64,000 nt of DNA from Candidatus Binatia bacterium (GTDB lineage: Bacteria > Desulfobacterota > Binatia > UBA1149 > JAJCZL01), in the NCBI GenBank assembly GCA_028278325.1, contig JANQEO010000157.1, forward strand, positions 8,533 to 72,532, given 5' to 3'. Of this stretch, positions 1 to 64,000 are shown piece after piece. The notes beneath the pieces were generated by a model. It searched no databases, was not told the origin of the DNA, and was given only the letters and a program-made list of their open reading frames with translations. Numbering within the stretch: the stretch's first letter is position 1; every line of letters begins with the position of its first letter. Both the position numbers and the translations under genes were made by a program.

Positions 1-133
1 TCACCACCGCCCTCCCGCGGCCGCAGGCGTTCAGGATGATGGCCCTGTGAGCGATGGACTTGTCGCCCGGAACCCGGAGCTTGCCCTTCAAGGGCCCGGG
101 CGCGGGTCCCACCGCGACACGTTCAGCCGTCAC
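1..133 (-). CDS. aroA: 3-phosphoshikimate 1-carboxyvinyltransferase, N-terminal fragment (runs off window)
   Basis: Manual translation from GTG at 133: MTAERVAVGPAPGPLKGKLRVPGDKSIAHRAIIL; PGDKSxxHR motif of EPSP synthase; GTGA overlap with tyrA stop. Confidence 0.9.
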   Translation of the reverse strand, partial: MTAERVAVGPAPGPLKGKLRVPGDKSIAHRAIILNACGRGRAVV

Positions 134-990
134 TTGCCGATCGACTCCCGCATCGAACAGCCGGCCGTCAGAATCGATTCCACGGCGGCTGCGTCACCCG
201 CTTCGATGGCCGCACGAAGACGTTCCCATCCGGCCGTGAACGCATCCATGGCCTCGACGATGGCCTCCGAGTTCAAATCGACGATCGATGCCCACATCGC
301 CACGTCGCTGGCGGCGAGCCTGGAAGTATCCCTGAACCCTCCCGCGATCAGCTCCTCGAGGTGTCCACGATCATCGCAACGCGTGGCGGTCTCGGCCAGG
401 CAAGTCGCGAGTAGTTGAGGAAGATGACTGGTCACGGCAACGGTGGCGTCGTGCTCGCGGGACCCCATCGTAACGACGCGTGAGCCGAGCGCTTGCCACA
501 GCCGCTCGACGACCTCTATGCCTGCCGCATCGGTCTCGGGAGTAGGAGTCACCACGGCCACCCTTCCGCGGAACAGATCCGGATCTGCATGAACCGCCCC
601 GCTGTCGGTCCCACCCGCCATGGGATGTGCGCCGACGAAGCGTGCAGCTGCGCCTGCGGCCACCGCCGCCTCACATATCGGCGTCTTGACGCTACCTACA
701 TCGGTTAGAAGACAGCTCTCGCCCGTGGCCTCCACCACCTCAGGCAGCAACGCGACAGCGGTATCCACGGGCACGGCCAGCACTACCAGATCCGCCCCAT
801 CCAGAGCTTCGTCGAGCCGAGTCGTGACTACGTCGACGTGGCCGGCCGACAGCGCCGCCTGAAGGTTGGCCTCGCTACGTCCCACGCCGCTCACACGAGC
901 GAACACGCCCGCTTGCTTGGCTGCCGATGCCAGCGACGCGCCTATAAGGCCCGTTCCGACCACTACGGCCTTTTCCGCCAGCACTTTCAT
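130..990 (-). CDS. tyrA: Prephenate/arogenate dehydrogenase
   Basis: VVGTGLIGAS Rossmann motif, DVGSVK, HPMAG, SHLPQ, GFRDTSRLA; ATG at 990 overlaps hisC stop (ATGA). Confidence 0.93.
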   Translation of the reverse strand: MKVLAEKAVVVGTGLIGASLASAAKQAGVFARVSGVGRSEANLQAALSAGHVDVVTTRLDEALDGADLVVLAVPVDTAVALLPEVVEATGESCLLTDVGSVKTPICEAAVAAGAAARFVGAHPMAGGTDSGAVHADPDLFRGRVAVVTPTPETDAAGIEVVERLWQALGSRVVTMGSREHDATVAVTSHLPQLLATCLAETATRCDDRGHLEELIAGGFRDTSRLAASDVAMWASIVDLNSEAIVEAMDAFTAGWERLRAAIEAGDAAAVESILTAGCSMRESIGK

Positions 991-2084
991 CTTTCGCCCA
1001 TCACTGCCGAGAGCGCGTCTACGAAGCGCTCGTTCTCCTCCGGGGTTCCGAAGGTGACGCGGATCATGGATGGGAAACCGTAGGCGCCCATGGGACGCAC
1101 GATAACGCCCCTTCGCATCAAAGCATCGGTTACCGCCGCACCGTCGCCCACTTCGACGAGCATGAAGTTCGCCTGGCTCGGCACGTAATCCAACCCGAGG
1201 CGCTCGAAGGCTTCTGCGAAACACCTCCGGCCCTCGCGAGCGAGAGCGCGGCCGGCCTCCAGATAGTCTTCATCGTCCAGAGCGGCAATAGCCGCGACCT
1301 GTGCCAGCAGGTTCACGTTGAACGGCTGACGAAGCCGCGACATCGCTTCCATGATCTCCACCGAGCCCACTCCATAGCCCAGTCTCAGACCGGCCAATCC
1401 GTATACCTTCGAGAAGGTGCGGAGCACGACGAGGCCGGGATGCCGGTCGATGTAGTCCAGCGCGTCGGGATACTCGGGGTGCTCGACGTATTCACAGTAG
1501 GCCTCGTCCACTACGACGACCACGTCGTGAGGCACACGGGCGAGAAATGCTTCCCAGGCATCTCGCTCGAAAATCGTACCGGTGGGGTTGTTAGGGTTCG
1601 CCAAGAATACCAAGCGCGTCTTTTCACCTACGGCGTCACCCATAGCGGCGACGTCGTGGCGAAACTCCCGCGCCTTGACCCTGACCGGCGTCGCGCCCGC
1701 CGCCTGGCTGACCAAGCTGTAGATCAGGAAGGCGTCCTCCGACATCACGACTTCCGAACCTTCCTCCGCGAACATTCGCACCAGCAACTCGATTAGCTCG
1801 TTGGAGCCGTTGCCGAAGACGATGCGGCGCCCGTCCACGCTCAGGCGGGCGGCAAGACGTGAGGTCAACTCGAAAGCGCCGCCGTCGGGGTAACGATGCA
1901 CTCCTTCAGCGGCCTCGCGCAGTGCCGAGATCACGGCGGCCGAAGGCCCCAGCGCGTTTTCGTTGGAGGCCAACTTGATCGAATCGCCCAGCCCCAGCTC
2001 GCGCTCGACCTCTTCGATCGGCTTGCCCGGCTTGTAGGGCTGCAGATCAAGGATTCTCTGTGGGATGACGGGCTTCACGACCAT
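987..2084 (-). CDS. hisC: Histidinol-phosphate aminotransferase
   Basis: YKPGKP, KLASNEN, NPNNPTG, DEAY, RTFSKVYGLAGLRLG (PLP Lys). Confidence 0.93.
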   Translation of the reverse strand: MVVKPVIPQRILDLQPYKPGKPIEEVERELGLGDSIKLASNENALGPSAAVISALREAAEGVHRYPDGGAFELTSRLAARLSVDGRRIVFGNGSNELIELLVRMFAEEGSEVVMSEDAFLIYSLVSQAAGATPVRVKAREFRHDVAAMGDAVGEKTRLVFLANPNNPTGTIFERDAWEAFLARVPHDVVVVVDEAYCEYVEHPEYPDALDYIDRHPGLVVLRTFSKVYGLAGLRLGYGVGSVEIMEAMSRLRQPFNVNLLAQVAAIAALDDEDYLEAGRALAREGRRCFAEAFERLGLDYVPSQANFMLVEVGDGAAVTDALMRRGVIVRPMGAYGFPSMIRVTFGTPEENERFVDALSAVMGER

Positions 2085-2135
2085 ACAATCTAACCCGTTG
2101 ACGCCGAGACCGCACACCGCACGCGGCACGCGGAG

Positions 2136-3236
2136 TCAGCCGGCGATGGGATAGGAACCCAGGACCTTGGTCGCCACCGCGATCTTGTTGACTGCGGCTA
2201 TAGCCTTGGACACGCCCGTGTCGTCTACGTGGCCTCCGACGTCGACGAAGAAGCTGTACTCCCATGGACGTCCCAACAACGGACGCGATTCGATCATCGA
2301 CAGATTGACGCCGTTGGCGGCGAAGGGCCGGAGTATCTTCTCCAACACGCCCACCTCGTCACGAACCGAGATCACGAGTGACGTGCGGTCGTTCCCACTA
2401 GGACGGCTCTCGACCGGCGAGCCGATCACGAGGAAGCGGGTCACGTTGGCTGGATTATCCTGGATGGATTCGACCACCACGGACAGTCCGTATACTTCGG
2501 CGGCCAGTCTGCTGGCTATGGCAGCGGTGGCCGCCCTCGAGGCGGCCGACTTAGCGGCCGCGGCGGTGCTGGCGGCCGGCTGACACTCGACAGACGGGAA
2601 GTTCTCGGCGAGGAAGCGCCTGCACTGAGCCAAGGGCTGAGGGTGGGACGCGATCTTCTTTATCCGCCTTCTGTCTCTCGTTTTGGACAGAAGACAGTGG
2701 TCGACCTTGACGACGACCTCGGCGAGGACTGCGGCCGTAGTCTTGGCCAGGCCGTCGAGGGTCGGGGTAACCGCGCCTTCGATGGTGTTCTCCACGGGAA
2801 CGATCCCGTAGAGACAACGCCCGCTCTCTACCGCGGTGAACACGTCAGCGATGGTGTGCGCGGCCTCGAACGTAGCCGTGTGGCCGAACTGCTTTATCGC
2901 GGCTTCATGGGAGAACGTTCCCTCCGGACCGAGGAAGGCGACGCTGGTGGGTCGCTGGCTGGCCCGGCAGGCGGAGATGATCTCACGAAACACCGCCTCG
3001 ACCGCGGCTTCGCTGAGAGGCCCCGGGTTCTCGCTGACGATCTTCTTGATGATGCCCTGCTCACGGGCGACATCGAGGATTGCGCGAGAGCCGCGATCCT
3101 TGGCCTTGCCGATCTCGACGGCGACGGCGGCGCGCTCCGAAATCAGCCGGAGTATCTCACGGTCCAAGGCATCGATCTTCTTGCGAAGCGATGTCACCGT
3201 TCGACGTGCAGTCATTGTCGGAGGTGCCGGCGGCAT
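2136..3236 (-). CDS. pheA: Chorismate mutase/prephenate dehydratase (P-protein)
   Basis: N-terminal CM (LRKKIDALD), LGPEGTFS, PVENT, NVTRF, ACT domain IESRP; start may be slightly downstream. Confidence 0.93.
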   Translation of the reverse strand: MPPAPPTMTARRTVTSLRKKIDALDREILRLISERAAVAVEIGKAKDRGSRAILDVAREQGIIKKIVSENPGPLSEAAVEAVFREIISACRASQRPTSVAFLGPEGTFSHEAAIKQFGHTATFEAAHTIADVFTAVESGRCLYGIVPVENTIEGAVTPTLDGLAKTTAAVLAEVVVKVDHCLLSKTRDRRRIKKIASHPQPLAQCRRFLAENFPSVECQPAASTAAAAKSAASRAATAAIASRLAAEVYGLSVVVESIQDNPANVTRFLVIGSPVESRPSGNDRTSLVISVRDEVGVLEKILRPFAANGVNLSMIESRPLLGRPWEYSFFVDVGGHVDDTGVSKAIAAVNKIAVATKVLGSYPIAG

Positions 3237-3280
3237 AGTAACCTGCCGGCTTGCCGCGGCCGACGCGCGGCTGGCAACTG

Positions 3281-4243
3281 CTAACCGATGCCCTGGCCGT
3301 TTGCAACACGGTCGAGGAACCGCTGCGCGAAGCGCACGGCGCTATCGACGTCGCTGTGGTCGACCTTCTCGGTCGTTGCGCGCCCCCGCAACCAGGTCAG
3401 TTGCCGCTTGGCATACTGGCGTGTGGCTTGGGCTACGGCGGCCGCCAGTTCCGATACCGGCAGTTGCGCATCCAGGCACATGCCCGCCTCACGATAGCCT
3501 ATGGCCGAGAACGCTTTGGCGTCGGGCGGGTAGCGGCGGCGGAGCTCTGCGAGTTCGTCGAGCAAGCCGGCGGCAACTATCGCTTCGCTGCGCGCCTCGA
3601 TCCGCCGATGCAGATCCTCGCGATCCATCACGAGCTCCAAGATCAGAGCCTTGAAGCCGCCGCCCTGCCCCTGGCGATCCTGCAAGCGGCTCATCGGAAC
3701 GCCGGTTACCTCCAGTACTTCGAGAGCGCGCACCAACCTGAGGGTGTCGTTCGGGTGTATCCGCGTCGCAGACTCCGGGTCGGCGCTGCGAAGCCGTTCG
3801 TGCAGGATGCCGGGGCGTTCTCCTTCGTCACGCCGCAAGCGGTCTCTCACGCTCTCGTCTGCTCGGGGGATCGGCGCCAGACCCTCCACCAGGCTCTGGA
3901 TGTACAAGCCGGTTCCACCACAGATCAACGAGACAGCACCCTTGGACTGAACCTGCGAGATCGCCGCTCGCGCTCCATCGCGCCATTTGGCTACGTCGAA
4001 CTCGTCGGCCGGCTCTACGACGTCGATCATGTGATGGGGAATCTCGGCTCGGAGTTCGGCGGAGGGCTTGGCCGTGCCGACATCCATGAAACGGTAGACC
4101 TGACGCGAATCCGCGCTGACCACCTCCCCGCCGAGCCGGCGAGCGAGTTCAGCGGCCAACTCCGTCTTACCTGAGGCCGTAGGGCCGGCAACGGCCACGA
4201 GAGCGCCCCGCGCTTCGAGGCCGAGACTGTCGTTACTCGACAC
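3281..4243 (-). CDS. miaA: tRNA dimethylallyltransferase
   Basis: GPTASGKT, DSRQVY, GTAKP, GGTGLY, YAKRQLTW; follows mutL; GTG start at 4243 inferred. Confidence 0.94.
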   Translation of the reverse strand: MSSNDSLGLEARGALVAVAGPTASGKTELAAELARRLGGEVVSADSRQVYRFMDVGTAKPSAELRAEIPHHMIDVVEPADEFDVAKWRDGARAAISQVQSKGAVSLICGGTGLYIQSLVEGLAPIPRADESVRDRLRRDEGERPGILHERLRSADPESATRIHPNDTLRLVRALEVLEVTGVPMSRLQDRQGQGGGFKALILELVMDREDLHRRIEARSEAIVAAGLLDELAELRRRYPPDAKAFSAIGYREAGMCLDAQLPVSELAAAVAQATRQYAKRQLTWLRGRATTEKVDHSDVDSAVRFAQRFLDRVANGQGIG

Positions 4244-4251
4244 TTCAGTAA

Positions 4252-6078
4252 CTAGCGGCCGAACATGCGCTCTATCTGACTTCGGGTCAGCACTCTGGCC
4301 ACGGGGCGACCGTGCGGGCAGCTGGCTGCGAACTCGACGCTCGCTACCTGCTCGAGAAGGGAGCGGGCGGCCGTCACATCGAGTTGCTGGCCTACTCGCA
4401 CGGCTGCATGGCATGCGGTGGTTGCCAGCACGGCGTCTCGCAACCTCTCCGTCACTGTCGCAGTTCCGTAGTCGAGAAGCTCTTGGAAAAGAGCTTCCAC
4501 CAACTGCCTGGGATCAGCCTTGGCTGCGACGGCGGGCACCGCTCTCACCAAGACATCACCATCGCCGAAGGATTCGATGTCCCAGCCCAAGGAGCCGAGG
4601 AATTCACGCCATTTCGCCAGAGCTTCGACGCCGCCCCTACCCACATCTACCGCTTCGGGCATCAGCAGCTGCTGGCCCGGCATTTCACCTTCGCTCGCGC
4701 GTTTCTTGAGTTGCTCGAAGATCAGTCGTTCGTGCGCGGCATGCTGATCCACCAGTACCAGCTCGCCGTCGGCCTGACAGACGATGTAGCCGCGAAAGAC
4801 CTGACCGATTACTTCGACACGCCCGAGCCGCCCCTGCGCGGAGCCAACCCCCAGGTCGAGGCCCTGCTGTTCTTCGGGCACACTCGAGGATTCCTCCTTC
4901 GCGGCGGCAGGCGGACTATAACCTGGAAGACGGGCGGCATCCCGCGAGTCAGTCCCGGCCTGAGTCGACTCGACGGGACGGGATTCGGGAACCGCGCCGG
5001 GCCTTCCGCGCCGGCTTAACCCCTCGCGCACACGCAGTTCGGCGGAGTCGATACCCCAGCGGCCGACCGGCGTCGATCCTTTCTGTAAACAGCTACTTAC
5101 GCTCTCAATTATGAAGTTGTGTACTAGTTCCGGGTCCGAGAACCTCACCTCGTGCTTGGCGGGGTGAACGTTGACGTCTACGAGATGCGGCTCGATCTCC
5201 AGGTAAAGGCTGACCGCAGGATACCTCCCCTTCAGGAGGTAGGTCCTGTAGCCCTGCATCACGGACCTGAACACGGCACGATCTCTCACCCACCGGCCGT
5301 TGATGAACGTCGACATGTGCCGCGACGATCCGAAGGAGCGCCCGGCTCTACTCAAGAACCCCCGCATCGATAGCCCGCGGTGCCGGCAGTCCACGGGCAT
5401 CATGTCACCGGACACCTCTGCGCCGAGCACCTGGCTGAGCCTCGCCCTGTCGGTGTCCACCCCGGGCGTGGTCAGTACGGCTGAACCGTTGTGCCTGAGT
5501 TCGAATCCGATGCCCGGATAGCCCAGCGCGAACCGCTTGACGGTATCGAGGAGCGCGCCGAACTCGGTGGCCGGCGTTTTCAGGAACTTCTTTCGCGCCG
5601 GCACCTTCGCAAACAAATCCTTCACGTCGACTCGGGTCCCGCGTGAATGTCCGCTCTCTCGGATGTCGATGATGCTGCCGGAGCGAACGCTCACGGTCAC
5701 GGCCGACTCGGACGTGCGCGTGCGGGTCACGAGTTCCAGATCGGAAACGGCGGCGATGCTGGCCAGGGCCTCGCCACGGAACCCGAGAGTCGAGACCACC
5801 GAAAGGTCCTCGACACCCCGGATCTTGCTCGTCGCGTGACGGGTGAGCGCCAACTTGACCTGATCGCCGTGTATTCCGGAACCGTTGTCGCTGACGACTA
5901 TGCGTGATGAGCCTTTGTCGTCGTAGTCGACGGAGATCTGAGTCGCACCGGCGTCGATGGCATTTTCGATCAGCTCCTTCGCCACCGACGCTGGCCGTTC
6001 GACCACCTCGCCTGCCGCAATCCTCGAAACTACGTGATCGGGCAGCTTCCTGATTGCCTCAGTCGATGACGAGTTCAT
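4252..6078 (-). CDS. mutL: DNA mismatch repair endonuclease MutL
   Basis: AAGEVVERPAS, GFRGEAL, DQHAAHER endonuclease motif, ACH, CPHGRP. Confidence 0.96.
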   Translation of the reverse strand: MNSSSTEAIRKLPDHVVSRIAAGEVVERPASVAKELIENAIDAGATQISVDYDDKGSSRIVVSDNGSGIHGDQVKLALTRHATSKIRGVEDLSVVSTLGFRGEALASIAAVSDLELVTRTRTSESAVTVSVRSGSIIDIRESGHSRGTRVDVKDLFAKVPARKKFLKTPATEFGALLDTVKRFALGYPGIGFELRHNGSAVLTTPGVDTDRARLSQVLGAEVSGDMMPVDCRHRGLSMRGFLSRAGRSFGSSRHMSTFINGRWVRDRAVFRSVMQGYRTYLLKGRYPAVSLYLEIEPHLVDVNVHPAKHEVRFSDPELVHNFIIESVSSCLQKGSTPVGRWGIDSAELRVREGLSRRGRPGAVPESRPVESTQAGTDSRDAARLPGYSPPAAAKEESSSVPEEQQGLDLGVGSAQGRLGRVEVIGQVFRGYIVCQADGELVLVDQHAAHERLIFEQLKKRASEGEMPGQQLLMPEAVDVGRGGVEALAKWREFLGSLGWDIESFGDGDVLVRAVPAVAAKADPRQLVEALFQELLDYGTATVTERLRDAVLATTACHAAVRVGQQLDVTAARSLLEQVASVEFAASCPHGRPVARVLTRSQIERMFGR

Positions 6079-7447
6079 CTTTCTTGAGGGCCAGGCGATC
6101 TTTGACCGCAGCCGCTTCATCTTCGTAGCCGCCGCGGCCGGCCAGTGCGTAGGTCATCAACTTGCCGGCTTCCACTCCCGGCTGATCGAGGGGATCGACA
6201 CCGAGCAGCCCGCCCATAACCAAAGTCTGGCACTCCAGGGTATGGAAGAGTTGTCCCACCGCCGAAGCATCAAGAGAGTCGACCACGTAGGTGCTCGTCA
6301 AACGACCGGCTCGACCCAGCGCCAGTTCGGTGGCTGTCTGCTCCATGTTGAGCAGATCACCGAAGGTATGCCCCGATAGGTAGGCGATGCCCTCTATGTC
6401 GTCGTACCCGGATGGAATCTGGAGATCCACGGCCGGCTCTTGAACGCGGATGAAGCTGACCACCTTGTCGTGCGGACCTTCGACGTAAAGCTGAACTTGG
6501 GAGTGCTGATCGGTCGCCCCTAGTGCCCGAACGGGAGTCTGACCGGTTTCGACGACGTCGCCCTGCAAGGAAAGACGCTTCCCCAGGCTCTCGGCCCAGA
6601 GCTGAGCGTACCATTCGGCAAGGCTCAGCAGTCCGTCGGCGTAGGGCATGAGGACGTGTATCCCGGCCCCGCGCTCCTCGAGCGCAATGTGCAGCAATGC
6701 GGCGTGCAGGGCCGCCGGATTGTGCCAGATGTCGGTTCTGCGGCAACGCTCGTCGGCTTCGCGCGCCCCTTGGCAGAGGGCGGCTATGTCGACCCCCGCG
6801 GCGGCGATGGGCAACAACCCCACCGCCGACAGCACCGAGAACCGTCCCCCTACTCCCGCAGGAACGGGGAAGGTGCGGAAGCCCTCCTCCTGGGCTATCT
6901 GACGCAACAGCCCGGACTCTGCGTCGGTGGTGAAGATGATGTTGTCGCGGTAGCGCTTGGCGCCCAGCTCGCGCAAGAGCCGGTCGCGCACCAGAAGGAA
7001 CTGCGACATCGTCTCGGCGGTCTGGCCGGACTTGGAGATCACGTTAAAGACCGTGGTCTTCAGGTCGAGGCGGTCGAGGAGATCCGCGATCGTGGTGGGG
7101 TCGACGTTGTCGAGCACCTCTACATTGAGGGCGTCGGCAGCGCACTGGGACTTGTGGACGGCTTCGACCGCCGCCCTCGTTCCCAGCGCCGAGCCACCGA
7201 TACCGAGCACGACGAGAGACTCGAAACGCTCACGCAGCCCGGCGGCCGCGTCCGACGCTGCTGCAACCGCATTTGCATCATAGGGAAGCTCGTAGAAAGG
7301 CAGCTCGCCGTTGCCCCGTTTGGCCTCGAGGTTGCGCAACACCTCCGCCACGCGCGGCGCGAGGTTCTCCACCTCCTGTCGGCGGATCCCGGCCTCCCCC
7401 GCGACATGGTCGAAGAACCCGTTCACGTCGAGTGACACGACCGACAT
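6059..7447 (-). CDS. pgi: Glucose-6-phosphate isomerase
   Basis: GIGGSALG, SKSG, GGRFSV, QLWAESLGK, DQPGVEAGK. Confidence 0.95.
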   Translation of the reverse strand: MSVVSLDVNGFFDHVAGEAGIRRQEVENLAPRVAEVLRNLEAKRGNGELPFYELPYDANAVAAASDAAAGLRERFESLVVLGIGGSALGTRAAVEAVHKSQCAADALNVEVLDNVDPTTIADLLDRLDLKTTVFNVISKSGQTAETMSQFLLVRDRLLRELGAKRYRDNIIFTTDAESGLLRQIAQEEGFRTFPVPAGVGGRFSVLSAVGLLPIAAAGVDIAALCQGAREADERCRRTDIWHNPAALHAALLHIALEERGAGIHVLMPYADGLLSLAEWYAQLWAESLGKRLSLQGDVVETGQTPVRALGATDQHSQVQLYVEGPHDKVVSFIRVQEPAVDLQIPSGYDDIEGIAYLSGHTFGDLLNMEQTATELALGRAGRLTSTYVVDSLDASAVGQLFHTLECQTLVMGGLLGVDPLDQPGVEAGKLMTYALAGRGGYEDEAAAVKDRLALKKDELVID

Positions 7448-7565
7448 GGATTACTTACACATCAAGCCAACGGCGCGAGCAAGCCTCGGAGTGCGCCAGG
7501 ACCGGCCTCGAAGCACTCAGCCAGACGCGTTAGCTAGACAGGCTCTATCGACGGAGGAACATTCA

Positions 7566-7708
7566 GTGGCAGGGGTATGTGATATTCGCGGGAAACGGCG
7601 CGGCGTCGGCAATAACGTCTCGCACGCGAACAGCCAGAGCAGCCGTACCTTGCCACTACGGTCTGCACCCGCTGTATCCGTTCGGGCAAGGTAATCAAGG
7701 CCGCCTGA
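7566..7708 (+). pseudogene. rpmB: 50S ribosomal protein L28, apparently frameshifted and internally deleted
   Basis: GGAGGA at 7553-7558, GTG 7566: MAGVCDIRGKRRGVGNNVSHAN..., stop 7694; L28 C-terminus VCTRCIRSGKVIKAA* lies in another frame ending 7708; total 143 nt. Confidence 0.75.
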
Positions 7709-7716
7709 CAGCGGCC

Positions 7717-8115
7717 TCACTCACCGGCTTCGGCCATCACCTCGACTTCCAGCTGGGCCCCCTTGGGAAGCTCGGCTACACCGACAACCGCCCGCGCCGG
7801 ATAAGGCTCCTCGAAGACCTCGGCATAGATCTCATTGAGAGCCGGAAACTCGGCCATGTCGGTGAGGTAGATCCTCACGCTCACGACATCGCTGAAGTGC
7901 AGGCCGGCAGCCGCCAGCACCGCTTCCAGGTTCGAGAACACCCGCTGGGTCTGGGCCCGGAAATCGCCGGCGACCAACTCGCCGGTGGCTGGATCGAGGG
8001 GGATCTGGCCGGAGCAAAACAGGCGGCCTCCCACCATCAGGGCTTGGGAGTACGGACCTATCGCCTCCGGCGCTCGCTGGGTGGCTATGGCCCTGCGGCC
8101 GGTGCCGCGGCTCAC
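7717..8115 (-). CDS. ridA: RidA/YjgF family reactive intermediate deaminase
   Basis: APEAIGPYSQA, SGQIP, YPARAVVGV, VEVE. Confidence 0.92.
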   Translation of the reverse strand: MSRGTGRRAIATQRAPEAIGPYSQALMVGGRLFCSGQIPLDPATGELVAGDFRAQTQRVFSNLEAVLAAAGLHFSDVVSVRIYLTDMAEFPALNEIYAEVFEEPYPARAVVGVAELPKGAQLEVEVMAEAGE

Positions 8116-10253
8116 GTGCGCACCCGCCTGACTTCTCGCACACCCGGAACGCGGCGAAGATTGCGCGTCACATGAACCAACTCGTCGGCACTTTCCAGCG
8201 TGACCTCGAACACGTTGAAGGCTCCCCCGTCCGCCGTGGTGCGAACGTAAGCCTTGTCTATGTTGACGCCGGCCGACGCAATCGCCTGGCTCATTCCGGC
8301 CAGCACTCCGGGTCTGTCACGTGATCGCACCTCTATCTTTACCGGCCGCGCTGCGGTGGCGCCTTTTTCCCAAGACGCTTCGACCACTCGCTCGCGATCG
8401 ACTCCCTCGATTCTCTGGCAGTCCCTGGAATGGACCGTCACCCCCCTGCCTCTGGTCAAGAACCCGACGATGGCTTCTCCCGGCAGCGGTTGGCAGCACT
8501 TGCCGAACCGGATCACCGTCTCCTCGGCGCCCTGGACGGTCACCGCGGGTTTTCGCTGTCTCGAAATCAGGCCGAACAGCCGCTTTAGTCTCCGTGGCAC
8601 CTTGGCTTCGCGCGCGGCTTGATCGGGCAATAGGTGCACGATGACCTGCGAGGGCGTGATGCGGCCGTAACCGATGGCCTCGAGCAGGTCGTCCTCGGTC
8701 TCTTTGCGAAAGTGGCGCAGCATGGTGGCCATGCGCCCGTCTCTTCGCAGCCGGGCCATATCGAGCTGATAGCGCGCGAGGTCGCGCTCTATGATCTTGC
8801 GGCCGACCGTCATCGCCTTGGCCCTTTCGTCGTGCTTGAGCCAGACCATGATCCGCTGACGGGCTCTCGGAGTCGTGACGAACTTCAGCCACTCACGGCT
8901 CGGGGATTGCTCGTCGGTGGTGATGACCTCGATCGTGTCGCCGGCTTGGAGCTGGTAGCGAACCGGCACCAACTGTCCGTTCACCCTGGCGCCCGTGCAG
9001 TGGTCGCCGATGTCGGAGTGGATGCGGTAAGCGAAGTCGATCACCGTCGCGCCCTGGGGAAACGTTTCCGCCTCGCCCTTGGGGGTGAATACGTGGACTT
9101 CCTCGGCGAACAGGTGCTGCTTGACGGTGCTGAGAAACTCCCGAGGGTCCTCGACGTTGTGCTGCCAATCGAGAAGCTGCTCGAGCCAGGCGAACCTCTC
9201 GGCGTCACCGCCTTCCCGGTCCTCGCTCGTCTTGTAGCGCCAATGGGCGGCGATTCCGTATTCGCACGCCCTATGCATCTCGCGGGTGCGGATCTGTATC
9301 TCCATCCTCTCGCCGTAGGGCCCGATGACCGTCGTGTGAAGAGATTGATACATGTTGGCCTTCGGTAGCGCGATGTAGTCACGGAACCGTCCGGGCACCG
9401 GGCGCCAGTTCGTGTGCACGATGCCCAGCGCATCGTAGCAGTCGCGCTCACGATCCACCTGTATCCTGAATGCGACCACGTCGTAGACATCATCGGAGCG
9501 GAGCCCCTGGTCCTTCATCTTGTTGTGGATGGAGAAGGCACTCTTCGGCCGGCCGCTGACCTCGGGGTCGAGGCCGGCCTCACGCAACCGCTTGCCCAAC
9601 AAGGTCGTGATCTCGGCGATGTAGCCGTCACGCTCGAGCTTGTGCAGGGCGAGTTGCTGGCGGACTTCCTTGTATTCATCGGGCCACAGCGTGCGGAACG
9701 CGGCCTCTTCGTACTCCAGTTTCAGCCAATACACGCCGAGGCGGTGAGCCAGCGGCGCGTAGACATCCAGGGTTTCCTGGGCGATGCGCTTGCGACGATC
9801 TTCGGGAAGATGACCGAGTGTCTTTATGTTGTGGTACCGGTCCGCCAACTTGACGAGCAGCACGCGGATGTCACGCGCGCTGGCAAGGAACATCTTGCGC
9901 AGGCTCTCGGCTTCGACCGCCTCGCGGCTGTCGGCTTCGAGCTTGCTGATCTTGGTAACCCCGTCGACGAGGGCCCCGATCTCGGTGCCGAAGCGAGCGC
10001 TGATCTCTTCCGGGGTTGTAAGGGTATCTTCGACCGTGTCGTGCAGAAGCCCTGTGACGATGGTCGGGACGTCCATCTTCATGTCGGCGAGGATGTCGGC
10101 CACAGCAATCGGATGAGTGAAGTAGGCTTCGCCCGACATGCGGGTCTGCCCGCGATGCACAGCCTCGGAAAACTCGTAGGCGTTATCGATCAACTCGACG
10201 TCTGCCGCCGGATCGTACTCGCGTATCTTGGATTGGATCTCCGCGCTGGTCAC
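8112..10253 (-). CDS. spoT: Bifunctional (p)ppGpp synthetase/hydrolase Rel/SpoT
   Basis: HD domain (HP..., LHDTVED), synthetase (GRPKS, YQSLHT, EIQIRT), TGS, ZFD (CCQP..H..C), ACT. Confidence 0.95.
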   Translation of the reverse strand: MTSAEIQSKIREYDPAADVELIDNAYEFSEAVHRGQTRMSGEAYFTHPIAVADILADMKMDVPTIVTGLLHDTVEDTLTTPEEISARFGTEIGALVDGVTKISKLEADSREAVEAESLRKMFLASARDIRVLLVKLADRYHNIKTLGHLPEDRRKRIAQETLDVYAPLAHRLGVYWLKLEYEEAAFRTLWPDEYKEVRQQLALHKLERDGYIAEITTLLGKRLREAGLDPEVSGRPKSAFSIHNKMKDQGLRSDDVYDVVAFRIQVDRERDCYDALGIVHTNWRPVPGRFRDYIALPKANMYQSLHTTVIGPYGERMEIQIRTREMHRACEYGIAAHWRYKTSEDREGGDAERFAWLEQLLDWQHNVEDPREFLSTVKQHLFAEEVHVFTPKGEAETFPQGATVIDFAYRIHSDIGDHCTGARVNGQLVPVRYQLQAGDTIEVITTDEQSPSREWLKFVTTPRARQRIMVWLKHDERAKAMTVGRKIIERDLARYQLDMARLRRDGRMATMLRHFRKETEDDLLEAIGYGRITPSQVIVHLLPDQAAREAKVPRRLKRLFGLISRQRKPAVTVQGAEETVIRFGKCCQPLPGEAIVGFLTRGRGVTVHSRDCQRIEGVDRERVVEASWEKGATAARPVKIEVRSRDRPGVLAGMSQAIASAGVNIDKAYVRTTADGGAFNVFEVTLESADELVHVTRNLRRVPGVREVRRVRT

Positions 10254-10897
10254 TACTTGCCGTCGAACGCCTTGATGATACGAGCCGCACCCTCACTGCC
10301 CAGACGGCCGGTCCGTGAGCGCTCCGACACTATAATTGAGACGAATTTCTCGACAGCGTGTTCGAGATCGTCGTTGACTATCACGTAGTCGTAGGCCGAC
10401 AGCTGGGCGATTTCCCGGCGGGCGTTGGCCAATCTCTCCTCGACGGTGTCGTGGCTGTCGCTGGCACGGCCGGTCAGACGGGCCTGGAGCGCCTGGCCTG
10501 ACGGCGGCAAGAGGAAGATCGAAACCGCCTGAGGATAGGAATCTTTGAGCTGCAGCGCGCCCTGCACGTCGATGTCGAGGAGTACATCGCTCCCGCGTTC
10601 GAGGATCTCTTCGATGTCGGCCTTGGAAGTCCCGTAAAGGTTGCTGTGCACGTTGGCGTGTTCCGCGAATTCCCCTGCGACGACCATCTCCTCGAACCGT
10701 GCGCGGTCCACGAAACGGTAGTCCACGCCGTCACGCTCTCCCGAGCGCGGCTTCCTGGTCGTTGTCGAAACCGACAGTTCGATACCGTCGAGCTTCTCCA
10801 GCGCCGGGCGGCTGACGCTGGTCTTACCCGCCCCCGAGGGACCGGACACTATGAAGAGGCCCGGCCGTGTGGCTATGTCGTCTGAGCCCACCCTCAT
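10253..10897 (-). CDS. gmk: Guanylate kinase
   Basis: SGPSGAGKT, TTRKPRSGE-DGVDY, YGT, DIDVQGA. Confidence 0.96.
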   Translation of the reverse strand: MRVGSDDIATRPGLFIVSGPSGAGKTSVSRPALEKLDGIELSVSTTTRKPRSGERDGVDYRFVDRARFEEMVVAGEFAEHANVHSNLYGTSKADIEEILERGSDVLLDIDVQGALQLKDSYPQAVSIFLLPPSGQALQARLTGRASDSHDTVEERLANARREIAQLSAYDYVIVNDDLEHAVEKFVSIIVSERSRTGRLGSEGAARIIKAFDGK

Positions 10898-10900
10898 CCG

Positions 10901-11773
10901 TTACTCGACGTTCTGGATCTGCTCTCGCAGCTTCTCCATCTCGGTCTTGCCCTCGATGACCAGCTCAGTGACGCCTATGTCGGAGGCTTTGGAAGCGATC
11001 GTGTTGAGCTCACGTGACACTTCCTGCAACAGAAAATCGAAGCGCTTGCCTACCGGGCCGCCGGACCTCACCAACTTCGCGAGCCCGGAGAGATGAGACT
11101 CCAGCCTGACCAACTCCTCTGTCACATCACAACGGTCAACTAGGATAGCAACCTCTTGCGCAACCCGTGCCGGATCGATGGCGTCGCTGCCCAATAACTT
11201 GTTGACGCGGTTGTTCAATCGCTGCTGCAGCCTGGGGGTGACCGTGCGCGACTTGGTCTTGAGGCGCCTGACCAGCCCCTTGAGCTTGCCCAGACGCGCC
11301 TGAATATCGCGCTTGAGGTGAGCGCCCTCTCGCTTGCGCTCGGCCGTGTGGGCGCGGAGTGCCCTGTCGAGGAGCCTGTCGAGAAGCGAACCCTCCGCTT
11401 TCAGGTCACAGCTCGGCTCCACGGACCTGAATATGTCCGTGCGCCCCTGAAACAGAGACAAGTCGAGATCTCCCTTGAGACGGAGATCGCGCTTGAGCTT
11501 CTTCCACGCGCTCATGTAGGCCTTGGCAACCTCCGGCTGCAATTCGACCCCCGCCCCTCGCGATTGCGCGGCCCTTCCCACGTAGACGTCGACGCGGCCT
11601 CGTGAAACCGACCGGCCTATGCGACGCCGCAGTTCGGCCTCGCGAGCCGCATACTCTCGGGGGCCGTTGATCTTTATGTCGAGGTGACGTTGATTGACCG
11701 AGCGAACTTCGACGGCGAGTGAGGTTCCCGCGATCTGCCCGCTAGCGGCTCCGTAGCCCGTCATGCTTCTCAT
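10901..11773 (-). CDS. yicC: YicC/YloC family endoribonuclease
   Basis: MRSMTGYG, RSVNQR, EELVRL, GKRFDFLLQE..RELNT, EKLREQIQNVE. Confidence 0.93.
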   Translation of the reverse strand: MRSMTGYGAASGQIAGTSLAVEVRSVNQRHLDIKINGPREYAAREAELRRRIGRSVSRGRVDVYVGRAAQSRGAGVELQPEVAKAYMSAWKKLKRDLRLKGDLDLSLFQGRTDIFRSVEPSCDLKAEGSLLDRLLDRALRAHTAERKREGAHLKRDIQARLGKLKGLVRRLKTKSRTVTPRLQQRLNNRVNKLLGSDAIDPARVAQEVAILVDRCDVTEELVRLESHLSGLAKLVRSGGPVGKRFDFLLQEVSRELNTIASKASDIGVTELVIEGKTEMEKLREQIQNVE

Positions 11774-11785
11774 GCCAGGGTTATC

Positions 11786-12517
11786 TTAACGTTGGTAGCC
11801 GTTTTCAAGCCAACGTCGGTCCGCATCGCTTACCGGCGCACCAGAGGCCTCACCGAGCTTGTTCATGGAGCGCCAGAACCGATCCAATCCGCGGCGCGCG
11901 AGCCTTGGGCTGGGCTGGCCGCGGAGAACGGCTTTGTCGAAATCTATGATGCTCACCGACCCTCCCTCATCGACCAGTAAATTGTCTCCCGTCAGGTCCA
12001 CATGGTAAACGCAGGCATCATGGATGCTCCTGATGGCCGCACCTGCATCCTCCAACAGCCGCTTGCGATCATCCGATGCCGCCTCGCAGTAGACCTCGAT
12101 GAAAGCCCTGGTGTTCTCGAGGGCCTCGGTCGCGATCCAACCTCTGTAGAACGGCCCCGTATCCTCGACACACACGGCGGCCACGGTCGGAACGGGACAT
12201 CCGGCCGAACGGGCCACCTCGGTGACCACCAACTCGTGGATGGGCCTAGGTGGTCTGAGGAGAAAAAGATCTCGGTTGAAGTGGCGGGCGAACCCGCCCC
12301 TCAAGTACTGTCTCACGAAGACATTGGTGCCCCCGGAAAGGGTAACCTTGGTCGTCGAACCCCTGCCCCAGGTCTGGTCGCCGGCGGGCTCGTGCCGACG
12401 CTCCCCGGTGAGAAGATCGACCATCTCCTGAAGACGCATCCTTGTCGCCACGACGTGAAACGAGCCGCAGTCGCTGCTGACGTAGCCCTGGGGCAGATCG
12501 ATCCTCAAGGCCGGCAA
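11786..12517 (-). CDS. Kdo kinase / LPS kinase (Kdo/WaaP family)
   Basis: GRG..., RQYLRGG, H-DL-x-x-NLL, IIDFD kinase-like motifs as in KdkA; located in the lipid A operon. Confidence 0.8.
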   Translation of the reverse strand: MPALRIDLPQGYVSSDCGSFHVVATRMRLQEMVDLLTGERRHEPAGDQTWGRGSTTKVTLSGGTNVFVRQYLRGGFARHFNRDLFLLRPPRPIHELVVTEVARSAGCPVPTVAAVCVEDTGPFYRGWIATEALENTRAFIEVYCEAASDDRKRLLEDAGAAIRSIHDACVYHVDLTGDNLLVDEGGSVSIIDFDKAVLRGQPSPRLARRGLDRFWRSMNKLGEASGAPVSDADRRWLENGYQR

Positions 12518-12554
12518 CTCCCCGCCGGCGCTCGACTCGCCAGACCGAACACGG

Positions 12555-13499
12555 TCATACCAGCGTCGAGCGCAGCCAGTCGGCCTCCCTGGTCAATCCT
12601 TCGCGGATATCCACCGTAGGCGAATAGCCGAGCATGGATCGTGCCTTCGACGTATCGGCACTGGTGTGTCTGACGTCTCCCTTCTGCGTTTCGCTGCGGA
12701 CAATGTCGGCGTTCTTGCCCAAAATCTCACCGATCGTGTCGAGCACGACGTTCACGGTCGTACGGGTACCGCCTCCGAGATTGAAAACTTCCCCGGCTAT
12801 GTCGCTCTCCGCCGCCGCGATGTTGGCTGCCACGATGTCGTCAACGAAGGTGAAATCGCGAGATTGCTCGCCGTCACCAAAAACCTTGATCGGCTTTTCT
12901 TCGAGCACCGACCTGATGAAGCGATGAAACGCCATGTCGGGACGTTGGCGGGGTCCGTAGACGGTGAAATACCGTAGTGAGACGGTGGGCAGGGAATAGT
13001 TCTTCCAGTACAGCCAGGTCAGGTGCTCGGCGGCAAGCTTGGTCACGCCGTAAGGAGACACCGGCTTGGGGATGCTGCCCTCGCGCATGGGAAGATCGTC
13101 CGTATCGCCGTAGATCGACGAGGAGGAAGCGTAGACGAACTTCTTCAAGGACGGTGATCCAACACAGGCCTCCAGCAGGCGCTGAGTGGCGAACACGTTG
13201 TTGTCGCTGTAGATGCGGAACTCGTCCCCCCAGCTCGTCCTGACGCCGGCCTGGGCCGCCTGGTGAAAGACGTAGTCGACGCCGGCGAGATACTCGCCTA
13301 GGGCAACGTCGATGAGGCTGGCTTCCACGAACTCGAAACGATCGCTGCCTCGCAGGGCGGCAATGTTGCCCTCCTTGACGCCGCGTGGGTAGAAATCCAG
13401 AAAGCAGTCGAGGCCGACGACCTCATGCCCGCTGCTGATCAGCTTTTCGCAGAGCGTAGAGCCGATGAAGCCCGCCGCCCCGGTAACCAATGCCCTCAC
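12555..13499 (-). CDS. NAD-dependent nucleotide-sugar epimerase/dehydratase (UDP-glucuronate/UDP-glucose 4-epimerase-like)
   Basis: TGAAGFIG, AAQAGVR, SSSSIYG, YGVTK, RYFTVYGPRQRPDMA. Confidence 0.9.
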   Translation of the reverse strand: MRALVTGAAGFIGSTLCEKLISSGHEVVGLDCFLDFYPRGVKEGNIAALRGSDRFEFVEASLIDVALGEYLAGVDYVFHQAAQAGVRTSWGDEFRIYSDNNVFATQRLLEACVGSPSLKKFVYASSSSIYGDTDDLPMREGSIPKPVSPYGVTKLAAEHLTWLYWKNYSLPTVSLRYFTVYGPRQRPDMAFHRFIRSVLEEKPIKVFGDGEQSRDFTFVDDIVAANIAAAESDIAGEVFNLGGGTRTTVNVVLDTIGEILGKNADIVRSETQKGDVRHTSADTSKARSMLGYSPTVDIREGLTREADWLRSTLV

Positions 13500-14621
13500 C
13501 TACACTCCTCGACTCGTTGCACCCCGACAGGGTTTGCGATGATGCTGCCGCAGGTCCTCGCGGTCAAGCCTTCCCACCCGATCGCGCCGGTCGCGCAGCC
13601 TCTCTATCACCTCTGACAACACGGGTTCGACCGTCTCGGCGTCGATGCCGATCCGCACGGCCCTCAGCCTGACACCGGAAGTATCGAAGCGATCCAGCCG
13701 CACGATGTCTTTCTCCGTCGTGACGACGAAGTCGGCGTCCTTGCCCAGCAGGGCTATGCGCCGCCAATCCTCGTCCGAGTAGGCGTGGTGGTCGGGGAAC
13801 CCGAGAGCGCGATGCAGGATTGCCCCCTCTCTCTCCAAGGTTTCGAAAAACTGAGCGGGATCAGCGATGCCCGCCACTGCGACCACCCGCTTGCCTTCGA
13901 GCATCGACAAGGGCTCGACGGGCGATGCCAGGTCCGAACTTTCCACCAAGCCGAGCGCCACGCGGCCGAGGGGACCGGCCACGATGTCGGCACGCTCGAG
14001 CGCACGCCGGCTCTCTCTCAACGGGCCGGCAGGCAGCATGGCGGCCGAGCCCTCGTTGCCGCGCAGCACGACGATGTCGACATCACGCGCCAAGCTCAGG
14101 TGCTGGAAACCGTCGTCGAGAAGAATCACGTCGGGACGGTAGCGCTGCTCGGCAAGCACGCACCCGGCATGCCTCCGCCGAGCGGCCACGACAGGTCTAT
14201 GGGTGCGCATCGCCATCAGCACGGCCTCGTCGCCGCAGCGGCCGACGAGATCGGCCGCACGCCTGTTGGCGCCTTCTGTCGGCCCGTCATCGCCCGAGTC
14301 ACCCCCGAGGTACACGGCGACAGGCTCCCTCGTGTCGGCGCCGTAGCCTCGTGTGACTATGACCGTTCGTAGGCCGAGGTCAGCGAGCCGGGAGGTCAAC
14401 CAAATGACCAAGGGGGTCTTGCCGCTGCCGCCCACCACGATGTTGCCGACACTCACTACCGGCGTGTCGACGGACGACACATGCAGACTTCCGGTCGAAT
14501 ACAAGCGAGCCCTGACGGCTACCACCAATCGGAACAGCCATGAAAAAGGAGCAAGGACCGCTCGGGCCGCGACCGCGGCGGCTGACTTCGATTCCCAGAC
14601 CCGGACTACGAGCTCGCGCAT
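13500..14621 (-). CDS. lpxK: Tetraacyldisaccharide 4'-kinase
   Basis: SVGNIVVGGSGKTP, RGYG, GDE, LDDGFQH, FPDHH, TTEKD. Confidence 0.94.
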   Translation of the reverse strand: MRELVVRVWESKSAAAVAARAVLAPFSWLFRLVVAVRARLYSTGSLHVSSVDTPVVSVGNIVVGGSGKTPLVIWLTSRLADLGLRTVIVTRGYGADTREPVAVYLGGDSGDDGPTEGANRRAADLVGRCGDEAVLMAMRTHRPVVAARRRHAGCVLAEQRYRPDVILLDDGFQHLSLARDVDIVVLRGNEGSAAMLPAGPLRESRRALERADIVAGPLGRVALGLVESSDLASPVEPLSMLEGKRVVAVAGIADPAQFFETLEREGAILHRALGFPDHHAYSDEDWRRIALLGKDADFVVTTEKDIVRLDRFDTSGVRLRAVRIGIDAETVEPVLSEVIERLRDRRDRVGRLDREDLRQHHRKPCRGATSRGV

Positions 14622-15910
14622 CAGCGTGACCTCAACAACGGCTCCAGCCGAGCGGCCGTGTCGCGCAGCGCTCCACTATGACCGGATATGAGTTCCCTGC
14701 CCCTGCGGCCTTCCTCCGATGCCGCGTCGGCCTCACCGATCCAGTGGTCGAATACCTTCGCCAGCCCTTCCGCGTCGTCGACTATCTTTAGAGCGCCGGC
14801 TTGGGCCAACTCCTCGGCTTGAGCGGCAACATTGGTGAGGCTCGGTCCGCTCGCCATCGGCAGAGCAAAGATCGCGGGCTCGAGAAGATTGTGACCGCCC
14901 ACCTCCACAAGGCTGCCGCCGACAAAGGCGCCCCTCGCCGTCCTCATGAAGCCCCGCAACTCCCCGACCGTGTCCACGACCAGAACCTGCCAATCCTTGC
15001 GTCCGTTGAGACTCGACCAACGCTCGACCTCGAAACCACGCCCGGATGCCAGTCCGGCTACGTCATCACTACGTTCCGGATGGCGGGGGGCCAGCACGAG
15101 GCGAAGCTGCGGAACCCGCGCCATGACGCTGGAAAAAGCATCCAACACCACCTCGTCCTCACCGCTGTGGGTCGATGCAGCGAGCAAGGTCGGCGAACCG
15201 CCGCAGATCGGCTCGAGCAGGTCGGTTGTGGCGGCAGCCTCGTCGACCGAGAGACCATCGTACTTGAGATCGCCGACCACGAAGGTTCGGCCGGCATCCG
15301 CGCCCAGTTCTATCAAGCGCTGCCGTGACTGCGCGTCGCGCGCGCAGACCAGAGCCACGGTGTCGAGCACGATGGCCATGAGGGGACGAATCCGGCGATA
15401 GGACCGCAAGGAACGATCCGAGATGCGAGCGTTGACCATCACGGCCGGAATCCGGCGGCCGGCTGCCTCCAACAGTAGATTGGGCCAGATCTCGGTCTCT
15501 ACCAGGATCAGCAGACGGGGCTCGAGGACATCCAGAAGTGGCTTCAAGATCCACGGGCTATCTAGTGGAAGATAAAAGACTTTATCGGCCTCACTAGCGA
15601 GAGCTACTCGCCGTCCGGTGGGCGTGTTGCAGGTCAGCAGGATGCATACGGACGGATCGGACTGCTTGAGGGACTTGATTACCGCGGAGGCCAGCGCGAC
15701 CTCTCCGACTGAGGCCGCATGAATCCACACGGGCGAGCGCGCAGCAGTTCCCTCGATGCCCCGCCAACGGCCCAACCTATCAGAGTGAAGGGGCTCGCGG
15801 GCCGCGCTCAGCAGTCCGAGTGACCAAGCCGCTGCGTAACCGCGGGTGACCAGCCATGCGAAAGCGCGGTAGAGCGCCAAGAAGACGGAGGAAGCCAACG
15901 GCCTGGGCAC
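14621..15910 (-). CDS. waaA: Kdo transferase
   Basis: WIHAASVGE, ETEIWPN, NARIS, ASTH, PRHPER, GGHNLLEPA; start inferred. Confidence 0.94.
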   Translation of the reverse strand: MPRPLASSVFLALYRAFAWLVTRGYAAAWSLGLLSAAREPLHSDRLGRWRGIEGTAARSPVWIHAASVGEVALASAVIKSLKQSDPSVCILLTCNTPTGRRVALASEADKVFYLPLDSPWILKPLLDVLEPRLLILVETEIWPNLLLEAAGRRIPAVMVNARISDRSLRSYRRIRPLMAIVLDTVALVCARDAQSRQRLIELGADAGRTFVVGDLKYDGLSVDEAAATTDLLEPICGGSPTLLAASTHSGEDEVVLDAFSSVMARVPQLRLVLAPRHPERSDDVAGLASGRGFEVERWSSLNGRKDWQVLVVDTVGELRGFMRTARGAFVGGSLVEVGGHNLLEPAIFALPMASGPSLTNVAAQAEELAQAGALKIVDDAEGLAKVFDHWIGEADAASEEGRRGRELISGHSGALRDTAARLEPLLRSR

Positions 15911-15938
15911 GCGCTCGTCTCGGGCCTGGGTCGGACGG

Positions 15939-16661
15939 TCAGTAGTCTTCGGGCTCGCGACCGGCAATCGAATCAGCCTCCCTACACGCCTGCGAAAGCC
16001 GCCGCTCGAGCTCCAGGCGCAGCGCTTCACGTTCCTGCTTGCTCGGCTTGGCAGTGCCGACACGCAAAGCCTCGCCGGCCACCATGACGACCCTTGCGCC
16101 GAAACGCGGCAGCATCAACCGATCCCAACTTCGAAACCGCCGGCATTTGCTGGCACTGAGGGCCAGCGGGAACAGCGGTGCGCCCGTGTGTACGGCCAGA
16201 TCCACGGCTCCTCGTTTCGCTACCCCGGCAGGCCCTCTCGGGCCGTCGGCGACGAGCGCAATATCGTTACCACGCTTGAAGGCGTGCACCAGCCCCAAGA
16301 TACCGCCCACCGCGCCACGCGAACTCGAGCCCCCGGTAGTGTGAAACCCGAACCGCCTCAGCGCCTGGGACACCGCCATACCGTCCCGGTGCGTGCTGTT
16401 CATGATGTAGGCGCCCGGGCCCGCATAGAAGTACACGGCCATCGGGGCGCGGCCGTGCCACAATGCCAATACCACCGGCTCGCGATTCCGCCAGCAGCGC
16501 TCAAGCTCCTCTGAGTGGTGCGACTCCGTCCTCACGGTCATCCCGATCAGCCTCAGGGCGGACCACATCACAAAGCCCTTCAGCCATATCTCGAGAGCGC
16601 TGTACCAGGCGTAGCGGCGCAGGCCGCGGGCCTGGCGAGGAACATCAGGCGGATTGCTCAC
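15939..16661 (-). CDS. DUF374 family lysophospholipid/lipid A acyltransferase (LpxJ-like)
   Basis: WHG, S-H-RDG, GSSSRG, DGPRGP, WDRLMLP motifs; between msbA and waaA; start uncertain. Confidence 0.82.
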   Translation of the reverse strand: MSNPPDVPRQARGLRRYAWYSALEIWLKGFVMWSALRLIGMTVRTESHHSEELERCWRNREPVVLALWHGRAPMAVYFYAGPGAYIMNSTHRDGMAVSQALRRFGFHTTGGSSSRGAVGGILGLVHAFKRGNDIALVADGPRGPAGVAKRGAVDLAVHTGAPLFPLALSASKCRRFRSWDRLMLPRFGARVVMVAGEALRVGTAKPSKQEREALRLELERRLSQACREADSIAGREPEDY

Positions 16662-18402
16662 GGGCGATGGTATGCTCGTCGTCGAACTGCATGTCGTAGA
16701 AGCGACGATACAGCTTTCCGCTCTGGAAGAGCTTTTCATGTGTCCCGAGCTCGACGATGCGCCCGTCGTCGACCACCGCAATCTTGTCGGCGTTACGCAC
16801 GGTGGACAGACGATGAGCAATGACGAGAGCCGTACGCCCCTCCATCAGCCGGCCCAAGGCCGCCTGCACCAGTTGCTCGGACTTGGAGTCGAGCGCACTC
16901 GTGGCTTCGTCGAGTATGAGAATGGGAGCATCTTTGAGAAGCGCCCGAGCGATTGCCAGGCGCTGACGTTCGCCGCCCGAGAGCTGCACACCCATCTCGC
17001 CGATCTTGGTGTCATAGCCGTCGGGTAATTGAACGATGAAGTCGTGAGCGTTGGCGGCCTTGGCCGCCTCGACGATGTCCTCGTCGCTGCGGTTTATCTC
17101 TCCGTACCCGATGTTGTTCCTGACGGTATCGTTGAACAGGAAGGTCTGCTGAGTCACTACCGCAATGAGGCTTCGCAACGACGACAACTCGATGTCCTTG
17201 ACGTCAATACCGTCGATGCGGATCGAGCCGGAATCGGCCTCGTAGAACCTGGGTATCAGATCCGCCAGAGTGCTCTTGCCGCCGCCGCTAGCACCCACCA
17301 AGGCCACGACCTCGCCGCAGCGCACCTCCAGACTGACGTCGCTGAGAACGTTCTCTGTGCCGTAGGCGAAACTGACGTGCTCGATCTCGATTTTGTCGTG
17401 GAAGCCGTCGATGGTGGCCGCCCCAGGGCGTCCGGACGGTTCGCTCTCGGCATCCAAGATGTCGAAGACCCTCGAAGCGGCTCCCATGCCGGCTTGAATG
17501 GTGTTGTTGGCTTTGACGATCTTCTTGAAGGGGTCGTAGAGCAGCATCAGCGCGGTGAAGAAGGCTGCCATGCCGCTCGTCGTCCTCTCGCCTCCCATCA
17601 GCGAAGCCGAGCCGTACCACACCACCCCCGCGATTCCGCAGGCAGAGGTGAACTCCATCATGGGGCCGGTGAAGGACTTGATCTTGGCGGCACGCAGATG
17701 CAGGCGCAGCACGCGCTCGTTCTCGGAGCGGAAGCGTTCATCCTCGTAGCGTTCCATGCCGAACGCCTTCACCACGCGCGCACCCTGTATCGTTTCCTGC
17801 ACCAAGACCGACAAACCGCCGAGAGTATCGAGTCCGCGACGGCTCAGCCTCCTCATCTTCCTCGATAACTTTTGTAGGGGCAGGACTACGACGGGGAAGA
17901 TGATGGAGAACAAGGCGGCGAGGACCGGGTCGAGATAGAACGCCACGGCAGTGAGCACCAAGAGAGTAGTGGCATCCCTGACTATCGCGGCGCCACCGTC
18001 GGTCAGGGCCTGACGAACCAACAGCACATCGGTCGTGATCCGAGACAAGATGTTGCCCGTCTGCGCCCTGTCGAAGTAGGACAGCGGCATGCTCAGAACC
18101 TTTCTGTCCAGATCCGCCCTCAGGTCCAGAACGATGCGCTGGCCCACCCACTCGCTCAGATACGACTGGCCGTAGTTGACGATGCCGCGTAGGCCGAACA
18201 CGCCGATGATGAACAACGGCTGCATGTTCAGGCCCTCGATGTCACCTGCCTGGAAACGCTCGAACAGTCCCTTGACTATGTAGGGAACAGCCCCCGACGT
18301 GGCGCTGTAGAGCACCATGCACACCAGCGCTCCGATGAAATGAGGCCACAGATACGGCGTGAGGTAGGCGAAGATCCTACGTTCCGCGACGCCGATCTTC
18401 AC
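16645..18402 (-). CDS. msbA: Lipid A export ABC transporter permease/ATPase
   Basis: TM domain plus GASGGGKST, LSGGERQR, LDEATSALD, AHRLST; downstream of lpxB. Confidence 0.92.
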   Translation of the reverse strand: MKIGVAERRIFAYLTPYLWPHFIGALVCMVLYSATSGAVPYIVKGLFERFQAGDIEGLNMQPLFIIGVFGLRGIVNYGQSYLSEWVGQRIVLDLRADLDRKVLSMPLSYFDRAQTGNILSRITTDVLLVRQALTDGGAAIVRDATTLLVLTAVAFYLDPVLAALFSIIFPVVVLPLQKLSRKMRRLSRRGLDTLGGLSVLVQETIQGARVVKAFGMERYEDERFRSENERVLRLHLRAAKIKSFTGPMMEFTSACGIAGVVWYGSASLMGGERTTSGMAAFFTALMLLYDPFKKIVKANNTIQAGMGAASRVFDILDAESEPSGRPGAATIDGFHDKIEIEHVSFAYGTENVLSDVSLEVRCGEVVALVGASGGGKSTLADLIPRFYEADSGSIRIDGIDVKDIELSSLRSLIAVVTQQTFLFNDTVRNNIGYGEINRSDEDIVEAAKAANAHDFIVQLPDGYDTKIGEMGVQLSGGERQRLAIARALLKDAPILILDEATSALDSKSEQLVQAALGRLMEGRTALVIAHRLSTVRNADKIAVVDDGRIVELGTHEKLFQSGKLYRRFYDMQFDDEHTIAREQSA

Positions 18403-19526
18403 GCCATCATCTCCACGGCAAGCCTGGCTGCCCGGTCGGCGGCACCCGGCAAGACCAGCGAGCTTCTGATGCCCGCCAGTTCTTCTTTGGTACGGCGCCG
18501 GTGCGCCTCGTCGTCCAGATAACGGGACACTTCCTCGGCGATCCCGTCGGCGCTGGCCTGAGCCTGAACGAGTTCAGGCACGACTTGACGGTCGAGGATG
18601 ATGTTGGGCATAGCGATAAACGGCACCTTCACCAGGGCCCGCGCCAAGAGATACGACATTCGGGACATTCGGTAGACGACCACCATCGGCAGCCCCATAA
18701 GAGCGCATTCGACGGTGACCGTGCCTGATGTCACGACGGCCACGTCCCCCGCAGACATCAAATTATAGGTATCGCCGGCGATTATGGCGACCTCGAGGCC
18801 TGAAGCGGCCACATAGTCCTCCACCAGGTCGGCGGGGATCCCCGGAGCGCGAGCCAGCGCAACCGTCGCACGACCCTTCAACATGGCGGCACCCTCGAGC
18901 ATTACCGGCAGCATGCTGTGAACTTCCTTACGGCGGCTGCCCGGCATCAACACGAGCAAAGGACGGTCCTGGGGGATGCGATGACGCTCTCTCGTCTCAC
19001 TCGGTTCACGGGAGGCGGCAACATCTTCGGCAAGCGGATGGCCGACGAAATGCGTCTCCAGTCCCCCGCTCTCGTAGAGACCCTGCTCGAATGGAAACAA
19101 CACGACCATTCGATCGACCCTCTGGCAGATCTTGCGAATGCGGCCGCGTCGCCAAGCCCATACTTGAGGGCTGACGTAGTAGAAGACCTTGACGCCGGCC
19201 TTGCGGGCCTTTCGAGCCAGGATGAGGTTGAACTCGGGAAAATCCACGAGAATGAGCAGGTCCGGACGGTTCGGCGACTCGAGATCGTTAACGAGCGTGC
19301 GGTAGCAGCGCCATGCCTGCCGGAAGCCACCGACGGCTTCGGAGAAACCCATGACCGACAGCGAAGCGGCGTCGAAGATCGTCTCGACCCCGGCGGCGCG
19401 CATTTGCTCCCCGCCCACTCCGTAGAACGTCAGGTCGCTACGCTGCTCGCGCATCGCCTTTACCAGGCGGCTCGCTTGGGCGTCACCCGAGGCTTCACCC
19501 GCAACGATCAGAACACGCTCGCCCAC
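18399..19526 (-). CDS. lpxB: Lipid-A-disaccharide synthase
   Basis: AGEASGD, DFPEFN, YVSPQVWAWR, FPFE, GHP, PGSR, SGT. Confidence 0.96.
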   Translation of the reverse strand: MGERVLIVAGEASGDAQASRLVKAMREQRSDLTFYGVGGEQMRAAGVETIFDAASLSVMGFSEAVGGFRQAWRCYRTLVNDLESPNRPDLLILVDFPEFNLILARKARKAGVKVFYYVSPQVWAWRRGRIRKICQRVDRMVVLFPFEQGLYESGGLETHFVGHPLAEDVAASREPSETRERHRIPQDRPLLVLMPGSRRKEVHSMLPVMLEGAAMLKGRATVALARAPGIPADLVEDYVAASGLEVAIIAGDTYNLMSAGDVAVVTSGTVTVECALMGLPMVVVYRMSRMSYLLARALVKVPFIAMPNIILDRQVVPELVQAQASADGIAEEVSRYLDDEAHRRRTKEELAGIRSSLVLPGAADRAARLAVEMMA

Positions 19527-19534
19527 GGCCGCGC

Positions 19535-20506
19535 TCAGCCGTGGAACTCGGGTTCGGGCATGGACGCCAGAACGCGATCCGCCATGTCCAGCGCGCGAAG
19601 CCCCTCGGCGGCACCCACCAAAGGCCGTCCCCCTTCGCGCACACATCTGACGAACTCCGCTATCTCGCGGTTGAGCGGATCACCCCCTGCGAACTCGCGT
19701 TGGCTGACCTCGATGGCCGCCATGGGGTTGTCAGGCGCGACAGCGGCCTTGTCCGGGTCACGCGTGGCGATCACCGCCTGACCACCGTCGAAGTCGAACG
19801 ACACGTAGGCGCTAGGCTCGAAGATGCGCAGCTTACGTTCGCGCTTGAGTGAGACCCTGCTAGCCGTGACGTTGGCCACGCAGCCCCCCGCGAAGCGCAA
19901 GCGAGCGTTGGCTATGTCGGGCCGTTCGCTGAGCACCGGCACCCCGATGGCCTCGACCGCTTCGAGTTCGTCGCCGACGAGGAAGTCGATGAGGTCGAGG
20001 TCGTGGATCATCACATCATGCACCACGCTCGCATCCGTGCCGCGCCCTGCGAACGGTGAGAGGCGGTGACATTCGATGAAACGAGGATTGGTGACGCGTT
20101 CGTGGACTTCTTCGAACACGGGATTGAAGCGCTCGAGATGTCCGACCTGCAGCACGATCCCCGCTTCGGCGGCTGCATCCGCCAGGCTCCTCGCCTCCGC
20201 ACTGGAGGCCGCCAGCGGCTTTTCCATCAGAGCGTGCACTCCGGCCCTTGCGGCCGCCAACCCGGACTCGAGATGAGCGGCCGTCGGCACCGCGATGCTT
20301 ACGGCTTCGACTGACTCCAATAGCTCGTCGCAGGATTCGAAGGCTCGGCAGCCTGATGCCTCGGCGACCTCGCGTGCCCGGTCCGTGTCCGTGTCGTAGA
20401 CGCCGACCAGATCAGCCGTGTCGAGCCCCGCGTACTTGGAAGCGTGCAGGGCGCCGAGGTAACCGACGCCGACAACGCCGACAGGTGTTCTACGTCCAGG
20501 AGACAT
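19535..20506 (-). CDS. Gfo/Idh/MocA oxidoreductase, GnnA-like UDP-GlcNAc 3-dehydrogenase
   Basis: GVGYLG, EKPLA, GHLERFNP, DVMIHDLD, TASRVS; position between lpxA/lpxI and lpxB is typical of gnnA. Confidence 0.8.
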   Translation of the reverse strand: MSPGRRTPVGVVGVGYLGALHASKYAGLDTADLVGVYDTDTDRAREVAEASGCRAFESCDELLESVEAVSIAVPTAAHLESGLAAARAGVHALMEKPLAASSAEARSLADAAAEAGIVLQVGHLERFNPVFEEVHERVTNPRFIECHRLSPFAGRGTDASVVHDVMIHDLDLIDFLVGDELEAVEAIGVPVLSERPDIANARLRFAGGCVANVTASRVSLKRERKLRIFEPSAYVSFDFDGGQAVIATRDPDKAAVAPDNPMAAIEVSQREFAGGDPLNREIAEFVRCVREGGRPLVGAAEGLRALDMADRVLASMPEPEFHG

Positions 20507-21323
20507 CGCCGCTCTCGTCCCCGCTGAAGCCGATTACCGATACCCCTGCGGAGTCGGCCGCCTCGACCAGCCCTTCTGCCTCGAGGATGATCGTCGACCC
20601 CGCCTCCAAAGCCAGAACCGCGGCCCCGGCACCTGCCATAGTTTCAATCGTCGCGGGACCGACGGCCGGCACATCGAAACGCAGATCCTGGCCGGTCTTG
20701 GCCGCCTTGACCACGACGGCCTTGCCGCGGCCGATTTCGCCTGCACGCCGGATGGCGGCGTCCGTCCCTTCGATGGCCTCCACCGCCAGGATCATGCCGT
20801 TCTCGACAACCACGCTCTGGCCTACGTCCAGAGGACCGAGGGCGCGCAGCGCTCTCAGCCCCAGCGCGACGTCGGCGGCCACAGCCGGATCGGGCGCGGG
20901 GCCGGCGATCAGCCCCTTCGAGGAAACGATCTTGTCGAGGAAGAGAGTGGACGGCACGATCTCTATACCTTCGCTTTCGAACTCGCCGGCAAGGCGACGC
21001 AACAACGCATCGTCACCCTTGCCCAGGGACTTTCTCAAGAACTTGAGACCCCGCCAATCCGGCCTCACACTGGCCAAGCTCCTCGCCTTGTTTATACCGC
21101 CGGCCATGACCGCACGCTTGATCCCGGCTTTCTTGAACGTCGAGATCATCTTGCCGAGTTGGCCGACCCTGACCCAGGTCAGAGCGTCGACTTCGGGCTC
21201 GAGCTGTCGCGTAGTCTCGCCGCGGTGAGCCACCGCCGTCACGCCATAGCCGCGCGAACGTGCTTCGCGGGCGAAGATCAAGGGAAAGGTGCCGTTGCCT
21301 GCGATTAGGCCGATCTTTTCCAT
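20490..21323 (-). CDS. lpxI: UDP-2,3-diacylglucosamine pyrophosphatase LpxI
   Basis: GLIAGNG-FP, DVGQ, AVEAIEGTD, QDLRFDVPAVG. Confidence 0.93.
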   Translation of the reverse strand: MEKIGLIAGNGTFPLIFAREARSRGYGVTAVAHRGETTRQLEPEVDALTWVRVGQLGKMISTFKKAGIKRAVMAGGINKARSLASVRPDWRGLKFLRKSLGKGDDALLRRLAGEFESEGIEIVPSTLFLDKIVSSKGLIAGPAPDPAVAADVALGLRALRALGPLDVGQSVVVENGMILAVEAIEGTDAAIRRAGEIGRGKAVVVKAAKTGQDLRFDVPAVGPATIETMAGAGAAVLALEAGSTIILEAEGLVEAADSAGVSVIGFSGDESGDVSWT

Positions 21324-21334
21324 AGCGCTCGAGC

Positions 21335-22120
21335 TTAACGGCACACGCCGCGCTCGGAGTTCTCTACGAACTCACGCACCACCTTCACGTACTCGGAGTC
21401 GGCATACTCATCGGCCACGCGCGACAACGCGTCGCTGAGGCGCAGCGAAGACTGGAACAGTATCTTGTAAGCGCCCTTGATGTCGGCGATCGCCTTGCTG
21501 TCGAGGCCACGCCTCTTGAGGCCTACGATGTTGAGTCCGACTTGCTTGGCACGGTTGCCGTGAACCATGCAGTACGGGGGCACGTCGAGTACCACCATGG
21601 CCCCTCCGCCCAACATGGCGGACTGGCCGATTTTGACGTGTTGATGCACGGCTACCAGGCCACCGAGGATGGCGAAGTCTTCGATTACCACGTGACCGCC
21701 CATCGTCGCACAATTCGCCAGCACCACGCTGTCGCCGATCGTACAGTCATGGGCCACGTGCGAGTAGGACATGAGCAAGTTGCTGTGCCCGACCCTCGTC
21801 ACGCCGCCACCCCCTTCGGTGCCGCGATTGAGGCTGGCAAACTCCCGTATGCTGTTGTCGTTGCCTATCTCGAGAGTGGTAGGCTCTCCGGCATACTTGA
21901 GGTCCTGGGGCGCAGATCCGATGGTGGCGAACTGAAAAATATGATTCCCGCTGCCGATGCGGGTGCCGTCTTCGACGACGACATGTGGCCCGATCTGGGT
22001 GTCGTCACCTATGACGACGTCCGACCCTACGACGCTGTAGGCCCCGATCTTGACGCCTTGACCCAGTGACGCCCCCGAACCGACCACGGCGGTCTCGTGT
22101 ATTTCAGTCGGCCTAGTCAC
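21335..22120 (-). CDS. lpxA: Acyl-ACP--UDP-GlcNAc O-acyltransferase
   Basis: Hexapeptide repeats, PQDLKY, IRE, HVAHDC, HQ, GLNIVGLKR; alternative start 22138. Confidence 0.96.
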   Translation of the reverse strand: MTRPTEIHETAVVGSGASLGQGVKIGAYSVVGSDVVIGDDTQIGPHVVVEDGTRIGSGNHIFQFATIGSAPQDLKYAGEPTTLEIGNDNSIREFASLNRGTEGGGGVTRVGHSNLLMSYSHVAHDCTIGDSVVLANCATMGGHVVIEDFAILGGLVAVHQHVKIGQSAMLGGGAMVVLDVPPYCMVHGNRAKQVGLNIVGLKRRGLDSKAIADIKGAYKILFQSSLRLSDALSRVADEYADSEYVKVVREFVENSERGVCR

Positions 22121-22631
22121 CAGGACGTTTGGCCGCATTGGCCGCCTTGATAACCTCTTCGGTCAGGTCCGGTTTGTCGGACACGTAAAGCAGCGTGGAC
22201 GCGTCGAGGATCAGGTCATAGCCATGCTTCTCCCCGTAGTCCTGAATCACCTCGCGCAGGAACTCGTTGACCTTGGCCATTACTCCCGCCTCGGTCTTTC
22301 GAAGGCTCCGCTGGAAGTCTTCCTTGAGACGCTTGGCATCGAGTAGCTCGCGCTCGAGCTCCTCTCCCGCCTTCTTGCGCTCCTCCTCGCTCAACACCAT
22401 CGCACGGCGCTGGAGATCGGCCTCGAGATCCTTGATCTCCTCGAGCTTCTTCTCCAGCCCACCCTGAGCATCCTCCATCTTTTCCTTGAGTTCGGCCGCC
22501 GCGGCTTTGCCGACCTCGGTCTCGGCGATGAGCCGCTGGGTGATGATATAGCCGATCTTGAGATCCTCGGCGTGCAGCGGGGCGGCCGCTAGGACTGTAA
22601 ACAAGGTTGCCGTCAGAACTGTACGCATCAT
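22113..22631 (-). CDS. skp: OmpH/Skp periplasmic chaperone
   Basis: Signal peptide, KIGYI, coiled-coil, GYDLILD..DLTEEVIK; AAAGGAG upstream; follows bamA. Confidence 0.88.
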   Translation of the reverse strand: MMRTVLTATLFTVLAAAPLHAEDLKIGYIITQRLIAETEVGKAAAAELKEKMEDAQGGLEKKLEEIKDLEADLQRRAMVLSEEERKKAGEELERELLDAKRLKEDFQRSLRKTEAGVMAKVNEFLREVIQDYGEKHGYDLILDASTLLYVSDKPDLTEEVIKAANAAKRPGD

Positions 22632-22644
22632 GACTCCTTTCATA

Positions 22645-24975
22645 TCAAAACGGTGCACCGAACGAGAACTGGACGACGCTGGAGTCCTCATCGTCCTCCG
22701 GGTCCAGGGGATAGCCTATCTCCACGCGCAGCGGCCCCAAGGGCGAGAGCCACCTAATGCCCCAGCCCACAGCGTACCTCAAATCGCCTACATCCAGCCC
22801 GTCTTCGGCCGTAAACGCGTTGCCCGCATCGAAGAACAGGACGCCCTTGAAGCCGGCATCGGGGATGATGGGGATGAGGAAGTCGTTGTTGAATATCAGC
22901 TGGCTGCTCCCGCCGATCTCCTCTTCGTTGATGATCTCCCCATCGTCGATGGTCACACCGGTCGGACCGAGAGTGCGGGTCTCGAATCCTCGGTGGGAGT
23001 TTATACCGCCGGGAAAATACCGTTCGAACAGGGGCAGTTCCTCGCCGCTGGTTCCCGAATCCCCGATGCCGTAACCAAGAGTGGTGCCGAGGGAGTAGAC
23101 GAAGATCCTGCCGCCCTTGGTCCTGAACACCGGCCAGTACCAGCGCCCGCTCGCTTCGAGCTTGATGAAATCGGATTCGCCCCCAAGGCCGGCGAACTCA
23201 GCGGACAGCACTTGCCGTGACCCGCGCGCGGGATCGAAAGGATGATCGAGGGTGCTGCGGATCAACCGCGGCGATATGCTGCTCGTCAGCGAGGTTCCCT
23301 CCTCGATCTTGATTTCGGGCGGGGCATCTCCGGCAACCGCGTCGATCTCGGCCTGTTCCAGCCGGTACTCGAGTCCTATGCGCACGCGCGCCAGCGAAAG
23401 CCCGAGGAAAGACTCGTAGCCCAAATCACGCAGCGGATAGGATGATCTGATCGCGAAGCCGGTACCGCCGCGGTCGAAGTCGTCGAACTCGAGCTTCCAG
23501 TTGAACAGATCGCCCCCCAGACTCAGGGGGCGTCCCCCGAACCACGGCTCCGTGAAACTCAGCTGGAAGTTTTGCCTCGTGCTTCCGAAGTCGGCGTTGA
23601 GCACGGCACGCTGGGCGCGCCCGAAGAGGTTCTGCTCCGAAACACGGGCGTTGAACACGAAGTTGTCACCCGAACTGAAGCCGGCACCGGCAGAGAAGGT
23701 GCCGGTCCGGCCCTCCTTGACCTGCACCAGCAAGTCGAGCTGGTCCTCGACCTCCGTCCTGTTGGTGGTGAGCTCGACCTCGTCGAAGAAGCCCAGGCGC
23801 CTGATGGCCTCACGGCTCCGGCGCAGCCCCTCGCCCGAAAAGGTCTGGCCCTCGTGGATCTGCAGCTCCCTGCGGATGACGTGGTCACGGGTCTTGGTGT
23901 TGCCCCTTATCTCGACACGGCGAACGGTCACGCTGGGCCCGCTCGAGATCTCGAACACGATATCGACGAGACGGTCGGACTCGTTGATGCTCGTTTGGGG
24001 TACGACCTCGGCGAAGGCGTGGCCCAGATTGCCGTAGCCCTCGACCAGCGAGAATATCGCTTCCCTCAGCGCGCTGGCCTTGAAGCCGTCGCCGGTCTTG
24101 ACCCGGCTGAAGAAACGCAACTCGTCGTCGGTCATCAACAGATCACCGGCGAAGCTCACATCACCGACACTGTAGTGAGGCCCCTCGTCGATCTTCATCC
24201 GTATGATGAGGCCGTCATCGCCACGCTCGATCACGGGCTCGTCGATGCGCACCTGGATGTAGCCGTTGTCGTAGTAGAAGGCCGTCAAGCGCTCCACATC
24301 CGAAGCGATCTCGTCTTCGTTGAGCAAGCCTGCGCCGGTGAGCCAAGAAAACCACCACCGCTCCTTGGTTGCCATCACCTTGCGCAACCTGTCGTGGTCG
24401 AACGCCTTCACACCTTCGAACTTGATCTTGTCGACACGCACCAGCTCGCCTTCGTTGACCGCGTAGACGACCTTGACCTCCTGGTCACCGATCGGTCGCA
24501 GCTCTATCTCGATGGTGGTGTCGGGATACCCCTCGCTGGCGTACAGTTTGTGGGCGTCACGCAGCCCCTCCCACGCCTTCCGGGGGTCGTAGATGGCCCG
24601 CTCCCGTATCTTGACCTCGGCGGCGAGATCTTCCTCGGAAACCTCGTCGACGCCCTCGAACACGATCTCGGCCACGTAGGGGTGTTCCTTGACGTGGTAG
24701 GTCAGTATCGTGCCGGACTCGGCGGACAACTCGGTGACCCACACGTTCTCGAAGAGGCCGAGTTCGTAGATGGCCCGCACGTCGGAGTCGATCGCGTCGT
24801 AGTCGATCTCCTCTCCCGGCTGGATGGTGATCTGGGCCCTTACCGCACCCGCCTCCACTCGGTGGGTTCCCGCGACCCGCACTTCGGCGGCCCTGCTCGC
24901 GGCTCCCACCTGCGAGTAGGCCAACGATGAGAGCAGGAGTGCGGTGATGAGAAGTCGGCCCGAAGGTTTGCTCAA
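22645..24975 (-). CDS. bamA: Outer membrane protein assembly factor BamA
   Basis: POTRA repeats (GNTKTRDHVIRRE), barrel with RGF motif, SPLGPL, C-terminal Phe; TTG start overlapping lolD stop. Confidence 0.95.
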   Translation of the reverse strand: MSKPSGRLLITALLLSSLAYSQVGAASRAAEVRVAGTHRVEAGAVRAQITIQPGEEIDYDAIDSDVRAIYELGLFENVWVTELSAESGTILTYHVKEHPYVAEIVFEGVDEVSEEDLAAEVKIRERAIYDPRKAWEGLRDAHKLYASEGYPDTTIEIELRPIGDQEVKVVYAVNEGELVRVDKIKFEGVKAFDHDRLRKVMATKERWWFSWLTGAGLLNEDEIASDVERLTAFYYDNGYIQVRIDEPVIERGDDGLIIRMKIDEGPHYSVGDVSFAGDLLMTDDELRFFSRVKTGDGFKASALREAIFSLVEGYGNLGHAFAEVVPQTSINESDRLVDIVFEISSGPSVTVRRVEIRGNTKTRDHVIRRELQIHEGQTFSGEGLRRSREAIRRLGFFDEVELTTNRTEVEDQLDLLVQVKEGRTGTFSAGAGFSSGDNFVFNARVSEQNLFGRAQRAVLNADFGSTRQNFQLSFTEPWFGGRPLSLGGDLFNWKLEFDDFDRGGTGFAIRSSYPLRDLGYESFLGLSLARVRIGLEYRLEQAEIDAVAGDAPPEIKIEEGTSLTSSISPRLIRSTLDHPFDPARGSRQVLSAEFAGLGGESDFIKLEASGRWYWPVFRTKGGRIFVYSLGTTLGYGIGDSGTSGEELPLFERYFPGGINSHRGFETRTLGPTGVTIDDGEIINEEEIGGSSQLIFNNDFLIPIIPDAGFKGVLFFDAGNAFTAEDGLDVGDLRYAVGWGIRWLSPLGPLRVEIGYPLDPEDDEDSSVVQFSFGAPF

Positions 24976-25649
24976 CCGGTCTCCTCCTCCACCAGCAACC
25001 CATCCTTCAACCGTAGTGTCCGGTCCATGAGCGATGCGAGGGAAACACTGTGGGTAGCAACAACCATCGCACAACCCACCTTCGCCTGTGCATTGAGCAG
25101 CAGCCTGTAGATGCGGTCGGCCGACTCGGGGTCCAGGTTGCCGGTCGGCTCGTCGGCCAGTACGACCGAGGGTTCGGTCACCAGGGCGCGGGCGACGGCG
25201 ACACGCTGCTGCTCCCCGCCCGAGAGCTCTCCCGGCCTGTGAGTCGTTCGATCGACCAGGTCCACGCTCTCGAGCATGTCGAGGGCCCGCGATCTAGCGG
25301 TCGCACGGCTCTCCCCCCCTACCAGGAGCGGCATCATGACGTTCTCGAGAGCGTCGAAATCACCGAGCAGGTGATGGAACTGGAACACGAAGCCGATGGC
25401 GGAGTTGCGGAGCTCCGCCAGACGTTTCTCAGGCAACGCGAACAAGTCCTCATCATCCACCTTCACACTGCCGCCGTCGGGTCTATCGAGAGCACCGAGC
25501 AGATTCAGAAGCGTACTCTTGCCGACCCCCGATTGGCCGATAATGGCCGTAGTCTCGCCCTTGCCCACATGGAGGCTGGTGCCTCTGAGCACTTCGATGA
25601 TCCGGCGGCCGTCATCGTATTTCTTCTTGAGGTCAACCGCGTCCAGCAT
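24972..25649 (-). CDS. lolD: Lipoprotein-releasing ABC transporter ATPase
   Basis: [35 protein letters not shown]. Confidence 0.93.
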
Positions 25650-25663
25650 CTACCGCTGCCGGC

Positions 25664-26908
25664 CTATTCATAGCGGAGGATATCGACCGGTACGACCCTC
25701 GACGCCTTCCATGCGGGGAACACGCTGGCGAGCAGGCAGATGGCCATCGAAGCGGCGCACACGAGCAGGAAGTTGTCGGCTTCGATACGCACGGGCAGCG
25801 TCGAAACGTAAAAGACCCCCTCCGGAAGATCGACGAACTGATACCGCTCCAAGCCCAGGCACGCGACAAACCCCGACAAGGCTCCCAGGGCGGTTCCCAG
25901 GGTGCCTATGAGCAATCCCTTGAGGACGAATATCGCCGCCACGCTCGAGCTGGTGGCGCCCATGGCCTTGAGGACCGCTATGTCCCTGCGCTTCTCCATT
26001 ACAACCATATAAAGGGTGGCAACGATGGCGAAGGCGGCAACGAGCAAGATGAGCATCAGAACGAGAAAGTATACCGTCTTCTCCAGCTTTAGAGCCGCGA
26101 ACACGTTCCTGTGTGCTTCAGTCCAACTCTGCACCCAGTACGGCATGCCGACCTTCTCACTCAGTTCCTCTGCGATCTCGGGAGCATCGTAGGGATCGGT
26201 GACTCTTGCCTCGACCCCGCTGGCAACCGGCCCGACGCCCACGACCGCGCGCGCGTCTTCGATGGCCAGGTAGACCAAACCCGAGTCGTATTCGGCCATC
26301 CCCGAGTCGTACATCGCCGCGATGTAGAAGCGCTTGCTGCGAGGCATCACGCCGAGAGGGTTGGCGGTAAGGGTCGGCGACATCACGTTTACGACATCCC
26401 CCATCGTGACACCGAGTTGGCGCGCCAGCGCCTTGCCCACCATGATGCCCCGCAGATCGGAGCCGTCGATACGCGCGGTACGCTTCAGATCGGATAAATT
26501 ACCGTCGGTGATGAACGGGACGATTCCAAAGGTGCTGCCGCCCGAAGACGCGTCGATTCCACGGGCGTATACGCCTGTCAGCTGTCCTCCCGAGGAGATG
26601 ATGAACTGAGCGTTGAAGATCGGCGCTGCCTCGACGACGCGCGGGTCCTCTTCCATGATATCGGCGAGCAGGTCGGCGCCCTCGACGGTGCCTGCGCTCA
26701 AGCGATTGACCAGACGCAGATGCGGGTGCAGACCCAATATCCGCGAACGCAGGTCCTCCTCGAAGCCCGTCATGACCGAAAGCGTTATGGTCATGACCGA
26801 GACGCCGAGCAGGACGCCGAGAGTGGAGATGACGGTTATGACGGAAAGGAAGGTCTCTTTGCGCCGCGAGCGGAGGTAACGAAGCCCGACCGTGAACTCC
26901 CAACGCAT
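25664..26908 (-). CDS. lolE: Lipoprotein-releasing ABC transporter permease LolC/E
   Basis: RYLRSRRK, SVMTGF, EKRRDIAVLKAMGA, P..ILRYE; single LolC/E (LolF-type) copy. Confidence 0.9.
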   Translation of the reverse strand: MRWEFTVGLRYLRSRRKETFLSVITVISTLGVLLGVSVMTITLSVMTGFEEDLRSRILGLHPHLRLVNRLSAGTVEGADLLADIMEEDPRVVEAAPIFNAQFIISSGGQLTGVYARGIDASSGGSTFGIVPFITDGNLSDLKRTARIDGSDLRGIMVGKALARQLGVTMGDVVNVMSPTLTANPLGVMPRSKRFYIAAMYDSGMAEYDSGLVYLAIEDARAVVGVGPVASGVEARVTDPYDAPEIAEELSEKVGMPYWVQSWTEAHRNVFAALKLEKTVYFLVLMLILLVAAFAIVATLYMVVMEKRRDIAVLKAMGATSSSVAAIFVLKGLLIGTLGTALGALSGFVACLGLERYQFVDLPEGVFYVSTLPVRIEADNFLLVCAASMAICLLASVFPAWKASRVVPVDILRYE

Positions 26909-26924
26909 GGCGTGCCCCGCAGAC

Positions 26925-28481
26925 TCAGTCCCGTGACTCGGGCTTGAGATGAGGAAACAGAACGACGTCGCGTATGGAAGTCGTCCCCGTCAGGATCATG
27001 ACCAGACGGTCCACGCCTATCCCTTCGCCGGCGGTTGGCGGCAGCCCGTACTCGAGAGCCCGAACGTAGTCGTCGTCCATCATGTGAGCCTCTAGGTCGC
27101 CCGCCTCTCTGCGCTCGAGTTGCTGAGAAAACCTCTTGCGCTGCTCCTCCGGATCATTCAGCTCCGAAAACCCGTTGGCGATCTCACGACCGGCGATGAA
27201 TAGCTCGAAACGGTCGACGAAGCGCGGATCATCAGTATTTTGCCTCGCCAGCGGTGAAACTTCGACAGGAAAGCCGGTCACGAAGGTCGGCTGGCGCAAC
27301 TCGCTCTCCATCATGTGCTCGAAGAGATCGACCAGCAGGCCCAGGCCGGGGGTGCGCTTGGCGGAATCGATCTCGAGGCGATCAGCGACCGCGTCCAGTT
27401 CGGAGCGAACCAGCACCGCCTCGGCCGACAGACCGGCCGCATCGGCAACTGCCTCGGCCATATTCAGGCGGGTGTAGGGCGCCGCGAGGTTCAAGTCCTC
27501 GCCTTCATAAGTAACCGTCGTAGACCCGCAAACGTCGGCTGCGAGGGTCTCCACCAGCTCTTCGGTCAGGACCATCAGGTCCTCGTAGGTCGCATAGGCC
27601 TGGTAGAACTCGAGCATGGTGAATTCCGGGTTGTGCTGAAGGGATATGCCTTCATTCCTAAAGTTTCGGTTTAATTCGAAGACGCGTTCGAACCCGCCTA
27701 CGACCAAACGCTTCAGGTAAAGCTCCGGTGCGATGCGAAGATACATGTCCATCGACAGCGCGTTGTGATGGGTGGCAAACGGGCGAGCCGCCGCTCCTCC
27801 CGCCACCGGCTGCATCATCGGGGTCTCTACTTCCAAATAGCCCCGCTGGGTAAGGAAATCCCTCAGCCCCGCCACGATGGCGGCGCGCTTGCGAAACGTG
27901 TCGCGTACCCCTTCGTTGACGATCAGGTCCACATAGCGGCGCCGGTACCTGGTCTCCTTGTCCGTCAGCCCGTGCCACTTCTCAGGGAGCGGACGCAGCG
28001 ACTTGACGAGGAGACGGAACGACTCGCATTTCAGCGTCAATTCGTCTGTGCGGGTACGAAAGAGCGTGCCGCAAACGCCGACAACGTCGCCTATGTCGAG
28101 CTTCTTGACCGCTCCATAGACCTCCTCGCCGAGGCCTTGGCGCTGTGTGTAGAGTTGAAGAGCACCGGTCTCGTCGACCAACTTGAGGAAGGTCGTCTTG
28201 CCGAAGCTGCGAATCGCGGTTACGCGCCCCGCCAAGCAATAGTTGCTCGAGTCGGCTTCGAGGTCGTCGGCGGAGGTATCACCGAAGCGTAGGACCAGCT
28301 CACGGCAACTTGCGTCCGGCTTGAAGTCGTTCGGGAAGGGCCTCCCGCCCTGCCTCAGCTCGGCGAGCTTGCCGCGCCGGACGGCTACCTGCTCGTCGTC
28401 GGCAAACGCACTCGAGGCGGCGGAATCTGCGGCCGGGCTGTCCCCTTCCCCCTCGGAACTCTTTGCCTCTTCCTTCGCCAT
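26925..28481 (-). CDS. lysS: Lysyl-tRNA synthetase (class II)
   Basis: PLPEKWHGL, GGAAARPF, LRIAPELYLKRL, FRNEG, HNPEF, GIGVDRL. Confidence 0.97.
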   Translation of the reverse strand: MAKEEAKSSEGEGDSPAADSAASSAFADDEQVAVRRGKLAELRQGGRPFPNDFKPDASCRELVLRFGDTSADDLEADSSNYCLAGRVTAIRSFGKTTFLKLVDETGALQLYTQRQGLGEEVYGAVKKLDIGDVVGVCGTLFRTRTDELTLKCESFRLLVKSLRPLPEKWHGLTDKETRYRRRYVDLIVNEGVRDTFRKRAAIVAGLRDFLTQRGYLEVETPMMQPVAGGAAARPFATHHNALSMDMYLRIAPELYLKRLVVGGFERVFELNRNFRNEGISLQHNPEFTMLEFYQAYATYEDLMVLTEELVETLAADVCGSTTVTYEGEDLNLAAPYTRLNMAEAVADAAGLSAEAVLVRSELDAVADRLEIDSAKRTPGLGLLVDLFEHMMESELRQPTFVTGFPVEVSPLARQNTDDPRFVDRFELFIAGREIANGFSELNDPEEQRKRFSQQLERREAGDLEAHMMDDDYVRALEYGLPPTAGEGIGVDRLVMILTGTTSIRDVVLFPHLKPESRD

Positions 28482-28587
28482 GTCGCGGCATTCCCCCGGC
28501 GGTCGCCGCAAGGTGTCAGACGCGTCGAACTCTATCGCGCCGATTTTAGGCAGTCAACTTGGTAAGGCACGCAGGATGCGCGAAAAC

Positions 28588-28616
28588 TTGAATCATCTAG
28601 GGGATTTACCTAGGCT
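28588..28616 (+). promoter_or_regulatory. Candidate sigma70 promoter of the gsp operon
   Basis: TTGAAT (28588-93), 17 nt, TAGGCT (28611-16) in the AT-richer divergent lysS/gspC gap; CTAGG-N7-CCTAG dyad at 28597-28613. Confidence 0.35.
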
Positions 28617-28651
28617 TCGCCATGTGGCGTCCAGCCGTGCAGCAACGCGCG

Positions 28652-29506
28652 ATGACGATGTTACGGTACTTCTTCATCGGTGTCGCTGCGTACTTCGGGG
28701 CGATGACCGTCACCACCCTCGTGGAATACTGGCTCGACTCGCAAACCCCGGATATCAGTCTTCAAGCAACCTTGCCCACTGAACCCGCGTTGGCGGACTC
28801 CCGCCGTACCGACACCGACTACTCCATCATCTTCAAACGCAGCCTGTTCGGCGCGGAAGCCGCCTCCACCCCCGACGCACCCGCGGCGGTTGCGGTCAGC
28901 GATCTAGCGTTGAAAGGAACCGCCGACATCCAGGGTGAGGGCTTTGCCGTCTTCGAAGAGGTGGACAGCGGCGAGCAGGACGTGTTCGCCGTCGGCGAAA
29001 GAATATTCGGCGGCCCCAAACTCGTGTCGGTGGCTACACGCAGCGCGGTGATCCTTCGCTCCGGACGCCGCCAAACCATAAAGATCGAGGACGATGAAGC
29101 GCCCGCGCCCTCGAAGAAGAAAGCACCCAAGCCGGGGGACAAAGGCAAGAAGCAGGAGCAGCTTTCCGGGATTCGCGAAACCGGAGAGGGAAGCTATCTG
29201 GTCGACCGGCGAGAGGTCGACCACGCCATCGAGAACCTGAACTCGGTGATAACGGAGGTTCGAGCGGTACCCTTCCTGCGAGACGGCAACAGCATGGGAT
29301 TTCGCTTGTTCGCCATAAAGCGCGGCTCCATCTTCGAGAGGATGGGCTTGAAGAACGGTGACGTGGTTCGCAACATCAACGGCACACAGTTAACGGACCC
29401 GTCCATGGCCATGGGGCTCCTGGGGGAGATCCAGACCGCAGAAGTGATCACCGTCGACCTGATACGTCAGAACAAAGCGAGTACGCTTACCTACAAGGTG
29501 CGATGA
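28652..29506 (+). CDS. gspC: Type II secretion protein GspC (PDZ-containing)
   Basis: N-terminal TM, HR domain (LKGT), C-terminal PDZ (GLKNGDVV..ING); first gene before the secretin. Confidence 0.88.
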   Translation: MTMLRYFFIGVAAYFGAMTVTTLVEYWLDSQTPDISLQATLPTEPALADSRRTDTDYSIIFKRSLFGAEAASTPDAPAAVAVSDLALKGTADIQGEGFAVFEEVDSGEQDVFAVGERIFGGPKLVSVATRSAVILRSGRRQTIKIEDDEAPAPSKKKAPKPGDKGKKQEQLSGIRETGEGSYLVDRREVDHAIENLNSVITEVRAVPFLRDGNSMGFRLFAIKRGSIFERMGLKNGDVVRNINGTQLTDPSMAMGLLGEIQTAEVITVDLIRQNKASTLTYKVR

Positions 29507-31542
29507 CGACGCTGCTCTCCAAAACAGCCTTGGTGCTGACGCTGATCCTCAGCGCGACCTCGCTCGTGCCCGAAGCAGAAGCGGAGCAGAAGGCGACCGC
29601 CGCACAGCCCGCCGACACCATCACGATCAACTTCGAAGAGGTCGAACTACCGGTCTTCGTGAAGTTCATCAGCCGTGTTACGCAGCGCAACTTCGTCTTC
29701 ACCGAGAAGGTCGCCGGGGTGGTCACCGTGGTTTCCCCGACTCCGGTGTCGGTGGCGGAAGCCTACCAGGTCTTCGAGTCGGTCCTCGCCGTGCGTGGGC
29801 TGACCACCGTCGACGACGGCGTCATCACGCGCATCGTGCCCGTACGCGAAGCCCGCGGCGCAGCGACCGTCATTACGGGGCCTGCCCAAGGCGAGGCCTT
29901 CGTGACGCGCTTGATACCCCTGCGCTTCGTTGACGTAGGTGCCTTGTCGGAGAGCCTCAACCCTCTCGTTTCCAAGGAAGGCTCGTTGGTCGCCTACCGA
30001 CCGAGCAATACGCTCATCGTGACAGACACCGCGAGCAACACCACTCGAATCGCCGACGTCATCAGGGCCCTCGATGTCGAGGGACGTGACGATACCGTCG
30101 AGGTGATTCCCCTACAGCACGCCGACGCCGCCACCGTCGCCGATCACATAAAGGAGATCCTCGCACGCGAAACACGCGGCCGAGCCGCGGCAAAAGGCGC
30201 CCCGGCCGCTCCGGGAGAGGGAGGCATCAAAGTCGTGGCGGACGAGCGCACCAACTCTCTGGTCGTGAGCGCAGGCGTACTTACCCTGCGCAAGATCAGG
30301 GCGCTGGTCATCGACCTGGATACTCCGTTGATGGCGGACGAAGGGCGCCTCACGGTCTACTACGCCAAGCACGCGGACGCCGAAGCTCTCGTGGAAGTCG
30401 TATCGGGGATGATCTCGGCCGGCCGTAGGCGCGGCGGCAAGGGCGGGGACGGACCGACGGCTGCGTCGGGCTCGCTCGGGCTGGCGGAAGACGTTTCGCT
30501 AAGTGCGGACCCGGCCACCAACGCCATCCTCATCGACGCCTCCACCCAGAACCAGAAAGTCCTGATAGGCTTGCTGGAGAGCCTCGACATTCAACGGCCT
30601 CAGGTCTTCGTCGAAGCGATCATAGTCGAAGTCTCCCTCGACCGCGCCAAAGAACTCGGCTTCGAGTTCCAGGCCGGCGGTGACATCGGCGACGGCGTCG
30701 GTCTGGCATCGACCAATCTCGCTAACCTGGGCGACATAACGTCGGGTGCCGCCAACCCCTTCTCGCTGTCGGGGTTGGTGCTGGCCGCGGCTAGCGACAA
30801 GACCGTCGAGATCAACGGCGTCGAGATCCCTGCCAACATAGCACTGTTCCGCGCTCTGCAGGCCGACAGCAACGTCGAAGTGCTGTCGGCGCCCACCCTG
30901 CTGACTCTCGACAATCAACAAGCCGAGATCGTCGTCGGCCAGAACGTGCCCTTCGTCACCAGCCGAGGTGCGGACAGCACCAACCTCGGTAACGTGTTCA
31001 CCGAGATCGAACGACGGGATGTCGGTATAACATTGAGGGTCACGCCTCAGGTGTCGGAAGGCGACGTGGTTGTCCTGACCGTCGAGGAGGAAGTCTCTCA
31101 GATACTTCCGAACCCACAGCTCGATGCCACCGAGGTCGGCCCCACGATCACACGCCGAGCGGCATCGACGACTGTCAGCATCAACGACGGCCGTACCGCG
31201 GCCATTGGAGGGCTCATAAGCGACCAACTCACCGACGTTCGCTCCCAGGTCCCCATCCTCGGCGATATCCCCATCGTGGGCGAGCTGTTCAAGTCGAGCA
31301 GAAAAGAAACGGAGAAGGTAAACCTCATCGCTTTCCTCACTCCCCATGTCATCAGAGACGCCGAGGACCTGCGTCGGGTGACCCAACACCGCAAGGAAGA
31401 GCACGAACGCAGCCTGGAAGATCCCGACTACGACCCGGCTCACGCTTTCGGCGACCCCGATCCCGAAGCCGACGACGACTGGGTTCCCGACACCGAAACC
31501 ACGGAATCGCAAGGCTCCGAAAGCGCCGTGCCGGCGCAATGA
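29503..31542 (+). CDS. gspD: Type II secretion secretin GspD
   Basis: N0-N3 domains (DERTNSL), QVFVEAIIVEV, P-L-TLDN, VPILGDIP. Confidence 0.95.
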   Translation: MTTLLSKTALVLTLILSATSLVPEAEAEQKATAAQPADTITINFEEVELPVFVKFISRVTQRNFVFTEKVAGVVTVVSPTPVSVAEAYQVFESVLAVRGLTTVDDGVITRIVPVREARGAATVITGPAQGEAFVTRLIPLRFVDVGALSESLNPLVSKEGSLVAYRPSNTLIVTDTASNTTRIADVIRALDVEGRDDTVEVIPLQHADAATVADHIKEILARETRGRAAAKGAPAAPGEGGIKVVADERTNSLVVSAGVLTLRKIRALVIDLDTPLMADEGRLTVYYAKHADAEALVEVVSGMISAGRRRGGKGGDGPTAASGSLGLAEDVSLSADPATNAILIDASTQNQKVLIGLLESLDIQRPQVFVEAIIVEVSLDRAKELGFEFQAGGDIGDGVGLASTNLANLGDITSGAANPFSLSGLVLAAASDKTVEINGVEIPANIALFRALQADSNVEVLSAPTLLTLDNQQAEIVVGQNVPFVTSRGADSTNLGNVFTEIERRDVGITLRVTPQVSEGDVVVLTVEEEVSQILPNPQLDATEVGPTITRRAASTTVSINDGRTAAIGGLISDQLTDVRSQVPILGDIPIVGELFKSSRKETEKVNLIAFLTPHVIRDAEDLRRVTQHRKEEHERSLEDPDYDPAHAFGDPDPEADDDWVPDTETTESQGSESAVPAQ

Positions 31543-33263
31543 TACCCGACATGGCGGCCAGCGGCGTCGAGGTCTCACTGGACAACCTTTTGTTGCGGGC
31601 CGGCGTGACGCGGCAACAGCTCGACGAAGCCCGCTCCCGTGCCGCAGGCGAAGGAGGCCTGGGAGCGTCACTGGAAAAACTCGGCGCACTTTCCCAGGTA
31701 AGGTGGGCGGCAATCCTGGCCGAATGCTTGGGGCTTGCCTGCTCGCGTAGCATCGACGAAGCGTCCATCGAGCCCCCGGTGCTCGAAGCCGTCACCATGC
31801 AGTTCTGCCGCAAGAACCACGTGCTGCCGCTTCGCATCGATGAAGACAGAGTAGTCGTTGCCACCTCCGATCCGCTGCGTCTCGGTCCCTTGGACGATCT
31901 ACGGGTCATATACTCCCGAGAAGTCGATCCGGTCGTCGTGCCGGCACCGATGCTGGCGGATACCATCAACCGGGCTTTTGACCGCGCGGCTTCGGAAAGC
32001 ACGGACATGCTCGACATCCTCGACGTCGGCGGCGAGACCGAACTCGAAGGCGGAGACCTGTCGGTTCCGGACCTGCTTGAATCCGACGACGAGGCGCCCA
32101 TCATTCGGCTGGTCAACACCCTGATCTTCCAGGCGGCCAAGAACGGGGCCAGTGACATCCACATCGAGCCTTACGAACAAGCGAGCTCTGTACGATTTCG
32201 CATCGACGGGATCCTCGACGAAGTTCTGCGGCCGCCTCGCCGCGTACACGCCGCCGTGACCTCGAGAATCAAGGTCATGGCGGCCATGGATATCGCCGAG
32301 AGACGTCTTCCCCAGGACGGCGGCATACGCACCCGCGTGGCCGGCCGACACCTCGACATCCGCATATCCACCGTCCCGACGCCCTTCGGTGAACGGGTCG
32401 TGATGCGTCTACTCGACCGCAGCGCGACACTGTTGGGGATCGGCGAACTCGGCCTGGCTTCGGGAGATCTCGAGACCTTCAAGCGCCTGATCGCGCAAAC
32501 CCACGGCATAGTTCTTGCCACCGGCCCGACCGGAAGCGGCAAGACCACCACGCTCTATGCGGCGTTGTCCGACATCAACTCGGAAGAAAAGAACATCATC
32601 ACCATCGAGGACCCGATCGAATACCGCCTCGACGGTGTAGGGCAGATACAGGTCAACCCCAAGATCGACTTGACCTTCGCCAACGGGCTGCGCTCCATCC
32701 TACGCCAGGACCCCGACGTGATAATGGTCGGAGAGATTCGTGACTCGGAGACCGCGCGAATCGCGATCCAGGCGTCCCTGACCGGCCACCTCGTCTTCAG
32801 CACGCTGCATACCAACGATGCCTTCGGAGCCGCCACTCGCCTTCTCGACATGGGCATCGAGCCTTTCCTGGTGAGTTCCTCCGTCATCGGCATCGTGGCG
32901 CAAAGATTGGTCCGCAAGCTCTGCGGGCAGTGCAGCCAACTCGTCAGCGTGGCCGAGAGCGGGATGGCGGAACTCGGCCTCGGCTACATGCTCGGTGACA
33001 ACTCGAGATTACGAACGGCCGGGCCCGGCTGTGATGCTTGCCGCGGCACCGGCTACTCGGGCCGAACGGCCATATACGAGATGCTCGTGGTCGACGACGC
33101 GATTCGTGCGCAGATCATGAAGAGAGCCGACGCTGCGGCCCTCCGAGAGTCGGCAATCGCTCGTGGGGTTTCCACCCTGCGCTCATCAGGCGCAGACAAG
33201 GTTCGCCAGGGAGTCACCTCCGTGGAGGAAGTGCTCCGCGCCACGAGCGACGACTTCGACTGA
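31539..33263 (+). CDS. gspE: Type II secretion ATPase GspE
   Basis: ASDIHIEP, GPTGSGKTTT, EDPIE, LRQDPD, TGHLVFSTLH, tetracysteine motif. Confidence 0.96.
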   Translation: MIPDMAASGVEVSLDNLLLRAGVTRQQLDEARSRAAGEGGLGASLEKLGALSQVRWAAILAECLGLACSRSIDEASIEPPVLEAVTMQFCRKNHVLPLRIDEDRVVVATSDPLRLGPLDDLRVIYSREVDPVVVPAPMLADTINRAFDRAASESTDMLDILDVGGETELEGGDLSVPDLLESDDEAPIIRLVNTLIFQAAKNGASDIHIEPYEQASSVRFRIDGILDEVLRPPRRVHAAVTSRIKVMAAMDIAERRLPQDGGIRTRVAGRHLDIRISTVPTPFGERVVMRLLDRSATLLGIGELGLASGDLETFKRLIAQTHGIVLATGPTGSGKTTTLYAALSDINSEEKNIITIEDPIEYRLDGVGQIQVNPKIDLTFANGLRSILRQDPDVIMVGEIRDSETARIAIQASLTGHLVFSTLHTNDAFGAATRLLDMGIEPFLVSSSVIGIVAQRLVRKLCGQCSQLVSVAESGMAELGLGYMLGDNSRLRTAGPGCDACRGTGYSGRTAIYEMLVVDDAIRAQIMKRADAAALRESAIARGVSTLRSSGADKVRQGVTSVEEVLRATSDDFD

Positions 33264-33268
33264 GTTTC

Positions 33269-34486
33269 ATGGCGACCTTCTCGTATAACGGCGTGTCCAC
33301 GGCCGGACGCCGCGTGTCGGGAATCATCGACGCCGAAAGCGTGCGATCGGCGCGCGCCAAGTTGCGCGAACAAGGCATACTCGCGTCCGACTTCAGCGAA
33401 GACGCCGACGCTGCGGCGAGTTCCCGTATCACCGGAGGCCCGTTCCGGAGGCGCGTGTCCACGCATGAGCTTGCACGCACGATGCGGCAGTTGGCGACCC
33501 TGTTGGCGGCAGGAATTCCTCTCGCTGACGCCGTCAAGTCCATGCGCAATCAGCAAAGCGGCCCTGCCCTGCGCGCCACTCTCGATTCGGTCCTCTCGCA
33601 CATTCTCGAAGGAGGCAGCCTCGAAGAGGCCATGACCCGTTTCCCTCAGGTGTTCCCCGCGATCTACACCGGCATGGTGAGGGCGGGAGAGGCAACCGGG
33701 ACCCTCGACAAGGTGCTCGTTCAGATAGCCGAGCACGCCGAAGCCACGAGCCGCATGCAGGCGAGGATGCGCGCCGCGACCACCTACCCCTTGATCATGG
33801 CGATAGTCGGCGGGGCGATAGTCCTGTTCCTGCTAGCGTACGTCGTCCCGCAGGTAACGCGCGTCTTCGCGGAATCGGATCAGGCCCTACCTCTGCCCAC
33901 ACGGGTGCTGATCGGTCTGGCCGACTTCGCCGGCGCCTATTACGTCTACGTCTGCGTAGCCGCGATCATCGGCGCCTTGGGCCTTCGCTACTACGCTCGA
34001 ACCCACGGCGGCCGCCGACGTCTCGAACGAATTCTCGTCGCCCTTCCCTTTCTGGGAGGCTTGGTCTCCGACGTCTGGATGTCACGGTTCGCGCAAACGA
34101 TGTCGTCCATGCTCGCAGGCGGCCTCCCCCTCGTGGAAGCTCTGCGGGTGAGCAGGGACGTAGTCGGCAGTGCGCTGGTCGCCGACGAACTGTCGAGAGC
34201 CGAGAAAGCGGTTACGGAGGGCGAAGCCCTCGCCGCGTCCCTTCGCTACAGTCCGATGTTCAGCGACATGATCGTCGACATGATCGACGTCGGGGAACGG
34301 AGTTCGGAACTCGAGTCCATGCTCGGGCGGGCCTCGTCGATCCTGGACGAAGACGTGCAGGCGCGCTTCGAAACCATGGCTACCCTACTGGAACCGGCAA
34401 CGATCGTGACGATGGCGGCCATAGTACTGTTCATCGTTCTGGCGGTGCTTCTCCCCGTCTTTGAGCTCAATCAGCTCGTTCGGTAG
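33269..34486 (+). CDS. gspF: Type II secretion inner membrane protein GspF
   Basis: QLATLLAAGIPL, GEATG, YP, EP motifs; ATG 33269. Confidence 0.94.
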   Translation: MATFSYNGVSTAGRRVSGIIDAESVRSARAKLREQGILASDFSEDADAAASSRITGGPFRRRVSTHELARTMRQLATLLAAGIPLADAVKSMRNQQSGPALRATLDSVLSHILEGGSLEEAMTRFPQVFPAIYTGMVRAGEATGTLDKVLVQIAEHAEATSRMQARMRAATTYPLIMAIVGGAIVLFLLAYVVPQVTRVFAESDQALPLPTRVLIGLADFAGAYYVYVCVAAIIGALGLRYYARTHGGRRRLERILVALPFLGGLVSDVWMSRFAQTMSSMLAGGLPLVEALRVSRDVVGSALVADELSRAEKAVTEGEALAASLRYSPMFSDMIVDMIDVGERSSELESMLGRASSILDEDVQARFETMATLLEPATIVTMAAIVLFIVLAVLLPVFELNQLVR

Positions 34487-34496
34487 AATGCCGCTC

Positions 34497-34910
34497 ATGT
34501 CGCAGCGCGGCTTCACGCTCATCGAGATTCTCGTCGTAGTCATGATCCTCGGCCTGCTGATTTCGCTGGCCGCACCGCGAATCATCGGACGTACGGACGA
34601 GGCGCGCGTAACGAAAGCCATGGCCGACATCCGTGCCGTCGAGGAAGCGCTCAACCTGTACAGGCTCGACTCGGGCTTCTATCCGACGTCGGAACAAAGC
34701 CTTACGGCTCTGGTGGAAAAGCCCACGAGCGGACGTGAGCCCAAAGGCTGGCGCAAGGGCGGTTATCTGGAACGGGTCCCGCTCGATCCGTGGCAAAACG
34801 AGCTCATCTACGCCAGCGACGGCACGTCCTATGTATTGAGGAGCCTCGGCGCCGACGGAGAAGAGGGCGGCGAAGACCTCGACGCCGACATCGACTCCCG
34901 CGACTTCTGA
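34497..34910 (+). CDS. gspG: Major pseudopilin GspG
   Basis: G|FTLIE prepilin site, YRLD-G-YP, DPW, SLGADG. Confidence 0.95.
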   Translation: MSQRGFTLIEILVVVMILGLLISLAAPRIIGRTDEARVTKAMADIRAVEEALNLYRLDSGFYPTSEQSLTALVEKPTSGREPKGWRKGGYLERVPLDPWQNELIYASDGTSYVLRSLGADGEEGGEDLDADIDSRDF

Positions 34911-34917
34911 GCCGACA

Positions 34918-35436
34918 GTGAACGACCGACCGCCGGGCTTCACGCTCGTAGAAGTAGCCCTCGTGCTGCTCATAATGGGCGTCCTCCTGGTCGCACTGGT
35001 CCCTCGACTGCCCGAACTGACCGCTACCCGCAGTGAAGCCAGCGCTGACCGGCTCGCAACCTTGATTTCCTACCTGCACGACGAAGCGTCCCTGCGCGGC
35101 GAGACTTACAGGCTGACCTTGGATCTCGACAAAGACCGCTACAGCGTCGAGGTGCGAGCCGAGGCAGTCGACAACGCCGCCGACGACGACTTCACCGAGC
35201 GCTGGGACCCGTACGCGCGATCCGGCGTCTTGCCCGAAGGAGTGCGCCTGATTTCTCTCACTTCGGCTACCGGCGTACAACGCAGCGGCGCATTCGAACT
35301 GCTGTTCGCTCCCGAAGGCAACAGAGAGGACGTGGCGATAGTGTTGGGCGACGGCGGCGACCGTACCTACGCACTCGACTATCGTGCGATAACGGGCCGC
35401 GTCGACGTTCGGGCGGCAGGCCCGGGGTCCCGGTAA
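34918..35436 (+). CDS. gspH: Minor pseudopilin GspH
   Basis: G|FTLVE prepilin motif; position after gspG. Confidence 0.85.
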   Translation: MNDRPPGFTLVEVALVLLIMGVLLVALVPRLPELTATRSEASADRLATLISYLHDEASLRGETYRLTLDLDKDRYSVEVRAEAVDNAADDDFTERWDPYARSGVLPEGVRLISLTSATGVQRSGAFELLFAPEGNREDVAIVLGDGGDRTYALDYRAITGRVDVRAAGPGSR

Positions 35437-35444
35437 AGAACTCG

Positions 35445-35867
35445 GTGACTGACGACACATCACGAAACGGCTTTACCCTCTTGGAGGTGCTGGTCGCAGT
35501 GACGATCCTCGGCGTCGCCGTCGTCAGCCTTGCCGGCCTGCACGCCCGCAACATCCGACTGATGAACAGAAGCCAGGACATGAACGTGGCGGCGATGCTC
35601 GCGTCCAGACTGACCGCGTCGACGAGGGCTCGCGGGGCACCGGACCTCGGGACGACCCAGGGAGACTTCGACGAAGGCTTGGCTCTGCGCACACGCAGCG
35701 ACAGAGAATTCACGACGACATCCGAGGATAGATTCGTATGGCAGATCACCGTCGAACCCACTCTCGAGCCCACCATCCGCGAGGTCACCGTCTCCGTTCG
35801 GCTGCGTGGTGAGGAAGACAGCCTCGTAGATCTCACCTACCTGAGCGGGGACACCGGTAGAAGATGA
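35445..35867 (+). CDS. gspI: Minor pseudopilin GspI
   Basis: G|FTLLEVLVA; size and position. Confidence 0.85.
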   Translation: MTDDTSRNGFTLLEVLVAVTILGVAVVSLAGLHARNIRLMNRSQDMNVAAMLASRLTASTRARGAPDLGTTQGDFDEGLALRTRSDREFTTTSEDRFVWQITVEPTLEPTIREVTVSVRLRGEEDSLVDLTYLSGDTGRR

Positions 35868-36595
35868 CGCGTCGTCACGGTCCACCACTGCCCTCGGGTC
35901 GACGAGATGCCGGCCTCACCCTCCTCGAGCTACTCATAGCGGTTGCCATTCTGGGAATCATCGCGGGCGGACTCTACGGCACCTTCTCCAGGACCGTCAC
36001 GACTCAAACTCTCGTACGAGAGCGGGCTACTTCTCTGGCTACGTCGAGGGCTATCTTCGACTGGCTCGAAAGCGATCTGCGTGGCGCTTTCGACACGGGC
36101 ACATACGGCGACCGGATCCCACGGTTCTTCGCAAACGGTCAGCCCGCGCTTTCGAACTTGTACGAACGCGCCGTGATCCTCGACCTGACGGCCGTTACCT
36201 CGCGGGCCACCACCCCGCTGAACGGGCGCATGCCGCAGCGGAACACGGGGACCGACCGGGGCGACCAGATTCGCGTAGCGTACCGGATCGAGAAGGAGGA
36301 GGAGGCCGATGACGGTCCACCCGGTTTCTCTCTGGTTCGCTACGAGCTGCGCCCCCCGCGGCATGACATCTTCGAGCGCGGGTCACGAGCCGTCATAGCT
36401 ACGGGCATCGAAGAGCTGTCGCTTCGATTCTGGGACGGCGTCCAGTGGTTGGAAGCATGGGACTCGACGCTTCCCGGGCGTCAGGCCGGCAGTGTGCCCC
36501 GTATGGTACAAACCACGGTGCACCTGCCCCTGCGCGACGCTCCGAGTCTCGAACTCAGCTCCGCGCTCTATGTCGCGGCTGCCGATGAAGGCTGA
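35864..36595 (+). CDS. gspJ: Minor pseudopilin GspJ
   Basis: G|LTLLE, DL, W..W..P..V C-terminal pattern. Confidence 0.85.
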   Translation: MTRRHGPPLPSGRRDAGLTLLELLIAVAILGIIAGGLYGTFSRTVTTQTLVRERATSLATSRAIFDWLESDLRGAFDTGTYGDRIPRFFANGQPALSNLYERAVILDLTAVTSRATTPLNGRMPQRNTGTDRGDQIRVAYRIEKEEEADDGPPGFSLVRYELRPPRHDIFERGSRAVIATGIEELSLRFWDGVQWLEAWDSTLPGRQAGSVPRMVQTTVHLPLRDAPSLELSSALYVAAADEG

Positions 36596-36602
36596 GGCAC
36601 CA

Positions 36603-37631
36603 ATGACCTGCGGCAACAAGACCGAACGTGGGGTGGCCCTTCTGATCGTCCTACTGGCAACGGCCCTGCTGACCGTGGTCATCATGGAATTCACATACTC
36701 GAGTCAGGTGGAATACCGGCGTACGGCCACCTGGGTCACCGCCAAGAAGGCAGCGCTGCTCGCCGAGTCCGGAGTGCTCGTAGCTGCTCGCGCACTGGAA
36801 TACGACTCCTTGCTCGATCGTCTCGAACCGCCCGCGTCGGACTCCCTCGACGAGTTCTGGGCCAAGCCCTGGGAGGTGCCGGTGGGTGACGGCGCCGTGT
36901 TCATCCGCATCGAGGACGAATCAGCCCTGTTCAACCTCAACCAGTTAATGCAGGTCAGGCTGACTGACAGCGTCGTCCTGATGCGAGCGCGTGAACTCTT
37001 CGAGCGAAGTCGCGTAGACCCCGCCACGCTCGGCCCCATAATCGATTGGCTCGACCGCGACTCCTCTACGTTCGTGCTTCCGACCGGCGCGGAGCAGGAG
37101 TACTACAGGGGACTGGACCCCGGCTATAGCCCGAGGAACTCCGGCCTGCGAACCTTCTCGGAACTGGCATTGGTCAGGAATGTCGGCCCCAGGGACCTGT
37201 ACAGGCTTCGCAGAGTGGCCGGCATCAGAGATCTCGGCGACACGCGCATCAACATCAACACGGCGCCGATCGAGGTCCTATTGTCGCTGCACGTAGCGAT
37301 GGATGAGTTGGCGGTCGCCGCCATCGTCGATCGCCGTAGCGAGGAGCCCTTCACGGCTCCCGCCCAGTTCACTGAAATCGAAGCTCTGCAGGGCATTCCG
37401 TTGGCAAGCCTCGTGAAGTTCACGAGCGATGTCTTCCGTGTCCGCGCGACCGGAGCCATCGATGGGGTGTATCAGTCGGTGGAGGCGTTGATTCGTCGCA
37501 CCAGTGGCAGGTCCAGTATAGTGTATTCAACCGCACGCCGCGGGCCGAACGTCCCACTGGGTGAACGTCAGACCGCGGCCGGGCTCGACGATCTGGAAGG
37601 GCTTACCGAGAAGCAGCAGCTGGAGTTCTGA
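36603..37631 (+). CDS. gspK: Minor pseudopilin GspK
   Basis: RG|VALLIVL (no E5), DES..NLN, IIDWLD, ININTAP. Confidence 0.9.
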   Translation: MTCGNKTERGVALLIVLLATALLTVVIMEFTYSSQVEYRRTATWVTAKKAALLAESGVLVAARALEYDSLLDRLEPPASDSLDEFWAKPWEVPVGDGAVFIRIEDESALFNLNQLMQVRLTDSVVLMRARELFERSRVDPATLGPIIDWLDRDSSTFVLPTGAEQEYYRGLDPGYSPRNSGLRTFSELALVRNVGPRDLYRLRRVAGIRDLGDTRININTAPIEVLLSLHVAMDELAVAAIVDRRSEEPFTAPAQFTEIEALQGIPLASLVKFTSDVFRVRATGAIDGVYQSVEALIRRTSGRSSIVYSTARRGPNVPLGERQTAAGLDDLEGLTEKQQLEF

Positions 37632-37633
37632 AC

Positions 37634-39025
37634 TTGAGCAGTCGGATTCTGGGCGTACACCTCACCTCGCGGCGCATGTGCATCGCAGCTGCCGAATCGA
37701 CACTCGGGTCCGTCAAGGTCACGACCATCGTCGACTTTGGTCTCGACAAGGCCACGAGCATGGCGAGGATGATCTCGGATCAGAGTTGGGACCGGGTCAT
37801 CGCCAGCCTACCCGGCGACGCGGCCGCCTTCCGCTTCCTCGACTTTCCTTTCCGCGACAAGAGACGTCTGGATCAGGCGGTGGGGTCCGCACTGGAAGAG
37901 CATGTCCCCCTCGACCTCGAGAACTCCGTGTGCAGCTACGACTTCTCCTCTCCGGCCAAGTCAGGGCGCGTCCTTGCCGCGATGGCGGATAGTCAGGCCG
38001 TTTCGGCCCAGCTGGCGGCTCTTGCCGAACACGGCGTCGAACCTTCCAGGCTGGTCTGGGCGCCTCCGGCGGCGATCAACGTATACAGGAAGGCCTGCGG
38101 TCCGCGCGGTGCCTATACCGCCGTCGATGTCAGTGCGGACGGCGCGATCGTAGGGGTGATCGAAGACAACGAACTGCAAGCCCTTCGCATCCTCAGGCAC
38201 TGCCCCGAAGGCATGCTGGTTCGCAACCTCGCGTGGACGATTCGGACGATCAGCCCGGCGGGCGATCGCCTCGTTCTCGGCGGTCCTGCGGCGGGTAACC
38301 TGACATCAGCCCTCGGAGAGGCGCTCCCCGACCGCAAGCTCGAAGCGTTGCCCGAGGAGTGCCCTCTAAAGGTAACGGGTGCTCCTACCTCGGACTGGCG
38401 TGCCGCTGCACCCGCCGTGGGCCTCATCATGGCCGCTCACGAAGGCGCCGGGGAGCCCGTGATCGACTTCTCCCTCCCCGCCCGGAGCGAATCCCGCTCC
38501 TACTTCGGCGCACCCACCGAAACGCGCGCCACCGCGACTTGGGCCGCGGCCGCTGTCGTGCTGGCACTCACGGCCAACGTCCTGGAATACACGCGCTTGT
38601 CGGGGCAACGACGTGACCTGAGACAGCAGGCCGAGAGCATCTACCAGGGTGCCATGCACAGCCAAGCCGCCGGGCCGGGGATGACGCTCAAGATGGAAAT
38701 GCGCCTCAAGGAGCTGCAGCGCCGTACCCAAGAGGGAGCAGGCGGAATGGGAACCTCCTCTCCGCTCAAGGTTCTCGCACTCTTGTCGGCGGCCATACCC
38801 GGCGACCTCGAAGTCGAGTTCGACACCTTCGTCACCGATCCTCCCAATCTCAAGTTTACCGGGCGAGGACCGTCCTTCGAGGCCGTGACCAAGCTCCAGG
38901 AGTCTCTGGAGGGAAACGAGAACTTCGCGACAATAGAGGTGCGCGACGTCCGGGCGGCAGTGGACGGATCTGGCGTGGACTTCCAGCTTCTCATGAAGGT
39001 AGGCGACATACAGAGGCCCACGTGA
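37634..39025 (+). CDS. gspL: Type II secretion protein GspL
   Basis: Actin-like cytoplasmic domain, TM, PilN-like periplasmic domain; position after gspK. Confidence 0.8.
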   Translation: MSSRILGVHLTSRRMCIAAAESTLGSVKVTTIVDFGLDKATSMARMISDQSWDRVIASLPGDAAAFRFLDFPFRDKRRLDQAVGSALEEHVPLDLENSVCSYDFSSPAKSGRVLAAMADSQAVSAQLAALAEHGVEPSRLVWAPPAAINVYRKACGPRGAYTAVDVSADGAIVGVIEDNELQALRILRHCPEGMLVRNLAWTIRTISPAGDRLVLGGPAAGNLTSALGEALPDRKLEALPEECPLKVTGAPTSDWRAAAPAVGLIMAAHEGAGEPVIDFSLPARSESRSYFGAPTETRATATWAAAAVVLALTANVLEYTRLSGQRRDLRQQAESIYQGAMHSQAAGPGMTLKMEMRLKELQRRTQEGAGGMGTSSPLKVLALLSAAIPGDLEVEFDTFVTDPPNLKFTGRGPSFEAVTKLQESLEGNENFATIEVRDVRAAVDGSGVDFQLLMKVGDIQRPT

Positions 39026-39576
39026 ACCAACTCCTTCAACAGCTTCTGGGACTTCTTGCCCGGCTCAACCCCCGCGAGCAACGGCTGGTGATCGCGTTCG
39101 CCGCGCTTCTGGTGCTTGCGGTCGCCTATCTCGCCGTCGTAGAGCCCCTCGTGATCGGTCGACAGAGACTTCACGCGAGCATCGAGAAGCTGCGTGAGGA
39201 CATCGGACACATGCAACGGCTCTCCAACCGCATCGCCGTTCTCGAAACGACATTGCCTGGCAAGTCGGATGTAGCGGACAGCGACGCGGACTTCTCCCTG
39301 TTTTCGTTCATCGACAAAGTAACGGCCGCATCCGTCGAGGCGGACTCGATCGAATCGATGAACCCTAGCCGCCGCAAGACAGCCGACGGCAGCGACGAGG
39401 TCTATGTCGAGATCAAACTGAGCCGCGTCAGCCTTCGGGCGGTCGTGGCGCTGCTGCGCGGCATCGAAGAATCGGGACGGCCCGTGTCGATCAGACAGCT
39501 GGAGATGCGCCGCAAGTATGACGACAAGACGCGTTTCGACCTCACGCTGGTAGCCGCGACGTTGGAACCGGCATGA
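39022..39576 (+). CDS. gspM: Type II secretion protein GspM
   Basis: LNPREQR-TM-P, coiled coil; position. Confidence 0.82.
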   Translation: MNQLLQQLLGLLARLNPREQRLVIAFAALLVLAVAYLAVVEPLVIGRQRLHASIEKLREDIGHMQRLSNRIAVLETTLPGKSDVADSDADFSLFSFIDKVTAASVEADSIESMNPSRRKTADGSDEVYVEIKLSRVSLRAVVALLRGIEESGRPVSIRQLEMRRKYDDKTRFDLTLVAATLEPA

Positions 39577-40451
39577 GGAAAGCGCTCGTATTCATCGGGC
39601 TGCTTCTCCTGTTTCTGATCTGGACCTTCCCTCACGAACAACTCGTCAGGCGACTCATCCTGCCGCGAGCGGCCGCTTTGGGCGTCGGCTTGACCTTCGA
39701 CGATGTGTCCTTCGGTTTTCCTTTCACCTACACGCTCTCCGGCGTCGAGGTCACTCGCGGAGCCTACCGAGTGACCCTTGCCTCCACACGGCTGGGGTTC
39801 GGGCTCGATGGAGACGTCTCTCTCGACATCAACGCCTGCGGCGGAGAGCTGTCCGGCCGTCTGTCGCGCGAAGACAGCCCCCAAGCCGGCAACGCACTGA
39901 ACCTGTACGTGAGCTTCGAAGGCGTGAACCCGGGGCTATGCCTCGATCTGGGCTCACTGGAGGTGCGCGGCAGATTCGACGGCGAGCTTCAACTTGCAGG
40001 GCTCGCGACGTCAGGACCACGGGGCCGGGCGCTGCCTGCGGGCAGTGGAGCACTGAACCTCAAGAGCGATTCCGGGAAGATCTCAGGCGCACTTCCTGCC
40101 GCCCCCGCACGGCGGGGTACGACCGCACAGCGTCCGGGCTTTCCCCTGGGCGAGTGGACGTTCAGCAACCTCGAGGCGGCATCGACACTGCAAGCCGGGA
40201 CCGTGAACATCTCGAAGCTCAACATGTACGTGGAAGGCGTCGAGTGGCGGCTCACGAAAGGCAAACTCAGCCCGGCTACTTCCGGAGAGACGAGGCTTCG
40301 CTGCGACCTGCGCGCGCGCAAGGTGGAAGATGATGCGCGTTCCAAGGCCCTTCTCGGACTGCTGCCGAAAGCGGGAGAAGACCGCGACGGGTGGCGACGC
40401 TACACGCTCACCGGAACGCTGTCGGCACCCAAGCTGGTCGGCTTGAAGTAA
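39573..40451 (+). CDS. gspN: Type II secretion protein GspN
   Basis: N-terminal TM ending WTFP, beta-rich body, C-terminal GTLSAP; last gene of the cluster. Confidence 0.75.
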   Translation: MRKALVFIGLLLLFLIWTFPHEQLVRRLILPRAAALGVGLTFDDVSFGFPFTYTLSGVEVTRGAYRVTLASTRLGFGLDGDVSLDINACGGELSGRLSREDSPQAGNALNLYVSFEGVNPGLCLDLGSLEVRGRFDGELQLAGLATSGPRGRALPAGSGALNLKSDSGKISGALPAAPARRGTTAQRPGFPLGEWTFSNLEAASTLQAGTVNISKLNMYVEGVEWRLTKGKLSPATSGETRLRCDLRARKVEDDARSKALLGLLPKAGEDRDGWRRYTLTGTLSAPKLVGLK

Positions 40452-40457
40452 ACGCCC

Positions 40458-41714
40458 TTAGCCGAAACGCTTCCAGATCTCTTTCACCAGCGCGATGTTG
40501 GCCGAGTGTCCGGTCTTGCGTGCATGCACTGCGCCCCGTAGCGGTGCGCCCAGCAAGTAGAAATCGCCCATTATGTCGAGGATCTTGTGGCGGGCGAGTT
40601 CCTCGGGGAAACGCAGCTCCGTGTTGACGATACCGGTGTCACCGATGAGGATGAAGTTGCTCAGTTGCCCACCCTGGCCGAGCCCCGCATTCTCTAAGGC
40701 TCGTATCTCTTCAACGAAGCCGAAGGTTCGAGCCGGGGCGATCTCGTCCCTGAAGGACGCGGGCCCGGTGAAATCGAAAGTGTAGGTCTGCTCTCCGACC
40801 GGCTCGGGGTAGGACAGCTCGTAGGTAACGCGAAAGCCATCGTGAGGAACGATCGAGATGTGCTCGTCGTCGCCGAAGTCCAGCCGCACCTCCTCGTCCA
40901 CGGCCACCGCGGGCCGCCACGAATCCTGATCTTCGACTCCTGCCGACTCGACCATCTTGCAGAACTCGACCGCCGAGCCGTCCAGAATGGGGACCTCGCC
41001 TTCCACCTTTACGAGCAGGTTGGTGACACCATAGGCGTGCAGAGAGGCCATGAGATGCTCCACCGTGCGAGCGCTCATGCCGTCTTTGTGCAGAGTCGTC
41101 GCGTAACCGGTGGAGTCTACGTTGTCTACGTGGGCTGCAACGTAGCCTTCTCCCGCCACGCTGCCGAAGCGGATACCGCTGCCGGCCGGCAGAGGGTGCA
41201 GGATCAGACCGGTCCTGACGCCGCTGTGCAACCCCTGGCCACCGCCCACGACACTTCGGCTGAGCGTCCTTTCCATGACGGACGGACCCTGCACGCCAGC
41301 CGAGTTTCCGGACGGCCCCAGTTCGGCCCTGCTATCACCGAGTTCGTCCCCCGAACTGCGAAGAGCACGACGGATGGACCCGAGTAACCCGTCGATCGAA
41401 AAGGGCTTCTCGATGAAGTCGACGGCGCCAAGCTTGGTGGCCTTGACGGCGGTCTCCACGTTGCCGTGCCCGGATACCACGATCACGGGCAGGTCACTGC
41501 GAGCGGATCTCAATTCCTGAAGCAACTGGATGCCGTCCATCTCCGGCATCCAAACATCGAGAAGGACCAGGCGAGGATCCGTCGCCCCGAGCTTGGAGAT
41601 AGCCTCACTGCCGTTGCCGGCGGTTTCGACCTGGAAGCCCTCATCTCTCAACACGCCACCGATCGAGTCCCGAACGTTGGCGTCGTCGTCGACTATCAAT
41701 ATCGTCTCGTTCAT
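40458..41714 (-). CDS. lpxC: Response-regulator receiver domain fused to UDP-3-O-acyl-GlcNAc deacetylase (REC-LpxC)
   Basis: aa ~1-120 REC (IVDDD, LLD53VWMP, SGHG, KPF); linker; from aa 147 LpxC (ERTL, GLHSG, TVEH, PILDGSA, ARTFGF, HKILD, GH-AN); one uninterrupted frame. Confidence 0.93.
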   Translation of the reverse strand: MNETILIVDDDANVRDSIGGVLRDEGFQVETAGNGSEAISKLGATDPRLVLLDVWMPEMDGIQLLQELRSARSDLPVIVVSGHGNVETAVKATKLGAVDFIEKPFSIDGLLGSIRRALRSSGDELGDSRAELGPSGNSAGVQGPSVMERTLSRSVVGGGQGLHSGVRTGLILHPLPAGSGIRFGSVAGEGYVAAHVDNVDSTGYATTLHKDGMSARTVEHLMASLHAYGVTNLLVKVEGEVPILDGSAVEFCKMVESAGVEDQDSWRPAVAVDEEVRLDFGDDEHISIVPHDGFRVTYELSYPEPVGEQTYTFDFTGPASFRDEIAPARTFGFVEEIRALENAGLGQGGQLSNFILIGDTGIVNTELRFPEELARHKILDIMGDFYLLGAPLRGAVHARKTGHSANIALVKEIWKRFG

Positions 41715-41721
41715 ACCCGCT

Positions 41722-43989
41722 TCATGCCTTGCCCGTCTCGGCCACAGCCGCATCTTCGATCTTGGCCGGGAATTCTATCGTGAACCGGCTGCCACTGGGC
41801 ATATTGTCGCGCAACCGGATGTAGGCCTGGTGCTCGGCGGCTACCGAGGCCACGATGGCCAGGCCCAATCCGGTACCGTCGTCCTTGGTCGAGAAATACG
41901 GCTCGAACACCCTGGCCTTGTCCTCCGCCGAGATCCCCGGCCCGTTGTCGGCCACTTCAAGTATCACTCTAGATAGCGCCTTGTCGAATGTCGTCTTTAC
42001 TCGGATTTGATTGGAGCCCGCTTCCTGACCGTTGGCTTCGGCCGGCGAAGATCCGGCGGAAACCGACACGGCATTGTCCAGCAGGTTGATCAGGGCCCGC
42101 TTCACGCCGTCCCGGTTCATCATCACGGGCGGCAAGCTCTCTCCCCTCTCGAAGCCAATGTCCATATCGGGCCAGGCCTGACGATACAGCGGCAGGGTCT
42201 CGGCCACGATGTCGTTGAGATCGTGCAGGGACTTTTCGGTGTCACCACCCTGGGTGAAGCGGGAGAACTCGTTGACGAGGTTCTTGAGGTGGTCGACCTG
42301 GTCGACGATCGTAGTGGTGCATTCGTCGAACAGCACGGCATCATCGCCCTCGACGCTCTCGCCCAGACGTCGCTTGAGCCGCTGAGCGGAAAGCTGGATG
42401 GGGGTCAGAGGGTTCTTGATCTCGTGAGCAATCCTGCGCGCGACCTCCTTCCAGGCCTCCGTGCGCTCGACCGCGACGATCTGGGACACATCCTCGAAGA
42501 ACAGGACGGAGCCCGCAGCGCTTCCGCTGCGACGCAACAACGCTGTAGCCGTCACGAGCAAAGTCCTGCCCTCTTCTTTGCGCTGGATGTTGCGCCGTGT
42601 CCCCGAAGGCAGAGCCCCTGAGTTGAGCTCCTCGAGCATGGCGGCAACCTCGGGATAGCCTGCATCCGTGAACACGCCTATGGCCTCACGCCCGACCAGA
42701 CCCGAGGCCGGCAGACCCAGCAAGGATACGGCAGCCGGATTGACGGTACTGATCAGATGCTGGCTGTCCACGGAAACCACGCCGGCCGCCACGTTGGCCA
42801 GCACGTTCTCGATGTATCGGCGACGTTCGTCGAGATCTTCATGGGAAGTCTGCAACTGACCGGTCATCGAATTGAACGCCCTCACCAGTGTCGCAACCTC
42901 GTCTCCGCCCGTTTCCTCGATCTTCACGCCCCATCGTCCTGCCGCGACATCTTGTGTCGCCTCGGCGAGTCGCCCGATAGGGTCGGTTATGCTTCGAGCC
43001 AGGTAGATGCCGACCCACGTGGCACTGAAGACGACTACGAGAGACGCTAGAGAGAGGGTCAGTATGTAGAGGTTTCGAAACGGTCTTCGGCTCTGCTTGA
43101 GCTGCCGGTAGTCGCGGTAGGAGTCGAGGATGTCCTGGCTCCAGGCCTTGGCGCTGCGTTTGACCAGATAGTCGACGATAACGGCACCGACGACCTCCTC
43201 GCCCGAGCGGCCTCCGTAGACCGGCGAACCCCCACGGATGATGTCGGACTCGCCCAGCACCTCCACGCGTGTCGCATCCTCCCCGAGGAAGGTCTCGTCG
43301 AGAAGCTCACGGTCCGCCTTCAGAGGCAGTCCCGTCGGTGCCTGCTCGTTGAACTGGACCACCCGCTGCTCACCCTGGCGGTCGAAAATCTGGACGGTGC
43401 CGAGGTTGTAGCTGCGCTGATGCTCCTCGACCAGAGCTTCGAGACGGCGCTTGTTCCTGAGGCCACTGCCCCCGTCGGCCGAAATCGCCCGGCTTATCGC
43501 ACGCGAATGCAGCAACGCGTCGGCCGCCGACTCCTCGTAGTAGGTATGCGCCAAGCTCCACGCTCCCTCCAACGACTCTTCGACCTCGGTGCTGAACCAA
43601 CCGTCGATGGTGTTGGTGAAGAACTCCATGGACACGAGCAACAACACCAGGGCCGGGAACGCGGCGATGGTCACGAACGCCATCACCATCCGCCCCTTCA
43701 ACTGGCTTCCGAGAACGCGTTGCCTTCGCTCGACCACCAGCTTCGTAAGGTTGCGCACGACCAAGAAGATCAAGAGGAGAAGGAGGATGATGTTGGTGTT
43801 GATGAGAAGGAAGGAGAATACGTTGCCGGCTGCGCCGCGCGCGTTGGGGTTGCGGATCTCCCAGAGCGCGAAGAACAGCACCGCTAGACCCGCGGCGAGG
43901 ATTATCAAGCCTTCGAAGCGACGCCTGCGTGCTTCTTCCTGACTGGGGCCGGAGGGTTCGTCGGGCAGTGCGTTGGGGTCGCTCGTCAC
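41722..43989 (-). CDS. NtrY-like membrane sensor histidine kinase (TM-HAMP-PAS-HisKA-HATPase)
   Basis: WF-x-x-V periplasmic start, HAMP (DEV..L..FN-M), [27 protein letters not shown]-box, [21 protein letters not shown]. Confidence 0.93.
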
Positions 43990-45011
43990 TCGAACAAGTC
44001 CGCCTGGGCTGCGCTCGGGGTTACGCCGAGATGTTCGTAGGCGCGCGATGTCGCCACGCGCCCCCGCGGCGTCCTTTGCAGGAAGCCCTCTCTTATCAGG
44101 TAGGGCTCGTAAACCTCCTCGAGTGTTCCCGAATCCTCACCCACGGCCGCCGACAGCGTCTCGACGCCGACGGGGCCGCCGTCGAACTTCTCTATTATCG
44201 TCGTAACCAACAGGCGGTCCATGGAATCGAAGCCGGCCTCGTCCACTCCCATGACGCCGAGCCCGTCCCTGACCACATCGTGGGTTATGCGTCCCGCGGC
44301 TTTCACCTGGGCATAGTCACGCAACCGCCGCAGCAGGCGGTTGGCAATGCGCGGTGTTCCTCTGGAGCGTCGCGCTATGTCGAAGGCCGCTTCGTCGTCC
44401 AACCCCACCTTGAGAAGATCCGCAGAGCGCCGGACGATGGAGGCCAGTTCTTCATGGTCGTAGAAGTCGAGCCTGAAGGTGCTGCCGAAACGCGACCGCA
44501 ACGGCGCCGTCAAGAGACCCGAGCGGGTGGTGGCGCCGACGAGCGTGAACGGCTCGACATCTATGTTGATGGAGCGGGCGGACGCCCCCTCACCCACCAC
44601 GAGGTCTATGCGGAAGTCCTCCATCGCCGGGTAGAGGATTTCCTCGACCGTCTTCCCGAGCCTGTGTATCTCGTCGATGAACAGAACGTCGTTGGGCTCC
44701 AACGACGTGAGGATGGCCGCCAGATCGCCTCCCTTCTCGATCACGGGGCCGCTGGTCTGATGAATGTGGGCGCCCACCTCCACCGCCAGGATGTGAGCCA
44801 GCGACGTCTTGCCCAACCCGGGTGGGCCGATGAGAAGAACGTGATCGAGTGCTTCACCTCGGGCACGGGCCGCGCGGATGGAAATGTCGAGGTTCTCCGT
44901 TACCTCCCGTTGACCGACGTAGTCGGCAAGCCGGGACGGCCTGAGGCTGACCTCTCCGCCGGCGTCGTAGCCGGTTTCGATCGGGGCGAGCGCGTCACCC
45001 GCGTCGCTCAC
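43986..45011 (-). CDS. ruvB: Holliday junction branch migration helicase RuvB
   Basis: [36 protein letters not shown]. Confidence 0.97.
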
Positions 45012-45580
45012 GACAACCTCGCCAGAGATTTCTTGATCAACGTTTCGACACTGCCCCCGGCTTCGGGGAGCAACGCTTTGACCGCATTCGATGCCTGGCC
45101 TCGCTTGTACCCCAGCGCAACCAAGGCGAGCACCGCGTCTTCGCCCAGCGAGTCGGCTCCGAGGTCTCCTTCGGCGTCGCCCGACAGCTTGTCCTTGAGT
45201 TCGACGAGCAAGCGCTCAGCCGTCTTGCGGCCGATTCCGGGGATCGCAACCAGACGCGTCAGATCACCGTCGCGCACGACCCGGCGAAACTCCTCGGGTT
45301 CGGTGCCCGAAAGAATCGCCAGTGCGACCCGAGGCCCGATACCGGTGATCGAGCGCAGCGTGCTGAACAGTTGCTTTTCCTCGGCCGACCGGAAGGCGAA
45401 CAACTCCAGGGCGTTCTCCCGTAGATTGGTGACAACCTGCAACTCGACCTCGGAGCCTTCTTCGGGCAACCGATAGAAAGTGCTCAAGGGGATCTGCGCC
45501 TGATAGCCCACACCGCCTACGTCGACCAGAACCTCTCCCGGCGACTTCTCGGCCAGAGTACCGCGCAACCTCGCTATCAC
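45008..45580 (-). CDS. ruvA: Holliday junction DNA-binding protein RuvA
   Basis: IARLRG, GVGY, GIGPR Hh[18 protein letters not shown]. Confidence 0.95.
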
Positions 45581-46119
45581 GATACCGCTCTTCGCCCGGC
45601 GCGGCCCGACCTCCGCCGCGGCCGCGACGCAAGCGCTTCTCTCACTCGCGCGTTGTAGGGCTCGGTCAAACCGTGACAGGCCGCCGTAGCCAGAGCATCC
45701 GCCTCGTCCTCCACCGGCGTCTTGTCCAGCTTGAACATGCGGACGACGGCGTCCTGGACGTCGGCCTTGCACGCACGACCGTGGCCGGCGACGGCCTTCT
45801 TGATGGTCGCCGGCGGGTACTCACTCAAAGACACGCGAGCCTCGGCAGCGGCAGCCATCACGACGCCACGGGCCTCCCCGATCCGAAACGCGCTTTGGAC
45901 GCTCTTACCGACGAAGTTCCTCTCCAGGCTCAGGTGGTCCGGGCCGTGTTGGGCTATCAACTCGCTCAAGGCCGCGTATACGCGTCCCAGACGTTCGGCC
46001 AGGTCGCCACGGCCCAAAGAGATCACTCCCGAGCCGACACGCGTCATCCTGGCACGCCTGCAGTCTATGACCGCCCAGCCCGTTACAATTGTGCCCGGAT
46101 CAATTCCGAGAACCCGCAA
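45577..46119 (-). CDS. ruvC: Crossover junction endodeoxyribonuclease RuvC
   Basis: VLGIDPG, E, GEARGV, K..V-G-G-A-K, DEADALA. Confidence 0.95.
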   Translation of the reverse strand: MRVLGIDPGTIVTGWAVIDCRRARMTRVGSGVISLGRGDLAERLGRVYAALSELIAQHGPDHLSLERNFVGKSVQSAFRIGEARGVVMAAAAEARVSLSEYPPATIKKAVAGHGRACKADVQDAVVRMFKLDKTPVEDEADALATAACHGLTEPYNARVREALASRPRRRSGRAGRRAVS

Positions 46120-46141
46120 CCATCTCCTCCCTGCACCGCGC

Positions 46142-46891
46142 TCAAGCCGACAATCGCGCGAGCTCCTCGTCGTCGATCTCGAAGTTTGCCGATACGCGCT
46201 GAACATCATCATGGTCTTCCAAGGCATCTATGAGCTTGATGACCTTCGCGGCGTCTCCGCCCGTGAGCGACACGAAATTTTTCGGCTCCAACGCCACTTC
46301 GGCGCCCTCTATCTGCAGACCGGCACCCTCGAGCTTGGCGCGGACGGTCTCGAGATCATCGACCGCCGTGATCACCCGCACCGAACCCTCTTCGCCCACG
46401 ACATCCGATGCACCCGCATCAACGGCGGCCTCGAACACCTGCTCCTCGTCGGGGCCGTCGGGGGCCACCCGGATGTGGCCTTGCTTCTCGAACATCCAGG
46501 CTACGCAATTCGTCTCACCGAGATTGCCCCCGTTCTTGCTGAAGAGGTGACGGATCTCGGCCACGGTGCGGTTCTTGTTGTCGGTCAGACACTCGAGCAT
46601 TACGGCCACGCCGCCCGGCCCATATCCTTCGTACGTTATGTCTACGTAGTCGACGCCCTCGAGCTCACCGGTGCCCTTCTTGACGGCCTTGTCGATGTTG
46701 TCGTTGGGCATGCTGTTGGCACGCGCCGTCGAGATGGCCGCCCGCAGCCGCGGGTTGCCGTCGGGGTCGCCGCCTCCCTGCTTGGCCGCAACCGTGATCT
46801 CCTTGATCAGCTTGGTGAACAGTTTGCCGCGCCGCGCATCCTTGGCGGCCTTCTTGTGCTTTATCGAGGACCATTTGGAGTGTCCGGACAT
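46142..46891 (-). CDS. yebC: YebC/PmpR family protein
   Basis: MSGHSKWSSIKHKK, YEGYGPGG, TDNKNRT, DDVQ. Confidence 0.96.
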   Translation of the reverse strand: MSGHSKWSSIKHKKAAKDARRGKLFTKLIKEITVAAKQGGGDPDGNPRLRAAISTARANSMPNDNIDKAVKKGTGELEGVDYVDITYEGYGPGGVAVMLECLTDNKNRTVAEIRHLFSKNGGNLGETNCVAWMFEKQGHIRVAPDGPDEEQVFEAAVDAGASDVVGEEGSVRVITAVDDLETVRAKLEGAGLQIEGAEVALEPKNFVSLTGGDAAKVIKLIDALEDHDDVQRVSANFEIDDEELARLSA

Positions 46892-47053
46892 GCCTATCCC
46901 GTGCGCGAGCGTCGAGTCATACGCGGACACGGCCATGCCGGCCGGCGGCAAACGGTTACACGCCCGCGAAATTGTCTGCTATCATAGCAAATTGGAGTAG
47001 TAAACGTAGGCGCACGGCGGCCTTTGCTCCGTTCTTTCAAGCGAGTTCCGACA

Positions 47054-47773
47054 GTGTCCGACCCTCTGTTACCAGCGACCGCAGCTCAGCGTACCCTCGC
47101 AGTTCTCCTGCTAGCGGCGGGGCTGGCCACCGGCGCTTGTTCGACGAAGCCTTCGGCCAGCGCCCTGCTCCGCCAGGACTTCCCGCCGCCGCGCCTGACG
47201 TCGCGAGGCACCGAGATCGGCATCGCATCGTGGTACGGTCCCGGTTTTGACGGCAAACTCACGGCCAACGGCGAACGTTTCAATCGTCATGGCATGACTG
47301 CGGCCCACCGTACCCTGCCCTTCGGATCGATACTGGACGTCACGGACCTCGACACGGGCCGGAGCGTTCGAGTCCGCGTCAACGACCGCGGCCCGTACAT
47401 CCAGGGACGGGTTCTGGACCTGTCCTATGGAGCAGCCAAGCGTCTGGGCATGATCCAGAAGGGAACTGCGCGGGTCGAGATCGCGGTGCGCAACAAGAAC
47501 GCCGAGACCTGGACGGGAGTGCACTATGCGGTTCAGGTGGGCGCCTTCAGGACGATCGACGATGCCCGGGCGTTTACCAGATCCCTGTCGGCATACGCGA
47601 AACGTTACTACATCGCTCGGCCCGACGAGACTTCCACCCACTACCGCATCAGGGTAGGCCCCTACAGCGAACCCCATCTCGCATACGGCGCCGCCGACCG
47701 CCTCGCCCATCTCGGCTTCGACACCCTCGTCGTCGAGGAGCGCAAGGCAGCGATGCGGGTCAGCCGGCGCTGA
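47054..47773 (+). CDS. rlpA: Septal ring lytic transglycosylase RlpA (DPBB + SPOR), lipoprotein
   Basis: Lipobox LATGAC, GIASWYG, TANGE, AAHRTLP, NDRGP, DLS; SPOR VQVGAF. Confidence 0.92.
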   Translation: MSDPLLPATAAQRTLAVLLLAAGLATGACSTKPSASALLRQDFPPPRLTSRGTEIGIASWYGPGFDGKLTANGERFNRHGMTAAHRTLPFGSILDVTDLDTGRSVRVRVNDRGPYIQGRVLDLSYGAAKRLGMIQKGTARVEIAVRNKNAETWTGVHYAVQVGAFRTIDDARAFTRSLSAYAKRYYIARPDETSTHYRIRVGPYSEPHLAYGAADRLAHLGFDTLVVEERKAAMRVSRR

Positions 47774-48086
47774 CCGAGGAAAGGAGCCAGGCCAGGTAAG
47801 GCTCGGAAGCCTGGCTGACGTCGAGCGCCAGCACCTCCGGAGTATCGTAGCTACTCAGCTCCCTGACCCTGGACTCCAAACGCTGCCAGCATGACGCGCT
47901 CGTCTTGATGATCAGTAGACATTCCGCCTCTTCCTCCAACTGCCCCTTCCACCTGTAGACGGATGTCACGGGCTGCCAGCTCACACAGGCCGCGAGGCCT
48001 TCCTCGACCAACCTGCTTGCGGCATCGCGTGCCGCCTCCTCGTCACCGACAGTGGTGAGCACGACTATCGCTTCCTTGGTACTCAT
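47760..48086 (-). CDS. cutA: Divalent cation tolerance protein CutA
   Basis: LAAC, SVYRWKG, E..L.IKT, YDTPE, YLAW. Confidence 0.92.
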   Translation of the reverse strand: MSTKEAIVVLTTVGDEEAARDAASRLVEEGLAACVSWQPVTSVYRWKGQLEEEAECLLIIKTSASCWQRLESRVRELSSYDTPEVLALDVSQASEPYLAWLLSSVSAG

Positions 48087-49123
48087 GCGTGTCCTTTGCT
48101 CCCCGACGCCGAACTCTCCTTGATGGCCTGGCGCGACCAACCCGCCACCAGCGAGTCGTAGTCCGGAAGTCCGGGCTCTGAAGAGCCGACCGGCCGCCGT
48201 AACCTCCAGGCTCGCCGCACAAGCTGCCCCGCGCGCTTGAGAGGACTGCCTAGCGAAACCGGAATGCTTATCCCTTCGCTCTCGAGGCGCCTCACTAGGG
48301 AGGCCAACCCCTCACGCGGCACATGGCCGCGCGCTATCACCGCCTCGCATGCGTCGTGTACGTCCTTGGCCGACAGGCCCGCCTCACGGACGACCTCGAC
48401 CACTCCTTCCTCGTCGAGAAGGGTCATATGATAGAGCCTCAGCGCGCACTCCACGTAGTTGTCGAACCAGGTAAGACGAGTACCGAACTGCGACAGGTCT
48501 CCTGAGTCCCGCTTGCGCTGACGCAGAACGAACACGCCCACCACCTTCATCTGCGGGAAAGGTTCCGCCAACAGGCGCTCTATCGTTCTCAGGTAATGAG
48601 GATTCACATGAGCGCTGCGCAAAAGGTCCATGGTGGTTTCCACGTCGATCCTGCGCGCAACAACGTCCGCATACAGAGAATATACGAAAGGATCGGACTC
48701 CCAGTCATCGCCGAAGAGTAGCTCGTAGACCTCGCCGTCGTGCTCGAGCGCCGCGCGCAGGAGACGCGAGAGCTTGTAGCCGATCTGCTCGCGGAGCGCA
48801 TCGAAGCGGCCCTTTACGATGTGCGTCACCTGATCCTTGAAGGTGATGCCGTCATAGATCACGCCGTCGAGGGAGAGCTTCTCCTTGATCGCCGACCCGA
48901 TCTGAGGCGGGCTCGCGGTTAGAAAATGGACATAGGTCGGGAACCCCCGAGCTTCGGAGGATCGCCTCAGCCCACGTATGACCGGCGCAGCTCCCGGGAT
49001 GGTGACCTTGTCCCGGGCCCTCTCGAAGGGAACCTTGACCAAGGAGCGGAGCGACTCGAAGTTCGAAACCAGATAGGTCTTGTCCAAGTCCCAGCGGAAT
49101 ACGACGGTTCTACGCGCGGCCAT
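48083..49123 (-). CDS. Uncharacterised HAD-like (App1/LNS2-like) phosphatase-domain protein
   Basis: WDLDKTY (DxDxT), LTASP, K, FGDD-ESD match HAD motifs I-IV. Confidence 0.6.
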   Translation of the reverse strand: MAARRTVVFRWDLDKTYLVSNFESLRSLVKVPFERARDKVTIPGAAPVIRGLRRSSEARGFPTYVHFLTASPPQIGSAIKEKLSLDGVIYDGITFKDQVTHIVKGRFDALREQIGYKLSRLLRAALEHDGEVYELLFGDDWESDPFVYSLYADVVARRIDVETTMDLLRSAHVNPHYLRTIERLLAEPFPQMKVVGVFVLRQRKRDSGDLSQFGTRLTWFDNYVECALRLYHMTLLDEEGVVEVVREAGLSAKDVHDACEAVIARGHVPREGLASLVRRLESEGISIPVSLGSPLKRAGQLVRRAWRLRRPVGSSEPGLPDYDSLVAGWSRQAIKESSASGSKGHA

Positions 49124-49135
49124 TCTGTACAAACC

Positions 49136-49825
49136 TCAGAGATCCACACCTTGCGTTCGCAGCTCCGCCAACAAGGCGGAGGTTGCCGGGAGTTCGGCCG
49201 CCGCAGCGGCCGACGCCCTCAGCCCGCCGGCGAGCCTCAACAAATCGCTGTGCAGATCCACGTCTGACCACGTCGGCATTACGGCGACGGCGGCGCCATG
49301 ACGGCGCAACCGCTGCATCGTCTCCTCGAAGACATCCGGCCCTCCCCAGGCCGCCGACAATGCGAACACGGGAGGAACTTCTCCACGACAACCTATCAAA
49401 TAATAGCCGCCGTCTCCGCTAGGGCCGATCACGACGTCATGCCTTCCGAGGGATTCGAAGGCCTCGCCTACGACGGGCAGAGGCAAGTCCGGGGAGTCGC
49501 TCCCGACCACCACCGTAGCGTAGCCCTGGCCCACCCCGCGCGACAGAACGCGGGCCATCCGCTCGCCCAGGCTGCCTTCGCCCTGGGCTTCCACGGCCAA
49601 ACCTCGGTCTGCAGCCATGCGGCACAGGATCGGAGCGTCATGATCGGGCGTGACGGCCAGGCGCAGGGCGATATCCGAGAGGCGGGAGAAGCGCGACAGC
49701 GAATCCTCGACGAAGGCACGATGACAGCGGCAGGCCTGCGCCGGCGTAAGTGGCGGAGACAGCCGCGTCTTTACCTCGCCTTCCCGTGGTTCCTTGGCCA
49801 CCACATACAAGACGCCTTCGCTCAC
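49136..49825 (-). CDS. DUF2064/TIGR04282-like nucleotidyl/glycosyltransferase-fold protein
   Basis: AKEP..G.VKTRL, QG.G.LG.RM, GSDSP, GP..DGGYYLIG, DVD. Confidence 0.85.
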   Translation of the reverse strand: MSEGVLYVVAKEPREGEVKTRLSPPLTPAQACRCHRAFVEDSLSRFSRLSDIALRLAVTPDHDAPILCRMAADRGLAVEAQGEGSLGERMARVLSRGVGQGYATVVVGSDSPDLPLPVVGEAFESLGRHDVVIGPSGDGGYYLIGCRGEVPPVFALSAAWGGPDVFEETMQRLRRHGAAVAVMPTWSDVDLHSDLLRLAGGLRASAAAAAELPATSALLAELRTQGVDL

Positions 49826-49869
49826 CAAGCGGCAATCTGGCATGGGGGGCGGTGGCGGGCAAGGTCGGG

Positions 49870-49898
49870 TTGACATGCATACCGGGCCACGACATTCT
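49870..49898 (+). promoter_or_regulatory. Candidate sigma70 promoter of rplU-rpmA-obgE
   Basis: TTGACA at 49870-75, 17 nt, CATTCT at 49893-98, just upstream of rplU. Confidence 0.5.
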
Positions 49899-49923
49899 TT
49901 CGTGTTTCCAGAGAGTGAATCCA

Positions 49924-50235
49924 GTGTCATATGCTGTCATCAAAACCGGCGGTAAGCAGTACCGAGTCTCACCCGGCTCCTCCGTTACCGTCGAAAAGAT
50001 GCCCGGCGAAGTAGGAGACGTCGTCGAATTCAACGAGGTCCTGCTCAAGGGCGATGCCGACAACGTCGCCGTGGGCACTCCGCTCGTCGAAGGCAGCAAG
50101 GTCACGGGCGTGATCGTCACCCAGGACCGCGGTCCTCGTATCCTCGTGTTCAAGAAGAAGCGCCGAAAGAACTACCGGCGCCGCCGCGGACACAGGCAGT
50201 GGGAAACGACGGTCAAGGTCACGGAGATCCACTAG
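49924..50235 (+). CDS. rplU: 50S ribosomal protein L21
   Basis: [27 protein letters not shown]. Confidence 0.97.
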
Positions 50236-50254
50236 CCTATTCGGGAAAGTCGCC

Positions 50255-50509
50255 ATGGCTCATAAGAAGGGACAGGGAAGCACTCGTAACGGCCGTGACA
50301 GCAACGGCCAACGCCGCGGAGTCAAGGTATTCAGCGGCGAGAAGGTGGTCGCAGGCAACATCCTGGTCCGCCAGCTGGGCACGCGCATCCATCCTGGCGA
50401 AGGCGTAGGAATGGGTCGCGACTATACCCTCTTCGCGCTCAGAGACGGCATCGTCAGATACGAGCCGTGGAAGCGCACCAAGAAGAGGGTCAGCATCTAC
50501 CCCGCATAG
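50255..50509 (+). CDS. rpmA: 50S ribosomal protein L27
   Basis: [23 protein letters not shown]. Confidence 0.98.
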
Positions 50510-50517
50510 CCCAAACT

Positions 50518-51546
50518 GTGCAGTTCATAGATGAAGCCCTCATCACGGTCGCGGCAGGCGACGGTGGCGACGGGTGCTGCGCTTTTTTGCGTGAGAAGTA
50601 CCGCCCCCACGGCGGGCCGGCCGGGGGTGACGGCGGCGACGGCGGGAACGTCGTCCTCGAGACCGACGAGGGACTGAACACCCTTCTGAGCTTCAAACGA
50701 GCTCGCACCTTTCGAGCCGCCCGTGGGGAAGCCGGGCGTGGCAAGTCTCAGCACGGCCGCTGCGGCCAAGATCTGGTGCTGCGGGTGCCGGTCGGAACGC
50801 TGGTGAGCGATTCGCAGACCCGGGAACCGATCGCAGACCTCGACCGTCCCGACATGCAGGTCACCATAGCTACGGGCGGCCGCGGGGGCGCCGGCAACGC
50901 ACGCTTCGTCAGTTCGACAAACCAGGCGCCCCGCCGTGCCGACCCCGGGCAGCCGGGCCAAACACTGCACCTAAGACTCGAACTGAAGTTGCTGGCCGAT
51001 TGCGGGCTCATCGGTCTGCCCAACGCCGGCAAGTCCAGCCTTCTCAGGCGTCTCTCGGCCGCGAAGCCGAAGGTGGCCGACTATCCGTTCAGTACCCTCG
51101 AACCCGCTCTCGGCGTGGTCAGGCTCGACGAAGAGCACTCGTTCGTCATGGCCGACATCCCGGGACTAATAGAAGGCGCACACGAGGGCGCCGGCCTGGG
51201 CACCCGCTTTCTCAAACACGTCTCGCGAACCGGCGTGCTCGTGCACTTGATAGATTCCTCCGGGCGGGATGCCGAGCAGTGCACGCGAGACTTCGACACG
51301 GTCAATCAAGAGCTGTCCCGGTACTCGTCGGAGTTGGCGTCCAAGCCGCAGCTGACCGTGGCAACCAAGATCGACTTGCCCGATGTACGCGAGCACTTGC
51401 CCCGGCTGCGGGAGGCCTTCGACGCCAGGGGAATATCCTTGGCTGCCGTCTCCTCAGCCACCGGCGAAGGATGCGACGAGTTGGTTGCTTCGATAGCCTC
51501 GGCCATGCGACATAGAGACTCGTACATCGAAGGCGGACTCGATTGA
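50518..51546 (+). CDS. obgE: GTPase ObgE
   Basis: FIDE, Gly-rich Obg fold, GLPNAGKS, DYPFST, DIPG, TKID. Confidence 0.96.
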   Translation: MQFIDEALITVAAGDGGDGCCAFLREKYRPHGGPAGGDGGDGGNVVLETDEGLNTLLSFKRARTFRAARGEAGRGKSQHGRCGQDLVLRVPVGTLVSDSQTREPIADLDRPDMQVTIATGGRGGAGNARFVSSTNQAPRRADPGQPGQTLHLRLELKLLADCGLIGLPNAGKSSLLRRLSAAKPKVADYPFSTLEPALGVVRLDEEHSFVMADIPGLIEGAHEGAGLGTRFLKHVSRTGVLVHLIDSSGRDAEQCTRDFDTVNQELSRYSSELASKPQLTVATKIDLPDVREHLPRLREAFDARGISLAAVSSATGEGCDELVASIASAMRHRDSYIEGGLD

Positions 51547-52694
51547 GCAACGGCAGAGAACAGGCGATTGCGGGCGCGCGGCGCATAGTCATCAAGCTCG
51601 GTAGCAGCATCGTCACCGACGGCGTGGCGGTGGACCGCCAGCGCATCGGGGCCGTCGCCGCAGACCTGAGCCGCCTGCACAAACAAGGATATCAGGTGAT
51701 ATTGGTCACCTCGGGCGCACGAGCCGCCGGCCTGGCGCGCCTCGGCCTCAAAGCGCTGCCCTCGGCGATCCCGGAACAGCAGGCGGCCGCGGCAGTCGGC
51801 CAGATAAACTTGATGGCGCTCTACGAAGAGTTCTTCTCCGACTTCGGCCGCCATATCGGTCAGGTGTTGCTGACCGCCTCCGACATCGAGGATCGCACAC
51901 GCTACCTGAACGCTCGCCACACCTTCGAACACCTGCTCGACCACGGCATCATCCCGGTCGTCAACGAAAACGACTCTGTGGTGGTCGACGAGCTCAAGTT
52001 CGGCGACAACGACAACCTCGCTGCGCTGGTCGCCGGCTTGGTCAGTGCGGATCTGTTGGTGATACTCACCGACGTCGACGGTCTTTACTCCTCAGATCCG
52101 AGGCTGGGAGAAAGCGAACTCGTCGATACCGTCGAACGCATCGACGACGAGCTTCTAGCCAGGGCCGGTGGGGCCAGCGGCGTCGGGACCGGCGGCATGG
52201 CCAGCAAGATAGCGGCGGCCCGCTCCGCCTCGCACCGGGGGATCCCGACCGTAATCGCCAACGGACGCCGCGACGAGATCCTGACCGAACTGATCGACAA
52301 GCGGCTGCGAGTCGGCACCTTCTTCGCCGGCGCCGACTCGACGATATCGAGTCGCAAGCACTGGATCGCCTACGGCATGACCTTACGTGGACGGCTGGTG
52401 CTCGACGAGGGTGCGGTCAAGGCTCTGGTGTCGAAGCGGGGGAGCCTCCTGTCCAAGGGCATCGTCGAAGTCAGCGGGGACTTCTCTTCCGGAGATTGCG
52501 TGAGCTGTATCGGCCCCGACGGGCGCGAGATAGCACGGGGCTTGGTCGCCTACGACTCGAAGGATTGCATGAAGATCAAGGGCGTAAAGAGCCAAGATAT
52601 CAAAGGCATTCTCGGCTACCAGCTCGGCGATGAAGTCATCCACCGCGACGACCTGGTAATCCTCGAGAACGGCTCGGGAGCACCTGCACGATGA
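51543..52694 (+). CDS. proB: Glutamate 5-kinase with PUA domain
   Basis: VIKLGSS, TSGA, NEND, FGDND, GTGGMASK, IHRDDLV. Confidence 0.96.
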   Translation: MSNGREQAIAGARRIVIKLGSSIVTDGVAVDRQRIGAVAADLSRLHKQGYQVILVTSGARAAGLARLGLKALPSAIPEQQAAAAVGQINLMALYEEFFSDFGRHIGQVLLTASDIEDRTRYLNARHTFEHLLDHGIIPVVNENDSVVVDELKFGDNDNLAALVAGLVSADLLVILTDVDGLYSSDPRLGESELVDTVERIDDELLARAGGASGVGTGGMASKIAAARSASHRGIPTVIANGRRDEILTELIDKRLRVGTFFAGADSTISSRKHWIAYGMTLRGRLVLDEGAVKALVSKRGSLLSKGIVEVSGDFSSGDCVSCIGPDGREIARGLVAYDSKDCMKIKGVKSQDIKGILGYQLGDEVIHRDDLVILENGSGAPAR

Positions 52695-53950
52695 CACGGG
52701 ATACGGCCTCCGACATCGACCTCCTCTGCACTCAGGCACGATCCGCCGCACGCCGCCTCGCCGGGTTGCCCGATGAAACGCGGCGTGACGCCCTGATCGC
52801 CGGGGCCGAGCACTTGCGTGCGCGCAGCGGTGACATAAGCAGCGCCAACGCCGCAGACCTGGAGGCGGCCGCCCAAGCCGGACTGAGCAGCGCGATGATC
52901 GACCGCCTGGAGCTCAACCGCCCCCGCATCGAAGCCATGGCTGCGGGGCTCGAGACCGTGGCTGCTCTCCCCGATCCTCTCGGCGAGACCATCGCACAAT
53001 GGACGGCTCCGTCGGGACTTCTTATCACCCAGACCCGCATACCCATCGGAGTCGTCGCGGTGATCTACGAATCTCGCCCCAACGTCACCGCCGACGTGTC
53101 GGCTCTGTGCATCAGGTCGGGGAACGCCGCGATCCTGAAAGGCGGCAAGGAAGCCATTCACTCGAATGGGATGATTGCGGACGTTCTCACCGAAGCCTTC
53201 TCCGCCTGCGGCCTGCCGAGTTCAGCGCTTCAGTTGGTCAGGTCGACGGAGCGTGAGGCCACAACCGCCCTGCTAGGCCGTGACGATGCCATCGACGTAG
53301 TCGTTCCCCGTGGGGGACCGGGCTTGGTGAGGGCGGTAGCGGAAAACGCGAGGGTTCCCGTGATCAAGCACTACGAAGGCGTGTGTCACGTCTATGTGGA
53401 TCGCCACGCCGATCTTTCCACAGCTGAAGAGATCGCCTTCAACGCCAAAGTCCGACGGCCCGGCGTCTGCAACGCCATGGAGACGCTGGTCGTTCATTCC
53501 GATGTTGCCGCACCCTTCCTGGCGGCGCTTGGCCCTCGCCTGCAGGATGCCGGAGTCGAGCTGCGAGCCGACGAACGGGCCACCGAACTTTTAGAGGGGG
53601 CACGGCCGGCGACGCCGGAAGACTGGACGACCGAGTATCTCGATCTCATTCTGGCGGTCAAGATCGTGGACTCGGTCGATGAAGCGATCGACTTCATCAA
53701 CGACAACGGCTCGGGCCACTCCGACTGTATCTGCACCGCCGACCAAGAGAGCGCCGATCGTTTCCTTGCCGGTGTCGACTCGGCAGTGGTCTACCAAAAC
53801 GCCTCTACGCGTTTCACCGACGGCTACGAGTTCGGGTTCGGCGCCGAGGTCGGCATCTCCACGAACCGCATACACGCGCGTGGGCCCATGGGCCTGCGCG
53901 AGTTAACGACCTACAAGTACCTGGTGCATGGCGACGGTCAGATCCGCTGA
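52691..53950 (+). CDS. proA: Gamma-glutamyl phosphate reductase
   Basis: YESRPNVT, LKGGKEA, PRGG, CNAMET, NASTRF, ISTNRIHARGP. Confidence 0.97.
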   Translation: MTRDTASDIDLLCTQARSAARRLAGLPDETRRDALIAGAEHLRARSGDISSANAADLEAAAQAGLSSAMIDRLELNRPRIEAMAAGLETVAALPDPLGETIAQWTAPSGLLITQTRIPIGVVAVIYESRPNVTADVSALCIRSGNAAILKGGKEAIHSNGMIADVLTEAFSACGLPSSALQLVRSTEREATTALLGRDDAIDVVVPRGGPGLVRAVAENARVPVIKHYEGVCHVYVDRHADLSTAEEIAFNAKVRRPGVCNAMETLVVHSDVAAPFLAALGPRLQDAGVELRADERATELLEGARPATPEDWTTEYLDLILAVKIVDSVDEAIDFINDNGSGHSDCICTADQESADRFLAGVDSAVVYQNASTRFTDGYEFGFGAEVGISTNRIHARGPMGLRELTTYKYLVHGDGQIR

Positions 53951-54611
53951 GGCCGGTCGACGCCTCGGGATCATGGGGGGCACCTTCGATCCGGTGCACC
54001 TCGGGCATCTCGAGAGCGCCAAGGCGGTTGCCGGGGCCTACGACCTGGAACGGGTGATGATGGTGTTGAGCGCGCGTCCACCCCACAAGACCGAAGGCCC
54101 ACACGCGACCGTGGAACAGAGGCTGGCCATGCTCGAGATCGCCGCCGGCGACCACCCACAGTTGGAGGCGAGCGACCTGGAGGTCCGAAGAGCCGGACCG
54201 TCCTACACCGTAGATACGGTAGAGGAACTGGCTCGAGCCAACCCGGCCGACGCGTTCTTCCTCATCCTCGGCGTCGATGCTTACACCGAGATCGACACCT
54301 GGTACCGCCCTGCAGACTTACTCGAGAGCGCTAACATCATCGTAACGACGCGGGCGGGTACGGGCCTCGACACCGAGTCCATACAACCGCCCTTTGCTGC
54401 CCGAGATGCGACTTGTTATGATTCGAAAATCGGCGGCTACCTTCACAATTCAGGACATACCCTGACCACTCTCGACATCGACGGGCTCGACATCTCCGCT
54501 TCCGAGATAAGGCGTCTTGCAGCCGGCGGGTCGGATGTCGCGCACCTGACCGGCAAAGAAGTTGCCGCGTACATCGCTTCGGAGCGAGTCTACGGAGCCC
54601 GCGAATCTTGA
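53928..54611 (+). CDS. nadD: Nicotinate-nucleotide adenylyltransferase
   Basis: GGTFDPVHLGH, PPHK, SYTVDT, ISASEIR. Confidence 0.95.
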   Translation: MATVRSAEAGRRLGIMGGTFDPVHLGHLESAKAVAGAYDLERVMMVLSARPPHKTEGPHATVEQRLAMLEIAAGDHPQLEASDLEVRRAGPSYTVDTVEELARANPADAFFLILGVDAYTEIDTWYRPADLLESANIIVTTRAGTGLDTESIQPPFAARDATCYDSKIGGYLHNSGHTLTTLDIDGLDISASEIRRLAAGGSDVAHLTGKEVAAYIASERVYGARES

Positions 54612-54988
54612 GTCAGACTTCGTCCGCGCACGATCTCGCGGTCACCATCGCTGAGCTGGCTTCGCAGCGAAAGGCCCTCGACATAACGGTGGTGGACCTG
54701 GCCGACGCCGTCTACATCACCGATTACTTCGTCATCTGCACCGGCCGCTCCGATGTCCACGTAAAGTCCATCTGCGAACGCATCAACGAAGGGCTGTCGG
54801 CGATCGGAATTCGACCGCGCGCCACCGAGGGACTCGAGCACGCAACCTGGGCACTACTCGATTGCGGCGATGTCGTGGTTCACGTCTTCCAGGAACAGAC
54901 CCGCAGATTCTACGACCTGGAACGGCTTTGGAGCCACTTGCCTTGCTGGAGCTTTGAAGATAGCAGCTTGGCGGTAGACCGCTCCTGA
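54608..54988 (+). CDS. rsfS: Ribosome silencing factor RsfS
   Basis: KA-DI, DYFVICTG-S..HV, WALLD-GDVVVH-F, R-FYDLE-LW. Confidence 0.95.
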   Translation: MSQTSSAHDLAVTIAELASQRKALDITVVDLADAVYITDYFVICTGRSDVHVKSICERINEGLSAIGIRPRATEGLEHATWALLDCGDVVVHVFQEQTRRFYDLERLWSHLPCWSFEDSSLAVDRS

Positions 54989-54994
54989 CCCGCC

Positions 54995-56179
54995 ATGTTA
55001 CGTCGTATTCTCTACTTCGCCGTCACCATCGTGTTGATGGGCTGTGTCGGCGGACTCGTCTACCTCAACCCCCAGGAAACCACCTTTAGGCTCACACCCG
55101 ACAAAGCCGTAGAGCTGCCGGTGAGCCTGCTCATTCTCGGAGCGACGACGGCCGGGGCCGCCGTCCTTTTCCTGGTAATGATGCTGCGCGAAGGCCGCAG
55201 GGCCCTTCGCGACTGGCGAGTCTATCGCGAGCAACGGGCCGCGGAGCGCACCGCTCAGCAAAGGGCCGAGGCTCGATCACTGGCTCTGGCGGGCAACTAC
55301 AACAAGGCGCGGGCGCTGATGAACAAGGTCACGAGCAAACGTGACGCAGATGTAGGCGACCTGACCGACTATGCATCCATCTTCATGCTCGAGGGCGCTT
55401 TCGACGAAGCCAAGCGGCTGCTGGAGGAAGGTCAGACCCAGTTCGGCAACGACCCGGTGCTGCTCCACGCCCTTGCGAAAGCCTGCGTGGCGGTAGGAGA
55501 CAACGGCGGCGCGATTGCGGCTCTCGACCGGGCGCTGGCGACCTATCCATCCAGCCTGCAGATGCTCGAAACTCTCCGGGACTGTCTCTTCGCCACAGAG
55601 GATTGGGCGAGAGCCTCGGAGACCCAGCAACGGATCGTTGCTTTGCGACAAGACGACCCTGCCGAACTCGAGAAGCTACTTCGCGCCCGCCTCGCTCACG
55701 CCGAGCAAGCATCCCCGGAGAACCGCGACGCTCTTCTCAAGTCCATCCTCAAGCTCGCACGCGACTATGCGCCGGCGATCGTGGCCAGAGCCAAGCTCTT
55801 GAAGGAGACCGGACAGGAGCGCCAGGCCATGCGCCTGCTGGAAAAGTCAGTGGTCCGCGAGCCGTCGAGCGAGTTGCTCGACCTGATAGAGGAGCTGTTG
55901 GGCGAGTCCCAGCAGCAAAGGGCCGTGAAGTTGTACGAGAAACTGATGACCGCTCACCCCTCCAACGACATGCTCAGGCTCAGAGCGGCACGTTTCCTGA
56001 TCGGTGCCGGCCAGCCCGACCGGGCCGAGGAGGTGCTCGCCGGCCTGCACGGAAGCGCAGCCGAGAGCGACAGCAAGACTCTTCTGTCCCTCGTCTATCA
56101 GCAGCGCGGCAACACGGACCTCGCCACGGAATACGCCCGTCAGGCCGTCGCGGCCAGGCAACTCCAAGGCGAGAGCTGA
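54995..56179 (+). CDS. LapA-like membrane domain fused to TPR repeats (LapB-like)
   Basis: TM-N(PQ)-beta hairpin-LP-TM pattern resembling DUF1049/LapA, followed by multiple TPR-like helices; no C-terminal CxxC rubredoxin. Confidence 0.65.
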   Translation: MLRRILYFAVTIVLMGCVGGLVYLNPQETTFRLTPDKAVELPVSLLILGATTAGAAVLFLVMMLREGRRALRDWRVYREQRAAERTAQQRAEARSLALAGNYNKARALMNKVTSKRDADVGDLTDYASIFMLEGAFDEAKRLLEEGQTQFGNDPVLLHALAKACVAVGDNGGAIAALDRALATYPSSLQMLETLRDCLFATEDWARASETQQRIVALRQDDPAELEKLLRARLAHAEQASPENRDALLKSILKLARDYAPAIVARAKLLKETGQERQAMRLLEKSVVREPSSELLDLIEELLGESQQQRAVKLYEKLMTAHPSNDMLRLRAARFLIGAGQPDRAEEVLAGLHGSAAESDSKTLLSLVYQQRGNTDLATEYARQAVAARQLQGES

Positions 56180-56203
56180 TCGCCGTCAGAGCTGCGCCCG
56201 CCC

Positions 56204-57358
56204 TCAAAACCGCTCGACGATTTCCCCCAGGGTAGCCAAGTCGTGGACGTCGCGTCCCATGTCGGGAACCGCTGCGGTTACGACCGTGTCGCCCAGGCCC
56301 AACTCGAAAGCATCGCGCCTCACGGCTTCGACCCGAGCCAAGCGACACGCCTCCTTGTAGGCGTCGACCAGCCAGGCTCTGGCCCGCGCGTCGACACCGT
56401 GCGCCTCCAGGTAGTGTTGGAGCCAACTTAGATACTCGGAAACATGACTAGAATCAGATCCTTGTGGCTCGACATGAAGGCGATTCATCAATACGGCTTT
56501 GAGGGGCACGCCGAGTTTCTCCATCCGGCCGGACAGGTATTCGGTATCGTCTAGCACCTGCTCGTCCGGCCCCGTGACAAGCACGAAGGCCGTATCGGGG
56601 CCTTTCAAGAGACCCTGGACGCGGCTGCTGCGCTGCGCGATACCGTCGAAAGCCTCCTCCATCAGGATGAAGAACTCCGAGATCTGGCTCAGCGTCTGCC
56701 CCCCTGTCGCGTCCTCGATGCGTGAGAACAAGTACCTCACGCTGCGGCTGGCGGTCTTCCACGCGCTCCAGCCGAGGGTGGCGTAAGGCCTCACAAACCA
56801 CCTTACGGTGGCGCGGTCGAGAAATCTGGAGAGCCGCTCCGGGGCTTCCAGGAAGTCGAGAGCATAGGCCGTGGGAGGCGTGTCCAAGACTATGAGATCG
56901 TAGCGCCCCGACTCATGAATCCGATAGAGCTCTTCGATGGCCATGTACTCGGTGGAGCCGGCGAAAGAGCGCGACAGCTGCTGGTAGAAACCGTTGGCCA
57001 GTATGGTCTCGGCGGCTTCCGGAGTCGGAGCGTAACGCCGAATGAAACCGTCCCACGCGCTTTTCTGGTCGAGCATGCCCGCGAACATGTCGCCGGTTAC
57101 CGCTAATCCACACTCCGCAAGGCGCTGGGGATCTATTCGTTCACCGTCGGCAGCCAAGGTCTCCAACCCGAGTGACTGCGCCAGTCGTCGGGCCGGATCG
57201 ATGGTAAGCACCATACTGCGCCGCCCGTTGAGGGCGCCCCAAAGGCCCAGAGCTGCGGCGATGGTGGTCTTGCCCACTCCCCCGCTGCCCACGCAGACGA
57301 CTACCCGGTGACTCGAGATCAAATCGGTGAGACTCGAAGCCCGGGCCGCTTCGCTCAT
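56204..57358 (-). CDS. ArsA/Get3-like ATPase (BagB-type subunit)
   Basis: GSGGVGKTT, TIDPARRL, DTPPT..ALDFL; ATG 57358 overlaps the upstream stop. Confidence 0.88.
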   Translation of the reverse strand: MSEAARASSLTDLISSHRVVVCVGSGGVGKTTIAAALGLWGALNGRRSMVLTIDPARRLAQSLGLETLAADGERIDPQRLAECGLAVTGDMFAGMLDQKSAWDGFIRRYAPTPEAAETILANGFYQQLSRSFAGSTEYMAIEELYRIHESGRYDLIVLDTPPTAYALDFLEAPERLSRFLDRATVRWFVRPYATLGWSAWKTASRSVRYLFSRIEDATGGQTLSQISEFFILMEEAFDGIAQRSSRVQGLLKGPDTAFVLVTGPDEQVLDDTEYLSGRMEKLGVPLKAVLMNRLHVEPQGSDSSHVSEYLSWLQHYLEAHGVDARARAWLVDAYKEACRLARVEAVRRDAFELGLGDTVVTAAVPDMGRDVHDLATLGEIVERF

Positions 57359-58305
57359 GCCAGAGACCCGCTCAAGCGACGTAGTTCGTCGGCAGTGAAA
57401 TCGTCGCAGGCGATCCAAGGCAGACGCAGAGCCTCGGTCTTCAGCTCGTCCTCGAGACGCGCTATCCCCGAGTCCTGCCGCCGGTCTGCATCGGCCGCAA
57501 TCACCGCCGCAGCCAGCAGGCCCCCATGTAGATCGCGGGCATCGCCGCCGATCCCGGAAGCTTGTAACGCCGAAACGGCCTCCGCGCTCGATAGCAACTC
57601 TATGGCTTCGTCGACGCCGGGCGGACGCGGCGGCCGGCACCGGTTCACGAGAATCTCGCCTACCGGGATGCCCAATTCCACGTGCAGGGCGTGGACGATC
57701 TCGATGGCCTCGGCCAACGGCATGTCTTCGGGTGTAGACACGACATGAACTTCGGTGGAATCCGGATCGCGCAGCAAGCCGGCCACCCGTTCGGCTTCGC
57801 GATGGACCAGCCCCGAGCGGAAAGTGGTAGCGGCCGCCGCGGGCATCTTCAGGTACTGCAGGCTGTGGCCGGAGGCGCCCGCGTCGACGACGATCAGATC
57901 CCATTCGGGCTTTCCGTCGGCGCCGACCTTGTTGAACTCGTACCAGATCTTGCCCACCGCCATGAGCTCCTTGAGGCCGGGCGCGGCGGCAACGAAATAC
58001 TTGTACAAGCGGCTGGCGAAGACCGTCGTCAACAGACGTCGTATAGGCACGACGAGCCCCAGATACTCGGCGAGGGAATCTTCGCCGCGAACGCGGCAAA
58101 GATACAATCCGGGTCGCGTCTCGAAGGGTGTAGTGGAGGGGGTCTTGCCGTCAGCCAGCAGGCGCGACAGCCCGCCCGACTCGTCGAACTCTACCGCCAA
58201 CACCCTGAGGCCGGATTCGGCCGCACGCATGGCGAGCGCGGCCGTGACGGTGGACTTGCCGACACCGCCCTTCCCGACGACGAACTGTAGCCGTTTGCCA
58301 CTCAT
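57355..58305 (-). CDS. ArsA/Get3-like ATPase (BagA-type subunit)
   Basis: GKGGVGKST, APGLKEL..GK, DAGASGH, PE-MP..E. Confidence 0.88.
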   Translation of the reverse strand: MSGKRLQFVVGKGGVGKSTVTAALAMRAAESGLRVLAVEFDESGGLSRLLADGKTPSTTPFETRPGLYLCRVRGEDSLAEYLGLVVPIRRLLTTVFASRLYKYFVAAAPGLKELMAVGKIWYEFNKVGADGKPEWDLIVVDAGASGHSLQYLKMPAAAATTFRSGLVHREAERVAGLLRDPDSTEVHVVSTPEDMPLAEAIEIVHALHVELGIPVGEILVNRCRPPRPPGVDEAIELLSSAEAVSALQASGIGGDARDLHGGLLAAAVIAADADRRQDSGIARLEDELKTEALRLPWIACDDFTADELRRLSGSLA

Positions 58306-58412
58306 GCCATGAGCCTCGATAATCATGTCCGAGTTTCGTCGAATGCGCATATGCTGACGCCGGGAACCCCTCCATGTTGAAAGAGCACGACCGCCCGCAC
58401 GAGGCTGCACGC

Positions 58413-59066
58413 ATGATCAAACGCCCCTTGCTTGCTGCGGTGGTGGTCCTGAGCACGTCGGCCTTGGTCATGTCGGCATGCTCGGCTCCACCTCCACCCA
58501 AAGAGTCGGAGCTGCTGGCGGAGGCGACCCAGAGCTTCGAGGACACCAGCTACCTGACGGCCATCGAGGACTACGAACGCCTCATCGAGCAGTTTCCGTT
58601 CTCCGATGCCGCAGAAACGGCACGCTTACGCATCGGCCACGCCCACTACCTTGCTCGCCAATACCAGCAGGCCATCGCGGCATTCAACGACTTCGAGCGC
58701 CTCCACCCGACCAGCCCCGACCTTCCCTTCGTCGAATACACCATCGGTCTTTGCTACCTGGACCAGTCGACCACTCACGATCGAGACAAGAGCGCCTCGG
58801 AGGATGCTCTTCGTCAGTTCGAACGGGTGGCCCAGCGTCACGCGGGCACCCTATACGGCGAGCTCGCGCGGTTCAGAGCGCTGCAGGCCCGTGAGAATCT
58901 CGCGGAACACGAGCTCGCAGTCGCCGCGTATTACATGGAGAGCGGAAACAGCGATGCTGCGTACGCTCGTTACCAGTACGTTCTCAGCGCTTTTCCCAGC
59001 ACCGAGTCGGCGCAGTTCGCCGCAAAGAAGCTGGCCAAGCGCCAGCCGGTCGACGACGCTGACTAG
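58413..59066 (+). CDS. bamD: Outer membrane protein assembly lipoprotein BamD
   Basis: Lipobox VMSAC, TPRs, FPFS, LHPTSP, DRD, LAEHEL-VA-YY. Confidence 0.9.
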   Translation: MIKRPLLAAVVVLSTSALVMSACSAPPPPKESELLAEATQSFEDTSYLTAIEDYERLIEQFPFSDAAETARLRIGHAHYLARQYQQAIAAFNDFERLHPTSPDLPFVEYTIGLCYLDQSTTHDRDKSASEDALRQFERVAQRHAGTLYGELARFRALQARENLAEHELAVAAYYMESGNSDAAYARYQYVLSAFPSTESAQFAAKKLAKRQPVDDAD

Positions 59067-59072
59067 AAGTTC

Positions 59073-59816
59073 CTAGTCGAGCAGGCGCCGGCGCAGCCGC
59101 TCCGCCAGTTCTTGACCGACGCCTATGTAGTCGAGGTATCCGGTTACCGAGCCCCACCGGCGATCCAACTCCACCAGCGTGTGCCTCATCCGCGATGGAG
59201 GGCTGGACGTCAGGTAGGCGATGGCCTCCTCGTCCATTCCGATCTCCTCGAGTGCGTCCCTGAAAGAATCCAGCCTCTGCCTCAGATAGACCTCCGAGAT
59301 CGAGTAGTCCTCGACGATATCATCGTCAGCCACGCCGAGGACCCTGAGTAACACCGCAGCGACAACGCCGGTTCGATCCTTGCCCCCCGTACAGTGAAAG
59401 ACAGTGGCATCGGGACCGCCCCGGCACAGCCATTCAAGAACCTCGGCAATCACGTGGCCGCCGGTTTCGAGCATCTCTACGTAACGGTTCTGCAGATCGA
59501 TGTTGCGCCAGTCGATATCGGGGTCGAAAGGACTGAGGGTAACCTCGACCAACGGGGTGTGTCGGTGGTGCATAGCCGCGAAGTCACCGACACCGTCGTT
59601 GGCCAGCTCGGAGTCGCTCCGAAGGTCGAAGATCCGCCCTATCCCGAGACCCTCCAGTATCGCGACGTCCTCGTCGTGAAGAGTGGCCAGGGTACCCGAC
59701 CGGTACACCCTGCCCCGCCGTACGGGGCGGCCATCCTGTCCGACATAGCCCCCGATGTCCCTGAAGTTGAAGGTGCCGATGAGCTCTATGCGCCGGTCCG
59801 ACATGAGATTTTCCAT
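59073..59816 (-). CDS. Tyrosine-protein phosphatase (PtpB/IphP-like)
   Basis: NFRDIGGY, YRS, DLRS, HCTGGKDRTG P-loop, DY-IS. Confidence 0.9.
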   Translation of the reverse strand: MENLMSDRRIELIGTFNFRDIGGYVGQDGRPVRRGRVYRSGTLATLHDEDVAILEGLGIGRIFDLRSDSELANDGVGDFAAMHHRHTPLVEVTLSPFDPDIDWRNIDLQNRYVEMLETGGHVIAEVLEWLCRGGPDATVFHCTGGKDRTGVVAAVLLRVLGVADDDIVEDYSISEVYLRQRLDSFRDALEEIGMDEEAIAYLTSSPPSRMRHTLVELDRRWGSVTGYLDYIGVGQELAERLRRRLLD

Positions 59817-59830
59817 GATATCCGCTTATT

Positions 59831-59859
59831 TTGACAGGGAAACGCACTTTGGCTATTTT
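59831..59859 (+). promoter_or_regulatory. sigma70 promoter of the SAM-riboswitch operon
   Basis: TTGACA (59831-36), 17 nt, TATTTT (59854-59), 6 nt before the riboswitch P1. Confidence 0.75.
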
Positions 59860-59865
59860 GATCGT

Positions 59866-59977
59866 GCCTTATCACGAGTGGCAGAGGGAATAGGCCCTGT
59901 GAAGCCACAGCAACCGGCCTCTTTAGGTGCAGGTGCTAAGTCCTACGTTCCGAAGGAGATGGAACGGAAGATGGGGC
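59866..59977 (+). ncRNA. SAM-I (S-box) riboswitch aptamer
   Basis: P1 GCCTTATC/GATGGGGC; ATC-x-x-GAG, GAGGGA..GGCCC..GAAGCC, GCAACC, GGTGCTAAGTCC, AGAT match the S-box consensus. Confidence 0.93.
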
Positions 59978-59992
59978 GAGGGAAAGAATCAC

Positions 59993-60028
59993 AACCTCTT
60001 CCTTGCCTCTAGGGAAGAGGTTTTTTTT
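59993..60028 (+). terminator. Riboswitch expression-platform intrinsic terminator
   Basis: AACCTCTTCCTT / AGGGAAGAGGTT hairpin followed by a T8 tract. Confidence 0.88.
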
Positions 60029-60767
60029 GGCTCAGTTCATTACGTCGAAGCCCGCCCGCCGTGGCGGCAGTGTGCTCGTTGTCGGGCTCGGAGCCCTGGG
60101 CTGCCCGGCTGCGTCCGTACTGGCTCGTGCGGGCAACGTCGACCTCGGCCTCGTCGACCCCGACCGTGTAGAGCTGTCCAACTTGCAGCGCCAGGTGTTG
60201 TTCGGGGACGGGGATATCGGCCGGCCCAAGGCCCACGCCGCGGCCGCCGCGCTGGTGAGCAGAGGCGCCGAGCCCCGCATAGAAGCCCACGCCCTGCGCT
60301 TTGACGACGAGAACTGCCGCGAGCTCTTCGGCGGCCACGACATCGTGCTGGATTGCTGCGACGACTCCGCCACCAAATCGCTGATCAACAAGACGGCACT
60401 GGCCACCGGCACCCCCTACGTCCATGCCGGCGTGGCCCGCACCTACGGACAGCTCATGACGGTGCTCCCGGGCGTGTCGGCCTGCCTGACCTGCGCTTTC
60501 GGAAGCGGGTCGGACAGGCGCATGGAGGGCTGCTCCGAGTTGGGGATCTTGGCGCCGGTGGCGGGCCTGATCGGTTCTCTTCAAGCCTTGGAGGCCCTGC
60601 GCTACCTGAACGGCCGGCAACCGGTGCAGGCCGGGGTACTGAAAGCATACGAACTCAAACCGCGGCGCTGGCGCCGCATCCGCTTCGAGCGTGACCGGCG
60701 GTGTCCGGACTGCTGCGAATTCACGATTGGCGAGACACCCAGGAGGGTTGAACCATGCCGTTTGTAA
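60027..60767 (+). CDS. ThiF/MoeB family adenylyltransferase (E1-like), lacking the N-terminal RYxRQ helix
   Basis: GLGALG, D-D-V-x-SNLQRQ, K, D-x-x-D, CxxC, C-x-x-x-G-x-L, CPDC; TTG 60027 after GGAAGAGG (start inferred). Confidence 0.88.
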   Translation: MAQFITSKPARRGGSVLVVGLGALGCPAASVLARAGNVDLGLVDPDRVELSNLQRQVLFGDGDIGRPKAHAAAAALVSRGAEPRIEAHALRFDDENCRELFGGHDIVLDCCDDSATKSLINKTALATGTPYVHAGVARTYGQLMTVLPGVSACLTCAFGSGSDRRMEGCSELGILAPVAGLIGSLQALEALRYLNGRQPVQAGVLKAYELKPRRWRRIRFERDRRCPDCCEFTIGETPRRVEPCRL

Positions 60768-62020
60768 CCGGCCTAAAATGCCGCGAGTGCGGCCAAGACT
60801 ACAAGATCGAAGCCGTTCACGTCTGCGAGTACTGCTTCGGGCCTCTCGAGGTCCAGTACGACTACGATGCGATCGCGAAATCCATGAGCAGGGAAGCCGT
60901 AGAGTCGCGCCCGCGCAACATCTGGCGCTACCGTGAACTGCTTCCGGTGAGCAAAGAGCCCACGATCGGCCTGTACTCCGGATATACGCCCCTGGTCCGA
61001 GCAGAACGACTGGCGGCCGAGCTCGGCGTCAAGGAACTCTACGTCAAAGACGACTCGGTCAATCACCCGACGTTCTCTTACAAGGACCGGGTGGTGTCGG
61101 TGGCGCTGTCCAATGCCGCCGAGTTGGGGTTCGACACCGTCGCTTGCGCGTCAACCGGCAACCTCGCGAATTCGGTGTCAGCCCACGCCGCCCGCGCCAA
61201 GTTCCGTTGCTTCGTGTTCATCCCCGACAATCTCGAGCAAGGCAAAGTGGTAGGGTCGGCGATCTACAATCCGACCCCCGTTGCAATCTCAGGCAACTAC
61301 GACGACGTCAACAGGCTGTGCACCGAGATAGCGGACAAGTACCGCTGGGCCTTCGTCAACATCAATCTGAGGCCGTTCTACACGGAAGGAGCCAAGACCT
61401 ACGGGTTCGAAGTAGCCGAGCAGTTGGGCTGGCGTCTCCCTCGCCACATCGTTGTGCCCACGGCGGGGGGCACGATTCTGCCCAAGGTCGCCAAGGGATT
61501 CGAGGAGCTCACACAGGTAGGCCTGGTCGAAGACACGCCATGGAAGATACACTGCGCTCAGGCGGCCGGGTGCGCGCCGGTCGTCACCGCGATACACCGT
61601 GAAAGCGAGCTGATAGAGCCCGTCAAACCGAACACGATCGCGAAGTCCATCGCGATCGGAAATCCCGCCGACGGCTATTACGTACTGAAGGCCGTCCGCA
61701 AGACCGGCGGCTGGGGCGAGATGGCCACAGACGAGGAGATCGTCGAGGGTATACAGCTTCTGGCCCGGACCGAGGGGATCTTCACCGAGCCGGCGGGTGG
61801 AACCACCGTTGCTGTGACAAAGAAACTCATCGAAAGTGGTCGGATACCCCGGGACGAGGCGACAGTGATAAGCATAACGGGCAACGGCTACAAGACGCTC
61901 GAGGCCGTCAAGGACAACGTGCCGGTGCCCTACCCGATTCCGGCTCGGCTCGACGCATTCGATGATCTCTATGAGTCGTTGACCGGCAAAGACGAGTCGG
62001 CCAAGGCGTCGACGGGCTGA
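60755..62020 (+). CDS. Threonine synthase-like PLP enzyme (possibly a sulfur-carrier-dependent homocysteine synthase)
   Basis: N-terminal CxxC..CxxC, PTFSYKDR (PLP Lys), ASTGN, EGAKT, TGNGYK; SAM-regulated and next to a sulfur carrier. Confidence 0.88.
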   Translation: MPFVTGLKCRECGQDYKIEAVHVCEYCFGPLEVQYDYDAIAKSMSREAVESRPRNIWRYRELLPVSKEPTIGLYSGYTPLVRAERLAAELGVKELYVKDDSVNHPTFSYKDRVVSVALSNAAELGFDTVACASTGNLANSVSAHAARAKFRCFVFIPDNLEQGKVVGSAIYNPTPVAISGNYDDVNRLCTEIADKYRWAFVNINLRPFYTEGAKTYGFEVAEQLGWRLPRHIVVPTAGGTILPKVAKGFEELTQVGLVEDTPWKIHCAQAAGCAPVVTAIHRESELIEPVKPNTIAKSIAIGNPADGYYVLKAVRKTGGWGEMATDEEIVEGIQLLARTEGIFTEPAGGTTVAVTKKLIESGRIPRDEATVISITGNGYKTLEAVKDNVPVPYPIPARLDAFDDLYESLTGKDESAKASTG

Positions 62021-62046
62021 TAGTTACAAAGGCCAGGAGGAAATAA

Positions 62047-62325
62047 ATGGCAGTCAGAGTAAGGATCCCCACCCCCTTGAGGAAGTTCACCGGCGGGCAA
62101 GAGTCGGTCAGCGTGGAAGGCAATTCCGTTGCGGCTATCATCGACAGCCTGGAGAGCGGGCATCCCGGTCTTCGCGAGCGGATCTGCGAGGACGACGGCT
62201 CCATCCGCCGCTTCGTCAACGTTTACATCAACGGAGACGACATCCGATTCCTCGACAACCTCGAGTCGGCCGTCAAGGACGGCGACGAGGTGTCGATCGT
62301 GCCGGCAATTGCGGGCGGCAGATAA
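62047..62325 (+). CDS. MoaD/CysO-type ubiquitin-like sulfur carrier protein
   Basis: AGGAGG SD; RIPTPLR, FVNVYING-DIRFL, PAIAGG followed by R-stop. Confidence 0.93.
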   Translation: MAVRVRIPTPLRKFTGGQESVSVEGNSVAAIIDSLESGHPGLRERICEDDGSIRRFVNVYINGDDIRFLDNLESAVKDGDEVSIVPAIAGGR

Positions 62326-63304
62326 AACATCCTCGACCTCACCCTCGAAGCCGGGCCCGACGTCAGGGGTCAAGCTCGAGGGTCCCGGGCGGATCACCAG
62401 CCTGATCGGTCGCACCCCCTTGGTGCGGCTGTCTCGCCTGGGCGCGGACTTGAGTCCGAACGTGAGACTCTACGCCAAGCTCGAGGGCTTCAACCCGGGA
62501 GGTTCGGTGAAAGACCGTGCCGCTTGGAACATGATCCAGCGCGGACTCGCCGACGGCAAGCTGTCGCCGGGCAAGACCATTCTGGATTCGACCTCGGGCA
62601 ACACCGGGATCGCACTTGCCATGATCGGAGCCGCGCTCGGCTATCCCGTGCACCTCGTGATGCCGGAGAACGTCTCGCGGGAACGCAAAGCCGTCATACG
62701 CGCCTACGGAGCCAACGCTACTTTCTCGAGCCCGTTGGAAGGTTCCGACGGCGCCATCCTGGAATGCCGGCGCATTTACGAGGCCGACCCCGACAAATAC
62801 TTCAAGCCGGATCAGTATTTCAACGAGGCCAACCCCGAAGCTCACTATCTGACGACCGGACCCGAGATCTGGGAGCAGACCAACGGAGAGATCACCCATT
62901 TCGTCGCCAGCATCGGAACCGGCGGCACCATCATGGGCACTGGCCGCGCCCTGAAGGAAAGAAACGCGGAGGCGCAGATCGTGGCAGTGGAGCCTGACGA
63001 CGCGTTCCACGGGATAGAGGGCCTCAAGCACATGGAGAGCTCCATCGTTCCCGGCATCTATCACGAGGAAGAGCTCGACAGGAAGATCGGTGTGAGCACC
63101 GACGACGCCTACGACATGGTATACCGTCTTGCCGCCACCGAAGGGCTCCTCAACGGTCAGTCGTGCGGCGCAGCTCTTTGCGGCGCTCTGACCGTCGCTT
63201 CGGAGCTCGACAGCGGCTGCGTAGTCACCATCTTGCCCGACTTCGGAGACCGATATCTATCGACTAACCTGTGGCTGGGCTGGCGGGATCGCCACCAACT
63301 GTGA
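62309..63304 (+). CDS. cysM: Cysteine synthase (CysM-type PLP sulfhydrylase)
   Basis: IGRTPLV, NPGGSVKDR, TSGNTG, GTGGT, D-GDRYLS; start uncertain (TTG 62309 is the nearest canonical in-frame start). Confidence 0.88.
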   Translation: MRAADKTSSTSPSKPGPTSGVKLEGPGRITSLIGRTPLVRLSRLGADLSPNVRLYAKLEGFNPGGSVKDRAAWNMIQRGLADGKLSPGKTILDSTSGNTGIALAMIGAALGYPVHLVMPENVSRERKAVIRAYGANATFSSPLEGSDGAILECRRIYEADPDKYFKPDQYFNEANPEAHYLTTGPEIWEQTNGEITHFVASIGTGGTIMGTGRALKERNAEAQIVAVEPDDAFHGIEGLKHMESSIVPGIYHEEELDRKIGVSTDDAYDMVYRLAATEGLLNGQSCGAALCGALTVASELDSGCVVTILPDFGDRYLSTNLWLGWRDRHQL

Positions 63305-63314
63305 GGGAGTGGTT

Positions 63315-63554
63315 ATGGCTGTTGAGCGTTTCTATCTGACTTACAGCGAAGACAAGATCAAGGAACCGATCATCTACCAGGTCGGCAAGAAGTTCGACGT
63401 GGTGACCAACATACGGGCGGCGTCCGTATCCGACCACATCGGCATCGTCGCGCTCGAGTTGGAAGGCGACGCAGACGAGATTCAACGAGCCGCCGCCTGG
63501 ATTGCCGAGAACGGGGTCAAGGTCGAGCCGATCGAGAAGAACGTGATCGAGTGA
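63315..63554 (+). CDS. Stand-alone NIL domain protein
   Basis: L-Y..EPII..F-V-TNI..A..G..LEL-G pattern of the NIL (MetN C-terminal) domain; GGGAG SD. Confidence 0.8.
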   Translation: MAVERFYLTYSEDKIKEPIIYQVGKKFDVVTNIRAASVSDHIGIVALELEGDADEIQRAAAWIAENGVKVEPIEKNVIE

Positions 63555-63561
63555 ACCCACC

Positions 63562-64000
63562 GTGCCCCTGTCCCCCGAAGACATCGAGAGGTTCGCACGC
63601 CAGGTCGTGATTCCCGACGTCGGTGCGGCGGGCCAGGAACGCCTCCTGGACTCCCGCGTGGCGTTGATCGGCGCGCCTGAAGGCACAAGCGTAGCCGAGG
63701 AGTATCTCCGCTGCAGCGGTGTCGGACTGGCCTCGGGTGACGACCTCCGGAGCGCAGACTGCATCCTCGTTGCAGGACTTGACCAGACGCCTGCGGCCGA
63801 GCTGGATCGGGCGTCGACGAGCGGAACGCCGATAGCCTGGTACGAACTCACCGCGACCGGCTTCAGGTGCGGTTCCCGCGCCGCCGGAGAGCAAAGCGCA
63901 CTTGGGCCCGGTGAGCGAGAGAGTTTACCCGAAGACGAGACCGGGGCGGTCCATGCGGCTGCGGCATGCGAGGCCGTGGCAACGGCTATCGCCCTCCTGC
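63562..64000 (+). CDS. Degenerate ThiF/MoeB-like protein (partial, runs off window)
   Basis: Manual translation: MPLSPEDIERFARQVVIPDVGAAGQERLLDSRVALIG..YLRCSGVG..; open to the window end; GxGxxG and SNLxRQ absent. Confidence 0.72.
   Translation, partial: MPLSPEDIERFARQVVIPDVGAAGQERLLDSRVALIGAPEGTSVAEEYLRCSGVGLASGDDLRSADCILVAGLDQTPAAELDRASTSGTPIAWYELTATGFRCGSRAAGEQSALGPGERESLPEDETGAVHAAAACEAVATAIALL

Follow-up and report, generated by a model that had tools for sequence, protein, structure and literature searches.

A receiver domain fused to the sole LpxC of a Binatia bacterium suggests direct two-component control of lipid A synthesis

LpxC is the committed enzyme of lipid A synthesis, hence the valve of the pathway, and a major antibiotic target. 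Receivers that act on an enzyme of the same chain are familiar from CheB, where an unphosphorylated receiver rests against the catalytic domain and keeps it inhibited, phosphorylation of the receiver relieving this. As for the Escherichia coli enzyme, its C-terminal degron is reportedly the subject of a paper by Fuhrer et al. in 2006. Outside a few proteobacteria, descriptions of LpxC regulation are sparse, and those presented in a 2025 review of lipid A regulation concern proteolysis, by FtsH/LapB/YejM or by Lon, and transcription (PMC12444477). Control by transcription is where two-component systems come in. NtrYX is reported to repress transcription of lpxC in Rhodobacter sphaeroides and Caulobacter crescentus (PMC12444477, PMC7240162), and its loss in R. 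sphaeroides to raise lpxC mRNA 8.8-fold and LPS about 2-fold (PMC7240162, PMC12444477); the effect there belongs to a large regulon and is reportedly indirect. A more dedicated system is found in Desulfovibrio vulgaris Hildenborough, where the single mapped target of the regulator DVU2934, of the DVU2931/DVU2934 pair, is lpxC (Rajeev et al., 2011, PMC3333781), and the same study places lpxC of Syntrophobacter fumaroxidans directly upstream of an operon orthologous to this pair (PMC3333781).

The locus discussed here belongs to a 64,000-nt stretch of DNA, the window, from a member of the class Binatia, and may be laid out as follows.

40458-41714, minus strand: REC-LpxC fusion, 418 aa, Response_reg plus LpxC
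41349..41714, minus strand: REC domain, residues 1-122, with D9/D10/D11, D53, S81 and K103
41283..41348, minus strand: linker, residues 123-144, G/S/P-rich, sequence unconserved
40458..41282 including the stop codon, minus strand: LpxC domain, residues 145-418, UDP-3-O-acyl-GlcNAc deacetylase
41715..41721, minus strand: spacer of 7 nt, AGCGGGT, from the kinase stop TGA to the fusion ATG
41722..43989, minus strand: NtrY-like sensor histidine kinase, 755 aa
43986..45011, minus strand: ruvB, directly upstream of the kinase
45008-45772, minus strand: ruvA, in the same-strand run
45577-46227, minus strand: ruvC, in the same-strand run
46142-46951, minus strand: yebC, in the same-strand run

Within a 431-aa open reading frame (40458..41753, minus strand), codon 14, an ATG at 41714, opens with MNETILIVDDD a 418-aa frame which in translation runs uninterrupted, with neither stop codon nor frameshift. 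An earlier account made from the letters alone (the sequence-only reading) had placed this frame 7 nt behind an NtrY-type kinase, and had seen in it an intact NtrX-like receiver (DDD, D53, SGHG, KPF), a G/S-rich linker of about 25 aa and a complete LpxC with its TVEH, HKILD and GH motifs; all of this is borne out, the linker coming to about 22 aa. Pfam sets Response_reg on residues 5-114 (E = 1.1e-31), and the translation contains the acidic pocket D9-D10-D11, the phospho-acceptor D53 (codon 41556-41558) and the conserved Ser/Thr and Lys, in S81-G82-H83-G84 and K103-P104-F105, that are the hallmarks of a receiver. The best response-regulator model in NCBIfam is NtrX (NF051870), at 141 bits and over residues 4-121 only, to be compared with a cut-off of 600 that no protein of the same genome exceeds (best 378.5 bits); the fusion, which is devoid of AAA+ and HTH domains, is therefore not an NtrX. 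With 39-52% identity to alphaproteobacterial NtrX receivers, and with 4d6x and 5m7n as the top regulator structures among the matches to solved structures, its receiver is best seen, as far as profiles and structures tell, as a derivative of an NtrX/NtrC-type regulator and not as a member of that group.

The enzyme half is equally complete. LpxC (PF03331) spans residues 149-414 (E = 4.7e-81) with 272.6 bits for a cut-off of 27, covering positions 2-267 of the 268 of the profile, TIGR00325 gives 222.5 bits, above its cut-off of 187.25, and residues 143-411 align to solved LpxC structures (5.2e-50). In this alignment T217-V218-E219-H220, H376-K377-I378-L379-D380 and G402-H403 line up with the TVEH, HKILD..GD and GH motifs of these structures, while the named catalytic and zinc residues match E219/H220, H376/K377/D380, D384, H403 and T330; we take the zinc ligands and catalytic Glu/His of E. 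coli LpxC to be E78, H79, H238, D242 and H265. Natural fusions of LpxC to a second domain do exist, as in LpxC/FabZ (NF009667, which the present protein matches at 196.6 bits for a cut-off of 465), but there the partner is an enzyme of the pathway placed at the C-terminus, whereas here it is a signalling domain placed at the N-terminus. AlphaFold2, run with the family alignment, returned a pLDDT of 90 and a pTM of 0.85 for the whole chain, more than would be expected if confident placement were limited to the 274-residue domain, and a pLDDT below 50 for linker residues 124-137. A predicted complex of the receiver (1-122) with LpxC (145-418), computed with family alignments, reached, without controls, 0.01 against a mark of 0.32, and has no bearing either way.

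The upstream gene codes for a kinase with membrane segments at its N-terminus, about 180 aa of extracytoplasmic sequence, and then HAMP-PAS-HisKA-HATPase_c, with AHEIKNPL as its H-box. Its five domains, NtrY_N (42 bits), HAMP, PAS, HisKA and HATPase_c, are all above their Pfam cut-offs, an organization shared with alphaproteobacterial NtrY and with a kinase adjoining a stand-alone lpxC, and its top NCBIfam match is HK_LIC11548 (244 bits for a cut-off of 750), no NtrY equivalog appearing among the matches listed. The genes yebC, ruvC, ruvA and ruvB form a single same-strand run which ends in the kinase and the fusion, the start of the kinase and the stop of ruvB sharing 4 nt; in related loci (L014-L016, L019-L022) the kinase likewise follows ruvB. 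A scan of 40000-47500 revealed no promoter-like or terminator-like site between kinase and fusion, regional counts being those expected from shuffled sequence. With a spacer of 7 nt the two genes are probably translationally coupled.

That the fusion is the housekeeping LpxC of the cell follows from what the genome otherwise contains. The other genes of the pathway lie in the same window:

11786..25074, minus strand: lipid A/outer-membrane cluster, with BamA, LpxA, LpxI, a GFO/IDH/MocA oxidoreductase, LpxB, MsbA, WaaA, LpxK, an epimerase and a Kdo kinase

There is no lpxC in this cluster, nor anywhere else in the window apart from the fusion, as had been remarked from the letters, and the observation extends to the whole 6.09-Mb assembly (a metagenome bin in 468 contigs, 95% complete and 8.7% contaminated), where the fusion is the single match to the LpxC family; a second lpxC elsewhere in the genome is thereby rejected for this assembly. 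The same question, asked of the class, receives the same answer in 40 of 41 genomes, which hold exactly one LpxC match, always at the fusion locus. As a sole copy with the remainder of the Raetz pathway in the window, the fusion is, by its gene content, the LpxC on which lipid A synthesis would depend. [quoted passage not shown]

We consider it probable that this locus encodes a two-component system in which the lipid A enzyme itself serves as response regulator, and which derives from a transcriptional system dedicated to lpxC. The membrane-bound NtrY-like kinase, whose PAS domain is cytoplasmic, would phosphorylate D53 of the receiver, to which the only LpxC of the cell is tethered by some 22 aa of flexible linker, and phosphorylation would alter either catalysis, through a CheB-like contact between receiver and LpxC, or how stable the enzyme is. 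CheB-type regulators share with the fusion an N-terminal receiver, a flexible linker, a C-terminal hydrolase and a partner kinase; they differ in their output domain, and of LpxC in that position we found no described case. The phosphotransfer, its effect on LpxC, the direction of this effect and the signal sensed are what we infer from this arrangement.

The second of these options deserves to be considered for itself, as an account in which the receiver sets the abundance of LpxC and not its catalysis, phosphorylation exposing or hiding a degron, or else recruiting FtsH, Lon or ClpXP. Such control would take the place of the LapB/FtsH route of E. coli, and it is a sub-variant of our main explanation more than a contradiction of it. 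Control after translation, of the amount or activity of LpxC, is what the fusion would have in common with the FtsH/LapB(YciM)/YejM system of E. coli, and proteolysis of LpxC by FtsH or Lon is the mode described in other organisms (PMC12444477). In E. coli, as the same review presents it, proteolysis goes through a C-terminal degron and an adaptor and not through aspartyl phosphorylation, and only 15 residues follow H403 in fused LpxC; past the xGH motif the median tail length is 17-18 aa for fused forms versus 28 aa for 35 stand-alone ones, so that an E. coli-type C-terminal degron is unlikely and another handle would be needed. No protease-recognition element is evident in the sequence of the receiver or of the linker, and the latter is not conserved: it holds no majority residue in the consensus of 75 short fusions, the spacers of the short forms listed ranging over some 22-34 aa. 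The single match to the LapB model PF18073 in the genome is uninformative, because the model also matches 10 of 14 control genomes, Gram-positives included. All told we regard control of abundance as an unlikely explanation, if one that retains some substance.

Whichever way the enzyme would be affected, the arrangement is not peculiar to one genome: as judged from homologous loci it is class-wide, with related fused forms in other lineages. Looking for the architecture and for its adjacency to ntrY, as the sequence-only reading had proposed, shows that 38 of the 41 class genomes have a whole fusion in a single frame, and that in 37 of them all the kinase is the gene immediately before the LpxC gene, in the same orientation; with its 7-nt spacing in the window, the kinase is by all appearances paired with the fusion. 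A strong homologue of the kinase occurs once per genome in 40 of the 41, and in 136 of 151 genomes of the phylum. Across 75 short fusions, with identity to the query going down to 32%, D10, D53, S81 and K103 of the receiver are invariant, and so are E219, H220, H376, K377, D380, D384 and H403 of the enzyme, D9 and T330 being kept at 90% or more. Both domains are, in view of this pattern, complete and under purifying selection, and the idea of a pseudo-receiver is rejected by the invariance of its four residues. Pairing with the kinase is looser outside the class, where, among the forms checked, the kinase is unlinked in five of five intermediate and five of five short ones, and in two of five long ones; it is not adjacent to the fusion in loci L026, L027, L029 and L030. 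In one genome of the class (G007) the fusion comes right after ruvB, and a search at E <= 1e-60 found no kinase, so that the fusion can exist without a linked kinase, and there too the phospho-chemistry residues are retained.

The related architectures allow us to propose how such a protein came about. Elsewhere in the phylum, a stand-alone lpxC is often followed closely by the same kinase and by an intact sigma54-type regulator, in the order lpxC-ntrY-ntrX: by a tally made by eye from result tables, 29 of 96 stand-alone lpxC genes, from 18 GTDB families, have the kinase on their own strand no more than 1.5 kb downstream. In the ten such loci that were fetched, the kinase is always followed by a REC-AAA+ regulator, and no REC-encoding open reading frame lies within about 2.7 kb of the kinase in six loci fetched from genomes with a fused LpxC and an unlinked kinase; to judge by these loci, regulator and fusion are complementary in occurrence, and lpxC was linked to the kinase before the fusion arose. 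A TGG-N9-TGC element is found at most 100 nt upstream of lpxC in 6 of 10 lpxC-kinase loci, for a background of 0.14 per 430 nt. These loci resemble DVU2931/DVU2934 in being dedicated to lpxC, with the order lpxC-kinase-regulator in all ten, and we infer the orthology of kinase and regulator to that pair from the published description of gene order. The outputs differ: DVU2934 is reported to bind DNA upstream of lpxC and hence to act on transcription, while the window protein has neither DNA-binding nor AAA+ domain left, and carries its receiver within the enzyme. Between the two stand a long form, made of REC, a sigma54 AAA+ domain with its lid, and LpxC (HTH_8 being above cut-off in three of the six scanned), intermediate forms, REC-HTH_8-LpxC (P0126) or REC-spacer-LpxC, and the short form, REC-linker-LpxC, of the window. 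The GAFTGA/GSFTGA motif and Walker B are kept in 10 of 10 stand-alone regulators, while in the long fusions GAFTGA is missing in 14 of 14 and the Walker B hhhDE in 13 of 14; the AAA+/HTH parts of the ancestral regulator have, by the loss of these motifs, clearly decayed after fusion. Our scenario would thus start from a conserved lpxC-ntrY-ntrX cluster, with a sigma54-type regulator controlling transcription of lpxC; this regulator would have fused to LpxC, its AAA+ and HTH domains would have lost their function and then been deleted, leaving REC-LpxC, and output would have moved from transcription to the enzyme.

A tree of LpxC domains was built from 112 of 158 sequences, after exclusion of 46 which lacked one near-complete LpxC domain (split matches, or fewer than 250 of 274 query positions). 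A branch with an SH-aLRT of 98 has all 51 fused or N-truncated rows on the same side, and inside this clade long, intermediate and short forms are interleaved, the starred branches forcing at least four changes for the short form. The clade also contains three apparently complete stand-alone LpxCs (P0162, P0184, P0191), so that the receiver can be lost. Because the tree is unrooted, it is from the decay of the AAA+ domain that we take the direction of the change, a single gain or a single loss. The receiver tree (68 rows, 119 columns) has many long branches, mostly without resolution. It groups the receivers of the class, on a starred branch, with NtrX of Alphaproteobacteria and with paralogues on long branches from the genome of the window, and it gathers 14 of 16 long-form receivers with regulators beside NtrY, at a support of 87 that is not starred; descent of the class receiver from the regulator beside NtrY was not recovered in this tree.

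Decay after fusion tells us that fused parts can become useless, and together with the three receiver-less LpxCs of the clade and the kinase-less genome it might be taken to mean that the receiver is itself a leftover without role, LpxC being constitutive and the fusion merely preserving co-expression with the kinase operon. We deem this most improbable: the receiver was retained while the neighbouring AAA+/HTH parts were lost repeatedly, its four phospho-chemistry residues remain invariant even in distant fusions and in the genome where the kinase is missing, and the kinase is single-copy and adjacent in most genomes of the phylum and class respectively. That the join is an artefact, chimeric contig or two genes called as one, has next to no chance of being right in spite of the fragmented and contaminated bin, since the uninterrupted frame recurs in independent assemblies, being single in 120 of 120 protein clusters among those listed and in 17 Atlas clusters of at least 50 members as well as in the class, which effectively refutes a chimeric assembly. 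Continuity across the linker, a point that the sequence-only reading had singled out, is seen in a separately assembled 11,860-nt contig which covers 40400-44000 with no difference and no joint; this contig is not independent, because it comes from the sole public run holding the DNA of the window, possibly the source sample; no RNA run is among the holders listed, and two sister runs share next to none of the window's words. Those parts of the earlier reading that can be tested in silico are thus all supported.

We may go one step further, in a reading which we hold tentatively, as having somewhat less than an even chance of being right: an ancient two-component system that senses the envelope would have LpxC as its direct output, under the control of phosphorylation. 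The kinase would report the state of the envelope via its extracytoplasmic or PAS domain, and aspartyl phosphorylation would switch LpxC within seconds, without transcription or proteolysis. All fused forms would be stages of one rewiring, from lpxC-ntrY-ntrX through REC-AAA+-HTH-LpxC (Nitrospina-type) and REC-HTH-LpxC to REC-LpxC, and the link of NtrYX with lpxC in Alphaproteobacteria, where NtrX has the REC-AAA+-HTH organization, would be what is left there of this ancestral circuit.

The sequence-only reading knew of no characterized example of such a circuit, and our literature searches found no description of a receiver-fused LpxC; in the 2025 review (PMC12444477) a term search for 'receiver' and 'fused' returned no occurrence. 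The protein is not wholly without precedent, in that a two-component system dedicated to lpxC has been published for D. vulgaris (PMC3333781), and by analogy REC-LpxC looks like a derived, post-translational version of this known link between two-component systems and lpxC transcription. If true, we would have here a new mode of control of LpxC, directly by a two-component phosphoryl signal, and, as the fusion is the only LpxC of these genomes, a prediction that can be tested directly with purified proteins. The fusion would also be an independent 'Rosetta-stone' argument for NtrY-type kinases as regulators of the envelope and of LPS, which bears on the question of the NtrYX signal. Finally, the family would be a natural record of a regulator shifting its output from a promoter to the very enzyme that it controlled, and since the intermediate stages are alive in different lineages, this rewiring may be studied stage by stage.

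At and beside the locus under study, the following features need to be considered first:

37634-39025, forward strand, type II secretion-like gene encoding a GspL_C domain (Pfam)
39022-39576, forward strand, type II secretion-like gene encoding T2SSM (Pfam)
39573-40451, forward strand, 292-aa ORF matching no Pfam family, beside the type II secretion-like genes
40458-41753, reverse strand, receiver-LpxC fusion, a 431-aa frame in the ORF listing, or 418 aa from its 14th codon, the ATG at 41714
41722-43989, reverse strand, NtrY-type kinase ORF of 755 aa, directly upstream of the fusion

Relatives of the fusion, 417-435 aa long, start at positions equivalent to the 14th codon of the 431-aa ORF, the ATG at 41714. 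The resulting 418-aa protein combines a Response_reg domain (residues 5-114, Pfam, 1.1e-31) with an essentially entire LpxC domain (residues 149-414, 4.7e-81, profile positions 2-267 of 268), and its C-terminal part exceeds the NCBIfam lpxC equivalog cut-off (222.5 against 187.25 bits). The top NCBIfam response-regulator model for the receiver is NtrX, at 141 bits over residues 4-121 only, against a full-length cut-off of 600. Among solved structures, residues 143-411 align with LpxC (5.2e-50), while the best matches to residues 4-135 are 4d6x and 5m7n, which we take to be Brucella NtrX entries. All the motifs listed in the sequence-only reading are found in the translation: DDD (9-11), D53, SGHG (81-84), KPF (103-105), TVEH (217-220), HKILD (376-380) and GH (402-403).

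In the organism's own assembly (468 contigs, 95% complete, 8.7% contaminated), the single LpxC-family match is the fusion itself. The protein is also present in relatives. In the 41 genomes of the class, belonging to 13 GTDB families and including the organism's own, it is whole and in one frame in 38; contig ends cut it in two (G016 and G028), and it was not found in one, G002, which is 90% complete. A family search with comparison of coordinates gave a single LpxC in each of 40 of these 41 genomes, every time at the fusion locus. Beyond the class sample, both Pfam domains are present in all of the best 120 clusters of a large protein collection (63-100% identity; source names Candidatus Binatia, Deltaproteobacteria and others), and 17 ESM Atlas clusters of at least 50 members have both domains in 100% of members. 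A chimeric join is therefore excluded, since the same fusion recurs across class genomes, protein collection and ESM Atlas. A separately assembled contig covers 40400-44000 with no difference, although this adds little, as the run may be the source sample; this sole public run found with DNA of that region bears a coral metagenome label. Some close homologues carry implausible taxon labels, namely a locus on a Promethearchaeota contig (L031) and proteins assigned to Hyphomicrobiaceae (P0037) or Limnocylindrales (P0091, P0106); these are probably binning errors, so that organism names of homologues call for caution.

The lipid A cluster of the window lacks an lpxC; its genes encode BamA, LpxA, LpxI, LpxB, MsbA, WaaA, LpxK and a Kdo kinase. 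Two of its genes deserve mention:

19535-20506, reverse strand, GFO/IDH/MocA-family oxidoreductase, between lpxI and lpxB
20490-21344, reverse strand, LpxI (LpxI_N and LpxI_C), serving the UDP-diacylglucosamine hydrolase step in place of LpxH

GnnA-like members of the GFO/IDH/MocA family make the 3-amino sugar of GlcN3N-type lipid A, and if the oxidoreductase is of this kind the fused LpxC may have an unusual substrate.

Conservation was followed in an alignment of 75 short fusions (receiver, linker, LpxC), the most distant of them 32% identical to the query. Invariant columns include D10, D53, S81 and K103 in the receiver, and E219, H220, H376, K377, D380, D384 and H403 in the LpxC domain, with D9 and T330 conserved in at least 90% of the sequences. 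Judged from this alignment, selection acts on both halves. No linker position has a residue shared by most sequences, and AlphaFold2 predicts the linker to be disordered (pLDDT below 50 at residues 124-137), the model of the whole fusion having pLDDT 90 and pTM 0.85.

The kinase stop codon is followed by 7 nt (AGCGGGT), then by the ATG of the fusion. At the other end of the kinase gene, its first 4 nt are shared with the end of ruvB, and ruvA, ruvC and yebC lie farther upstream on the same strand. The domains of the kinase (NtrY_N, HAMP, PAS, HisKA and HATPase_c in Pfam) make up the NtrY architecture; some 180 aa lie outside the cytoplasm between membrane segments, with a weak, below cut-off match to dCache_3, and the PAS domain is cytoplasmic. 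On the other side, the type II secretion-like genes (37634-40451, forward strand) run towards the end of the fusion gene from the opposite strand, an arrangement shared by the three closest loci (L014-L016).

Comparison of the places of the two genes shows the kinase directly upstream of the fusion, on the same strand, in 37 of the 41 class genomes, a count that includes G028, where an N-terminal fragment of the fusion alone stands beside the kinase at a contig end. In G016 and G021 contig ends cut both genes, and in G002 the kinase is cut and LpxC was not found. In G007, a genome of the same order, the fusion comes immediately after ruvB (locus L099, G007:C185), and no kinase was detected in the genome at E <= 1e-60; its fusion is more diverged (52-55% identity, Response_reg at 83 bits), but all four key residues of the receiver are retained.

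A search of 1.84 billion representative proteins followed by Pfam scans uncovered three further fused architectures, with LpxC domains 46-52% identical overall to the query protein. The long forms, of 650-736 aa, consist of Response_reg, a sigma54-type AAA+ domain, an AAA lid and LpxC, and HTH_8 exceeds the cut-off in three of six scanned at a loose threshold (P0124, P0129, P0131). Of the intermediate forms, one places HTH_8 between receiver and LpxC (P0126 at 25.7 bits, P0128 just under the cut-off), and the other a spacer of 53-62 aa. Source names are Nitrospina and Nitrospinota bins for the long forms, and a Candidatus Entotheonellia bin for P0126. The AAA+ domain of the long forms has decayed: GAFTGA is missing from 14 of 14 and hhhDE from 13 of 14, D-S, D-G, D-D or D-R occupying the usual position. 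Walker A is retained in 13 of 14 (within P0122-P0141) despite the loss of GAFTGA and of the Walker B glutamate, and the decayed domain may still bind nucleotide or act as an oligomerization module.

Among 151 genomes sampled from the GTDB phylum of the window, a full-length short fusion is present in 16, while LpxC ends an open frame of 690-837 aa in 11 and lies within one of 450-497 aa in eight; of these last 19 cases, the twelve that were fetched all show the expected content of receiver (with or without AAA+) and LpxC. Stand-alone genes account for the other 104 LpxC matches; their open frames span about 280-510 aa, most of them about 280-390 aa. The kinase has one strong match in each of 136 of the 151 genomes. 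Outside the class, it is adjacent to the fusion in three of five long forms checked, as well as in genomes G046 and G113 and at the Nitrospinota locus L032, where an NtrY-like kinase immediately precedes a 677-aa long form, and in none of five intermediate and none of five other short forms. No kinase gene neighbours the fusion at four loci with the labels Syntrophorhabdaceae, Syntrophobacterales or Syntrophaceae, and at locus L026 a PhoH and a 7TM-HD protein are encoded upstream of the fusion. As related genomes are not independent, such counts overstate the number of events.

An unrooted LpxC-domain tree was built for 112 rows (IQ-TREE quick search, SH-aLRT support), the rows being the best matches to a fused query, a choice biased towards fused proteins. 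A branch of support 98 has on one side all 21 short, 16 long, nine intermediate and five N-truncated fused rows, together with four rows classed as stand-alone and one other, and on the opposite side 55 stand-alone rows and one other. Short, intermediate and long forms are interleaved, and the starred branches require four or more changes to account for the short form. Six rows from the class of the window make up a separate clade (support 99). Three of the stand-alone sequences on the fused side appear complete, with an initial Met, so that secondary loss of the receiver may have occurred on some branches. The receiver tree was unresolved, and gave no confirmation that the receiver of this class descends from the regulator beside NtrY.

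Stand-alone lpxC genes offer a view of what may have preceded the fusion. In genomes with a kinase match, 29 of 96 precede the kinase on its own strand at a distance of at most 1.5 kb, across 18 GTDB families (places in the phylum sample set side by side by eye), and one more lies 3.6 kb away. Ten of these linked loci, fetched for inspection (L107-L116, from G073, G179, G114, G082, G042, G061, G139, G153, G120 and G069), all have the order lpxC, kinase and a 450-474-aa protein with receiver and AAA+ domains; at L112 the frames overlap and the ORF calls came out longer. The single regulator scanned with Pfam has a receiver, Sigma54_activat (239 bits), lid and HTH_8, and is accompanied by a kinase of NtrY architecture. 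All ten regulators retain GAFTGA or GSFTGA, Walker A and the Walker B hhhDE. A TGG-N9-TGC element, as in sigma54 promoters, is found at most 100 nt upstream of lpxC in six of the ten loci, two of the six being from one genus, against an expected background of 0.14 per 430 nt. This suggests that sigma54-dependent transcription of lpxC is widespread in the phylum. In six genomes with fused LpxC and an unlinked kinase, no receiver-encoding ORF was found within about 2.7 kb of the kinase; comparing these with the ten loci, the kinase has an adjacent regulator when LpxC is free, and lacks one when LpxC bears the receiver. Genome G074 has two forms of LpxC: a receiver-fused protein of 438 aa, encoded next to a radical SAM gene (L100, G074:C11), and a stand-alone lpxC (G074:C33:20150-20959) that immediately precedes the NtrY-like kinase gene. 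This genome may represent a surviving intermediate or else the outcome of a transfer.

We may propose, as the simplest account, a rewiring from transcriptional regulator to fused receiver. A two-component system with a sigma54-type regulator, placed beside lpxC, would have controlled its transcription; that regulator would then have been fused to LpxC, a tandem duplication of the cluster, offered here as a suggestion only, possibly bringing lpxC 3′ of the regulator gene. After fusion, the transcription parts would have decayed and been deleted several times, the receiver and its phospho-chemistry always being kept. Published cases of lpxC regulation fit this account. The regulator DVU2934 of D. 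vulgaris has a single mapped target, lpxC, and the orthologous operon of S. fumaroxidans is immediately preceded by lpxC (PMC3333781). From the gene order described there, DVU2931 and DVU2934 may be orthologous to the kinase and regulator considered here. An 8.8-fold increase of lpxC mRNA upon loss of NtrYX in R. sphaeroides, with no NtrX site at lpxC, is reported in another study (PMC7240162).

Neither a receiver-LpxC protein nor LpxC phosphorylation was described in the full-text literature searched, most subscription journals being outside its reach, and a term search of a 2025 review of lipid A regulation (PMC12444477) returned neither 'receiver' nor 'fused'. The fused architecture is visible in databases, where it is simply named LpxC. 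Response regulators with enzymatic output are an already known kind; LpxC as the output, together with the preserved series from transcriptional to fused forms, is new as far as we could find.

A receiver kept amid decaying transcription parts is the pattern expected if it now acts on the enzyme. The main alternative to control of activity is that the receiver controls the stability of LpxC: control of LpxC elsewhere goes through proteolysis, and the fused form has no long C-terminal tail. The tether, flexible and unconserved, and the pTM, which looks higher than two domains placed independently of each other would give, make us lean towards direct control, where the phosphorylated receiver would act on LpxC activity through receiver-LpxC contact, by analogy with CheB. 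As the fusion is the only LpxC of the cell, this switch is more likely to be a modulator than an on/off gate.
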